From contig CM052816.1 in the NCBI GenBank assembly GCA_028534125.1, positions 37,698,001-37,762,000 of the forward strand: a stretch of DNA of 64,000 bases, in the 5' to 3' direction. Below the pieces are notes generated by a model. That model made no database searches. It was not told the DNA's origin and saw nothing but the letters and a program-made list of their open reading frames with translations. Source of the stretch: Lama glama (taxonomy: Eukaryota). Positions 1 through 64,000 of the stretch are shown here, one piece after another. Both the position numbers and the translations under genes were made by a program. Position 1 is the stretch's first letter; the number at the start of each line of letters is the position of its first letter.

Positions 1-344
1 ATGTTTCCCCCCACGCAGTAGGAGTTTGGTACCTGCAGAAAGGTAACCTCACCCTCAGTTCTTGTGTTCTGTCTGGCACAAGGTCTAGGAGTTAACACAG
101 CACAAACTACTTGGTGAAGTTTCTTTATCTTGGCATCAAAAATTGAAGAACATTTTTGGGATCCAAATTATTTGATAACAAAAATATACAGGCTCCAAGC
201 TATGTAAAGCTGTGTAAATACGTTGGGATTAAGTTCACTTTTTAAAATGGGTGAATAAGAGGGAGAGGCACAGAGAGAGTAGAATGAGCTAAGGCAGAGA
301 GATGAGAAAGAGCTTGCAAAAGAAAAGAGAAAAAAGAAAGACAA

Positions 345-498
345 AGTTCAGTAAAAACGCACAGTTTATGATTTACAATAATAATGATACTAGCAGAAAG
401 GCTTCCCAACAGAAAGACGTAGGGAAACCCATGTCGTGTTCCTTTTTGAGGTCAGTCGCCCTGTCTCTTCCCCAAAATGCTGTTGAGAAGCACTCATC
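345..498 (-). pseudogene. Gene A candidate transmembrane exon
   Basis: Acceptor ctgattacatttcag|GAT. Reads DECFSTAFWGRD and then, after a frameshift, GFPYVFLLGSLSASIIIIV, a hydrophobic TM-like stretch. Donor not identified. Confidence 0.45.
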
Positions 499-1378
499 CT
501 GAAATGTAATCAGTGTAAAACATGGTAGACTGTGGGAAATTATGACATGTCGTAAAAGAGTATTTGAAAATTTTGAGAAGAAGTAACGTTAAATACTAAA
601 AGGTAATGAAGGACACAAAATGGAGCGCTCTGTGAAACATTTCTCCAGAATTAGAAAAGCAGAAAACAGACGTGCTGTCATGGTGTCCTGAACACATGTG
701 ACTGTTTACCACACTGATAGACTCAAGTCTTCCCTCTGTCCTGGCACGCGGACTCCTTCAGGGAAGGGTGACTGTGGAAGCGACCATGCCTTCTTGAAGT
801 GCATTCTGGCGTCTTTCAGCTCACAGATTCACCGAGTTAAAACAGTTTTTGATTTTTACGATTTTTAAGTGGCTTTCCCACCTGGGGTGATAATATGGTG
901 ACCAACTAATAATAGATGCGTTCTGACCTGCTTAACAGTAATATTTCATGTGTGAATTAATTAATTAGTTTTCTGTCATAAAGAAAATCACATGTAAGTG
1001 TGGGTTGCAAAAACCAGGTTTCCCAGAGTTTCATGAGCTCAGTAGAAGCTCAGTATGAGAGGCGAGGGCCTTGTATATGTGGAAAACATACTAAAGTCCA
1101 GGAATTAGTTAATTCCAGTGTATACGCTAGAGCTACTGAGTGACCGTAAACACTTAGTTTTCAAGAAAATAAATGTGTCTTATTGGGACTTTAATGAAAT
1201 AAATATAATCATTTTCTTTTTACTGAAAACAGCACAGATTAAGGCCATAATGCTTTAAATTAATGGGAAAGTGTCGTTGTATTTAAACAGCAAAGAAAAA
1301 TAATCAGTATCTGCAGACTTACTGTCTGTTGATCTGCTTTAAATGACTCTCTCAAATAGTTCGGTTCACAAACCTCAC

Positions 1379-1778
1379 CTAACACAAGTACAAACCTGAT
1401 GTAAATATCTACAGGTTAATTGAACGACTGTAGTCATTCCTTGAGCTAGTTATTTGAATTTGAATTTGGCATGTGTGATGTATTATTTTCGCTTACTTTA
1501 GGGTAACGAGTCTACTTGGCAGGGATCCTAATGACCGATGACTGGCACTGTAAAGATTTTCCTAACAGAGTGATCATACAGAAACACGACTGAGAAGCAA
1601 ACAGTTGGGGTGGAAATAAGTAAGCCTTCAGCTGAGAATGTGCATTATGCAAGACCAATTCCATGAGCTGACTATAAACAGACACCAATATCAGGTTTCT
1701 AATGCTTTCTGGCTTAGGGTTCATTTTCTGCCAAGAAATGAAAGTCATTCGGAATTGTCCCCAGAAATTAATCTTCTG
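1379..1778 (-). pseudogene. Gene A exon 4 (disabled)
   Basis: Acceptor tttaacacatag and donor TTAG|gtgagg. One frame includes ...CFSVVFLYDHSVRKIFTVPVIGH*DPCQVDSLP..., with stops. Confidence 0.45.
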
Positions 1779-1957
1779 CTATGTGTTAAATCATATGTAT
1801 GAACTAGGCACAGGAAGCTGATGCAATAGTTTGTACCTTGAAGTCAGAAAATTTACCAATGTGCATGCTTTTTATAGTCGGTTTAACAGAGAGCAGACCC
1901 TTGGCTCCACACGAGGTATACATTAATAGCCTATCCTGAACATTCTGCATTCTTTAC

Positions 1958-2578
1958 CTGCCTCTCATTCCCCGTTCACAGTCATCATTTTCTTCATCTT
2001 ACCGTTCCTGTCGCCAATATCCGCGCTACAGGTTGGGGCTCCAGGAAAGCCATCTTCACAATCATCGGTGTGGTGATCTAATCCTCTTGTTTCGAGGGCT
2101 CACAAAACTGGATCAATAGTCCATTTCTTTCTGACATGGGCACACAGGCCTGCTGCCGCTCTGCTCTGGAGAGGGGAAATGCTAGGCGGCGTCATCATTT
2201 TTCCTTTTCAAGGGAACACCACTCCAAGTTTAGCAGAGATTCTTTGTATTTCTGTCTTTATAGTCTTAGCTCTAGTTTTCTTTGGGGCTCAGGAGTGTTG
2301 AGGAAAGCAACACTCTAGGTGTCATCTTAGCTGCTGGTCTTAAGATTTATTTTACTTCAGTTTCCACAGAGTGCTCTCCTCCCGTTGTGACTCCACAATC
2401 TGCAGAAATGTTCACTGTGTCTGTGTCTCATCGCTCATTTTTCCGTTAGATTTATCTGTAACTCTCTCTGCACTCCTGCAGCGCGTCCCTCGTCACTGCC
2501 CATGTGCATGGGTAAATGCAATCAGTGCTTTAGCACCAGAGGAGGTGGTGTGGGGTGAGGGTTTATGAGCTGGAGAAT
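1958..2578 (-). pseudogene. Gene A exon 3 (large, disabled)
   Basis: Acceptor tatttctctctagtag|AT and donor GGCAG|gtaaag. GC content is higher than the flanks. Reads DSPAHKPSPHTTSSGAKALIAFTHAHGQ*...GLDHHTDDCEDGFPGAPTCSADIGDRNG/DEENDDCERGMRG. Confidence 0.55.
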
Positions 2579-3416
2579 CTACTAGAGAGAAATAATTTAT
2601 TCTGCAAAATTTCTCCCTTCCCTATTAAGAATAACTATTGGATAAATTCCTGATTTTATAAAAGTTTATTTTCATTTTATATCAAATGACTGTCAAGTGA
2701 AAAGAATTATAATATTGTGAGATGGAAAGAGAGATTGGCTTATAGATCATGTCACATTAACATTCCAGGAGAACAGGAACTGAGTCTACTCACTACTTTT
2801 CATAGCCAGGGCATATCAAAGATTTGTAACAGCTTCTCCATTTACGGGGTAGGTACAGGCCAAATACAGTTGCCTCACTTTATTTCATAAAGAAGGAATA
2901 TAGTAAACAGCAAATCAGTAAGTTTACATGTTAAAGCTCTAGTCAACAATGACCTATAATTTTAAAAGCTGTCATTATCTAAAAATAGCTCATACCTTTT
3001 TAATTGGCAATAAAATGATGACATGCCCCAAAAGTGGGTTGACTCTAAATGCTTTACATGCATTCAGCTCTTTAGCCTCCTCATAAGTATAGGACAGGTA
3101 GGCTCATACTTGCTCTGCTTTCCTTACCCCACAAGATGAGAGATTACAAATAAAACAAGAAAAAAATCAGTAAATAATCTCTACAGCTCCCGAAACATGA
3201 CTGCCAAGCATGTGAAAGAGAAACAACCAAATAGAAAACTCATGAACAGTCTGGTTTTCTTTTTTAAATTCCTTCATCTATTAAAATTCGCCCTAAGCCA
3301 GACCTACTGCTTTTACAAGCTCATGTTTTTTCTCTAGCTCCAAAGATCAGCAAAGCCAGTGACAAAGAAAGAATATGTATACATATCTATACTATATATA
3401 GTATGTATTTTATACT

Positions 3417-3418
<2 letters not shown>

Positions 3419-3452
<34 letters not shown>
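3419..3452. repeat. (AC)17 microsatellite
   Basis: Read directly from the sequence. Confidence 0.95.
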
Positions 3453-3454
<2 letters not shown>

Positions 3455-3689
3455 AAGAGTGCTGGGGCAGAGAGAGAGAAAGAAAGGTGAAGAGAAAGAA
3501 AGAGAACAAGCTATCAGGAAGTAGTTCTACATAAATAATAGACTGAAACAATCACTGTAAAAGAATAATATATTTAGAGTAAAGGCATTTATTGAGATTT
3601 TTATGCCACCATACAATTAAATACTTTAATTATATTCTCTCTGTGATAGGCTATTCATTCCCACAATAGCCAAACCTGTAAAGTCGATA

Positions 3690-3830
3690 GCATTATCCCC
3701 ATTTCATAAATCAGGGAATTTAAGCTTAGACAGCTTACATATCCTGTCCAAAATCGCCCTCTGAGTTAGGGGCCAGGTCAGAATTTCAATCCATGATTGA
3801 CTCGGAAGCACTCCTTTTCATTACACAATC
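3690..3830 (-). mobile_element. MIR SINE fragment
   Basis: cattatccccatttcataaatcagggaatttaagcttagac...gaatttcaatccat matches the reverse MIR core. Confidence 0.6.
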
Positions 3831-4029
3831 CTGTCTCTTATTCCACCTGGGAGGTTTCATTATCTGAAGTATGTTTTAGAGCGTTTACTAATGGTTTACT
3901 AAGACATACTTGAAACATAATGAAAGTATAGTCTTATTTTTAAATAATGTCTACGTTTTACATTTTTAAAAGTAAGACATGAGGGTTGTAGAGTTTAAAA
4001 GATAATAATAAAAATGATAGGCACTTTAC

Positions 4030-4484
4030 CTGGACTTGGTGACAGAGAACCGACCCAGTGTATCTAGTGCAGTTATTTCTTCATCACTTTTCACCGATTC
4101 TGCAGGATTTCTTCTTCAAATGCCATGTACAAGTGAAATGTGGTGTGCAGAGCCTTTGTCAAAATGTTGGTGGTTTAGCTGTTCACTCTACTGAACTGGG
4201 TCTGAATTATCCTCTCCTCTTATGACCTGGCTCTCTGTGAGCAAGTAGCAAAATTATTCCCAAAGAATAAAAACGGCTTGCAATTTTTATCTATCAGAAA
4301 TGGTTTCTGAGAAGCCAGAAACTCTCGAGTGCGCTGATCCCAGACCTCACCCTGTCTCTTCATTATCTCTAGCAGATTTTGTGTCCAAGCATGTTAGATC
4401 CCTTACCATCCACTGCCTTCTATTGCAGGTCTTCTTGTATCACTGAGAATTAGACTCTTTTGACTGCATATGGCATGAAAGATG
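4030..4484 (-). pseudogene. Gene A exon 2 (disabled)
   Basis: Acceptor ttttactttcactcttcttag|CA and donor CCAG|gtaaag. Best frame reads ASFMPYAVKRV*...IMKRQGEVWDQRTREFLASQKPFLIDKNCKPFLFFGNNF...HWVGSLSPSP, with several stops and a frameshift. Confidence 0.55.
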
Positions 4485-5801
4485 CTAAGAAGAGTGAAAG
4501 TAAAATTAAATAACATTGACGAGTCAGATTTTTTTCCTTTTTGTGTATTTGTACTAGATATGGGCAGATAGGAGACCGAGACATTTTTTTAATTAACTGG
4601 TAGGGTCCCTACTTTCTGATAGCCTGTGTCAACATCTTTTCCTATCTTCCTTCTAAATGGCTGTGTCGATCTCAATAAATGTTAGCTAACCGTTACACTA
4701 ATGATACATAGTAATGTGAGGAAATTTATCCGACTTAGCATAATTAGAAATAATTATTCACAGATGTTGACAAAGTATTGGTTATGGTGTTCATGGTGTG
4801 TATGACCACATTTTTTCTGATGGAAGATTGGAAAGCTTTAGAACGCGTAACTTTCACCGCAATTGGAAGAGCTTTCAAGGTATTTGTTTTTATACATCCT
4901 TTCCTCATACAAAATTACTTCTTCATCAAAACAAAGAATCTATATTTATAGTTAAATCTGTCTACATATAAAATGCGGTATCAACTGAGTTGCTAAATAT
5001 TTAAATAAATATATCAATTATGTACCTCAGGGCTTTTGTAAGGATTGTAATTTATAAACGTAATTAATAAAGAAGTTACTAAGACTCCACTGAATTTACA
5101 AAATGTACTATGGGGCATTTACTCAACCTATTCAGAGTAGAACTATATAAATAATTCAAACTGCTACACTTGTCAGAGTAAATGAGCAAAATCTATTTTG
5201 ATGTAATGATCTTGTTTACTCACTAATTTGATGGAGCTACTATTTTCCCATAGATTTTCCATCAAGGAAAATGAAGGTATATCTATATATTTTAGGCATA
5301 TGTAAAACATACACTATAGGTTATATTTATGCTACATAATGGGAAGGATGTCTCAGGAAACTGCATCTCTTCTGTAGACAAGCCACGTAACACTGAGCTA
5401 ATTAATGGTCACTGGGCATGGTGAGCAGGGGTTATTTCAGTTTGATAATATAAAGTATTTAAGAGTGTAGTCTAAAACATTATGTTCAATTTTTAAACCT
5501 AATTTATTTTTATCCTCATTAAAATATTTATGCCCCAAATTATGAAAAAAGCAAATTTGTTGAATCAGTGACTTTTTTACTCAATAAAATGATTATTTTT
5601 TTTTCCCAAATAGTTACTAACATAGTATATGGTATTCTAGTACCATCCTCTTTCAGGGTAAAATCTCATGCTCTTGGGAAACACGATGGTAAAGCCTTCC
5701 TGTGCAGATTATCTCTAGGCTAAAAATCTTTAATAGCCTGCTCACTAGTGTGCTGGGATGAAAATGTTAAGGTGCCGTCTTGACATTGTCCATTTTCTTA
5801 C

Positions 5802-5976
5802 CCATCGTGTGTGGAAAAGCTGCTTTCAGTATCAGTAGAAAAGCCAGAAAAGAAATTATGGACTCATCACATATGTTACACAGCAGAGTGAACTGCATGT
5901 ATTCAAATTCTTCCAGCCATAGAAAGCTTTTTGAAGCTTCCTTCTCTCTCCAGTCAGGCATTTTGCTGCTTGACAT
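5802..5976 (-). pseudogene. Gene A exon 1: open 58-codon ORF ending in a signal-peptide-like segment
   Basis: MSSSK...ESIISFLAFLLILKAAFPHTM-G followed directly by the donor ATG G|gtaaga. A hydrophobic core with a phase-1 junction is typical of signal-peptide exons. Confidence 0.6.
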
Positions 5977-6077
5977 TGCTGATTTTTACAACCCCATATA
6001 AATTACTTCATTTACTAACATCTGAGGATATAAAACACCTTGGAAATCTGCTTCCAGTTTTCATAAGGGTGAGGCTC

Positions 6078-6084
6078 CTTTATA
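6078..6084 (-). promoter_or_regulatory. Candidate TATA box of gene A
   Basis: TATAAAG on the minus strand about 100 bp upstream of the exon-1 ATG at 5976. The AT-rich background makes chance matches common. Confidence 0.35.
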
Positions 6085-8299
6085 CTTAACAGACACACTG
6101 GCACACATGAGCACACACAGGCAAAAACTCATGATTTTTAAATATAGTTGTGATCAGTTCAATGATTAAATCAATCAATAGAAAAACTCAAAAAATTAAC
6201 TTCTGGGAGAAGAAGGGAGGGAGGAACGAGAATGTACTATACATATGCAACATCATCAGCTTCACACAGGGAAGTTCATTTGACACCATCTGTAAGTTTA
6301 CACCTTACAGCAGTGTCTGAGGCACAGTAAGTGCGACCAGGTGAAAAGTGGGGAATACTAAAGATTACCCTTTGGTCTTGGATCTGAGGTGCACACTGAA
6401 CAGGAATAGATTCTGTGTTCACCATTTCTGCAGTTTCTGTAAACTCTGTAAATTTCCTTTGGGTCGAAGATGATTATATCCATATTAAAATATAATTATC
6501 ACGGAATGTATTTATAAACATGTTGAAAGATTATGTCAACACACTGATTCCCAAATATTAGTAATTTTTACAAATAACCCAAAAAAACTAATCATCTCAG
6601 ATCCAACTACACACAGGTGTATGTAAAATTTCTGAACAGTTCAATTGTTGTGTTTATTGTTGCTCCATGACTTGAGTAAAATTTTTGGTTCTCTGGCTTA
6701 AAAAGTCACATCACGAAATAATCATGTTCTCTTGGATTTGGTAATGATAGGCATCTGTGTGAGAAGTTAAGATCATAGCAAAATTATATAAAAGATACAC
6801 ATTACTGAAAGGAAGCAAAGTGATATGAGGTTGAAGAACTATTTCTATTCAATATTTCATATTATCTCAAAATATATAATTATGTATGAGATTAATGCTA
6901 TTTCAGAGTACACACTATAAATACTGTGTACCAACATCATGTATAATTGAAAAGTATATGTCTTTGTGTCCATAAATTGAGGAATTATCAGGCAGAAATT
7001 ATCTATTATTTAATGACCTTGAGTCATGCACTGCCATCAAATATAGCTGCAAAAACATATGCATTGTTTTATATTGCATGGACCAAAATTAAACCCGCAT
7101 TGTACTATCCAGTTTAATTTCCTAATGTTACTTTGAAAAGTTTTCTTTATGTTTAATTTTGTAGACAGATTTTTTTTCAAATTATTTGATGAGGAGACAC
7201 AGTATGATTCTATCTTACTTTCTCCTTTTAACTGCTCCTTCCATTACCTCACTCATATATTTCTTTTTTCCAATCCTTGTTCCTCTTTTCACAAGTTTCT
7301 CTTGTGGAAAAGAGTGGAAAAAAAAATCCACACACACATCCACACATATACATACATACATATGCATATACATATATAGAGAGAGGAAGTTAATAGTGTT
7401 GCCATTGAAGCAAATGAAGATCGGGAATTAAGTGAAAACGTTTGATAACAATGTTAATCTTCTAATCCTGAAAAAGCCTAATCTATGACACATGTACATA
7501 GAGCTATTGGTATAAAAGTAGAAACTAAATTGACTGTGACGTGGTAGAAATGGTCGGTGTGTTTTTTTAGCCAAGTCTTTTTCATAGATAAACATAGTTG
7601 AAACTAAATTAACCATGAAAATTGTTACGTTTGGTAGAGGCACATGGTGCTGAGTAGCTCAGCAACATCAGAATTCTGATATATTCCTACATGAATATTT
7701 TTATAAAGTAGGTTTTGATTAATGTATATTTATATCATATATTATTGTAGTTAATCAGTGCATATGCCCCAAATTTTAGTATATACTGAAAGTTACTCTA
7801 ATGATACTAATTGAGAAAAATAAGTATCAGGAAAAATATCACGGGAAAAGTTCTCTTTTTGATTAACATTTACCACATATATACATATATATGGGTATAT
7901 ATGCATATGTACTTGTGCATGTGTGTGAATATTAATGTTTCAGAATAAAATAAAATTTTAATGCTATCGGTTAAGGTTCACCTAGTCAGTCCATGGCTTG
8001 CCATCTTATGGAATGTATGAAATCATAAAACCTCATATGGGGAATTGAAAATATTTGTTATGAGACCAGGCCTTTTTTATGTGAATAAATTATGAGATAT
8101 TACAAATTAAGCTTGGAATGAATAGAACCATTAGAAAAATAATAAGGCTAGAGTAACTAAAACATTGTTCTGTGAGCATTTACCAATTAAAAATTACAGT
8201 TTTTGTTTAAAATTAATTTTCAATATATAAAGTTGTTTTAGATGGTAATCTGAATGTATTTAGCTGTTTATTTAGAGAAGCTAGTAATTAAGTCATTAG

Positions 8300-8684
8300 G
8301 GTGTTGAACAAATATGTTTTGTAGGGCACCATCAGAGATTGCCCTTCTGACTTTCTTGTATTTGAGTAGGGCCATGTGGCGAGTTCTGGACCAAGAGCTG
8401 TAGGTAGTAAGTTCTTTATGTTACTTTTAAGCCTACAGTTGAACTGCAGGTATAAGACACTCCAGAGTGCTTTATTTTTTTCTCTGGCATGAACATGGAA
8501 AATATTTGAAATGTAAGCTGCCCCATCCGTTTGGTTTCCTGAGCAAATATAATCATCAGAGACTTTACCAGTGACTCTTGATGGACACATAAGTTGTGTA
8601 AGAAATAAACTTTGTCATTCTAAGACAGTAAAATTTCGGGCTTGGATATTGATGTGCCCTCATCTAGCCTGACCTGACTGAAAC
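8300..8684 (+). mobile_element. MaLR LTR (old MLT1 subfamily)
   Basis: gggccatgtggcgagttctggacc...aagaaataaactttgtcattctaagac...tagcctgacctgactgaaaca, a typical MLT1 3' end. Confidence 0.7.
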
Positions 8685-8699
8685 ACTTTAAAAATCACC

Positions 8700-9470
8700 T
8701 TCTGCTGTAGATTTTGATGCCACTGAGAATGAACACAATGAGGCAAATGGAGCAATGGTTAGTGTTCTACTTAGGAGGGAATAGCTGGATTTGAGAAAGA
8801 TTATTAAACATATAATTAGAAGGAAATTTCCTGCTCTTTTCTTCTTGTATTATTGCAATTACTCTGTAGGATCTCCAGGTTTACTAAGAAATTCAACTGT
8901 CTCTCTCCTTTGCAGCTCAGGTTTAGCAGTAGGAAAAGTGGTCGTAGAGGTGGGCTCTTTAACATCCACATGTGTGATCTGAGCCTGGACTAATGGAGAG
9001 TCAACAACCAAAAGCCATTTGGTTACCATAATGAGATGTAAAATTCAAGGGGCAGTCACTGGGGCTTGACCTACAGGGACTTGTAAAGATAATTAATAAA
9101 TGATACCCCTAGGGGTAAGCTATACAGATAGCCAACGAGGGTATCTATTAACATCGATAGCCAGAAACTATATGAATGAAAAAAACAGGAGATTGAAGGC
9201 AGTTACCACATGTCCCAAAGAGGAAGGACTCGGCAATTCTGTAGCAAGACTCTATCATAATCATTCACACAGTGGTTTTTGTTATTGGTGGTGGTATTCT
9301 GTTTGTTTGGTTGGATTTTAATGAGCTTATATCCACTAACTTAAGTTCCTGAATATTGTAGAAGGCATTATAAGGACTATAGGCCCTAGATTCTGAGTTG
9401 ACATTAGTACCTGGATATGCAAAGCATCATCTTCATGCCCCTGTTAGAGTGGCTTGCAAGGGCCAGGTGT
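8700..9470 (+). mobile_element. MaLR/ERVL internal remnant with protease-like motif
   Basis: Follows the MLT1 LTR. About 9389-9468 translates DSELTLVPGYAKHHLHAPVRVACKGQ, resembling the ERVL protease region (GSELTLIPGDPKHHCGPPVRVGAYGGQ, recalled). Confidence 0.55.
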
Positions 9471-9599
9471 TCCTAAACTAAATATACTTAGAGTGAATAA
9501 TGAACAGTCAAAATAACAAATAGATACCTTTCCAAAACCTTTCCCAAATGTACTGACCCTTGTGTATGTATTATACATCTTGGTTACTAGAACTACTTA

Positions 9600-10240
9600 C
9601 TATTTTGCCAGCTGAGCAAGCTAGGACCCCCTAGTGTCATCCTTAACACCCCACTAACTCTTACTGTCAATCAATCATTCACATCCTTTGATTTTACTGG
9701 ACTTATGTGCCTTGAACTGATCAAACTTTTATTGTTTCTTATACAGCCTCCTTCCAGTCTCAGGTTTCCAAAATATATTCCAAAGACATGATGAATCAAT
9801 TTATCAAAAATACAAATTTAGACACATCTCTTTCCTGCCAAAAATCTTTCAGTGGCTCCAATAGCACTTAGGACAAATTCCAAACTCCTTACTTTTGCAA
9901 GGGCATTCATAGACTAGCCCCCACCTAACTTTCAAACTTCATCTCTCAACACCCTCCCAAAAACTCCAACTCCAGTCTGAAAACCCATGCTCCCACCATG
10001 TTAGACTGCTTGAGTTCCTCATCTTCCTCCTGGAAGCTTTCCATGACCCTGACAGCTAGATTAAGTGCACTCATCTGTGCCCTCATATCATCCAAGGCTT
10101 ATCCTATCTGAGCAGTCATTATGTTTAAACGTTAGTATATTTATTTTTCTCTCCCATTAAAGTATTTTATTTATCTAGTACCTAGTATTTTCCCAGATAC
10201 ACATGTTAGATATCCAGCAGATGGTTTTTAAACGAAATGT
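9600..10240 (-). mobile_element. L2 LINE 3' fragment
   Basis: aaaatctttcagtggctcc...caaattccaaactcctt...cctcctggaagctttccatgaccc, reverse L2 3' motifs. Confidence 0.65.
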
Positions 10241-10749
10241 TATTTCAAAACATTCTAAAATCCTTGAAATAAAAGAGAAAGTTAACTTTTGGAGATTTAT
10301 TACCTTACAATACCTCGAATGGAGGATGTATCACATGCAAATAAATCAGCATTTGTAATTTAAATGTAACTTAACTGTAAACATGGAATTAATAGAAATA
10401 ATGATCTCACTTAAACCAGTAAGTGATTTTTCTTGCATCTTTACTACAGACTGTGGAAATAAATGTTTAAGACATAGCATCTGAATGAAGTCAGTTGTTG
10501 GCCAAAAATAGTTACTGTTTTTGTTTGTTTTCTGTTGGGTTACCAGGCTTATGCAAAGTCTTCATAGTACATATCCGCAGTATATTATAGTTTGAGTTAT
10601 CTTTGCCAACCCATATGAAATCCACAAGATTTGAGAACCAAGAGGGCACATCTGTGCCACAAAATGCTCTGCTACTTAACGTGAGAGTAGTCATTCCAGG
10701 CTCAGAACTGTGTGTGCAGTGAACACTCCTGTCTTAGACATTTAGGAAC

Positions 10750-11035
10750 CTCCTCTTTGGAGTGTAGTATGTTTAGCCTCTGCCCTGTGCCCTTCAGGTA
10801 GAGCAGCCTTTCTGGTTCTCCTATCAAGGATATGCGTTTCTTCTTCTGAGAGGGTTGGGTGGTTATTCACACAGTTCCATCCTGTCTCACATCTGGGTGA
10901 TGCTGCTTGCTAGGACTTTTCATCTCATGAGTGTGGAGGAGGGAGAAGAGAAAGAGACCTTGGCCAGTTTATCGAGGAAGAGAATCATTTTTAAAAATCA
11001 TGGCTTTCATTATAGCACTCCTCTCAGAATCTCTC
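10750..11035 (-). pseudogene. Exon-like segment, possibly the 3' part of gene B
   Basis: Acceptor ctttttaacacttag|G. About 95 codons with only 2 stops: RDSERSAIMKAMIFKNDSLPR*...KKKRISLIGEPERLLYLKGTGQRLNILHSKEE. Donor is weak. Confidence 0.4.
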
Positions 11036-11099
11036 CTAAGTGTTAAAAAGTGGAATGTCTGCTGGGTGGAGAGGAAGTAACGTCCACCGCCCTTAGTAA

Positions 11100-11310
11100 G
11101 CACAACTGGCAGTTAGGGAGTCAGAGCTAGATATGATTTCCACTTCTTCACTCCGTAGCTGTGAGATTGAATCTGAGTTCGCTGGTTCTCTTAAGCTTCA
11201 GTTTCCTCATATGTAAAATTAGTATAATGATACCTACTCACCAGCTTTTTTCTCACTTAGAAATTATATATGATGATGTATATAATGCACTTAATTTAGT
11301 GTCTGATGCA
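11100..11310 (+). mobile_element. MIR SINE
   Basis: gggagtcagagctagat...ctcttaagcttcagtttcctcatatgtaaaattagtataatgatacctactcac, the MIR core. Confidence 0.8.
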
Positions 11311-11432
11311 GCAAAAGGCAAAGAATGCGACATCCATTCTGATTAATAACCTTTCCTCTCTGCTAGGCACCCTGAAAAACTGGGCTGTAGCCAACATAGG
11401 TTGTACTCCAGGACACCCTTCTATTAACATAC

Positions 11433-11565
11433 CTGCTTGCTGTCATCTGTTAGTGGATAACTTCGTAACAACAAAGGCCATCCTATGCCCTGGGCCCCGC
11501 TGCTGCTCTCTGTTGTGATCTAGGGTGCTTTATTGGTGTTTGTGTTGCTAGTGTCGCTGCTGCTG
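11433..11565 (-). pseudogene. Exon-like segment, possibly the 3' part of gene B
   Basis: Strong donor CAG|gtatgt. One-stop frame SSSDTSNTNTNKAP*ITTESSSGAQGIGWPLLLRSYPLTDDSKQ. Confidence 0.4.
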
Positions 11566-12169
11566 CTCATAAAAAACAGATTTAGCTAAGTGTAGTCTTT
11601 GGTGTCATAGATAGAGGGTGATCCCCTCTTTAAATTGTTTCTGTGTGGGTGAGGACAGGGAATTAATTTGAATGCAGCATTGGACATAAGGACCGAAAAG
11701 AGTCTCAGAAAAACAAAATACTTGAGACGTCTTGGAGAAGAGACTTGGAACGCATGTATCTTTCTGCAGAAGTATTATTAGCAACACACAGAAGGAATAG
11801 TTTCTAAAAAATGCCTGATATCACTAACAGTGATGCAGCAATGTGTACTTAGTCAATATGATCAGTATATGAGCAGAAGTATCAGATTGAGAACCCAAAG
11901 TAATTTCCCTCTATTTTTTATTCCAAATAGTGTAATCTATATGATCATATTAATCCTATATTTTCAATAATTGACTTCATTTTGATTGTTTATATATGTA
12001 GTGGCACTTAGCAGTTTTAACTTAGGTCATTTGGGAAGGTAATGCTAGAACCACTATTATTTCATTGTCTTCTCCACAAAACAATAAAACATTTTTTAAG
12101 CTTTCTTTCCTTAATTGCCTGTTCAAGTTTAGTTTATGCTTGGTTTGTATAAAGAATGACTGTCCTTAC

Positions 12170-12340
12170 CCTGGAGGGGCACAGGACGCCTAGGAAGTGT
12201 CTGGCTATATGCTGGCACTTCACTAACTTCTCCTACACTGAAGGAGATCCAGGCCCTTACTGTAAGGAGGGAGGAGTGACCATTAGGGTTTGCGGGTTAG
12301 TCACTCGTTGGTTCTGCCTTAACCTTCACTCTAGGATTGC
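12170..12340 (-). pseudogene. Exon-like segment, possibly the 3' part of gene B
   Basis: Long pyrimidine tract upstream on the minus strand and donor CAGG|gtaagg. One-stop frame SNPRVKVKAEPTSD*PANP...QTLPRRPVPLQ. Confidence 0.4.
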
Positions 12341-12690
12341 TCCAGTGAGAAAAAGAAAGAAGAAAACACAAAACTGTAACACTATCACTGCTCTGAAATC
12401 CTTCAAAGTTCAGAAAGATGGCCTTCTAAAGATCGATGGCGTTTGCGCTTATCAGTGGTTCATTTGGAGAAACAGATCAAAGTTGGCTGCTGTTAGTTCC
12501 AATTCGACATAAACCTTTACTAATGCCCAAAAGGTTTGGGAAGAAGCATGAAGTACACACCAACAACATAATTCCTGTTAGATGCTCATAGAACACCCAG
12601 AGTCTCCGGTGTAAAGCGTTTTTTACTTTTCCCATAGAGTCCATAAGGAAATCACCATGAATATGCATTATTAATTTTTCTCTCTGAGAT

Positions 12691-12874
12691 TTTTTTTTAA
12701 CTGAAGTATAATCAGTTTACAGTGTTGTATCCATTTCTGGTGTACAGCATAATGTTTGACAGACATATACATATGTATTCCTTTTCATATTCTTTTTCAT
12801 TATGGGTTTATCACAAGATACTGAATATGGATGCCTGCACTATACAGTAGAAATGTAATCTATTTTATATATAC
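12691..12874 (-). mobile_element. 5'-truncated young L1 3' end
   Basis: Poly-T followed by aactgaagtataatcagtttacagtgttgtatcc...; TSD ctgagat at 12684-12690 and 12875-12881. Confidence 0.85.
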
Positions 12875-14476
12875 CTGAGATCTCTGAAGCTCTTGTGTTC
12901 TCCAGAAAACACTCTGTTTCTATCCCTCTTCCCTCATCCAGGGCCTGCAATACTGACAACATCCATCTATAGGCCTCTATGATCTATCAGATAAGACTTG
13001 AGGAATCCAGAATCTTCAAACACCTACGAGCAAATATTTGAATTTTCCTAGCTAATACTAATAAATTTTCAGAGCCTAACTTCAATTATTTTAACAGAAT
13101 ATCTTTCTCTTTACATGTCTTATGAAAAAGGCTTCATTTATAGTAAGTGAACAGATAGGGGAAAAAAAGATGGAAAAGAACATCTTGTATTGCCTACATA
13201 TATTATGTTCTCTTTGTGACCCTCAAAGTTAATTATCTCTCTCTCAATGCATTTGCAAAACCAATTTATTTGAGAAACCTTGATAAAAGACCTTACAAAT
13301 GATATGTTCTGGTGACCGACTCTAAACTTTTTACCCCTAACTCACAGTATTGATAATTTTGATGGATAAAGATGTGCTAGATAGAGGTCAAATTTAGGTG
13401 GCTTCAAGCCTATAAAAAGAAGCCTAATTTCATTTTTGAGTAGATGGAATGGCCTGAGTGGCCTTAAAAGTCATTGTAGTTTTATATGAGGCTTGGCAAA
13501 TTCCCAGTCCTCTGATAGGGACTCATGCATAGGCATTGAGTACAAAGGCCCTGCGCAGGTCGAGATGATCTCAGTATTTATGTTTTGGCACCAACAGTCC
13601 ATGAAAAATAGATGACTTATGTTCGCAGGTCCTTCATATTTTTAAGAAGTCATTTCACTTCAGTTGTATTTCAGATTAAGAGCTATTAAGATCTTTAGTA
13701 TACTTGAGATGCTGGCATTCAAGTTAATTTCTACATCATTAATTCATTATGTCTGCCTCCTTTGTTTTCAATTACTATATATGTGGATATAGATATTTAT
13801 TAGGAAGATAAAAACATTTTCCCTAGAAATTATTCTCTGAGCAGAGCCACTTACTCCTCTTTCTTGATTAGAGTTGGTTACACCTGGAAGCTTTTACAAA
13901 GATTCTCAAGTCTATCAGAGGCCCAGAGATACCAAAACCAAATTTTTTTTTCTTATTTTTTTGCTTGCTTATTTTGATTTAATGTAGTCAAATCCAAGTT
14001 GTAAAGCTAAGCCTCTCCACATGCGCTGTCTATTCTGCTCTTCAGTTGATTTTTCCTCTCCTCGGTCACACTGTACTTACCTTTTCAAACTAAATTGATT
14101 TCATTAACTTTCACACCCCCTGCAAACATAAATTGCTACTCTCTCCCGAATTAGACAGAGCCACATAAAACCTACAAATATGAGGTAGTTGGTTGACTGT
14201 TCTGGGGCTTTCCCAGTCATTCACACTACTGACATGTCCATTCAGTGAGGAACTACTAAAACTGAAACATTTGCTAAAAATTTAGAGGACAGGAAACACA
14301 CGCGCACACACAAATATGAATGGCTAGTTCATTCTCCTCAAGAAGCTTGCAGATGAGTAGGATGGATGAGATAAAGATGAAAGACATAAAGAATGATGTG
14401 AACAGGTTTTTTGGGGGACTGGTGGGGTTTTTTTTTTAAGTGATTATAGAAAATCTACAAAACCTCTGCTATATTC

Positions 14477-14634
14477 AGTGTTGTCTTCAAACCAACAGTG
14501 TTGGTATCCCTTGGTAACTTATTAGAAACAAAACAGCTCAGCGTGTACCCCAAACCTAGTTAATCAAAATTTGCATTTTAACATTATCAGTAGTGAAATC
14601 CTATGAACATTTAAGTTTGAGTCTATCGGTGCTA
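14477..14634. mobile_element. MER5-type hAT-Charlie DNA transposon remnant
   Basis: cagtgttgtcttcaaacc...aatcaaaatttgcattttaaca...acatttaagtttgag...gtgcta. Confidence 0.65.
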
Positions 14635-14805
14635 GAGCTGTCAGGTTCTCAGAGGAGATCAAGAGCTTATTTGTGGAAATGAAAGGACTGGAGCTTGATT
14701 TTAAATACAGAAATAAAGAGGGCAGGAGCATAATATCAAAGTCACGTCAACTGTACCAAAAAAAGCACTGTTGAGGCTGTTGATCACTTGGCTTGGATGG
14801 GCTAT

Positions 14806-15218
14806 TGTGAAGGAAAAGCTGGACTGGTCTAACAAGATAACTCACAAGTCTAAGTATTGGAATACTGATCTGAGTTCTGCTGGACTAACTTGTAAATCTT
14901 AGTCAATTAGTGTTGGTTTGCTGTTTATGTTTTTTGCTAGCCAGCTGGATTTTCAAAGATACATATCTGGCTTTGGAATGTTGGTTTGCTGCCTCCCTGC
15001 CTCCATTTTTGTGATGATAATGCTGCTAAAGCTGTTCCATGCCTATTGGCTGAATACCCCAAGCTTGTACTTTACCCTATAAAACCACATGTGCACGTCT
15101 TGAAGGTGCTCAGAGCTTTGGAGCAGAAGCCCCTCTGAGCCCACCGGCGTAATCCATCTGAGTACTCCAACCCTCCGAGTGGTGCTTGTTTCTTGGCTGG
15201 CCTATCGTTTCCGTAACA
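14806..15218 (+). mobile_element. Solo ERV1-class LTR (413 bp)
   Basis: TG...CA termini with an imperfect terminal inverted repeat (TGTGAAGGAAA / TTTCCGTAACA). 4-bp TSD ctat at 14802-14805 and 15219-15222. Internal ATTGG and CTATAAAA boxes. Confidence 0.85.
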
Positions 15219-15419
15219 CTATGAGTCAGCCATATGGAGTGACACCCGAATGATGAGCTTTTCCTTAGTCTTAGATCAAGCCAGAAAATGGCACATACGA
15301 CTGCAGAAAGCTGTGGGTACTTTAAGTGTCTCAGTCTTCCTTTATCTTTTTTCCCCCGGGAAGTTGGTCGCCAGAAAAGTGATACACAAATTTGAAAGTC
15401 TGTAGTTAGAAACAGTGAC

Positions 15420-15756
15420 TGTCTTAGCCCGATGAGACAACACAAACACCACAGACTGGGTAGCTGTAAACAACGGAAATTTACGTCCCACATTGCTGGA
15501 GGCTGGGAAGTCCCAGGTCAGGGCTCTGACATGGTCACGTTTTAGTGACAGTCCTCTCCCTGGCTCATAGCCAGCGCCTTTTTGTCCTCCATCCTCTCTG
15601 GGTTCTCTTTTACAAAAATTCTGGTCTCATTCATGAGGGCGCCACCCTCATAATCTAGTCCCCTCCCCAAAGCCTCACCTCCCAGTACTATATACTTAGG
15701 GAGTTAGAGTTTCAACATAACAATTTTGGGGACACGTGAATATTCAGGCTATAGCA
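15420..15756 (-). mobile_element. MaLR LTR (MLT1A-like)
   Basis: tgtcttag...caccacagactgggtagctgtaaacaacggaaattt...ctggaggctgggaagtcc...ttttggggacac...tattcaggctatagca. Confidence 0.85.
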
Positions 15757-16898
15757 GATACATTCAGAAATATTAAGCAGATTTATCCTCTGCTTGTGGT
15801 CCTAATAGTTCTATCTCAGACTGGTTATTATGAAAATCATGGATTTTGTATGTGAGAAATGGTGGCCACTGAGTTTCTTTTCATCTGCCATTATTGAGAT
15901 TGGAGAATTTTCTTCTTCTTCTCTAGTATTATATACGATGAATCTGGGTTTTTGTCAGAAGCTTCCTTTTTGGCTACTGTACCAGAGAAAATGTTTCTGT
16001 GGGAAATGAAAAGTCTTCAATTAATATAGAAAAGAACATCTTAGCTGGTAAACTGCGTGAGTTGATGGAGCAGTGAGAATATGCTTATACCATTAATTTT
16101 GTATAAAATTTGTATTTCTAATAAGCCACACATATTATGATTTCCATATTTATATGCCAGTATAATTCTCAAATATATGTGCATATATATGTATATATTT
16201 TAGAGGAACAAAGATGAGCTTTTGAACTAAAAAGTTTTTATTTTCAAAGTTGAAAAAACTTTACATATATCTTTAATGGGTACTGATCCAGGTCTTACCT
16301 GAGGAAGAGGTTATGTCACTGATATAAAGTAGTCACCAAGAGACATGCACATTTCGTGTTTTGTTTTTGAATAATTTTTTTTATATATAAATTTTCAGGT
16401 GTATGTGCATGTCCTTTTAAGTCTAATAATTAGTCTAACAATTTGGATAAGTGATAATAAATACGTTTAGCAAGGTGTATTTTATTCATCTGTTTGATCT
16501 GAATTTTGATCTAAATACATGTCTAGAAGTAAAGTTAACAATCATATTTCATGGATCCAAATCCTCCCTAGGAAATGGCACAACACAGGGATGCTACTGG
16601 GAAAGCTGCTATCTCAATCACTCAATACTGAATTCAGTCCAAAAGATATGCTAAGCACATAAATGATCTAAGCACTGGACTAAGTAATTAAGATATCAAA
16701 ATTAATAATACAGTGGCTCTGTCCTCAAGAAACTATGATAGGAAACAAGTATATTCAAGTCCTTGTTACACAAATCCAGCTACTACGAATACTTTGATTG
16801 AAATTGTTAACTTCCTGAGGGAAAACAGGAAACTGTTCACAGAGGTGATGTTTAATGAGTATCTTGAAGATTTGGTGGGATATCAGAAGTCAGAAAAG

Positions 16899-17456
16899 TG
16901 TTGTTGAACCTGAGTTCATGTGCCTAGCATACAGTGAGGCCAAACGCTGGGATCTGGAGCAGAGAAAACTTTATGCAAGAGCCAAGCAAGGAGAATAGAC
17001 AACTCATGCTCAAAAGACCTGAACTTCCCAATGGTTTTCAGGGAAGAGTTTTTAAAGGCAAAATCTGAGATGTGTGTTGCAGGCTGTGTGACTTCCTGCA
17101 GACTGCGTGGTAGTGTGCTAAGATGGTGATGTTCCAGGAAGTGTATTCTTGGCCTCAAGTTACCATCCTCTACCTGGGTGGGGGGCTTAGTTCTTGTAGA
17201 AGAACTCAAAGATGCAGTGTTGTATAGCCCTCAAGGAGGAACTAGGATTCTGCCTTACTGCTGCACTATTGTCTCCTGACTACTATTCATTTGTTTCTGC
17301 ATTCCCTCGCTTCCTAGTTAGTAACTGTTTCAATCTGCCCTTTGGAACTCAGGGAAGGTCTAGGAGGCTGAAGACTTCTTCCTATGAACAAAAAATGAGG
17401 GGACCCGGAAAGGCTTTTGTATCAAGAAGGGCCCCATAGGGTCTTGTCTGGTTTCA
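16899..17456 (-). mobile_element. Solo ERV1-class LTR inserted in L2
   Basis: TG...CA ends with a near-TSD aaag/agag. Internal motifs such as ctcatgctcaaaagacctgaacttccc and aatctgccctttggaactcagggaagg resemble laurasiatherian ERV1 LTRs. Confidence 0.75.
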
Positions 17457-17657
17457 AGAGAGGGGAAATGACTTTTCAGTTCTGTTCATTAACTTGACCA
17501 TAGCCTAAGAGCTATAAGCAATCATAGCGCATGCAAGAAATGGCAAAATTCTGATGTTGCTGGTGGGAATGGTGTATTAAGAGGAGTGATGGGGGAAAAA
17601 AGAGGAGAAAAAGAAAGGTGCTAAAAATGGGTGAATGTGGTTAAACAAATGTGGTAC

Positions 17658-17880
17658 TGTGATTTATAATAAGAAATATATGTTTCATCGTCTTAACCTG
17701 TGGGGTTTACTCTAACTCCAGCTGTTAGTGTCTGAATTGAGTTAAACTGTAGGACACCTAGTTCATGTCTGCCAAAAACTGGAGATTGCTTGGTGTGGAA
17801 AGCCCCACATATGTGGTGCCAGAAGTATTGGGTGTGGAAGTTACAGAAAGCAGAATAGGAAATAGAGGTTTTCCTTACAA
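17658..17880 (+). mobile_element. MER21-like LTR fragment
   Basis: tgtgatttataataagaaatatat...tagtgtctgaattgagttaaactgtaggacacctag...ttgcttggtgtggaaagccccacat. Confidence 0.6.
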
Positions 17881-19439
17881 GGAGAAAAGCCCTACAAATA
17901 AGGAACTATGTTAGCTGCTTTTATGATAATTGAGGCAAGATATCTTAAAGAACTGCTTTATTCAAAGAGGTCCAATAGAGAATGGAGGAGTGAAACTGGA
18001 GACAGTGAGTTTAAGCATTTTTTTTCAAAAAGTATAGCTGTCAAGAGAAAGAGAAAAACAGAGTGGTAGCTAGAGGTTAAAATAAGTCTAAAGTGATTTA
18101 TTTTGATTTGAATGTTTTGAGAAATAAAGATATGTTAGTTCACTGATACGAGGATGCAATAAAAAGAGAAATACTGACAATGTCCTTGAGTGTGTGATAA
18201 AGAATGAGGAACTTGGTGGTACATTCTTGATAGAAGTGGGCCCAGCTGGATACTGTTGGGTAGATCAAAACAGGGAGAACTGGTGGAAATGGAAATCCTC
18301 TTATAATTGCTTCAATTTTCTGTCAATTACAATAAAATAGTACCAACTTATAATAAGAATAGGGAAGGAGATTGTAGCTTTTAGTGATGAACAGGAAGTA
18401 TAACATCCTATTTCATAGAAAAGACAATGGACTAAGTATCAAAGAATGCTCTTTTGGTGAATAATTTGATTTAAAGTGAGACTAGTAATATGATTGTGCA
18501 TTGTTTTTTAGCAAAGTATAGCTGACTGAAACAAGAATATCATTAGATGTAACTAGGTAGTGTGGCTTAAACAAATACTGCCAAAGAATAGAGAATTAAA
18601 GGAGTAAAGATTATATGCAGTTGAAAGTTCAGAAAGATTGAAAACCAAATAAAGTTAGCTAAAAGGGAATAAAGTTCATAGGGAGGGAGATGAGAGGTGA
18701 GCAAAAAGTGTTTACATTACTGGATTTAAACTTCTACTGAATTAGAGATTTGCTGTAGACGGAGTAATAGAGTGTGATTTGGGGAAGTATCGATACGAGA
18801 ATGGACTGGCTGAGGTAAGATTGAGGGAAAGTTCTTTGGATGAAATTAAATCATGTGACTGAAAGGATATTTGAAGTATAATTTACATGGATATCAAAAA
18901 TGGTAACAGGAGTATTGTTGGAGAGCGGGAGAGTGACTCAGCAAAAAAAATATTCAAGAAGGAGAAGGAGAGCCTGGGTGGGTTGTAGATGGCTAAGGGA
19001 GTGGTCGCAGAAAGTTAGAATGCTTATGACTGAGATTCAAGCTAAAGAAAGATGATGAAGGAAATACTCACAGAAGGGTTTACAGATTAAGGAGTCTTCT
19101 ATTATGGACCTTGAATTTAACCTAGCACAATGGAAGGTAAAGGAATGGAGAGATGTGGCAGATGGGGGTCGGAAAGAGGAATATGTATGGGAACATATGT
19201 ATGAAGACTACAGTCCAGTGAGTAAAGTATGGCCTTTGATCCTGGGTTTCCTGTTGTACAGGGAAATGACAGAGTAAGTCCTGAGGTCCCAAGACTGCAG
19301 ATGTTGACAGATGACACAGTTGGAGAAGCCTTGTTAAAACTGAAGCTGAATTCTGGAGCCCCCACCTATTATTGATGATTAAAGTTTAGATTCCAATAGA
19401 ATTCGGGTATTTTTTCGTCTAAAATCAGTCCAAAAAGAG

Positions 19440-20090
19440 ATAATAATTTTAGCATCAAAAGCATTTTTTAAGTTTAAGAATATATAGAAAAAATATCTCC
19501 ATGACCTGAAAGTAGACAAAGATTATTTAAACAGGCACAAATCATAAAATGAAAAACTGAACACATGTGCCTACCTTACTCTTCAAAATTCAATATTTCA
19601 ACAAATAAAATGACAATTTGTGGCTGGGAAAAGACATTTGTAATACTTACAACCTGCAATGATTTCACATTTACCATATGCTCAGAATTGCCTCAAAAGT
19701 ATAAGGAAATTATAAAAGATCCTGCAGAAAATATGAAATAGGTAATACTATTAAGAAGGTGTCTGAGAAAAAAAAATGTTCATCCTCTTTGGAAAACAAA
19801 AATAAAACCACAAGCAGTGAGAGACCATCTTATAGCTAAAGTCCTCAGTTTGAGTAAATATAAAGTTTCACAATACTAAATGTTACGAGGATCTGAGTCA
19901 AGTGTAAATCTTATTATGGTGAAAATAAAACTGGCACAATCATTTTCAAAATGTAGCTGCAATATCTAGTGAAGTTAAAGGTCCTGGTTCTGGTGACTGA
20001 AATTCTCACCTAGATTTATCATTTTGAGAAACTTTGACTCACACACAGGAAGAGAAGCAGAAAATGCTCATAGTGGCATTGTTTATGAGA
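19440..20090 (+). mobile_element. Old L1 (L1ME-like) ORF2 3' region; outer layer of the TE nest
   Basis: Degenerate ORF2 C-terminal motifs (ctgggaaaagacatttgtaatac; aaaatgctcatagtggcattgttt). Appears to resume at about 25855-26130. Confidence 0.55.
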
Positions 20091-20094
20091 GGAA

Positions 20095-21520
20095 GGGTTC
20101 TTGGAGTTTTCCCAAACTGGTTTGTTTCCAGAGGGCACTTGGACATTAGTATTCCAAAATCTCTTCTCAAAAATGGTTTGCTTACTTTTCCTGGTATAAA
20201 AAAGAAAAACACCCTTCTCAGTCTGATCTTATTCAGGCCATCCAACAATCCCGGTGTGCGTTGTCTAAGGTATTCAGTGTGTCAGCAGTCACCGGTCCTC
20301 CTCAGCTGTTAATCCCACAGCCTTTCCAACCTCAAAGACACTCCCGCTTCCCTATGTCCCCTCTTCTTATCATTCTGCTCCTCCAAACATATCCTTGTCT
20401 CCACCAACACCGTGTCTTGACCCTTTTTGTCTTTACACACCCCTCCCCAAACCTCATCTTGTTTTTCCTGCTCCCCAGTTTTCTAAAATTACTCAACACC
20501 TTGGTGGTGCTCCCCTAGTATTCAGACCCAGGGGAAGAGAAGTTAAATGACTTGAGTCAACTTCTCCTCAACTAGTCACTTCTAACCCTTGGTCTGTATC
20601 TGACTTACATGTTATAATAGGAGACTCCCCTGACTTATACACACACAAAAAAGGATTTTCTACAAAATTAAGAGTTGGGACATCATCTCCATCAAAATGG
20701 CTCATATAAATTTCATAATACAAACACATGGGGCATTCATTTCCCTGAACTCTGAATAGGTCCCCGTGAGACATATTTTATTTATGCTAATTAATGCCTA
20801 TTGTATCTGCCTGTTAATTGGCAGGAATTATTATCTAGCTAATCTAACTAGCCCTTACCAAATCTTTCACCAGACTATCTTCTTTTCTCACTTGAAATAC
20901 TCAATGACCTCCGATATAAACTTTCTAGATATTAGGTGATCCAAAAGGCTATAATGGGATGTTACAGCTACAAACTTAGGTGTAAAATTCCAGCACTAAA
21001 AGGAATCTGTGACCTTCCTTTCTCACAGTGTACCCACCCAAAAAGATTTAGAATAAGAGGCTAAGAAATTTGGAATAAACCCAGAAGATTTGACTATCAT
21101 AGCAGATGGGGAACCTTTGTGCCTCTTGCAGTTGCCATATGGTCCCCACAGAAAGTTCACTAGAACTTCTGCAATTTATATACTCTGCTCTGGGAAATAA
21201 TCAGAATCTGGACAGTCTTACCAAAAAAATCAACATCATCACCAAAGATCCACAGGAACTCCAGAGGAGGGTACACTGCAATCATAAGGCATTGGCCATG
21301 ATTCTGGTTTCCCAAGGATACACCTGTGCAGCGGTCACAGTGACTACTGTGTATATGTTCCCAGAAAACTCTGTCATCTATGCCATAACTGAAAATGTTT
21401 AGACCACAAACCAGGAAATTTGTTGCATCACCACTGCTGTCCTCACTCTACCATCTAAGGACGCTTTGGGTCCAATGTTCTGAATCTTCTTAATTGATTT
21501 CTTTCAATCCTCCAATCATA
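20095..21520 (+). mobile_element. env: ERV1 internal region with degenerate env
   Basis: ORF 21106-21402 contains NHKALAMILVSQGYTCAAVTVTTVYMFPENS, a decayed TM immunosuppressive domain / CX6CC region (LQNRxALDxLLAxQGGxCAxxxxxCCxY). Confidence 0.75.
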
Positions 21521-24500
21521 CTCATATTTTAATACTCATTAATTTTCAAACACATTCTTTTGTATGTATGTATGGGTGTTGTACAATGTGCTCCTTACCC
21601 CATGACTTCTGATATTATGTAGTATTTGTCTTCCTCCATTTGACTTATTTCAGTTTGCAGAATGCCTTTCATTTTCATCCTGGACCATGTTGTCACAAAT
21701 AACAGGATTTACTTCTTTTTTAAGGCTGAATAATGTTCTATAGAGTGTGTGTGAATGTATGTCTGTCTGTGTATGATTATTTTTATTCTTCCATTTGTTG
21801 ATGGAAACCTAGATTGTTTCTATACTATAGCTATTGTGAATAATGCTGCGGTGAACATGGGAGTGCAGATACGTCTTCAAGATAATGATTTCATTTCTTT
21901 TGGATATATACTCAGAAGTAGAATTGCTGGATCATATGATCATTCAATTTTTAATTTTGGTGAACCTCCACAGTGTTTTCCATAGTGGCTGTACCAGTTT
22001 ATATTCCCATCAGCAGTGTACAGAGATTCCTTTTTCTCCACATTCTCACCAGCATTTTTGTCTCTTGGCTTTCTAATCATAGACATTCTAACAGCTGTGA
22101 GGTGATAGCTCATTGTGGTTTTGAATTGCATTTCCCTGATGATTAATGATATTGAACACCCTTTCAAGTACCTATTGATCATTTCTGTTTTCTTTGGGGA
22201 AAAAAATCTATTTAGGTCCTTTTGCTAATTTTTTGTTAAGGCTGTTTGTTTCTTCAGCTGTTGAGTTACATGAGTTCCACATATATTTTGGATATTATCC
22301 CCTTGTCTGCTTTGTGGTCTGTAAATAGTGTCTCTCATTCCAAAGATTATCTTTCCATTCTATTGATGGTTTCCTTTACTCTGTAGGAGATCTTTAGTTT
22401 GGATAAATCCTCCTCCTTTATTTTTGCTTTTGTTGCCTTTGTTTTAGCATCAAATCCAAAATATCAACATCAAGGCCAAAGTCAAGGAACTTACCCACTA
22501 TGTTTTATTTTTTTTCTAGGAATTTTATGGTTTCAGGTGTTATATTTAAGTCCTTAATCCATTTCAGTTTAATTTTTGTGGATGGTGTAAGATAGAGCCC
22601 AACTTTATTCATTTGCATGTTGCTTTCCAGTTAAAATCAGGAAGTGTGATACCTCCAGCATGACTCTTCTTTCCCAAAATTGTTTTGGCTATTTGAGGTC
22701 GTTTGTGGCTCCATACAATGTTTAGGATTTTTTTTTCCTATTTCTCTGAAAAATGCCATTGGGATTTTGATACAGACTGCATTAAATTTGTAGATTTTGG
22801 AGGGGTAATATGGACATTTTAACAATATTTTTTCCAATCAACGAACATGAAATGCCTTTCTATTTATTTATGTCCTCGTTAATTTTTTTCATTAATGATT
22901 CATAGTTTTCAGTGCACAGATGTTTCACCTTCTCAGAGTTATACCTAAGAATGTTATTATTTTTGATACTATTGTAAATGGGAATATCTTCCTAATTTAT
23001 TTTTTGGATAGTTTGCTGTTAATGTACAGAAATAACACTGGTTTTTTATATATTGCAACTTTACTGAAATTGTTGATTAGTTCTAACAGTTTTTTGGTGG
23101 AGACTTAAGGGTTTTATACTAATAGTATGTTATCTGCAGAGACATTTTACTTCTTCCTCTCTAATTTATATGCCCTTTATTCATTTTTCTTTTCTAATTG
23201 CTCTGACTAGGAATTCCAGTACTATGTTAAATGAAAGTGATGAGGGTGGACATCCTTGTCTTTTTCCTGATATTAGAGTAAAAGCTGTTAGCACTTTACC
23301 GTTGACTATGATACTATCTGTGGGTTTGTCACAGACGGTGTTTATTATGTTGAGGTACATTCCCTGTATACCAGTTTTTGGAGAATCGTTATCGTAAAAG
23401 GATGTTATGTTGAATTGTGTGGAATGCTTCTGCACCAACTGAAACAACTAGATGATTTGTATTATTCATTTTCGTAACGTGGTCTGTCACATTTATAATT
23501 TGTGATGTGGAATCATAGTGCATCCCAGGAGTAAGTCCCACTTGACCCAGGTGTATGTATGGTCCTTTAATGTACTGTTGAATTCAATTTGCTAATATTT
23601 TGTTAAGGATTTTTTAAAAATCTATATCTATTAGGGATATTAACCTGTCATTTCTTATAGTGTCCTTGTCTGGCTTTGAAATCAGGGTAATGCTGGTCTC
23701 CTGAAATGAGTTTGGAAATGTTCTTCCCTCTTCTGATTTTCTGGAACAGTTTGAGAAGGTTTGGTATTAACTCTTTAAACGTTTGGAGGAATTCACCAGT
23801 GAAGCCATCTGGTCTTAGGCTTTTCTTTGTTGGGAAGTTTTTGATTCCTGCATCAGTTTTCTTACTAATAATTATTCTGTTCAGATTTTTCTATTTCTTC
23901 ATGATTCAGTCCTTGTTGATTGTGTGTTTCTAGGAATTGATCCGTTTCTTCTTTGCTGATGTGTAAGTGTTCATAGCAGTCCCTCATGAACGTTTGTGTG
24001 GTACCAGTTGTAATATCTCCTCTTTCATCTGTAATTTTATATTTGAGTCTTCATCATTTTTCCTTGTAAGTTTGGCCAACAGTATGTCAATTTTATTTAT
24101 CTTTTAGGAAAAACAACTTAGTTTCATTGATCCTTTCAGTTTTTTTAAGTCTCTGTTTCTACACTAACACTTGTTATTTATTTCCTTCTGCAAACTTTGG
24201 GCTTAATTTGCTGTTCTTTTTCTAGTGCTTTAAGGACTACAGTCAGGATGTTTACTTGATATCTTTCTTGTTCTTATTGTAGGCATTTATCACTATAAAC
24301 TCTCCTCTTAGAACTGCTTTTGTTGCACACCATAAGTTTTGGTATGTTGTGTTTCCATTTTCATTTCTCTCAAGATAGTTTTTTGATTTCCCTTTTGGAT
24401 TTTTTCTCTGACTCATTGGTTGTTCGGGAGGGTGTTTACTCTTCACATATTTTTTCATATTCCAGTTTTTTTCTTGTAATGGATTTCTTGTTTCATACCG

Positions 24501-24646
24501 TTGTGTTTGGAAAACATGCTTAATAAGATATCAGTCTTTTAAAAAATTTATGAAGACTTCAGGGAAAGACTAGGAAATGAGAGATTTTGCTTATTCCCTC
24601 TATGCTGAGCCCTGGTGGGATAACTGGTTCAAGAATTGCTTCTTTG

Positions 24647-24753
24647 GTGCCTTCTTAGGCAGTACATATGCCAAAAACTGGGATGATACAGAAAAGATCA
24701 GCATGGCCCCTGAACAAGGATGACATGCAAATTTGTGATGTGTTTCATAATTT
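24647..24753 (+). pseudogene. RNU6: Full-length U6 snRNA retropseudogene, the 5' part of a U6/L1 chimera
   Basis: gtgccttcttaggcagtacatatgccaaaaactgggatgatacagaaaagatcagcatggcccctgaacaaggatgacatgcaaatttgtgatgtgtttcataattt aligns end to end with U6. The ACAGAGA box is mutated to ACAGAAA. Confidence 0.95.
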
Positions 24754-24818
24754 AAACTTGAACAGTGCTATATGTCAATCACATCTCAATAAAACTCGAC
24801 AAAAATAATTTTTTTAAA
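24754..24818 (+). mobile_element. L1 3' terminus and A-rich tail fused to U6
   Basis: gtgctatatgtcaatcacatctcaataaaac (AATAAA at 24788-24793) followed by an A/T tail. The whole chimera is flanked by the TSD aagaattgcttctttg at 24631-24646 and 24819-24834. Confidence 0.85.
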
Positions 24819-25224
24819 AAGAATTGCTTCTTTGTTGCTATAGTTCTCTAGGACTGGGACTCATGAACAGAAGTCCCTTTGGCTCCGGAGCCAGACATTT
24901 AGGAAACTCTTCCTTGGCAGCAGCTGTAAAAGCTGGTATGCAGATGTTTAGACAAGCTTCTACCAGGAATTTTCTGGTGATGTGGAGCAGGCTGGAGGGA
25001 GAAGGCAGGAGTGGTGTCTGTCAGCATTCCTGGTCTCTGGGTAGAATCACAGTCAGTCCCTAGGGCCTGCCATTTTGATGTGGATAGTTTCCCATTTGTC
25101 TGATGTGTAGGAGTTGCTCAGCTATTCTCTGGAGAGAATTGCTCCGTGTGTAGCTGTATATTCGGTGTGTTCATGTCAGGAGGGGAATCTTAGATGCCTC
25201 GTATTGCTATCTCTGTGGACTCCT

Positions 25225-25850
25225 CCTTTCTTCTATTCTTAGGCATAGTTCTTGTGAAATCGCTTAGATGTTCCATGATCTCTAAGATGGCCCTACAACA
25301 TGATCAGCAGATGATAAAACTAGTCCTTCAAGGCCAAGAAGAAAGTTAAGGCCAGACCACCCCTGGAAATCTCAATTTCATAGTGACTCCTATCCCATTT
25401 CTAATAATATTTAGACAGACTTTGCCCATCTTAAACAACATAGGGGCTGACCAATTGTGTACAGTTGCTTATTACTTACTCACTGATGTGGTTTGGCCAG
25501 AATTTAATTAGGCATCTCCCTTCCCTGTAGTCCTGTGAACTTTAGCTCACTCCCAAGTTTAAGCAGCTACAAAGAGGCAGTATATACTCATTCTGACAAT
25601 CAACTGTCCACAGCAAGAAACATTTCCTGTTAAATCAGCTCAGTCATCCTCTCTGCTCTTCCCCACCTGCTTGAGTGATTTCCCCTCAAAGTTCTTGCTG
25701 ACCCTGCTTACTACTCCCCAAAAAAGAAAAGCTGTTTTCTGTTTGATTTTGAGATGCTTGCAGAGTTCAAGGTCTAAGTGTTCTTCCTTTTGTGATAGTC
25801 TTTTCAAATAGTTGTCCTTTAGCTATGTTCAGATTTGTTTCTACTTAACA
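25225..25850 (+). mobile_element. ERV1 env 3' end, PPT and 3' LTR (LTR about 25456-25850)
   Basis: Purine tract ataggggctga, then TG start at 25456 and a CA end (...agatttgtttctacttaaca). Colinear with the env remnant to the left of the L1. Confidence 0.65.
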
Positions 25851-26339
25851 GCCTATTTAGAACAGTATGCAGAACAAAACCAAAACCTGTTATGATTGTA
25901 TTGTCTGTTTCATATCCACTGGTTATAAATCCTGCACATAAACATTTTTTAATGTAAAATCCCATGGGAATGATAACCACCTAATTAAGAATGATGGCTA
26001 CTTTGTGAAGTTAGTGGATTATGTCCATAGGAACTATGCAGAGAGCCTTAACAGTTTGGTAACATTTCATTCAATTCTTAATCTGGATTTGGGGCACATA
26101 AATGTAAATTTAATATTTTTTTCTCTGTATCTAAAATTCTTCCTTTTTTTTTTTTAAGGCTTAGATAGTGAAGAATGGAACAAATGAGCACTAATAGAAA
26201 TGATAAAGGAGAAAAGGCAGGGCTGATTTTGGCATTTAACAATTTTATATATGTGTTCCAATGGCAAGAGTTAAAAATAAAATGAAAACTGAGATGCTGA
26301 TTTCCAAACTATTTTCAATCAAAAGCTTGGGGTACTGTG

Positions 26340-26550
26340 AGTTATCTCTTGGCATAGTGTTTATAAGTATAGGATTTGGTGTCAGACAGTTCTAGAATTA
26401 AATTTGCTGTTGACACCTTCTATTTCTGTCACCTTGAGAAGCTGACACAACCTTGTGAGCCTATGATCCCTCATCTGTGAGATGTGGTATAAGCACTACC
26501 TCTTGGGGCTATTATGCGGTAAAACAGAGATAACTAGGTGCTTCAAATGT
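26340..26550 (+). mobile_element. MIR SINE
   Basis: tggcatagtgtttataagtataggatttggtgtcagacag...tgtcaccttgagaag...ccctcatctgtgagatg. Confidence 0.75.
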
Positions 26551-27199
26551 TAAAGGTTATTCTTTAAATAAAAGATTATGACAAAAAATCATAATAATCT
26601 ATCTCCCACATGAGTTCTGCAGCTGGATTCAAGACCGTAACAGAGCCTGAGATTCCAGATTTGAAGAAATTCAATCTCCTGAATTTGAAAGGAGGGAAAA
26701 AAGGATTTAAGAGATCTTCTTTGAAGTTAAGAGACTCACATTACAGTTCCGGCCCTGACACTAATAAGGGATGTTATCTTGGCTTCTGAAAAATACATTG
26801 TTGAGCATGTATCAGTACTGTGCCACAGCAAAGTGATACATGCTGAGGATAGGCGGTCATACATGATAAATGCACTCCCTTTTGGAGCTGACATGTACTC
26901 ATGTATAAAATGAGTGGCTTAAATTAAATGATGTCTTTGTTTTATGAAAGCACCAACATTTCCTAAATAACAAATGCTTTGCCAGAATGATCTTGATTTT
27001 TTTTTTTTGACTAACTCTGAACTACCATAAAGAAAGAATAGTCAACTCTGTGCACCTAAGGCCTAAGTTTGCACTCGGGCCTAAGGCAAGGATTTTTGTT
27101 CACGTATCTTGATTATGTTAAAGGAGGAAAATAAACAGCTGGGGCAAAGGTTGGGCTGGGGATGTGGAGGAAGCTGAAGAACACTGTGCAGTAGCATCT

Positions 27200-27800
27200 C
27201 GAGACTGCAGTGTTGACCTTAAAATACATTCCAAATGGATCTACTTCTTAGCATTTGTACTTCTATCGTCCTTGTCCCAATTTCTCTTCTTTTTTGCCTG
27301 TATTGCTATGAAGGCTTATTGATTTTACTGATTAATCTCTAAGCTACCTTTTTATCTCACCTCCCTATGGTACATTATAAAAAAGTACAGCCAGAATAAC
27401 GTATTTTTTAAATAGCTGTATCATGTGATTCCCTACTTAAAATCTTGGAATGGCTTCCCAGTACAGTTAAAATGAGAAACAACCCCATCCTGGCCTGCTC
27501 TGCCTTGTATGATGTGCCCTTTTCCCATGCATCTGACTTCTGGGCCTGTCTCTCTCCCCTCACTTCACTGGTACCTCAGCAGCACAATAGTGTTTCTGTT
27601 TCCATTCCTTGACCCCACTGATTTCATTTCTGCCTTTGGATCTAGGAACAGGCTCATTATGTCATTTAAAATTTAAAAAAAAATTATTATAAGCTCTTTT
27701 AGCAGAAATTTAGTTGTTTATCTCCTTTTAATGGTTTAGGTCTCAGCTTAAACTTTCCTTTCCTTATGCTGCAATGTAAAGTAGCTTCTTGGTTATGAAT
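27200..27800 (-). mobile_element. L2 fragment; its 3' end resumes at about 29720-29910
   Basis: tatcatgtgattccctacttaaaatcttggaatggcttccc; ggtctcagcttaaac. Confidence 0.6.
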
Positions 27801-27828
27801 TCAAAAACCTATTCATAGTACACTTTAG

Positions 27829-29153
27829 TTATTAAGTTGTATGAGATACTTATATATTCTGGAAATTAAGCCTTTGTCAATCACATCATTTGCAAATATT
27901 TTCTCCCATTCTAGAGGTTGTCACTTTGTTTTGCTTATGGTTTCCTTTGCTGTGCAAAAGCTTCTGAGTTTAATTAGGTGCCATTTGTTTATTTTTGTCC
28001 TTAATTCCATTGCCTGGGTAGACTGCTCTAGTCTCCTAGGCAATGGAAATATTGCTAAGATTTATGTCAGAGAATGTTTTACCTATGTTTTCTTCTAGGA
28101 GATTTATCATGTCTTGTCTTATATTTAAGTCTTTAAGCCATTTTGAGGTTTTTTTTGTGTATGCTGTGAGGGAGTGTTCTAACTTCATTGATTTACATGT
28201 GGCTGTCTAGTTTTGCCAACACCACTTGCTGAAGAGACTGTCTTTTCTCCACTGTATATTCTTGCCTCCTTTGTTGAAGATTAACTGACCATAGGTGTAT
28301 GGGTTTATTTCTAGGCTCTCTATTCTGTTCCATTGATCCATATGTCTGTTTTTATGCCAATACCATGCTATTTTGATTACTGTAGCTCTGTAGTATTGTC
28401 TGAAGTCTGGGAGGGTTATTCCTCCATCTCTGATGTTTTTCTTCAATATTGCTTTGGTAGTTCTGGGTCTTTTGTGATTCCATATAAATCTTAGGATCAT
28501 TTGTTCCAGTTCTGTAAAAAAATGTCCTGGGTAATTTGATAGAGATCACATTAAATCTGTAGATTGCACTGGGCAGCATGGCCATTTTAACGATATTGAT
28601 TCTTCCAATCCAAGAGCATGGGATATCTTTCCATTTCTTTAAGTCACCTTTAATTTCCTTAATCAATGTTTTGTAGTTCTCCATGTTTAAGTCTTCCACC
28701 TCCTTGGTCAGATACATTCCTAAGTATTTTATTGTTTTGGATGCAATTTTAAAAGGGATTGTTTCTTTACTTTCTTATTCATTGTTAGGGTAAAGAAATA
28801 CAACTTATTTTTGTGTGTTAATCTTGTATCCTGCTACCTTGCTGAAGTTTTTTATTAGCTCTAGTAATTTTTGGTGGGGCTTTTAGGGTTGTCTATATAT
28901 AGTATCATGTCATCTGCATATAGTGACAATTTTACCTCTTCTTTTCCAATTTGGATCCCTTTTATTTGTTTTCTTGCCTGATTGCTGTGGCTAGGGCTTC
29001 CAAGACTATGTTGAATAGAAGTGGTGAGAGTGGGCATCCTTGTCTTGTCCCAGATTTTAGTGGGAAGGCTTTGAGTTTTTCACTGTTGAGTACTATGTTG
29101 GCTGTGGGTTTGTCATAAGTAGCTTTTATTATGTTGAGATTTGTTCCCTCTAC
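27829..29153 (-). mobile_element. Young L1 ORF2 fragment truncated at both ends
   Basis: ORFs 28207-28500 and 28352-28717 are L1 ORF2 ([36 protein letters not shown]). Candidate TSD acact(t/a)tag at 27820-27828 and 29154-29162. Confidence 0.95.
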
Positions 29154-29167
29154 ACACTATAGGCAGG

Positions 29168-29713
29168 TGTACCAGTCAGAGTTCTCCAGAGAAACAGAAA
29201 CAGTAGAATATATGCAGACATAGACATAATGAGGTATAGACATAGATGTAAGTGCAGGCATATTTATTATAGGAATTGGCTCACAAAGTTATAGAGGCCA
29301 AGAAATCCTGCGATCTGCCACCTGCAAGCTAGAGAACCAGGAAAGCCAGCCTGTATAAGAAGGCCTGAGAACCAGGGAAGCTAGTAGCACAACTCCCAGA
29401 CCAAGACTAAAGGTCTGAGAACTACGGCCACTGGTATAAGTCTCAGAGACCAAAATCCCAAGAATCAGGAGCTCTAATGTTTGAGAGAAGGAGAAGATAG
29501 ATGTCCAGGCTTAGGAAAAGAAAGACAGTCTGCCCTTCCTCTATATTTTTGTTCTATCTGGGCCCTCAGTGGTTGGATGGTGCCCACCCACGTTGGTGAG
29601 GGCAGATCTTCTTGACTCACTCTACTGATTCAGATGTGAACCTCTTTTGAAACCACCAGCTCTCTGGGCATCCCTTCACCCAGTCAGGTTAACAAACAAA
29701 ACTAACCATCACA
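29168..29713 (-). mobile_element. MLT2 (ERVL) solo LTR
   Basis: tgtaccagtcagagttctccagagaaacagaa...ccagtcaggttaacaaacaaaactaaccatcaca, the reverse complement of the MLT2 start TGTGATGGTTA... Confidence 0.9.
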
Positions 29714-32700
29714 GTAGCCAGTGAAGTTTTCTTATTATTTATCTTGCTTATTTGTTTATCATTTGTTCCCTGCTCCACACACAGACAATGCATACTGAAA
29801 AAGTAAATTCTTTGACATCAGGGTCTCATTGGATTTATTTACTGCTGTATCCCAACTGTCTAGTACCATCTCTCATAAATAGCAAGTGCTCTCTAAATAC
29901 TTACAGATGAAACATATAAGAGATTGAGGGAAGATGGAGAGATGGGAATGTAACATCTCCGTATTCATATGTTCTCACATTTCCATGTCTTCAGGAAAGA
30001 GACTGAAGGTATATGTGTGTATATATATGTAATACAGTATTGTAACCTAGTGTCAATGGAATAGTATCCATTTTTTATAATTTGAAATACGCTCTTTAAT
30101 TTTATGGACAAAAGCAAAAAAGTCCATGCCTAACAGTAAAATGCTATAATCTGTAATATTAACAGATGAGGTCTGGTACAAATTAAAAACATAAATGACA
30201 CACAGATTTTTAAAGATCACTGTTAAAAAGTAAGGAAGAAAACATCTAATTGAACTTCTAAAAAGTTCAAATGAACTGCTTCAAAAATAATACAGTAGAG
30301 AGAATATTTTAAAGTATTTCCATCACTATAATTTAATACCATTAATCAATTAAAAAATCTTCCTTTACATACAAATAATAATAATATCCTTGTAAAATTT
30401 TCCAATGCATTCAAATGTATATTTATGAATTCAGGACCATAAGGCATGCCTGAAGTGCTTTTTGACAAAATAATTTTTAAAAACCCACCTCAATCATCTG
30501 TTGTGCAAGTGAAGTTTTACCATATGAAAAATGCACACACATACACACATGAAGTGAATTTGTAAAATTTTATTTTTTATAATATAAAATTTAATACTTC
30601 CTCATTTATATGGAAACTTTTCATAGTTTTTTTAGATATTGGAGATAATTTATTATGAAACAAGGATTATTTCTTCATGAATGAGTATTAGGAAACACAG
30701 TAAGTATAAATAGTATTTCTCCACATGTGTACTCATAAATCTTAATTATATATATTTAACCATTTGTCATTATATTTGAGGAGAAAAATGAACTATAAAA
30801 CTGAAATCAAACTACAGGATAAATTAAGAAACTTATAAAGCCATATTGTCATTAACAAAGTTTACCTTCTTCCCAACCCAAAGCAAACTGAATTTTACTA
30901 CTAAATTTAGTAGTATAATATGATGCTGTTTTCAGTTTATTTATGTTTTATGGTAGATATTTCCAATAAACCATATGGGTATGCCATATTTGTTTCTTAG
31001 GCAATGTCTGTTGTGCAAAAATGGTTTAGTCTTTTGAATTTACTCATTATTCTAATCAAACAGTATGTCAATTCAGTAAACAGATAAATCATCCAGGATT
31101 GACTTACAGAAGTATTGGAAAGGGACTCAAAATCACTGTGTAGTACTTTATGAGGAGCTGTGTTCAAATACTTATAGAAATGTGAATGGTAGCTATTTGG
31201 CTGAGTTAACAGATGATTTCAGTAAAAATTAGTGAACTACATGTTTTTAAAACTTAGTACTGAACTTCTGTTTTGAATGGTCAAAATGGAAATCTTTAAA
31301 TTGGTCAAAGAATTTTCACATAATAAAACAGATTTATTGGGTATATAACATCTGGCTCATTTTATTCAAGGAGTTCTATTTAAGAAATAAACATGTTTTC
31401 ATGATTTAGAGTGTAGAAAACTAGGAAAAAAGAAAAATATATCTAATGACTGCATTTTATTAAAAACAATATGTCCCCAGTATCTGTTATAAAACAAATC
31501 TATTTACAATACAAATCTGTTTTCTGGTATTTGGAAGTCTAATAAAAAATTCAAGATTATTTTTTCCCTCAAAGCAGAATTCAGTTCTATTTGTTTCTAG
31601 AAAAAAAAAATTAAAGTCCTTTCCTTAGAGTTTTTATTTTATTTAGAGGTACTTTTTCTCCCATCTCTCCTTTTTTTCTTCTAAGTTTTTCTTTTCTTAT
31701 GGATACAACTGAATACAGACTCATTATTTTTGGTACAATTAAAACTACAGTGGTCCGAAGATTTTTATAGAATAGGACTATAGATGTTTGACAATTGGCT
31801 CATGACTCATTCCTTTCATTGGCCAATTCCTCAGTGTTTTAAACAGACATCTATTAGTTGAAATCCCCTGATACTGCACAAAAACATAATACTGAATGAG
31901 CATAAATTGCAAACTTCACTTGACTTTACAGTTTAATAGATATAAAAGAAGTATAACTGTAGCCACAGAGCTAGATAATTACCTTGCTCAATTGTTTTGT
32001 CTGCCAGAAAGCAATCGTTTTGATGACTGATAATGAGACATGTTCTGGTACATAAAAAGTATGTACTCATGCTCACATGTAGGTTGATTGGTAAAGACAG
32101 AATAGCCAAGAGAACTGTGAATGCATAGACTATAAGCTGGAGAAGAAGGCCAATTAATGAATGCAACTGGTTAGGTGTTGGAGGAGTCATTTCAACTCTT
32201 TTTAATCAATTTACATGCTATTAATATTCTGTTATTTTCATGTACTATATGCCCTATTGTATCTTAGGAAGGATCTCAATGTTTCCACATTCATGATATT
32301 ACAAATACTTCAACTTGGAGATGAAAATTTGGGACAGATGGCCATTCAATCAGTATGCAAAATAAGAAAATTTCAATGTAATAAGAGCAAGAGTACTTGC
32401 CAATAACTCATACTCTAGCTTTCCCTGAGTTGACTGAATACAAAGAATAATAAAATGTTAACTGCATTATAATACCAATTACACTAATTAAAACAAAATA
32501 GCAACATTAACAAAAAATAACAAAAGCAACAAGGGAACTTACCCTGAATCTAATATTAAGAGTGCTGATAAATGTGATTTTAAAAAGGTTGTAAAATGTG
32601 AAGATACTTAGAGTGATGATGTGTGAAATGGGAGCTTGGGGGCGATGCTATTCTTATTTCCTTTTAGAAACCTGAATGACTTCATATCTTCAGGGCTGGA

Positions 32701-32926
32701 AAAACTCCATAATTCAGGCCAAGGAGATTTCAGTAATGCCAAGTCAGTAGACAGTGTTTCCAAGGGCAATCCATTGTTTCTTACATCCAGAGGGCATAAA
32801 ATATGGATTAACTTACATGCCACTAAATAATATCAGATGGTCCTCCTGAGTAGAATATTGAAACCATTTTCCATATGTGTAAATTATTCTTTTCATGAAC
32901 AATATTTTCTAAATATTGACATTAAC

Positions 32927-33202
32927 GTTTTTATTGAAGTACAGTCAATTACAATGTGTCAATTTCTGGTGTACGACTCATTGTCCCACTCATGCATACA
33001 CATAACAAATACTCGTTTTCTTATTTTTTTCATTAAAGGTTATTATAAGATATTGAACGTAGTTCACTGTGCTATACAGAAGAAACTTCTAAAAAAATTT
33101 ATTTTTATATATAGTGGCTAATATTTGTAAATCTGAAAGTCCCAAATTTATCCCGTCCCACCCTCTTTCCAGTAACCAAGAATGTTTACTATGTCTGCAA
33201 GT
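32927..33202 (-). mobile_element. 5'-truncated young L1 3' end
   Basis: tttttattgaagtacagtcaattacaatgtgtcaatttctggtgtac...; TSD acattaac at 32919-32926 and 33203-33210. Confidence 0.85.
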
Positions 33203-33902
33203 ACATTAACTTTTTAATTCCTCCTGAGGTGGCATCAACATAAAAACAGTATGAAACACAGGAAAAGTATAATGGGCCAAAAGAGTTAAAAATAATGCTT
33301 AGACACTTATTCCAACCATAGATATCAAACCAATGAACAGAATTAAAGATAAGTGCCTAGAATATACCTCAAAACATGTTAAATATATTTACTTTATTAT
33401 AAAGTTAGTGGGAAGTATATTCATAATTTTGTTTTAACTCTACCAAAGTGTTAATAAGTTTAAAGTAGTGTAGTATATAAATTAATTAAATAATGAAATA
33501 TAAATTAAAGAAGAAAAGAAAAACTATCTGTATATACTATAAAATTGACTATGGTTTTATTCTCATATTAGTGGGAAGAAATGATTATTTGCAAGTAGAA
33601 CAGTAAGTTAATTAAATCTCCAAGCCATCTAAGGGCCTTTGAGTAAGAACCATGGAAATGACCATGATATAACATATTTACTGCTCTATAATGTTTGTGG
33701 ATGATCCTATATCTGTTCTTTACAGTGTCTTGATGTGAGTGGGTCTTCAAAATATTTTTAAATGATTATTAAACATTGTTTTATCATATACTCACTGCCA
33801 TACCTCAAAATCTAAACAGGATGCTTTCATTATTTCCCATTACCCTCACTAAGGAATACTGCAAGAGATATTTAAGTGTTTAGATAAAGAAATTACAGCA
33901 AA

Positions 33903-34442
33903 TGTAGTAGACATTCATTTCCTTCTTTCCTCTTTTTAGCGATACCTCAATTTTCATTCGGTTGTCCAGCCTTATCCACAAGCTCTGTATCTTCAGGATA
34001 AGTTGATTCCCTCAGGTATCTAAGAATGGGCCGGATTTATTTTGGAAGTCACCCTTCCACTTTATTACTTGATGCAGGAACATAAGCCAAGCCAATGACT
34101 GCTTGGTATACTTCTAGCTGCAATTAGACATCAAAGACAGTGACAGAGCAATTAATCTCACAATTAGTCCTCATATAAAAAGAAGTTTGATAGTGTATCT
34201 GGAGGGAAAAAAAAATTCCTTGCTTTTCAAATAAAGCTACTTGAAAAGACAGCATAGGTAAGGAGCCCACCACCACACAGCAAATGGAACATTACAAATA
34301 ACTGCAGAGGATGGGAAGAACCCACTTATTAAACATGCCTCGAGCCAGCTCTATTTCTAGATTAGTAAGGGGAACCTAAGGAGGTTTTTGTTTCTTAAGT
34401 CAGGTCTTCCGTTGCTTGAAACCAATAGTATTCTAAGTGATT
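33903..34442 (+). mobile_element. Old ERVL-class LTR (LTR16/LTR33-like)
   Basis: Starts tgtagtagacatt and ends ...ttcttaagtcaggtcttccgttgcttgaaaccaatagtattctaagtga. Degenerate. Confidence 0.45.
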
Positions 34443-34779
34443 TTTCAGTGTTTGTGAATAGAACCCTTTTTATACTTTTTATAAATGACTAATAATGCCT
34501 AATCGACTTTCTTACAATGTTTCCCCCTCATAGTAGAGATAATTTGTATAAAATAACCTGCTTATCAGTTAGAAGACTTGACAGAATGTTGTAGCTGAAA
34601 CTATTTGCTATAGTACTAGAAGGTCACTTGATGTATGTGTGGAAATAGGGCTATAAGAACAGGTTTGTGGTTATTGCAAGTATTAAAAGTTAATTCCTTG
34701 AATTGTTAAATGTTAAAGCTTAAAACAAGGTACTGGTGGTATCATATGCTACTACATCAAACATAGTTTTTTAATGGAA

Positions 34780-35220
34780 ATCCACTAATTGTCACTAGAC
34801 TAATATTTGCCAACCTTCATGTTTCCATCGGAGCACTCTGGGAAAGTTGTAAGAGCACCAAATCACTCAAGACAATTATACTGCAAAAACACAATTCCAA
34901 AACATCAGCGACAACAACAAAGTTCAATATCTTGCTAATGCTACATGTCCGTCATGGGTGGCTGTGGCTCTGCTCGGTATTTTCTTGATATTGATCACAA
35001 GGTGGTTTAGCAGCCTATCACAGAAATCGTAGTGTTTTAGCAGAAGTAAAAGAAATCTGGATAGCCAAGCGTGACACTTAAAAGATTGTTAAGAAGTGAC
35101 AGTTCACTTTTGCCCACATTTCATTTTCAAAAAGAGTCACATGACCACTCCAGAGATAAGCAGGATGAGAATGTCAAATCCTATCAAATCAGATCTTTCT
35201 ATAAAAAGGGGGAAGGGGAC
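34780..35220 (-). mobile_element. Old MLT1-type LTR fragment
   Basis: atgggtggctgtggctctgctc...cacttttgcccacatttcatt...agtcacatgaccactcc. Confidence 0.5.
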
Positions 35221-36009
35221 ATAAATCACATGGCCAGGCCTAAAGCCAAAGGATCACAGGTGTATGATCCTCCTATAGGAACAATCAAATACATATAATC
35301 AAACACACAGTCCACCACAACCACACCCCCATCCCTTTTCTTATCCTGCTTGTAACCCTTAGCCTTGCCACCTCTATCAGCCTTAGGGAGGTGGAATAAA
35401 TCTGATGCCCATTGCCTCCTTTTGAACCACAATGTGGGGTCCAGATACCGTAGATCACCCACCATCCTGTGGATTCTGACTTTTTCACATAGCTCTATGA
35501 GTTCTGCATGTTCCCTTTTCTGACACCGTTTTTCAGCTCCAGAAACCATTCCTCTGATTCCTTTAGAACTCACATTCTTTTCAAACACATTTCCTGGTAT
35601 CTTGAAACAATTTTCGAAGTGATTCTATGTCTTGTCCCACTTGGAACCTGGCTTTCTCTTGAGGATACTGCTTTCCCTGCTGCCCTTTGAAGCTAGTTAG
35701 TGTTTTCCCTCCCATATCCATTTTATCATTGATGTTTCAGATAGGGCACCTTTCCTCCTTGTTCTAGATTTCTGCATCCAGACCATTTTACTCACTCTTG
35801 TAAACACCTTCCTACACCCAGTGTTGAAGTGCATACCATTGCCTTCTGTGTTTCAGTCATTTCCTACTCCCAGGTGATCTACCTGATAGTTTGAAGACTT
35901 TAGTTCTTTCTTTACTGTCAGTAAATTACTCCAGTTATATTTTGTTTAAATATTCATTCACATGATATTTCCCATACTCTATTATCTCAGTTACTCAATC
36001 AGACATTAA

Positions 36010-36526
36010 TTCACATGCTATTGTGAAGGGATTTTGCAGCTATAATTAAAGTCTCAAATCAGCTGAAATTAAATAAGAGAATTATCCTAGGTGGGCCTGA
36101 CTTAATTAGGTGAGCCCTTAGAATGGTCTGGGCTCTTCCTAATGAAAAAAATTTGAAATGTGAAAAGGATTTGATATGAGGAATATTCTTCATTGCTGGC
36201 TTTAAAGATGAAAGGGGCACATGGTAAGCAATGAAATATAGTCTCTATGAGCTGAGAGCAGCCCCCAAATGACAGCCAAAAAGAATATAGGGACCCCAGT
36301 CCTACAACCACACAGGAATACATTTTGCCAACATGGATGAGTATGTAAGCAGATTCTTCCCTAAAGCTTGTCCAGAACCTAGATATCTGTCCTGTGATAC
36401 CCTGAGCAGAGAACCTAGTCATGCCATGTTTGACTTTCTGACCTACAGAATTGTGAAGGAATAAGTCAGTCTTGTAAGTTACAAAGTTTATGGTCATTTG
36501 TTACATAACAGTGGAATACTAATATA
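36010..36526 (+). mobile_element. MaLR LTR (MLT1D/E-like)
   Basis: aagggattttgcagctataattaaagtc...gaattatcctaggtgggcctgacttaattagg...ttctgacctacagaattgtga...ttgttacataacagtggaatactaatata. Confidence 0.85.
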
Positions 36527-36947
36527 CTAGTAATTCAGTGTCTTTGCGTATAACTCAGACTCAAACCTAGGCTTTCCCAAGAGCCTACATGTTCCCCTGT
36601 GACCTGCTCCCTCAACCCTAAATCATTTGTACTTAATCACCTCACTGCTTTCCTCCTTTACCCTGTGCTTTCCAGCCCATGCTGACTTCTTGACAGTCCT
36701 TGAAATTCTATGAACATCAAGCAAGTTTTGAAACCCGACATTTTTATTTGTTCTTCTTACTTCCTGAAGTATTCTTTCTGAAATAACTTCATGGTTTACT
36801 CCTTCATCAGCATTAGATCTTTTCTCAAATATTACCTCTCAGTGAGACCTTTAGTAGTCTTTAATGTGAAGTTACAACTCCTTTCCCACCTGCAACACTC
36901 TGTATTCCCCTTCACTGCTGTATTTTTTATATAATAGTTATAACCTA

Positions 36948-38620
36948 CAGTTGACCCTTGAATAACATGGATTTGAACTGTGACAATCACTTATACATGT
37001 TTCCTTTTGTTTTGTTTTTCATTGAAGTATACTTTTTTACAATGTTGTGTTAGTTTCAGGTCTATAGTAAAGTAATTCAGATTTTCAGATTCTTTTCCAT
37101 TATACATTATTATAAGATACTGAATATAGTTCCCTGTGCCATATGGTAGGTTCTTGTTGTTTATCTTTTTTATATACAGTAGTGTATACGTTACTCCCAA
37201 GCTCCTAATTTATCCCTCCCCCCATCTCTTTCCCCTTTGGTAACCCTAAGTTTGTTTTCTATGTCTGTGAGTCTATCTCAATTTTGTAAATAAATTCATT
37301 TGTATCATTTTAGATTCCACATATAAGTGACATCATATGATATTTGTCTTACTCTGCCTGACTTACTTCACTTAGTATGATAATCTCTAGGCCTATCCAT
37401 GTGGCTATAAATGGTATTATTTCATTTTTTATGGCCTCAATGCATAAGGCAAATATTAACAAACATGAAAGGAGAAATCGACAGTAGCACAATAATAGTA
37501 GGGGCCGCTAATACCCCCCTTACATTAATGGACAGGTCATCCAGGCAGAAAATCAATAAAACACAGGCCTTAAATAACACAATAGACCAGATGGACCTAA
37601 CTGATATTTTTAGAGCATTCCATCTGAAAGCAGTAGAGTGCACACTGTTTTCAAGTACATGTGGGACATTCTCCAGGACAGATCACATGCTAGGCCACAA
37701 AGCAAGCCTTGCTCAAGTTAAGGAAATGAAAATCATATCAGGCATCTCTTCTGACTACAACACTATGAAACTAGAAATCAACAACAAGGAAAAAAAAACT
37801 GCAAAAAAGACAAACACATGGAGGCTAAGCAATATGCTACTGAACAGTCAATGAATTACTGAAGAAATCAAAAAGGAAATAAAAAAAAATACCTAGAGAC
37901 AAATTAAACTGAAAGCACTGCAATCCCTAACCTATGGGACACAGCAAAAGCAGTTCTAAGTGGGAAGTTTACAGTGATATACGCTCACCTCAGGAAACAA
38001 GAAAAACCTCATATAAACAACCTAGTCTTACACCTACAGCAACTAGAGAAAGAAGAATGAACAAAATCCATAGTTAGTAGAAGAAAAGAGATAATAAAGA
38101 TCAGAGCAGAGATAAATGAAAGAGAGACTAACCCCCCCCAAAACAGAAAAGATTAATAAAAGCTGGTTCTTTGAAAAGATAAACAAAATTGATAAACCTT
38201 TATCCACACTCATCAAGAAAAAAAGGGAGAGGGCCTAAATTAATAAAATCAGAAATGAAAAAGAAGATACTAATGGGACCACAGAAATACAAAGAACCAT
38301 AAGAGACTACTATGAACCACTATTTGCCAATAAAATGGACAACCTCGAAGAAAGGTACAAGTTCTTAGAAAGGTACAGTCTCCCAAAACTGAACCAGGAA
38401 GAAATAGAAAATATATATTTACTATTTTTTAAAATAAATAACTACTACAGTACTACATGACCTGAGTTTGTTTAAATTGAAGGAAAAGGAAGATCTGAAT
38501 TTGTTTGAATTGAAGGAAAAGGAACTGCAGATGTGGAGGCCAGACTGAAAGTTATATAAGGACTTTTGACTGCATGGGGGATCAGCATTCCTAACTCTTG
38601 TGTTGTTCAGGGTTCAACTG
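36948..38620. mobile_element. Tigger2-family (TcMar) non-autonomous transposon split by an L1
   Basis: TIRs cagttgacccttgaataaca (36948) and tgttgttcagggttcaactg (38620), with TA TSDs at 36946-47 and 38621-22. Confidence 0.85.
37002..38415 (-). mobile_element. L1 insertion with 5' inversion: minus-strand 3' end at 37002-37435 plus plus-strand ORF2 segment at 37436-38415
   Basis: 3'UTR and poly-T on the left. ORF 37411-37854 is L1 endonuclease (TIIVGAANTPLTLMDRSSRQKINK...FSRTDHMLGHK) in the opposite orientation. Confidence 0.9.
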
Positions 38621-39526
38621 TATACTATAGTATGGTGATAGTTCTTTACTTAGTTTATTTTCTGTCTTTAGGCACTATAAAAGTAATTTCTTGCTTCATC
38701 AGCGAAGATTTTTTCCTTTGTTAAATGATGCATCTCTAATTCCTAGAAAAGTACCTAGCAAATAAGAAGCATTCAATGCATATTTACACTTAAAATGAAA
38801 AAAAAAATTCATTCTCTTTTCTATTGTGAATCTTGGTGACCTTGGAGATAGTAGAAGGCTAAAGAGAGGTTGAGGCTGTGATAACTAGACTGGGGTTTCA
38901 CCTATTAGCATTTCAATGCCAAATTTCAGACCTGCTCTACGTTTGGGGTAAAGAGGTTCTTTAGTGAACCTTCAATGAAAGAGCTTATAAATAAGGTTTC
39001 ATAATTATTGCTAATAAATACTAGAAGGAATAAAGACAAGGAAGTTTCAGAATTATGTATATAAATTCTATTTCTATGAATACCATCATAATGAGTTTTT
39101 CCATTATACTTAAAATATTTCAGCTCTGATGACTGAACAACATAGGGTGAACAATTCCAAAGCACTGACACTCAAATATAGTATGAAACCTGAAATTCAC
39201 TGCAACCAGTGTTGATCTGTGACACAAATTCTATTTCTTCTGAATGTGCTTTAGCACCTACCTACTTAACTTTCTGGTAGATTAAAAAAATACATGGAAC
39301 CATTGGATGCATAGAACATTTTCAGTTAAACGTTTCCCTCTTCTGCCAACTTCTTATGCTCAAATTTATAGCAGTTTGATATATCTGTATATCTATGTGC
39401 ACATATATGTGTGTATTTTCCTTAAGGATAATGAACTATTGCATAATACTGCTTCTGTCAGGCTTTCCTCAACATTACCACTTCAAGGAATCTTTAAGAA
39501 AGATGCCCAATCCTGAAATAAAAACA

Positions 39527-39567
39527 CTCTCTCTTTCCCTCTCTCTCTCTCTCTATATATATATATA
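39527..39567. repeat. Compound (CT)n(AT)n microsatellite
   Basis: Read directly from the sequence. Confidence 0.85.
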
Positions 39568-41564
39568 CACAATTTTGGCATGTGACAATAATAAACAGGA
39601 ACTTGTTTATCTTCGATTCATATAATGAGTATAGGGCCATGTGATTTTATTACTATGATTATTGAGATACTATTCACCGCTACTCAAAATATTCTTTAAA
39701 AATGACCTTCTACTTAATTTGTTTTTAATGAATGCTCACATGCTTGTCTTCCCTGTAAAACTGGCTAAATTGGTATATATTGCTCCTTTAAATTGTCCAG
39801 GCTTTTAAAAGCTCCTTAGATATGACAAATCAACATTAATCTGTACTTGATTCTTTACGTGTATCTGTGATTCCTTTTTTTCATGCCCTGTCTCAAAAGC
39901 GTTTTTCTTCAACTTGTAATACATGCCATGGGAAGAGACCTGGAAATGAAGATAAGTATTTTGAACTTCTGTGTGGATCAGCCACATTTCTGTTAGTCTC
40001 CACAATTTTGACTTGCTGGTAGAATGAAGAACTGATATGCCAGAAGGTACTACACATAAACCTGCTGTAGTTAGCTGAAAATGCATTCTTTGAAGGCACG
40101 CTGAGATTCAGTTGGCTACAGTGTAATAGAGGAAAAAAGGAAGATTCATTCACACATAAAAAAGCAGTGACTTGAAAACCAAGACAGCTTTGATTCTCTT
40201 TCTGGTTTTCCCACGACTTCTTCATTCTCTCTGTTAACTCTGGAACCGTGCTTTAACATCTCAGTGAAATCAGGAGATTAGACTGTCAGAGATTTTAAAC
40301 TGGCAAACTCTGTTTTGGTTTTGCTTAGTACAAAATTAAGTGTTGTCCTTAAAATAGTCTGGATATATAGTTTTTTTTTTGTGAAAAAAAACATCCGCAG
40401 GTGGAGAGAGTCTCAGTTTCTATTCCTGCCACACGTGATGACTGTGTTTGCTCTCGGAGGGCCACCCTCTCCAGGTGCCACAGTTCTGGTTCTCCTGAGA
40501 GAAGTACAGGGCCCACTTCACTCATCTTGTTACGTCCTAGCCTCTATATATCTGTGTTTGCAACACATAGACAAAATGATCTCGTTAGTCCCTTTCTGAT
40601 GTAATTGTTATGATGTTACGATGATTTTGATTTTTGTTTTGTTTTGGTAATCCTGCAGTGACCTCCTACTTTAGCAAATCACAGCTGACATATATCATTC
40701 CACAGGCTGACACCTTCGTAGTCGCTCCTAGGTATCTCCTTAAACAGAAGGAAATATGTTCAGAGGGTTTGAATACATTTTATTGGGACTTGGTAATGAA
40801 CATGTTCTTAATTAATGGATCGATACAAGTGCCAGTGGGGCCAAAGGGTGAAGGGGAAAGTAATATTTATCCCAAACAGTATCTGAATGTAGAAAACAAG
40901 TTGACGGGAACATTTGACCAGCAAGGGCAGGAGGCCTTCTGCTGGGATGAAGGTTTCAGCTCTTCAGCTGAGTGCCTCAAGCTAGCCTGATGTCTGGCAG
41001 GAATACTAAGTCATAGGGTTAAACTGTTATGTGTTGCTTGATTGAAAATTTTGTGTAATGTTAGCTTTTAGAATAATAATAAAAATTGTAATTTGGCCTC
41101 TGAGATTTATGCAAAATTCCTGACACTTTCCTTTTAGTTTGTGAAGAGGTAGGGGTTAAGGTTATCTAATTCAATATTTGATATGTTTTTAGGGTTATGT
41201 TAATGAGGAAATCACAGAGATGAGAAAAAGAGGAACTAGAATAGTGCTTTGTTATTTTGAAATAGCCTTTCTCCCTTCAGTTAATGCATATATTCAACTT
41301 GTGAGGCAGAAAAAGTGGTAATCCCCTTTCAAAGGAAGAAGCCATGGCACAAAGTGTTACTTTGGTTACAAATATAAACGTTTTTCCCAAATGCTTAAAA
41401 GTATATTACTAATGGTGTCCACCATCCATTGTCCACACAGCTTCCAGACTATTTTAAAAGCTTAATTCAGAATTCAGATTATTATCACTTCCCTGAACAA
41501 AATTTTATTCTCAACGCATTTAGAATAAAATCTAAAGCTCCGCATCATGAGGTAAAAGCCTGTT

Positions 41565-41770
41565 GGTGTTGCTCAGCAGGGAAAGCTGTGATGGTGATTC
41601 CATTGCCATTTTGATAGAACGGTTCTGCATTGTGAGGGTGGTCGCTTGTACTGCATAGTGGTTAGCATCTCAAGCCCCTGGGCACTAAATGCCCACAGAC
41701 CTTCACCCCCATAAATTTTCAATGTCACTGAAGTAGGTGGTACTGCACACCCTCGTTATAAACTCCTGGA
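41565..41770. mobile_element. hAT (MER20/MER3-like) remnant inside an L2 fragment (about 41400-42150)
   Basis: gttagcatctcaagcccctgggcactaaatgcc motif, with L2-like sequence on both sides. Confidence 0.45.
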
Positions 41771-44700
41771 GGTGGGGGGTAGTGGGGACTAACCCCTGTC
41801 AGTCTCCCTGACTGCATCTCCTGTACTCTTTGCCTTGCTTTCTGACTTCAGGTTTTTTGTTGTTTCATTCCTCAAATACACCAAAGTGTTTTGTAGGATG
41901 AGGGTCTGCATTGCTTTGGACATGGCAAGCTCATTTTTATCCTCTCAGCCTAAGCTAAAATTCCTTTTTTTCAGAGTAGTCTTCGCTGATCATCTTTTCC
42001 AAGCTTACTCAGCTCACCCGTGGGCCTTTCTGTAACATCACTTGTATTTCTTCTACTGTTTTTAACACAATCAAAAGCTCATGTCTATTTATTTGTTGAC
42101 ATGCTCCCTGCATTAGCTCAAGCGCAGCATCCGAGCAAGAACCTTTTTCTTTTCATATTGTATCCCCTGGAATGCAATGAGTTCTTTCACTCCTCCTCTT
42201 CCTTTTTTCTCTTTCCTTTTCTCTCTCTCTCCACATACACACACACACAGACACAAACACACAACTCTTTATTTTCAATTTTTTCAAATTTATATTTGAA
42301 ACAAAAACCAGTGTCATCAGTGCAGAAGAATTTTCTGACCACCCAACCTCCATTTTAAATGGTGTACGCAAATAGTTTATAAAGAAATAGGTGCTTAAAA
42401 TTTAAATGCAGGTGAGACTTATAGTATACTAGAGCAGCGACTTGGGTATTAGTTGTGAAGATACCTGGCTCCCTTTTGTGTAAATAAGGCTCACTCAAGT
42501 CTGGTGAGACTTGTGAGGGCATACTATTAGACAAAATACAGTTTTCATGCACTTTCTTTGAATAATTATGGCTACAATGACAGAGGCCAGTACACTTACT
42601 TCAGTGCCAGGCCTCTATGTGACAGGGATGCAGATTAAATCCTTCTACGCTAACACATCCAGTTTGTCCCGCTGTGATGACCTTGCTCCCTCCCACAGGA
42701 GTTTAGAAATTTCAAGAAGTAACTTCTCAGCCATGTGACGATTGTACATATTAAGGATGAGCTATATGTTGGTGCCTTAAAAATACAGTGATACCAGTAA
42801 CTGTGAGTGACTGCTTGGGGGGGATCTTGTGAAGGTATAGACATGAACTTACCCAGCTCACACTTTTCTCTAGTTCTGGCAGTTTATTCTCCTGCTTTCT
42901 TGCTAACCTTTGAGGTAGGCCGAAAATCCTTGAGATCTTTAAGAGCTTTTGGTCCATAAATTATTTCTGCTTTTCTAACATAGAGCCTAGAGGAGAAGCA
43001 GAAAATAGTTTCCCCAAAACCTCATTACCACTAATGTAAATTTTAGATTTTTAACAGCAACATTTATCTCAGTTATTAAGAATTATGTTCTTAAAATGGT
43101 TGTATTTTCATGTAGTTTCACCAACCCATGATTCTCTATTTTAACACACCTTGCCCTTGGTTAACATTTTAAAATTTTGACAGGGCTGTGCAGTTCATAA
43201 AGCATTTCCAAATATATTGCCCCATTTCACTCTCACAACTCTAAGTGCTGCCATTCTTAAGTGCATTTTCCCCAGAATTCTTTTAGGGCAGGATCAGCAT
43301 CAGAGCAGTAGCTACTTCTTTGACCTCAAGTTCTTCTTGCTTCAACTCACCATAACAGATGATTCTTTAAATAAAGCTGTATCTAAATATTTAATCCAAA
43401 CCTAATATTGCCAAAATCTTTTAGTTTTCATAATAGATGAAATAAAATGGGTAATAAGTAAGGGTAATCATTTGCCTGGGATGTTCCTGTTTTCCCAGAG
43501 ATCTGACTGGTATATTATCTGACCCACCCTCTTTCATTTTCCAGTGTATCCTGGCTTGGACCATATATTCTCTGGCACCTAATATTAAATAGTGGAAAAC
43601 CTGCTGAGAGAAAAAGAGGGCATTTGTAGAAAACAAATGATATAAGGTGCAGTACAAGTAAGCCAGAGAAGAAATGAAGATCATTTACAGATTTTGTCTG
43701 AGAAAGTTCAAGCTAAACCATACTTAGAAAGCCCCCGTTTACAGGACTAGTGTACGGCTGGCAGATAATCCATTCAGGTGGTGATCAGAGCGGCACTCTA
43801 GGTCAATGTTTGCTCAAGGCTGTATTGCTTGCGATCAACGTATTAGACAACTTACTCCCTACAACTCCAATCCTCTTCTCTCAGTCTTTTGTTAACAAAC
43901 AAACCTGCCTGTCAGAAAATTGAAGTCAAAACCATCAGGATGAGGCAAAGGGGATTTTACCACTGCTTGCAACTTGAGTAAGAATTCCAAAGACTGGGCT
44001 GGACTCCAGAAATCTGTTGTAGGATAATCACAGAATGGGCTGTCAGATCATCTTTGTTCTCTGCCCCTAAAGCAGAACTGATGGTAGGGCTTTTGCAGTT
44101 GCTTTTCGAGGGTATAAAGAAGACATGGGATAGGAAGAGGTAGAGACCATATGGAGATTCCCTTCCATTGTACAAGGAGCCTAGGGGTGCCCATTCTTTA
44201 TTCAGGGCATTCACACGACTGCTAAGAATTAAGTGACAGTATTCCAACCGTCACACCCGACCCCTGCCTCGGTTCACTGAAGTGAACCAAAGGGGGCATA
44301 CTCCACACTGTCATGTAGTCCTTTGCCAGAAGATGTAAGTGAGCAAATTAAAATGGACAACTTTCAGTGACTTCAGAAGCTGAGGAAATGATGTAAAATA
44401 AAATAGTCCACTGATACTGAAGACCTGAGGATGGCAAAAGCCACACTGTGGTTGAAAGAAATGCTTATGAACCAATATCACAGCAGCTTGAGGCTTTATA
44501 GCTTCTATCAAATATGCTGTGTATATAAAAGCAAAGCTCAGGGTAAGTCCTGGATAAAATTAGAATGCAGGTGAAATTGTCACTCCTTTGTACTCTGTTT
44601 TCCTTCCAGGATCTACTTGTCTCCTCTCTTTCCTTCATATAGTCCCTGCCTTTTTCCTGGGATGAGTTCAGAGCCCTTAACTCATACCCCCCACCATTGA

Positions 44701-45935
44701 CACTGCATCTAATCGCCATCAGGACTGCTTCCCAAGAACAGCACACTCTGAATCTAATACATTGGAGAGCAGTGAGGGAACATTCAAAAAAACACAATAC
44801 CATGTTTTTAGAGCACACTACATTCCTGATTGTTTCATGTCAGTTACATTATTTTTTCTCAAAACAACCGTGTTTAAGTATCATTGTTCCCAATTTATAG
44901 ATTATTTAGATTTATAGCTATTCTCAGAGAGGTTTTTAATAATTTATAAAGGTCATACAGTATTTGACTCAGCACCATCATTTAAGTTTATCTTTCCCCT
45001 TCTCTTCATCAAAACAAGTTTATCGTATCTCTAGCCTTTTTTATTTTTATGACTGGTAAAAGATAAATCTAAAATTATAATTTATTTTAAATTAGGAGTA
45101 TGTTTCACTTAATTTGCTCTACATATTGTAATAGTTAAGTCTTGAAGAAAAAAAATGCCCTTAAAGAAAATAAAATTCAATAAAGTTTATTCATCATATC
45201 AAAATAATAGGAGACATTTTTGAAGGTAGGAAGAATTGAGGTTTCCAAAAATCCCTTGATGTTTTAAGTGCATTTTGACTACCTTAAGTGCATTTTGACT
45301 GAGTGAAGTTTTTAAAAGCTATTGATACATTATGGAATTTATTGTCCAAAAGAATTAAAAGGGGAAAGTTCCGCCTGATTCTAAACTATTTTAAAAGACT
45401 GAAAATATTCAAGTTAAATTCATTTCTATAAAGTAATAAACTCTCACAAAAAGAACAGGTACTATTAATTCTTTTGTATGTGACAGTGAACTAGTGCACC
45501 ACAAAGTAATTTTGTTTTGCACCTATTATTTTAAAAGGCAAAACTTCAAAGAGTCTTTACCATGAAATGCTTTACACCTTGTCTCAGTGTCTGAGCACTG
45601 AGAAAAGGACGACTCCCACTGGAGAAGACGTTTTTGCTGTACTTCTTTCTTTAATGCTGTCACAGATGATCAGAGATAATAAAAAAAGTATTTACCACAT
45701 TATATGCTCTCCATTATGATAGAACTTTTCTATTTGAAAAGTATTGAACATCTGTGAGTTTAACCACAGTCCAGAAACTGTACTTTTCAAAGCCATCTTT
45801 GTTACCTGGTTGGAAAGGGTATATTCCTTGTCGTCGACTTTTTAGGTAACACTTGCACACAGTCTTTGAATTTTACTCCAAGAATTGATTTTTTTATACC
45901 AAACCATTTATATCTCTGAGATAACACTGAGAGAG

Positions 45936-45938
<3 letters not shown>

Positions 45939-45992
<54 letters not shown>
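45939..45992. repeat. (AT)27 microsatellite
   Basis: Read directly from the sequence. Confidence 0.95.
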
Positions 45993-45994
<2 letters not shown>

Positions 45995-46584
45995 CCCAAA
46001 GCAAAGCTAATAAATGTGAAATCCTCTCTCCACACTCAAGATATCAAGGTAAGGAGGATACGTTTGAAAAACTGCTCTAATACATCAGAAAATATAAAAA
46101 TCAATAAGCTATAAAAGCTAAAAAGCTTCTTCAATTTTGTCCCCTTATTGCTCAGTGTAGGTGGCCAGGTCCCGGAGAACAATCCAAGGTTGCCAGAAAG
46201 CCATTATACATCTAGTTGTGTATTTCAGACAATACGTGAAGCTCCGCCAGGAAGGGACAAGTATGTATCTGCCAGAGAACAGGGAGGTCTGAATGGCCCC
46301 TGAGCTCCTGTTTGTTTGATTGAGAGCTGGAAAGTGTGCTTGAGAAATCAGGCAGTAGAGACGGCGTTTTCCTGTCACTTTTGTGTGAAAATGAAGCAGG
46401 TCCAAACAGCATTTTCCTCTTCCTTTTCTTCCTCTGCTATTTTTCAGGCACAGGACATGCAGAGTGCTGTATGTCAGGGACGTTATTACCAGACTAGGAA
46501 GGCAACAAAATGCAGCACCTCCTGCTGAACGAAGCCCGTGCTCCAATCATATAGGGCATGAATATTAATTCTTGCCTGAAAAAT

Positions 46585-47007
46585 TCTTTTTTTTTATTTT
46601 TAAATTTTGTAACTCTTTAAATTAAAAAAAAATTTGTACAATTTTTTAAATGTTCCTTTCCATTTATAGTTATTACAAAATACTGACAGATAATTGCTTA
46701 TTTTCCCTCTGTGGTACAATACGTATTTGACCCTGTCTTACACCCAAGAGTTTGGACCTTCCACACACCTGGTAACCCTGATGTTGCCCCCACCCCCACC
46801 GCCACTGGGAACCACTAGTTTGTTCTCTAGATCTGTGACTCTGCTGCTTTTTTGGTTACATTCACTAGTTCGTTATATGTTTTAGATTCCACGTATGAGT
46901 GAGACATACAGTATTTGTCTTTCTCTGATCTATTTCTCTTAGCATAATACCCTCCAAGTCCATCCGTATTGCTGCAAATGGCAGAATTTTGTTCGTTCTC
47001 ATGGTTG
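46585..47007 (-). mobile_element. 5'-truncated L1 3' end
   Basis: T-rich tail, then ...ttagattccacgtatgagtgagacatacagtatttgtctttctctg...cttagcataataccctccaagtccatcc. Confidence 0.85.
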
Positions 47008-47578
47008 ACACTTTTTAACTGGTACTTTTCCTAGAACATGTATGAGGTATGCAGGTGTCACTAGAAACAGTCAGTGAGGGAGGGACATGGCTAAACAAAG
47101 TCGTTTGAGGCCACAGGTCTCTAAATTTGTTTTCATCATGCATCACTATTCCTACAGTATTTTCGAGTAAATATCATCAATGTCTATTTTTAAATAAATG
47201 CATATGATATACTAATATATGATGTACGTTTAACATAAATGTTAACAAATGTAAATGTAAAGGATTAGATAAAACATGAATACACATAAAAGTTCTCCTG
47301 TCACCGTAAATCACCTTGAATACTGCCCAGGATGTTAAAAACACACGTTACAATGCTTTTCAATATTCTGGTCTGCTGCAAGGCTACAGCCTTTTGACAC
47401 TAAAGTGCTACAAGTCCATCTCCTCCCTGCCTTTTTTTCCCCTTAAATGGGACTGAAGTACAGTGTATAATTAAGTACAGTGTAAGGTCCTTGACATTCA
47501 AGAGAAATCATTTTTATGCCTTTTTTTTTCACAAGGTCTTTACAAAATCTTAAATTTTTAAATATAATCCCAGCATTT

Positions 47579-48141
47579 TGGTAGAATATTGTCAATTAAC
47601 TCTCAGCATTCATTCCCATCTCTTCCTGGTGTGCTTTCCTGTACTACAGGGGTTGGAGATCTATATTCCCTGAAGTCCTTTTCAGCTCAGGTTCTGAATA
47701 CAAATGAGGTTTCAACGATTAGGTGGCCTCCACCAGAATCAAAGCAAATAGAAGAGGCGGATGCTGTCGCACTGATTTGGGTTACCTCCTAGCAATGTGA
47801 CTGTGGACACGTGAAATTTTTTCTGCAAGTGCCCTCCAGTCATGTGCTTCTTGGGTTGTGAGAGACAGTGGCTGTGCACATGGGGCCGCTCCCTGGATAG
47901 CCGCTATAGTGGTGTCTTCTTGAACCAAATTGTTCTAGTGGTGGTTTCTTGCTTCCCTGCCTCTCTGACAGTGATGGAATCAGCAGCTTCCTTAGTGGCT
48001 CTGTTCTGGGGCTCCTGGGGACTAACATAAAGTTCACTCTTTCTGTCCTTCTAATGTGTGTACATACGAGTAATTCACTCTATTACATTACTTTCTGCTT
48101 AAAATGTTTGGTATAATTTCCATTTCTTGAACTCAAACCTG
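47579..48141 (+). mobile_element. Old ERVL LTR (LTR33/LTR41-like)
   Basis: cagcattcattcccatctcttcctggtgtgctttcctgtactacaggggttggag...ctttctgcttaaaat...tttcttgaactcaaacctg. Confidence 0.55.
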
Positions 48142-50939
48142 CCCCCCCCCCAAAAATGCATAAAATATGCACATGACAAGTCGAGAAGCACAAAGCAGCC
48201 CTGAGATGGTTTTCCAGGTAGACCATCAACTTCTTTGTCAATAAAAGCCTTAATTTAGGAGTGATTTAAATTAGTACTTTAGCAAAATTACTGATTACTA
48301 TTTGTCATGCAACTTGAAGGTTGATTATGAATATTTGAAATTTGATGCTAAATGCCTAAATACCAAGCGACTACTATACTTGTAGATTTAAATTTGAAAG
48401 CCCACACAATCTCAATGAGGGAAACACAACGTAATCACAGGAGCACTAAGCCAAAGATGCTCATATAAAACTTTCAGTTGCTATTTTACCATGTTAAGTT
48501 ATACACCAAAACATAATTCTGTTTAATAGTGGAAGAGCCACTTGGCCTGAAAATACATGACGATGCACGGAAATCATGTGCGAAGGTCATCTCCCACCAA
48601 AGCTTCCTGATTTCCATTTCTTTTCATTTTCAGCCAAGCACTCTAATCTTCACTGTGAAAAACAGTCATGTATATCGTTGTAGACTAAATTCACAAGCAG
48701 AGGTTTCAGTATCATCTGGAAGTACTCAACATTTGATTTGATAAGTCGGTAACAGTTTTTAAGGAATATTTGTAAAACAAATGTAGAACTCATTGAATGG
48801 TAGACGCTGTATAGTTAAATTTATCTAATTTATATAACCGAAAAGCCAAATCAATTTTCCTCTTATTTAGCATGAAAATAAAATGTTTCCATTTTTATTA
48901 CATTTAAATATGCGTGTTTATGCCAAAGTTAAAGAAAGATATTTAGAGGCTTAAACAAACAATAATTCTACAGACATTTTATGTAATATATACAGTAGAT
49001 GTTAGAAAAACTCTAAAAGTTTATAAAGTATTTTGCACAGCAATGAGAGACTCAGATATTCCCCTTGAAGTTATGTATATTTCTGCTACCTCCAATTACT
49101 AGAAAGACAGAAAGGTGGAAAATAAATGTGCAGTAATCTCTTATGGTTAAAAGTATCTGAGATCAATTTATCATTACCAAATCAATAATATTACCTTTGT
49201 TTAATGAACACAAAGGGTATTAAAAGGATAATTAGTATAAACTTTTATTTCAATAAATGGAAGATTTAGAAGTACATTCATTATACAACCTGATGTATTT
49301 ATAAATGTAAATACAGGTGGTGATTTCTGTTAGTTTGTGTATCTACTAAAGTGTCTTCTTAGATTGTCACTCTCTTTGTAATTCAGATGTTACATATTAT
49401 CTGGGACTTGCCCGGCCAGCCTTCTGCATTACTCTTTAGAGGCTAATATTAATATAATTATTAAATACACAAAACACACATCTCATGCACACTCACAAAG
49501 TTCTATCATCAAAATACTTGAAAAGTAAGGCCAAGCTTCACTAAGTTATTTATATGACATAATTTACAAATTAAGCTAGAGAGTATATTACACTGATTTC
49601 AACAGATGTAATTAACTCTTCTTTAAATATTTCATTCTTTTCCTAAAAGTTCCATTCCTTTCAGAATCTCCTACATCTTTTTTCCCAACACCTTCTCTCT
49701 AGCTCCTGATTTACTGCACCTTTTGCTCACATTTCTTAACCTTCCTCAGGGTTTGTTCTCATCTATCTCCACTTGCACAGTTTAGCCTCTCCGGACTTCT
49801 CCAGGTCCCCAGTTCTTCTTCCACATCCCTCGACATAGCCTCAAAAATCCAAGTCACCTCACTCCTTAGAAGGCAGAATAGAGAGGTGACTGCAAATACT
49901 AATGGCTTCCAGTGTTTTCCTTGTCACATAGTGGCTGCTCGATGATCTTACAGAATTGATCGGTTTTGTTAAAGGTAATTCTCATAGTTTACCATTATTT
50001 AATTCATTGGAGAGGAGACAAAATGAGTGGTTAAAGTTAGTGTGTAATGTTTACAGCCATTAAATAGCTTCATTTTTGAAATAGGTATTTCCTCCTGGGC
50101 ACGAATTAGCATTATGCACTTGCCACTGTATGAGTATCTGCTAGCACTGGGTCTGATTTGGGATAAAGCAAGCTATGAGGAAAAACAGTCAAATGCTTGG
50201 ATAAGTACAGAATTAATCTTAAGTGCTATACTTTTAAATTTATCAAAGGGAAAAATAGTGGAAGAGGTGGAGCTAGTATGAATGAGTAAAGTTACTTTTT
50301 AAAATTGATGAGGTACATGTAATCAGTAGCAAGGTGTAAACTTTGAGGAAAAATAAAACAAAAACATTAAGCAGACGTCACTTCCCTGAGGTTGCAGAAT
50401 ACTGTTGTTACATCTCCTCTGCTGTTCTTCCTTTAAGGTTATCAGTGATACCTTCACTGCACTTTGCCTTTTTGAAAATGAATAAATGGCAGCGAGAGGG
50501 TGAAATGAACAGTAAAACTGTTGCCAGAATCTGAATCCTTAGTACAAATACAGTAGCTACTGGTTCACTAAATTTTAAACTCAAAAATAAATTTACACCG
50601 TAACACAAATGTTTAAGCAAATACTGATTACCAAAGTTTGCTAACAAACTCAGAAAAAGATACTATTTGGACCAGGACTTAAAGAAGTTAAAAATATGGG
50701 TAAATTCTAAAAACACCTCCACCCAATTCTATACGTGCTTTTAAAGTTGCGATTCTCCTTAAACTCTAACTAGCAACTCATTCTTTCCCCTTTTATCATC
50801 TAGAAGAAAATATTATTTAATGGCGTAGCATTAAACAGTGATAAATTAAATACCTCCTACACTCTCACACTAAGTTTTTGAACCCTGCTTTTTATCCAGG
50901 CCTCTCAAGGAAGATACAGGGTTTTTCCTTAGTCACTGC

Positions 50940-51130
50940 AGGACCATGGGAGAGACCAGAATGGCTTTAGATCCAGTTCTACCATGTAATAAATGGCTTT
51001 AAGCAAACTGCTTCTGTGAACATACAATTTTTACTCAAAACATCATAATGATAATGTCTTTCTTATAGAGAATTGAGGGGTATTAAAAGAGATACATGAA
51101 AATTGTGCCCAGTAGTATCAAATATAGAAT
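50940..51130 (+). mobile_element. MIR fragment
   Basis: atccagttctaccatgtaataaatggctttaagcaa...tcttatagagaattgaggggtattaaaagagat. Confidence 0.5.
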
Positions 51131-52679
51131 TGATGGGTCTATATTTAAAATTCTCTTCATCTTCCTCCCATAATAAAGACAGTAAAACAAATTTTAAAAA
51201 TAGCTATCAGTATCCACTGCTAATGTATATCTGCAATTGTTCAAGCCATCCTTTTCTAGTTAAGAGGAAGGGCATACAATATCAGAGTTTCTGTGCCCAG
51301 TGAACTTAACTAAAAGAATGGCGAGAGTAGCAGCCAGCTGTCCTGTGCGACCACCTTTAACTGAACTCCCATAACCCCACATCTCTCTGCAGGATATCTA
51401 CTCTCATGGGCTAAGTTCTCCTATTTCTTCAAAACTAGAGACAAAAGAAGTTATCATTGTGCTGTTTCTCCATAAAACACAATATAAAGACTTCAGTGAT
51501 TACAGTTATTGTTCAGACATGGTTCTTTCCAGTGCTCGGCCTCAGCCTTATTTCAGGCATTCATGTTCAGTTTGTCAGGGTCTGTTACTGCCACTGCCTT
51601 GGCCATCTTCAGATTTAAAGCTCTATCCCCATTTCTGATGACCAGTTTTATTATCCACCTCACTTATATTGGCTGTCGAATGATTTTCTTCATTTATTCA
51701 GCAAATGTCTACTGATCAGTTGTGACATTCCAGAGAATGTGGTAGATTCCAGGGATTTAGGAGTGGGTAAGAAAAACGCAAGTAGAAAGGGTTAATGAGC
51801 ATCTGTAAATGGACTGTTCAGTTGCAAAACGTAGGCCACTGCTGTGTAAGGGAAGTCAGAGGCTGCACTGGTTCTGAGAACTAATGGTTTGGAAGTTTGG
51901 TGAGGAACCACAGAGACTGCCAAGGTTATTAGAAAAGCCACAAATATATTTTTGAAAACTGACCGACAAATACTGTAGATGGCTCAAATAGAATTGAAAA
52001 AAATGATATTAGAGTTGTATCAGTCTACCATTCCAAATATTTCTGCAGTTTTTTTTTAAGTATTTACTTTTTTAGTGCAGGAAAATGGATTAAAAATTGT
52101 AGTATTTAACCAGTGTTGTGGGTTGCATGATAAATACAGAGGAAGGATACAAGGCTGTCATTTTGAGACTATGAATGAGATGGTAGGCCAACTCATCACC
52201 AGTCTGAGTAGGAAATTAGATTAAGGTGATCATATTTTCTTGGAGAAAGTTGTGGATAAAAGCACAGCATATCATGATTGATTATAAACTTAAAAAAGAA
52301 TGACATTTATTAATATTGAAGGTTTTGGTCACAAAATGTGGTACTAGAGTTTAAAATGTTAAAAATAAATTACACCCAGGTGATAATGAAGTTCAGAATG
52401 TGGCTCTGTGCTGGGGTTGATGATTTGTGATGGGGCTTTCTGATCTTCTTCACTAGTAACTGCATCGTAACTTGATTAAATCTCTACTTTTACATGATCA
52501 TTCCACTCCCTAAAGTTCAGATCTTGACCATGTAAGTATTATATTACTTTACATAATGCTGGCTCTTTCTGGTAAGTGTAATTACCTATGTCTTCCTCTT
52601 CAGTTATGTGTTTAATCAACCAATGCTTAGCATTACTCTGCTAGTCACTGGCAGAAGATTAACATATAGAATAAACCCC

Positions 52680-52850
52680 CATGAATTCCTGACCTAGTGT
52701 GGGATGGAACTAGTTACTGGTCTCTCAGGGTCTCAGTTACCTTATCTGTAAAATCAACATCACAGGATTGTTGTAAAGACTAGATGAGCTGATCAATAAA
52801 AAGTGCTTGGCATCATGCCTGGCATATTGTAAGCATGTAAAAGTAGTTAA
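52680..52850 (+). mobile_element. MIR SINE
   Basis: ctctcagggtctcagttaccttatctgtaaaat...cacaggattgttgtaaagactagatgag...gtgcttggcatcatgcctggcatattgtaagc. Confidence 0.8.
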
Positions 52851-53148
52851 AGTTAATATTCCTGGCATGAGACTGGCAGGGGTCATTGTGCAGAAGCAGC
52901 TGAGTAGACGGTGTGTTCAGAGAATGGCAGAAAGCCTGATAGGCTACAATGTAAGACAGACTTGTTATATAAACTCATTATAATGTTAGTGCAACAAAAG
53001 TAATTGGTCAAATAAATATGTTTTGATAAGTTTTACTAAGCACTCCAAAGCCAAATCTAAATTTTTAGATTTTGAATTCATTAGTCATTGTTCCTTTCCA
53101 ATAATTTAGGTAAATAAGAGCAGATCATATGTGTAGATTTAGGTAGGG

Positions 53149-53150
<2 letters not shown>

Positions 53151-53182
<32 letters not shown>
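53151..53182. repeat. (GT)16 microsatellite
   Basis: Read directly from the sequence. Confidence 0.95.
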
Positions 53183-53190
<8 letters not shown>

Positions 53191-56100
53191 AAAAAATTAG
53201 GAAACAAATCACAAGGAAGAACGAATAGCTACCTGAAGATAATCCCTTTTCCTTTCTTGGTACACACATAACCTTATGTTGGAGAATCTGTCCACCTGCT
53301 GATCTAGAAGTCAACTTCCCCAAACAAAGCCCCCAAAGATGTCGATCATTGTCATCAGTCTGATCAAAATGATGAGGAATCCTTATTTATTAGAGGGAAA
53401 GATCCAGCTTTTGAAACTGACTTTTCAAATTATTCTTTGTCTGGATAGAATATACCTATCACCACTCTCCAACAAGACACTCCTTTCCTGAGACCCCCAG
53501 GCCAGAAATCCTGATTTCTTGGATGTGCCTCAGTGCTGAATTCTGGAATGCTTACCACTATTCTCTTTAATCCATCAAGTCCTTTCACTCTTCCTTAAAA
53601 ACTCAACTGAACTCTCAAATTTTATATAAGTCCTTTCTTAAACACGGAAGCCTTCTGTATTTCTAATTTGAATAGTGTAACACTTACCCTTCCAATAAGC
53701 ACGTGGCCACAACTTTCTCCCATGCAGTATCTTTGTGAACATGTTATCTCCCCAGTCAAGTCCATAAATTCGTCTAAGTTAGATACTCCATTTTATATTA
53801 TTTACGCTTCCAACATTTTTGGCATCTGCTAGATACTCAATAACTATTTAGTAAATTTAAAGGTCATTTTTAGGCAAAACCGTTGTAAACACAAGTGTAG
53901 GATTTTGTTCTAGGTATGAGGAACAAACAACTGAGAAGCAGAATTTTGGCTCTGTCCTTTTTCTGAATCTTCATACAGTTCATTCAGGATGTGGGAAGAC
54001 ATCATGGCCCGATTTATAAAAACAGATCACAGCTGACAGCTATGCAGTGCCTCATTCCTGTAACTGGCTTTAGGAGAATATGAACACTGTCAGTAAATGG
54101 CTAAGAAAACTAGATTAAGAGAGTTACATAACTTAAATGACTATATTACATCCTGGCAATTATATTTGAAAGGGCGAGGCCTTTCATTGAATATCACCCT
54201 TGAACTTTGTATTGCTTTTCTTTATTTGTGGAAATGAGTTAAGTATAAAAGTGATATGTATGTTTCCTCTAAGATAGTCTCTTGTTATGAGAACTAAATA
54301 CTTCATGACAATTCAAGACATTAGCTCATCAGTACTAAAAGCCAGATTTCTCCTGTTAATGTATAATAGGTACATAAAGAATCATTCATTTGTTAGAAAG
54401 CCAAAGCAAATTTCATTCTTTCCTATTCGTATATTGTGAGCACTACAAGCATAAAATCAAATAACTTTTGTCTTACCTCAGATAGTTGTCATGTCATATG
54501 CGTGGAGCTAACAGCCATAATCCAGTAGTGGTCCTGGCAAAAGTACCTTATAATATTTATAATTACTTAATGAGGCAGGGACAGAATACCTGGGTTTGGT
54601 GTAGTGATAGTAATCTTTTTCCTTCTCACATCATTATTTTGAGACAGCAATGATTTTTCTTAGTTGAGCAATTTCTGTACGTACAATATTAATAGGATTT
54701 TTTTTCAAGAAGCAGTCATTTTTAAAGATGTTTCCACATGTACTGTTCCTCCAATATCAAATGTAGCACCCATAGAGCATTTCTCATATTTCTTTGTGAC
54801 CACGTGGTGGTTACTAATATTCAAGGAAAACCACCAGCATTTAAGAGCAATTTCATAGTTAATTGAGAAATAAGCACTAATTAAATTTCTGTTTAAAAGA
54901 TCATGCCACCCTACAAATTAAATTTATAAGTTCAGTCAGATATTCAATTACCTTTTAAAATTATATGTTGCAAAATTAAGTAATGTAGCTGAGTTTTTTT
55001 CACTTCTTCAATAGCTACATTGATATCTTGTAGCTGTATCTCTGAGCTCTCGCCCAGAAAGATGGGCAACCAGCCGGACTTGAGTTGAATCATACTGATA
55101 TAAATGATGCTCAGGGTGACCTGAAGGCACACTGTAGAGCTGAGCATCCAAATGCCTGCTCACATCCAATTTTTCATACACCTGATTGCAATTTCAGAGT
55201 CTCAATAGCGTATTTAAAACAGAAATTTAGAAATGAAGTGCCTTTCCAAACAAAGAAACCTTGCCATTAGCAACTCTTTACAACCTTGCCTATTTGTTTC
55301 TCATTTCCATGTAAAAATCCCATGAGTGAAATAGCGAAAACAGTTTATTTCACTTATGTCTGTCATGAAAAGGAAGTGTAATATTTGACGACAAAGCTCA
55401 TAGTATTATCTTCAACACAAAAGAAGTTACATTTGATTGGAAAAGTTAATTATATGCATAAAGAGAGCTGAGATGCTAACAGCTAATTACTCATAAAGGA
55501 AAATTAAATCTAATTTTCTAACTGACAGTTGCTATCTGGAAATATTTTTATTAAACACAACAAATTCCAATTTATTATAGTGGGAACTCTAAAATTTTAT
55601 GGGGCACAGTCAGATGTATATAAATTCGGTTAAAAGCCAGTGAGTACAGAGGGTTGCAGCAAGTCAGAAAATTTTTTCAATGAATATTTTTGGTTGTTTT
55701 TGTTATCACTGTTAACTATTAGCAGCTAAACGAAATCATGATGATACACTGCAGAAATCCTTGGGATATGATTCTCTTCGCTGCTGTGCCATTTGTTCAC
55801 CTAGATTATAAGGTAGAACTAAAGTGAGAAACTTGCCTAGGAGATTGAAACTTCATGCACAATTAAAGCTACTTCATATTGATGGACTTACCTGTCTGGC
55901 ATTCGATCTTAACTATTGACTCAGAACTCACTCATTCATTTCATAATGAAGCAAGGTCTTAAAAATGTACTAAAAAACATGCTACTAATTAGGAAAACGT
56001 TGCAGTTCTGGACAAGGATGGAGCAAAGAGGTAAGTAACAATAAGAACGAAAACATGAAGGAAAAAATAATAATTTCAGGATTCCTCAACTGCTGCAAAT

Positions 56101-56399
56101 ACTTGTATATAAAACTTCTGAATGGGAACAGATCAACTCAGAGCAATTGTCTCAGCTGAATGCATGACTGACCTTCAGATGAGAGACCTCACTTGTTAAG
56201 ATAGCAGGAAAATTACAGTGAGTCTAAAAGTCATTCTTTGAAGTATGTAAATACTGGCATATTAAAAAAAAAAAAGCCCATCATTGAAATATTGGTGTTA
56301 AGCAAGTTTTTGGAAGATGATTCCTTTTCCTTTGGTTTATAGCAAGTGTTCTTTAGCAGTTAAACAGCAGTCAAAGACTGATCTTTGTCTTCCTTCCAA

Positions 56400-56683
56400 T
56401 TATCCAGTTGTTGCTTATCTATTTTACGTAGTTTGTAGCTGTTAATTCCATATTCCTAATTTATCCCTTCCTACCTCCCTTTCCCCTTCAGTCACCGTAA
56501 GTTTATTTTCTCTGTAAGTCTGTTTCTGTTTATATAGGTTCATTTGTATTATTTTTTTAGATACCACATATAAGTGATACCATATATTTGCCTGACTTAC
56601 TTCACTTAGTTTGATCATCTCTAAGTCTGTCCATGTTGCTGCAAATGGCAATATTTCATTCTTTTTACGACTGAGTAATATTC

Positions 56684-56725
<42 letters not shown>

Positions 56726-56856
56726 ATAGTCCATTGTATATATATACATATATCCCACATCTTCTTAAACTTTAAATAGTCATCTTTTGATGTGCACTTG
56801 GGTTGTTTCCATGTCTTATAAATAGTGCTGGTGTGAACATTGGAGTGCATGTGTCT
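56400..56856 (-). mobile_element. L1 3' fragment containing (GT)18 at 56686-56721
   Basis: ORF remnants MPFAATWTDLEMIKLSEVSQ and TWKQPKC, from the L1 ORF2 C-terminus and 3'UTR. Confidence 0.9.
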
Positions 56857-56859
56857 AAG

Positions 56860-58740
56860 GTCTGTCCCTTTATCTGTAGCCCCTATTGATAAGCCACTAT
56901 TATTACACCTTCTTTTAATTTTTTAAATGTGGTTTATTTTACTTCTTTGAACATATTCACACTAGCTGCTTTGCAGTTTCTGTCTGCCAGGTCCAACGTA
57001 TGGGCAAAAACTCACCCCTCAAAGTTAATTTCTATTGCCTTTTTTTCCCCTTATGTACTGGTCACATTTTCTGGTTTCATTGCATATCTCATAATTTTGT
57101 TGAAAATTTGCCATTTTAGATCATATGTTGTAGCACTTTTGGATACTGAACCAACCCCCTCTTCTCTTTTGGGGACTTGTTTTTGTTTATTTGGTCTTTG
57201 TTTAATGACTTGGTTAGAAAATTCTTTGATGTCTACTTCCCCTTCAGTGGCAACGTCTAATGACACTGCTCCAAATTTTCCCCTTGTTTTCATCCTAACC
57301 TGGTTTCCCAGAGTCCATATAAACTATGTAATAATCAATAGCTGTACATAAGCCACCTTAGGCAGTTATGTTTTTACCCTTAACTGTTGGAGGTATGTGT
57401 GGCTTGTAGACTGTTGTCACAGTGCATGGAGCTTACAAAAATGTCCCCTATGTTCAGCCAGGGACTAGTGGCTCAGAGACGGTCTCTTTGGGCATCCCTA
57501 AGAGTGCGCCCAAGGAAGAGTGAGTCTTAGGTGTGTGAGCAGTCGTTTAGACTATTGTTAGTGGGTGCGACTTTATGTTAAAGCCTGAAGCCCCAGGGTC
57601 TGTGCTGGGTCGTGGTACCTTCCCTTCATGCGTGTTTGCTGAGCGGTCTGTGCGGGCCCCGGCCTGCAGGACGGGGGGCCCCTTGCATTTTGCTGTTGGG
57701 TCTGTGAGTCGCCTGGGGGCATGCTCTCCTGACCTCCGGCTGTCAGAACTCTGATGGCTCCTGAGTGGGTGCAGTACAGCTCACAAACAAAAGTCTCCGT
57801 ACTCCCTGGGGAGTAATGTAATGCCAGAAAGGCGCCTTCGGGCTGCTTGTTTCCCTGGCTCTTCCTAGCCATGCTGCCATTTGGCTTGTTGCTACATTAA
57901 CAACAGCGCTACCAGTCCTTATTAACTGCTCACCATTTTTTAAAAAAATTTCTTTTGTAAACACCATTAGGCATGGACTTCTTCAGGCTTTATTCCAAGT
58001 TGTCACTTTTCTCAGACAGAGTTATAGATCTTTCTATCCATTATGTCCTGCCTCTCCTGCTGGGCAGAACATCTACTTTGCTTCAGTGAAGCTATTAGCA
58101 GGGAGTGTGTCACTTTTCCCCGAGTGATGCCGCTGCTCTAAGATGGGCACTGAGGCGGTGGGCATAGAGGGAGCAGCATGGTGACAGTCTCTGGCCTTCC
58201 TTGCTTGCGCTTCCTAGCAGGGATTCTTCATTCCAGCAAGCTGTTATGGATGTGATTGGGGCTCACTGTTCTTGGAGCCCTAGGAGTAGAAGCTGGGTTG
58301 GGGGAGAGAGACCCAGTGTTCTCAGTTGTGCCTGCCCTTACCAGCGCTTTTTACAGGACTAGGGAGGATAAAAGATGTCGAGGGACTGCCCCTCCTGGAC
58401 AGCTGTAGCTCTAGACCAGACACTTGCAGGAGAGGAATTCCTCTGTCTTCAGGGTCCCATCGGCCTGGAGTAAAGTGCCCAGAATAGAACTTTTATCATT
58501 TAGTTGGCGGAGTGCAGGATGTGGGAGGAGGTCATGGCTCACATGAGGCAGATTCTTGCCATTCTTAATGAAATTTAGCAAATTTTCTTGAATAAATAAA
58601 TGTCTACTTGCTGCATGTCCTTAGGAAAATTTCCACAGACTTCAAATTTTTAAAAAAATAATTTTCCCCACTTAAATGACTGTTGTGCTGCGAGGAGTAT
58701 CCATTAGTTTCCTCACGCCACTATTCTAGAATATTCACCA
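56860..58740 (-). mobile_element. Old L1 (L1M4/L1MC-like) 5'UTR and ORF1 start
   Basis: The minus frame ...FNKIMRYAMKPENVT resembles the KITRHAKKQENVT stretch of old L1 5' regions. GC-rich 5'UTR-like sequence lies to the right. Confidence 0.6.
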
Positions 58741-58744
58741 CGTC

Positions 58745-58830
58745 CATTTAAGGTCATACTATTATTATGCCAAATTTCAGGTGAAGAAACTAAGGCTCAG
58801 AGAGAATATATAATTTGTTTATTGTTGAAT
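58745..58830 (-). mobile_element. MIR fragment
   Basis: tactattattatgccaaatttcaggtgaagaaactaaggctcagagag. Confidence 0.7.
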
Positions 58831-59889
58831 TTCCTTAATTTAGTGTAATTCTCTCGCCTATAGTATTGAATTCAACACATAAGAAAAAAAGTAGATGAAT
58901 GAAAAAACATACCTGAGCATTCTCCTAGAACTAGAGAAAGAAGCTTTAAGTCCAGCAATTGGAATGGAATATTTTTGTGCTTTATAGAAAAATTAGAACA
59001 AATACTTGTATGAGTCGCACTACCATAATTATAAACCAGAGGTTAGTGAACACTTTGCGGCTTGCTGTTCTATCTTTTAGAATATAGCGTCTTCTACTCA
59101 AGATGTTGAAAGTGAGTCTTCACAGATTTAACTGAAATTATTACCACAATGTCCCTGTAAGAACCCCTATCTGTGTAACAAAACCAGGAGAGACACACAT
59201 AGAGAGATACTCACATTGACCTTTAAACCTTTGTGTGACACGCATCCTTCACATATGAGAACAACTGAGTGACCAGGGATTTGAGTGGGGTTCAGTGCCT
59301 GTGGCAGATTGGAAGACGTGCTTCTCAGAGCCAGTCACCTCTCTTGACTGTGAACTTTGCCATATGACTTCTGCTATAGGAATGAGGTCAGGTGCTGACT
59401 GGGGCTCTTTATGCAAAAATCAGTCATTGGCTGCTTTCTTCAGGATACATAATGTCAGTCCTTTTGCTACTACGGGACCATTCAAGAAGGCAGTCATGAT
59501 GTGGAAGAAATCAAACTTGTATAGGAATTTAGCTAAGTTCACTTAAATGTATTGTTACATCAGCTCTCACGTACTTAACGTCCACTATAAAGTCATTCTT
59601 AATTTTAAGGGAAAATTCCCTAGTGGGAATCCTAGGGATGGGATTTTGTTTGGCTTTTAACAATTCAGACATGCAGACTTTCTGATTAAAATTCATAACA
59701 TATTTCCTTTCCCCTCTTTACTTTCCTTATATAGCTGTAGCTTAAACAGGTTAAAATATTTTGAAGAACAAAACTAATAAAATTGGAAAAACTGAATTGG
59801 TTCCTTTGGGCAAGTTTAAAAAGCTACAGGGCAAAGCACAGTTTTGTTGTGGTTAATTGTCAGTGTTCATTGATGCAATGATTTAATCC

Positions 59890-60080
59890 CTCATCATGGG
59901 GTGTGCTAGAAAGAGTATAGGGCATCTGGGTTTGCTTGCTACCTTGCCACTTAAAAGATCTATGACTTTGAACACCTTCTTTGTAATCTCTGATTAGCAG
60001 GAGTTTTCTTTAAAACATCTATTATACTATCTACTCTACAAGACTTTTGTAAACATTACCTAAGACGACTATCTAAAAGT
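59890..60080 (+). mobile_element. MIR fragment
   Basis: catctgggtttg...ccttgccactta...tatgactttgaac. Confidence 0.5.
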
Positions 60081-61339
60081 ATTCCTTTGGAGAGATTATG
60101 CAGAAGTCAGATCTGGTCTTTGTATTTCAGAGGTTTGGGTTCCATAGAGGCAGCTTAAATCTACAACTGAGAGAGTTAATGAGCTCAGCCATTGCAGGTC
60201 AGAAGTTTAAAAGTGACAGAGAAGTGTCTGGAGATGGCTTCATGATACAACAAAAATCTGAACCCAGAAGAATGGCATTTGCACAGTCTGACAGCAGCCT
60301 TGGAGGAGGAAAATCCAGTGCATTGGAAAAAGGATTACTTTGAGGAGACCTCTCAACAGAGCGCGCCAGACAGGATCTATTTCAGTAGTGCGTCTGAAGA
60401 ATAGCCAGCAAGTCAGGTGGATTATCAGCACTCTTGTGCTAATCCTCCTGTTACAGTGTGGAGTAGTTCGTCTGTATTTTTAGAAGCTGTCTTCCAATTA
60501 AGAGATGATTTACAAAAAACAATGCCCTGTACACGCTTATGTCCAAATCACTCTGAGAAACCAAGAGTGAAAAACAAAGAGTATTGGCCACAAGAAGTTA
60601 CTTTCACCATCCGGAGCTAAGTACCAATACTACAGGGATGGTCTAGAACGAATTAATGCAGCTTCAGCGGTTAAAAAAAAAAAAAAAAAGAGCATAGAGA
60701 GCTGTTAAATGTAAGTTAATTTTCAAAAAAGATACATTTCATAATCACAAAGATACTCTTTCACAGGAAAGAGAAAGCAGTGAAGCATCTCAAGCTAAAA
60801 ATAAGAGTTTTTTGTTTAAAGAAAAAGATCACTCCAGTTTAGTTTAACAAGAAATAGAGAATGATTAGCCTTCGTCTTTTGCTTTAGAGATGATTATCAT
60901 CATGACGATAGACAATTATTTAACAATGAAATGTGGCTGACGTTGTTTTAGGCTTTATGAATTCGCAAGTTAATAAAAGCTAGTGGTTCTGAATGAATTT
61001 ATCACAGGGGTTGGGGAGGGTTAAGGAAAAAACAGTAGCATATGAAATAATTAGCAGTAGGTATCAAAGAGATACAAGCATAACTGTTATCTCACTTTAC
61101 TTTTTTAGAATGTTATTTTTTTTAAATCATAGAAATATGTGCTGCTTATGATGGATAAAAGAAATTGTACAAACCCTCTGTATAATCTCCTTCTGATTCT
61201 CTGATCCTACCAACTGTAGTCATCAGACTCCCTTATAGCAAACACTGGGGCCAGTCTTGTCACTAGTCAAGGTCAATGTAAGGAGTGTTAGGTGCATAAC
61301 TTTATGACAAACTTTAACATAAGCACTGATGATTTTTTT

Positions 61340-62200
61340 CAATTTATTCATTTCTCAAAAGTTTATCTAGCACTGACTATGAACTTAAGAACATTATTGG
61401 AAATAGAGATAAAAACAGTGTAAAGAGATAAAAATCTCTGCCATGAAAAGCTGATGCTTCAGTGAAGAAGACAGAATAAACACATAAACATATGAACAAG
61501 TAAACTTATACTACAATATGACAGTAACAAATTACGTGAAGCAAGGTAAGTTTCTTATGCTCAAAATTAAGAGTAAGAGGTAAAGACTGAGGGAGGAAGG
61601 GGTATTTTGGAAAGGTGGCCAAAGAAAACCTCTCTGAGAAGTCTTTGTTAAAAAGAGGCCAGAAAGGATTGAAGGAGTGAGGAGGATACTGGGCACGAGA
61701 ATACCAAAGACATCTAATCTGAGAGCATGCTTGAAACATTTGAAGAAAAAAAGGCCAGGAAGGCTGAAACTGAGTGAGAGCAAGAGGAAAGAATTTTCTA
61801 GGAAACAAAAATGTAGAGTTTTAGACCATGGCAAACACTTTGGGAGATATTTTAAAAGAGATGAAATAACCATGGTACACAGGTATGACATAATGTAACA
61901 CACTGTTATTATTATTTAAGGTTACTGTAGCTCTGATGTAGAGAATACCCTGCAGGCACAGAAGCAAGAATGGAAGCAGAGAAGGCAGTTAGCAGGCAAA
62001 TGCAGTGGTCCAGGTGAAAGATGGTCAGGGTAAAAGTGAGGAAATGGGATTAGATTTGAAAGTAGTCAATAGAATCTGTAAATAATTTAGATAAGGATAT
62101 GAAGGAGGGGTGGATTCCAAGATATCTTAAAGGTTCTTGTCCAATACAATTAAATAAATAGTGGAGATATTTACTAAGATGGAGAACAAAAGGATCCTGG
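61340..62200 (+). mobile_element. L2 LINE fragment
   Basis: atttattcatttctcaaaagtttatctagcactgactatg...aaacctctctgagaag...gcagtggtccaggtgaaagatgg...tttactaagatggaga. Confidence 0.75.
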
Positions 62201-62229
62201 GTTTAGGGTATTTGGTAGTGTGTGAAACT

Positions 62230-62522
62230 CCTATAATTGTATACAGGAAATAAAGAATTAAATGGGTGGCAGATAGTGGGAGCTAGGTTTCTCACAGCTG
62301 GAGTGGGAAGCTATAGATAAGGAAGAGGAGGAGGTAATATAATCTACATGGTAATGGATTAGAGTTGGAGACATCTTTATGTCTGAATAGACATAAATGG
62401 TTACATAAAATGTTTATAGACATTTTAACTTAATACAGACATAGATGGTTACACAGGAATATTTATAGATACTGTGTGTATATATATTGGTTAGGATAGA
62501 GCATGTATATTTTCTTGCTCTG
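62230..62522 (+). mobile_element. Old L1 (L1MC/MD-like) 3'UTR fragment
   Basis: gggagctaggtttctcacagctggagtgggaag...catggtaatggattagagttggagacatc. Confidence 0.65.
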
Positions 62523-62737
62523 ACAGCTGCTGTAACAAAGTAATAGACTGGATGACTTATACACAACATTTATTTTTCACAGTTCTGGAGGCTGGCAAGC
62601 CAGGCTCATGGGAGCTTGTAGATTCAGTGTTTGTTTTGGGTCTGCTTCCTAGTTAGCAGTCTTTTCACTGTAACCTTACATGGTGGAAGAGGCAAGGAGC
62701 TTTCTTCAAATCATTTTTATAAGAATATTAATTCCAT
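62523..62737 (-). mobile_element. MaLR LTR (MLT1A/B-like) interrupted by an L1
   Basis: gctgctgtaacaaagtaatagactggatgactta...cacagttctggaggctgg...tttttataagaatattaattccatt. Confidence 0.75.
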
Positions 62738-64000
62738 TAAGTCATCTTTAATTTCCTTAGTCAATGTTTTGTAGTTTTCCATGTTTAAGTCTTTCACCTC
62801 CTTGGTCAGATTTACTCCTAAGTATTTTATTGTTTTGGATGTGTTTTTAAAAGGAATTGGTTCTTTACTTTCTTTTCCTGCTATTTCATTGTTAGTGTAA
62901 AGAAATGCAACTGATTTCTGTATGTTAATCTTGCTGAATACTTTCATCAGCTCTAGTAGTTTCTGTGTGGAGCTTTTAGGGTTTTTTATATATAGTATGT
63001 CATCTGCAAATGTGACAATTTTACCTCTTCTCTTACAACTTTGATCCCTTCTATTTCTTTTTCTTGTCTGATTGCTGTGGATAGGACTTCCAAGACTACA
63101 CTGAATAGAAGTGGGGAGAGTGGGCATGCTTGGCTTGTTCTAGATTTTAGTGGGAATGCTTCAGTTTTTCACCATTGAGTACTATGCTGGCTGTGGGTTG
63201 GTCATAAATAGCTTTAGTTATGCTGAGATGTGTTCCCTCTATATCCACTCTGGTTAGAGTTTTTAATCATAAATGAGTGTTTAATTTTATCAAATGCTTT
63301 TTCTGCATCTGTTGAGATGATCAGATGGTTTTTGTCCTTTCTTTTGTTGATGTGGTGTATCACATAGATTAATTTGCATATGTTGAACCATCCTTATGTC
63401 CCTGTGATGAATCCAACTTGATCATGGGTGTATAATCTCTTTTATGTGCTATTGGATTCTGTTTGCTAATATTTTGTTGAGGATTTTTGCATCTATGTTC
63501 ATCAGTGATATTGGCCTGTAATTTCTTTTTTGGTAGTGTCTTTGTCTGGTTTTGGTATCAGGGTGATGGTGGCTTCATAGAATGAATTTGGGAGTACTCC
63601 TTCCTTTTTAATCTTTTGGAAGAGTTTAAGAAGGATCAATATGAGCTCTTCTTTATATGTCTGGTAGAATTCCCCAGTGAAGCCATCTGGTCCTGTACTT
63701 TTATTGGTAGGGAGGTTTTTTTTTATTGCTGATTCTATTTCATTTCTAGTGATCAGTCTGTTCAAATGGTCTATTTCTTCTTGAAAATTCCATAAATGAT
63801 AAACACTGGAGTGGGTGTGGAAAAAAGGGAACCCTCCTACACTGCTGGTGCAGCCATTATAGAAAACAGTATAGAGATTCCTCAAGAAACTAAAAATAGA
63901 CTTACCCTATGATCCAGTAATTCCACTCCTGGGCATATATCTGGAGGGAACTCTCATTCAAATAGATACATGTACCCCAATGTTCAGAGCAGCACTATAT
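62738..64000 (+). mobile_element. Young L1 with 5' inversion: minus-strand RT segment at 62738-63785 plus plus-strand ORF2 C-terminus from 63786; continues beyond the window
   Basis: Minus-strand ORFs contain [12 protein letters not shown] and FADD (RT). Orientation switches at about 63785 to the C-terminal region (gtggaaaaaagggaaccctcctacactgctggtg...ctatgatccagtaattccactcctggg). Confidence 0.9.

Follow-up and report, generated by a model that had tools for sequence, protein, structure and literature searches.

Exon-like blocks in the window

The window analysed here is a stretch of 64 kb from Lama glama. Its words are present at shares of 0.87-0.89 in five sequencing runs of two studies; the DNA of the window is real, and an assembly artefact is ruled out by these shares. 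On its minus strand the following exon-like blocks can be delimited, together with one stretch of repeat remnants:

Block 1, 43961..44250, minus strand: open frame of 97 codons with a CKQW end and a moderate donor (gtaaaa)
Block 2, 42853..42986, minus strand: 134 nt with one frameshift; the best exon-like piece
Block 3, 40017..40074, minus strand: 58 nt, weak acceptor, GC donor
Block 4, 39859..39939, minus strand: 81 nt, strong acceptor, two in-frame TGA codons
Block 5, 39110..39170, minus strand: 61 nt, containing PYVVQ; acceptor and donor both weak
L1-like remnants, 37000..38430, unstranded: separating blocks 5 and 6, with approximate limits; accompanied by other repeats at 33.7-39.1 kb
Block 6, 33663..33714, minus strand: RYRII..MLY within a 65-codon open frame; weak splice sites
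Block 7, 32612..32845, minus strand: EDHLI..WHV..QW/LPL.. with two frameshifts and a good acceptor
Block 8, 32309..32350, minus strand: IEWPS..QVE; lacks a nearby AG acceptor and has an ordinary donor
Block 9, 31983..32198, minus strand: ELK*LLQHL..FWQTKQLSK, 72 codons with five stops in one frame; poor acceptor, strong donor
Block 10, 31811..31873, minus strand: YQGIS..RNWP, acceptor in the top 8%, non-GT site atgag at its end
Block 11, 30866..30900, minus strand: short, ending at a strong donor; start uncertain

All 14 peptides quoted in the original prediction are present in the minus-strand translation between 43971 and 31820, three of them minus one end residue that is supplied by a splice junction. 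The outer limit proposed for the gene, 44247, corresponds to a codon close to the beginning of the open frame of block 1, for which the closest internal acceptor lies at 44013. The frameshift of block 2 consists of one extra base. The second half of block 7 falls in an open frame of 74 codons at 32832-32611 with ctaagt at its end, and a strong internal donor at 32816 provides an alternative end for this block. Two mutated donors had been proposed, and both non-GT sites can be read in the sequence (ctaagt at 32611 and atgag at 31810). The DNA between the blocks had been described as featureless, which is inaccurate for 33.7-39.1 kb, where the repeat remnants lie; their identity as L1-like was read from the sequence and is presumed.

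In the proposed frames, the disabled reading frame expected of a unitary pseudogene is found: blocks 1-5 carry one frameshift together with two stops, block 7 has two frameshifts and block 9 five stops. These lesions rule out a functional gene in the proposed frame. A processed retrocopy was also rejected, as the blocks extend over 13.4 kb with gaps from 77 nt (blocks 3-4) to 5.4 kb, blocks 9 and 10 being separated by 109 nt. If there is a gene at all, the spread of its parts over 13 kb and the sequence between them are not those of a retrocopy, and this part of the original prediction holds.

Splice junctions and site strength

As claimed, blocks 1-5 join in phases 2, 0, 1 and 1 with one frameshift:

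Junction 1-2, phase 2: TG/gtaaaa..ctctag/G
Junction 2-3, phase 0: gtaagt..tttcag
Junction 3-4, phase 1: works only with gcaagt at 40016, a GC donor that had been left unmentioned
Junction 4-5, phase 1: gtaaag..tttgag

Each site was scored among all AG or GT dinucleotides of the window. Out of about 22 splice sites, six fall within the top 2.6% for the window, namely the acceptor (0.2%) and donor (0.8%) of block 2, the acceptor of block 4 (1.5%) and the donors at 32816 (1.1%), 31982 (1.9%) and 30865 (2.6%), and a seventh, the acceptor of block 7 at 32845, ranks in the top 4.3%. Ordinary ranks were obtained for the acceptors of blocks 3 (45%) and 5 (54%), the donor of block 5 (59%) and all four AG near block 6 (43-72%); no AG occurs within 14 nt of the start of block 8. 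Between 30.8 and 34.0 kb, strong donors number seven on the minus strand versus one on the plus strand, and strong acceptors four versus ten, opposite to the strand of the proposed gene. Neither splice pairs nor base skew favoured the minus strand at 38.9-44.3 kb.

Comparison of the architecture with chance

The best five-exon chain that is stop-free, frameshift-free and phase-compatible was determined in 24 five-kb tiles on both strands. The five proposed exons reach a summed splice score of 37.8, and chance chains outscore them in 24 of 24 tiles (58.9-92.1). By this comparison, the architecture of blocks 1-5 does not stand out from chance. This result bears on the possibility, less than probable yet a serious one, that there is no gene and that short open frames with AG/GT ends in neutral AT-rich intergenic DNA were picked out and fitted to an expected protein. 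Such frames are common, with about three of at least 50 codons per kb per strand, chance alone would produce the identity levels of the five quoted motifs, taken singly, 1.5-700 times in the region, and every homology search was blank (see below). Against this explanation stand the paired sites of block 2 together with several other strong sites, as well as the position of the highest tile score, 92.1, which falls on blocks 2-5 and is also the highest of 120 sliding tiles (mean 68.6, sd 7.6); the top chain of this tile has only the acceptor of block 2 in common with the proposed model. The GC content of the blocks also argues against it, exceeding that of the flanks for 10 of the 12 stretches (P=0.05 versus random open frames, uncorrected for the way the blocks were selected), and the searches are weak for short decayed pieces. 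The amino-acid composition of the blocks is unremarkable in coding-likeness (P=0.175). The proposed frames contain three stops versus 13 in each of the two shifted frames, a low count that is weak as evidence because open frames had been picked in the first place.

Homology searches

All homology searches represent weak tests on decayed pieces of 20-97 residues. The Pfam comparison that had been suggested for the spliced product was run on separate decayed pieces of this length (12, 19 and 19), among which no match to DUF4549, presumably accession PF15082, and no credible family was obtained. Six matches below the cut-off (E 0.03-0.18) belong to unrelated families and were rejected. The HMMER filter drops matches below about 12 bits, and as a control of sensitivity, three of four plainly L1-like remnants in the window were missed as well. 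Exact-word searches covered 5.8 billion proteins in two length ranges (78-2000 and 715-2275 residues): block 2, read through its frameshift, gave seven candidates, none at E<=10, and block 9 gave eight, likewise with no match. Block 9 was also compared by phmmer with 1.84 billion proteins, with no match at E<=0.001. The Atlas yielded no usable match for block 6, four queries against the PDB (including blocks 6, 7 and 9) a single chance match (E 4.7), and pattern matches in metagenome contigs numbered 593 for block 6 and 287 for block 7, none confirmed.

Only about 1.6 kb from block 1, a second exon-like series lies upstream on the same (minus) strand, at 45.8-55.1 kb, which may be RGS22/RGSL-like. 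For its 133-codon frame, the word search produced 86 candidates, none confirmed, the Atlas one match of 0.76, under the lead level, and single-sequence AlphaFold a model with a pLDDT of 36.6. The continuation of same-strand blocks into this series, and the fact that no piece reaches DUF4549 in Pfam, would suit a genuine fossil spliced gene from a different family, or blocks that form the 3' part of the upstream series. This explanation is considered improbable: no piece matched any family, and the presumed resemblances of the two series point to different proteins.

Relation to CCDC162 and genomic placement

The CCDC162/DUF4549 label is drawn from a presumed likeness, which would comprise a few short motifs that share their order and have similar spacing; motif order and residue spacing over blocks 7-10 are likewise assumed to fit CCDC162. 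No tool gave a sequence-level match between the blocks and CCDC162P or mouse Ccdc162 (C6orf183), and the likeness, if real, would be distant. In terms of placement, the window is taken to be flanked by CAMK4, which precedes it by 4.15 Mb, and CHD1, which follows at 3.70 Mb, and SLC22A4, CD14, SH3TC2 and SPEF2 presumably lie on the same chromosome piece; these placements are unchecked, and for all of these genes but SPEF2 a location on human chromosome 5 is likewise assumed. SPEF2 is listed on human chromosome 5 and CCDC162P at human chr6:109.24 Mb (PMC6886504, Data S1). The candidate thus differs from CCDC162P in belonging to a counterpart of human chromosome 5, and, on the unchecked placement of its neighbours, synteny with human 6q21 as expected of a CCDC162 ortholog was not found. 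Since the window would correspond to chromosome 5 while CCDC162P lies on chromosome 6, a CCDC162-like gene would be a paralog, and the proposed choice of paralog over ortholog stands under that condition. That the locus is the CCDC162 ortholog itself, relocated or recently disrupted in camelids, is very improbable. No tool returned a result in its support, the window lies among genes of human chromosome 5 (unchecked placement), and many exact five-residue words shared with an annotated mammalian Ccdc162 would be expected, of which two word searches and phmmer gave none.

Human CCDC162P is a unitary pseudogene with coding orthologs in mouse and rabbit (PMC7555810; PMC6886504, Data S1), and mouse Ccdc162 is among the genes highly expressed in testis while also being active elsewhere (PMC7555810). 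Two unitary pseudogenes described in PMC6886504, the crescent remnant and TMEM274P, likewise retain introns in place and carry stops, frameshifts and decayed splice sites; unlike the candidate, for which none was found, both have a named coding ortholog there. None of the 107 chromosome 5 entries of its Data S1 lies between 93.6 and 122.4 Mb.

Interpretation

The best reading, held at about even odds (roughly 0.5), is that a CCDC162-like paralog, located on the minus strand at 30.9-44.2 kb, was lost in place at an early date. The blocks probably derive from a protein-coding gene with many exons, long dead at its original site and coding for nothing now. The core claim, that of a true gene belonging to the CCDC162/DUF4549 family, is neither shown nor refuted, and the locus would at best represent a new, as yet unproven, unitary pseudogene of a known kind. 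Under the reading of an old paralog loss, the blocks would be exons of one gene which, after a first disabling lesion, would have drifted, accumulating stops, frameshifts and splice-site decay; L1 and other repeats may divide the gene at 33.7-39.1 kb and may have replaced the sequence below 30.8 kb. The loss would be old: had it been recent and confined to camelids, other mammals should still have close annotated orthologs. Following from the presumed likeness to CCDC162, a testis-biased role of the ancestral gene is presumed probable. A broader and doubtful extension is that the CAMK4-CHD1 stretch holds a pair of neighbouring fossil genes on one strand, the first a CCDC162-like paralog at 30.9-44.2 kb and the second RGS22/RGSL-like at 45.8-55.1 kb, both lost early in mammals, missing from human pseudogene lists and intact but unannotated or unnamed in non-placental vertebrates.

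A literature search returned no paper with the term DUF4549 and no report matching this fossil gene among the matches listed for the subjects covered (CCDC162/C6orf183, RGS22/RGSL1 evolution, camelid gene loss, the NUDT12-EFNA5 gene desert and Pdzph1). If real, the locus would bring to two the members of an uncharacterised family, the new one being lost and the known one itself lost in humans, would indicate repeated loss of the CCDC162/DUF4549 family in mammals, and would mark where to look for a living gene in marsupials, reptiles or birds. No new mechanism comes with it, and the gain is limited to a catalogue entry and a lead because the family is without known function.

Words of the interval 38700-44400 occur at shares of 0.23-0.32 in three RNA runs of one reproductive-system study. 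Blocks 1-5 cover roughly 7% of this interval, a proportion exceeded by these shares, and genomic DNA or unspliced RNA is therefore a possible origin; the shares are counted as no evidence for expression or splicing, as are six further small ones (0.06-0.14). Elsewhere in the window, an ORF at 37411-37854 within the L1-like stretch received no name from Pfam, ten rows of tandem repeats all lie outside the blocks, and the sole Rfam match over positions 1-39700 is a copy of U6.

Proposed exon structure and splice signals

The eleven exon-like blocks lie on the minus strand between about 44.2 kb (block 1) and 30.9 kb (block 11), and their description in the original prediction is accurate. All 14 quoted peptides occur in the minus-strand translation from 43971 to 31820, and the proposed phases 2, 0, 1 and 1 hold for blocks 1-5 (43961-44250, 42853-42986, 40017-40074, 39859-39939 and 39110-39170) with AG and GT/GC ends, junction 3 requiring a GC donor. 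The single frameshift reported for these five blocks corresponds to one extra base in block 2, the stops shown in the fourth block are two TGA codons, and the two non-GT "donors" exist at 32611, where a 74-codon open frame ends, and at 31810. We give a probability of about one half to the reading that this locus once carried a spliced gene, tentatively CCDC162-like, which lost its function and has been drifting ever since. Such a gene would have been disabled in place, after which stops, frameshifts and splice decay would have gathered, while repeats would have split it at 33.7-39.1 kb and occupied the DNA below 30.8 kb. The remnant encodes no protein. A retrocopy is ruled out by the spread of the blocks over 13.4 kb.

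Splice sites were scored using simple frequency matrices. Block 2 ranks high among all sites (top 0.2% for its acceptor, top 0.8% for its donor); four further sites belong to the best 2.6% and another to the best 4.3%; in blocks 3, 5, 6 and 8 the sites are ordinary or missing. The summed score of the five predicted exons, 37.8, was exceeded in 24/24 five-kb tiles by the best stop-free, frameshift-free and phase-compatible five-exon chain. On the side of a gene, the tile over blocks 2-5 gave the top chain score of the 24 (92.1) and was also first among 120 sliding tiles, whose scores averaged 68.6 (sd 7.6), this chain overlapping the predicted model at the acceptor of block 2 only. Compared with 2000 length-matched sets of random open frames, the prior choice of frames being unadjusted in both cases, amino-acid composition of the blocks gave P=0.175 and GC above flanks (10/12) gave P=0.05. 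Between 30.8 and 34.0 kb, strong donors number 7 on the minus strand vs 1 on the plus strand and strong acceptors 4 vs 10; no minus-strand excess was seen in 38.9-44.3 kb. An architecture beyond chance is mostly not shown, and a chance pattern, which the ubiquitous higher-scoring chains favor and the block 2 sites disfavor, is a substantial possibility. Between blocks 1 and 2, an exon-like stretch at 43528-43600 (minus) has a very strong pair of sites (acceptor 14.3, donor 8.7); it is absent from the predicted model, phase-incompatible with it and without a credible Pfam match.

Homology searches

The motif order of CCDC162, together with its residue spacing across blocks 7-10, presumably fits the blocks, a lead rather than a result that raises the odds of the CCDC162-like reading. 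The five motifs quoted as CCDC162-like, with identities counted by eye, match at levels that chance would produce 1.5 to 700 times over the region's 13,498 codon positions. Pfam comparisons of separate pieces (12, 19 and 19, those of a second series upstream included) returned no credible match. No relative was detected by word search for block 2 (proteins of 78-2000 residues) or block 9 (715-2275 residues), by phmmer for block 9 among 1,835,955,588 proteins, for block 6 in the Atlas, in the PDB or in metagenome contigs. These blanks weigh little against a distant relative, because the queries were individual short decayed pieces, the large protein libraries were queried with blocks 2 and 9 only, and Pfam recognised just 1/4 L1-like remnants used as controls. 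They do speak against a loss so recent that a close annotated ortholog, up to about 2,000-2,275 residues long, would still exist. The fossil gene is plausible, well described yet unproven.

The upstream series, probably "gene A" of the original prediction, comprises the following blocks:

Exon-like blocks of the upstream series (45806-55120)
55120-54952, minus strand, exon-like open block
53359-53233, minus strand, exon-like open block
47990-47690, minus strand, exon-like open block
46546-46145, minus strand, exon-like block with a 133-codon open frame
45926-45806, minus strand, exon-like open block

This series presumably resembles RGS22/RGSL-type proteins; Pfam, Atlas, PDB and word searches with it were all blank, and single-sequence fold prediction gave a pLDDT of 36.6. 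A CCDC162-like and an RGS22/RGSL-like gene lost as adjacent neighbors early in mammalian history is a tentative and rather unlikely reading. We consider it improbable that the eleven blocks derive from a genuine fossil gene outside the CCDC162/DUF4549 family, or that they form the end of this same-strand series.

Genomic setting and expression

The human counterpart of the window is presumably the gene-poor stretch near NUDT12-EFNA5, and SH3TC2, CD14, SLC22A4, CAMK4, CHD1 and SPEF2 (chr5:35.8 Mb) are human chromosome 5 genes. The remnant is not at the site of the CCDC162 ortholog, CCDC162P lying on human chromosome 6; a displaced ortholog is highly improbable.

CCDC162P is placed at human chr6:109.24 Mb (PMC6886504 Data S1) and is a unitary pseudogene in human; mouse and rabbit have coding orthologs and rat lacks one, and Ccdc162 of the mouse is listed as testis-high and active elsewhere too (PMC7555810). 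None of the 107 chr5 places in Data S1 lies within chr5 93.6-122.4 Mb (PMC6886504), and the PMC10195156 supplement held no match to the terms sought. PMC3296468, whose supplement on genes lost in early mammals may bear on novelty, does not name the CCDC162/DUF4549 family in its main text. "DUF4549" was found in none of the papers searched, and listings and abstract openings contained no report of the locus.

Five sequencing runs from two studies contain 0.87-0.89 of the words of 38700-44400, so this DNA did not arise through misassembly, though the assembly may itself have been built from one of these runs. In three RNA runs from a single reproductive-system study the share of the same words is 0.23-0.32, and since blocks 1-5 (block 1 from its internal acceptor) make up only about 7% of this interval, spliced exons alone are insufficient for these shares.

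The window is AT-rich (GC 0.28-0.42) and, apart from its L1-like remnants, lacks any gene-like frame that is both long and intact. The L1-like remnants include a reverse-transcriptase remnant at 62717-63139 (minus; Pfam RVT_1, E 0.0002) and blocks at about 21.6-24.6, 27.8-29.2 and 63.5-64 kb. Amid L1-like sequence, a U6 snRNA copy (24647-24754, plus; 77.5 bits, model 1-105 of 105) is likely a retrocopy. A slightly GC-richer, protein-looking stretch at 60110-60500, with an acceptor-like site at 60131 (plus), had no Pfam match in three frames. Finally, a lone exon-like block at 12170-12259 (minus), 18 kb below the remnant and flanked by a strong pair of sites scoring 12.1 (acceptor) and 9.9 (donor), may be either another remnant or a product of chance.
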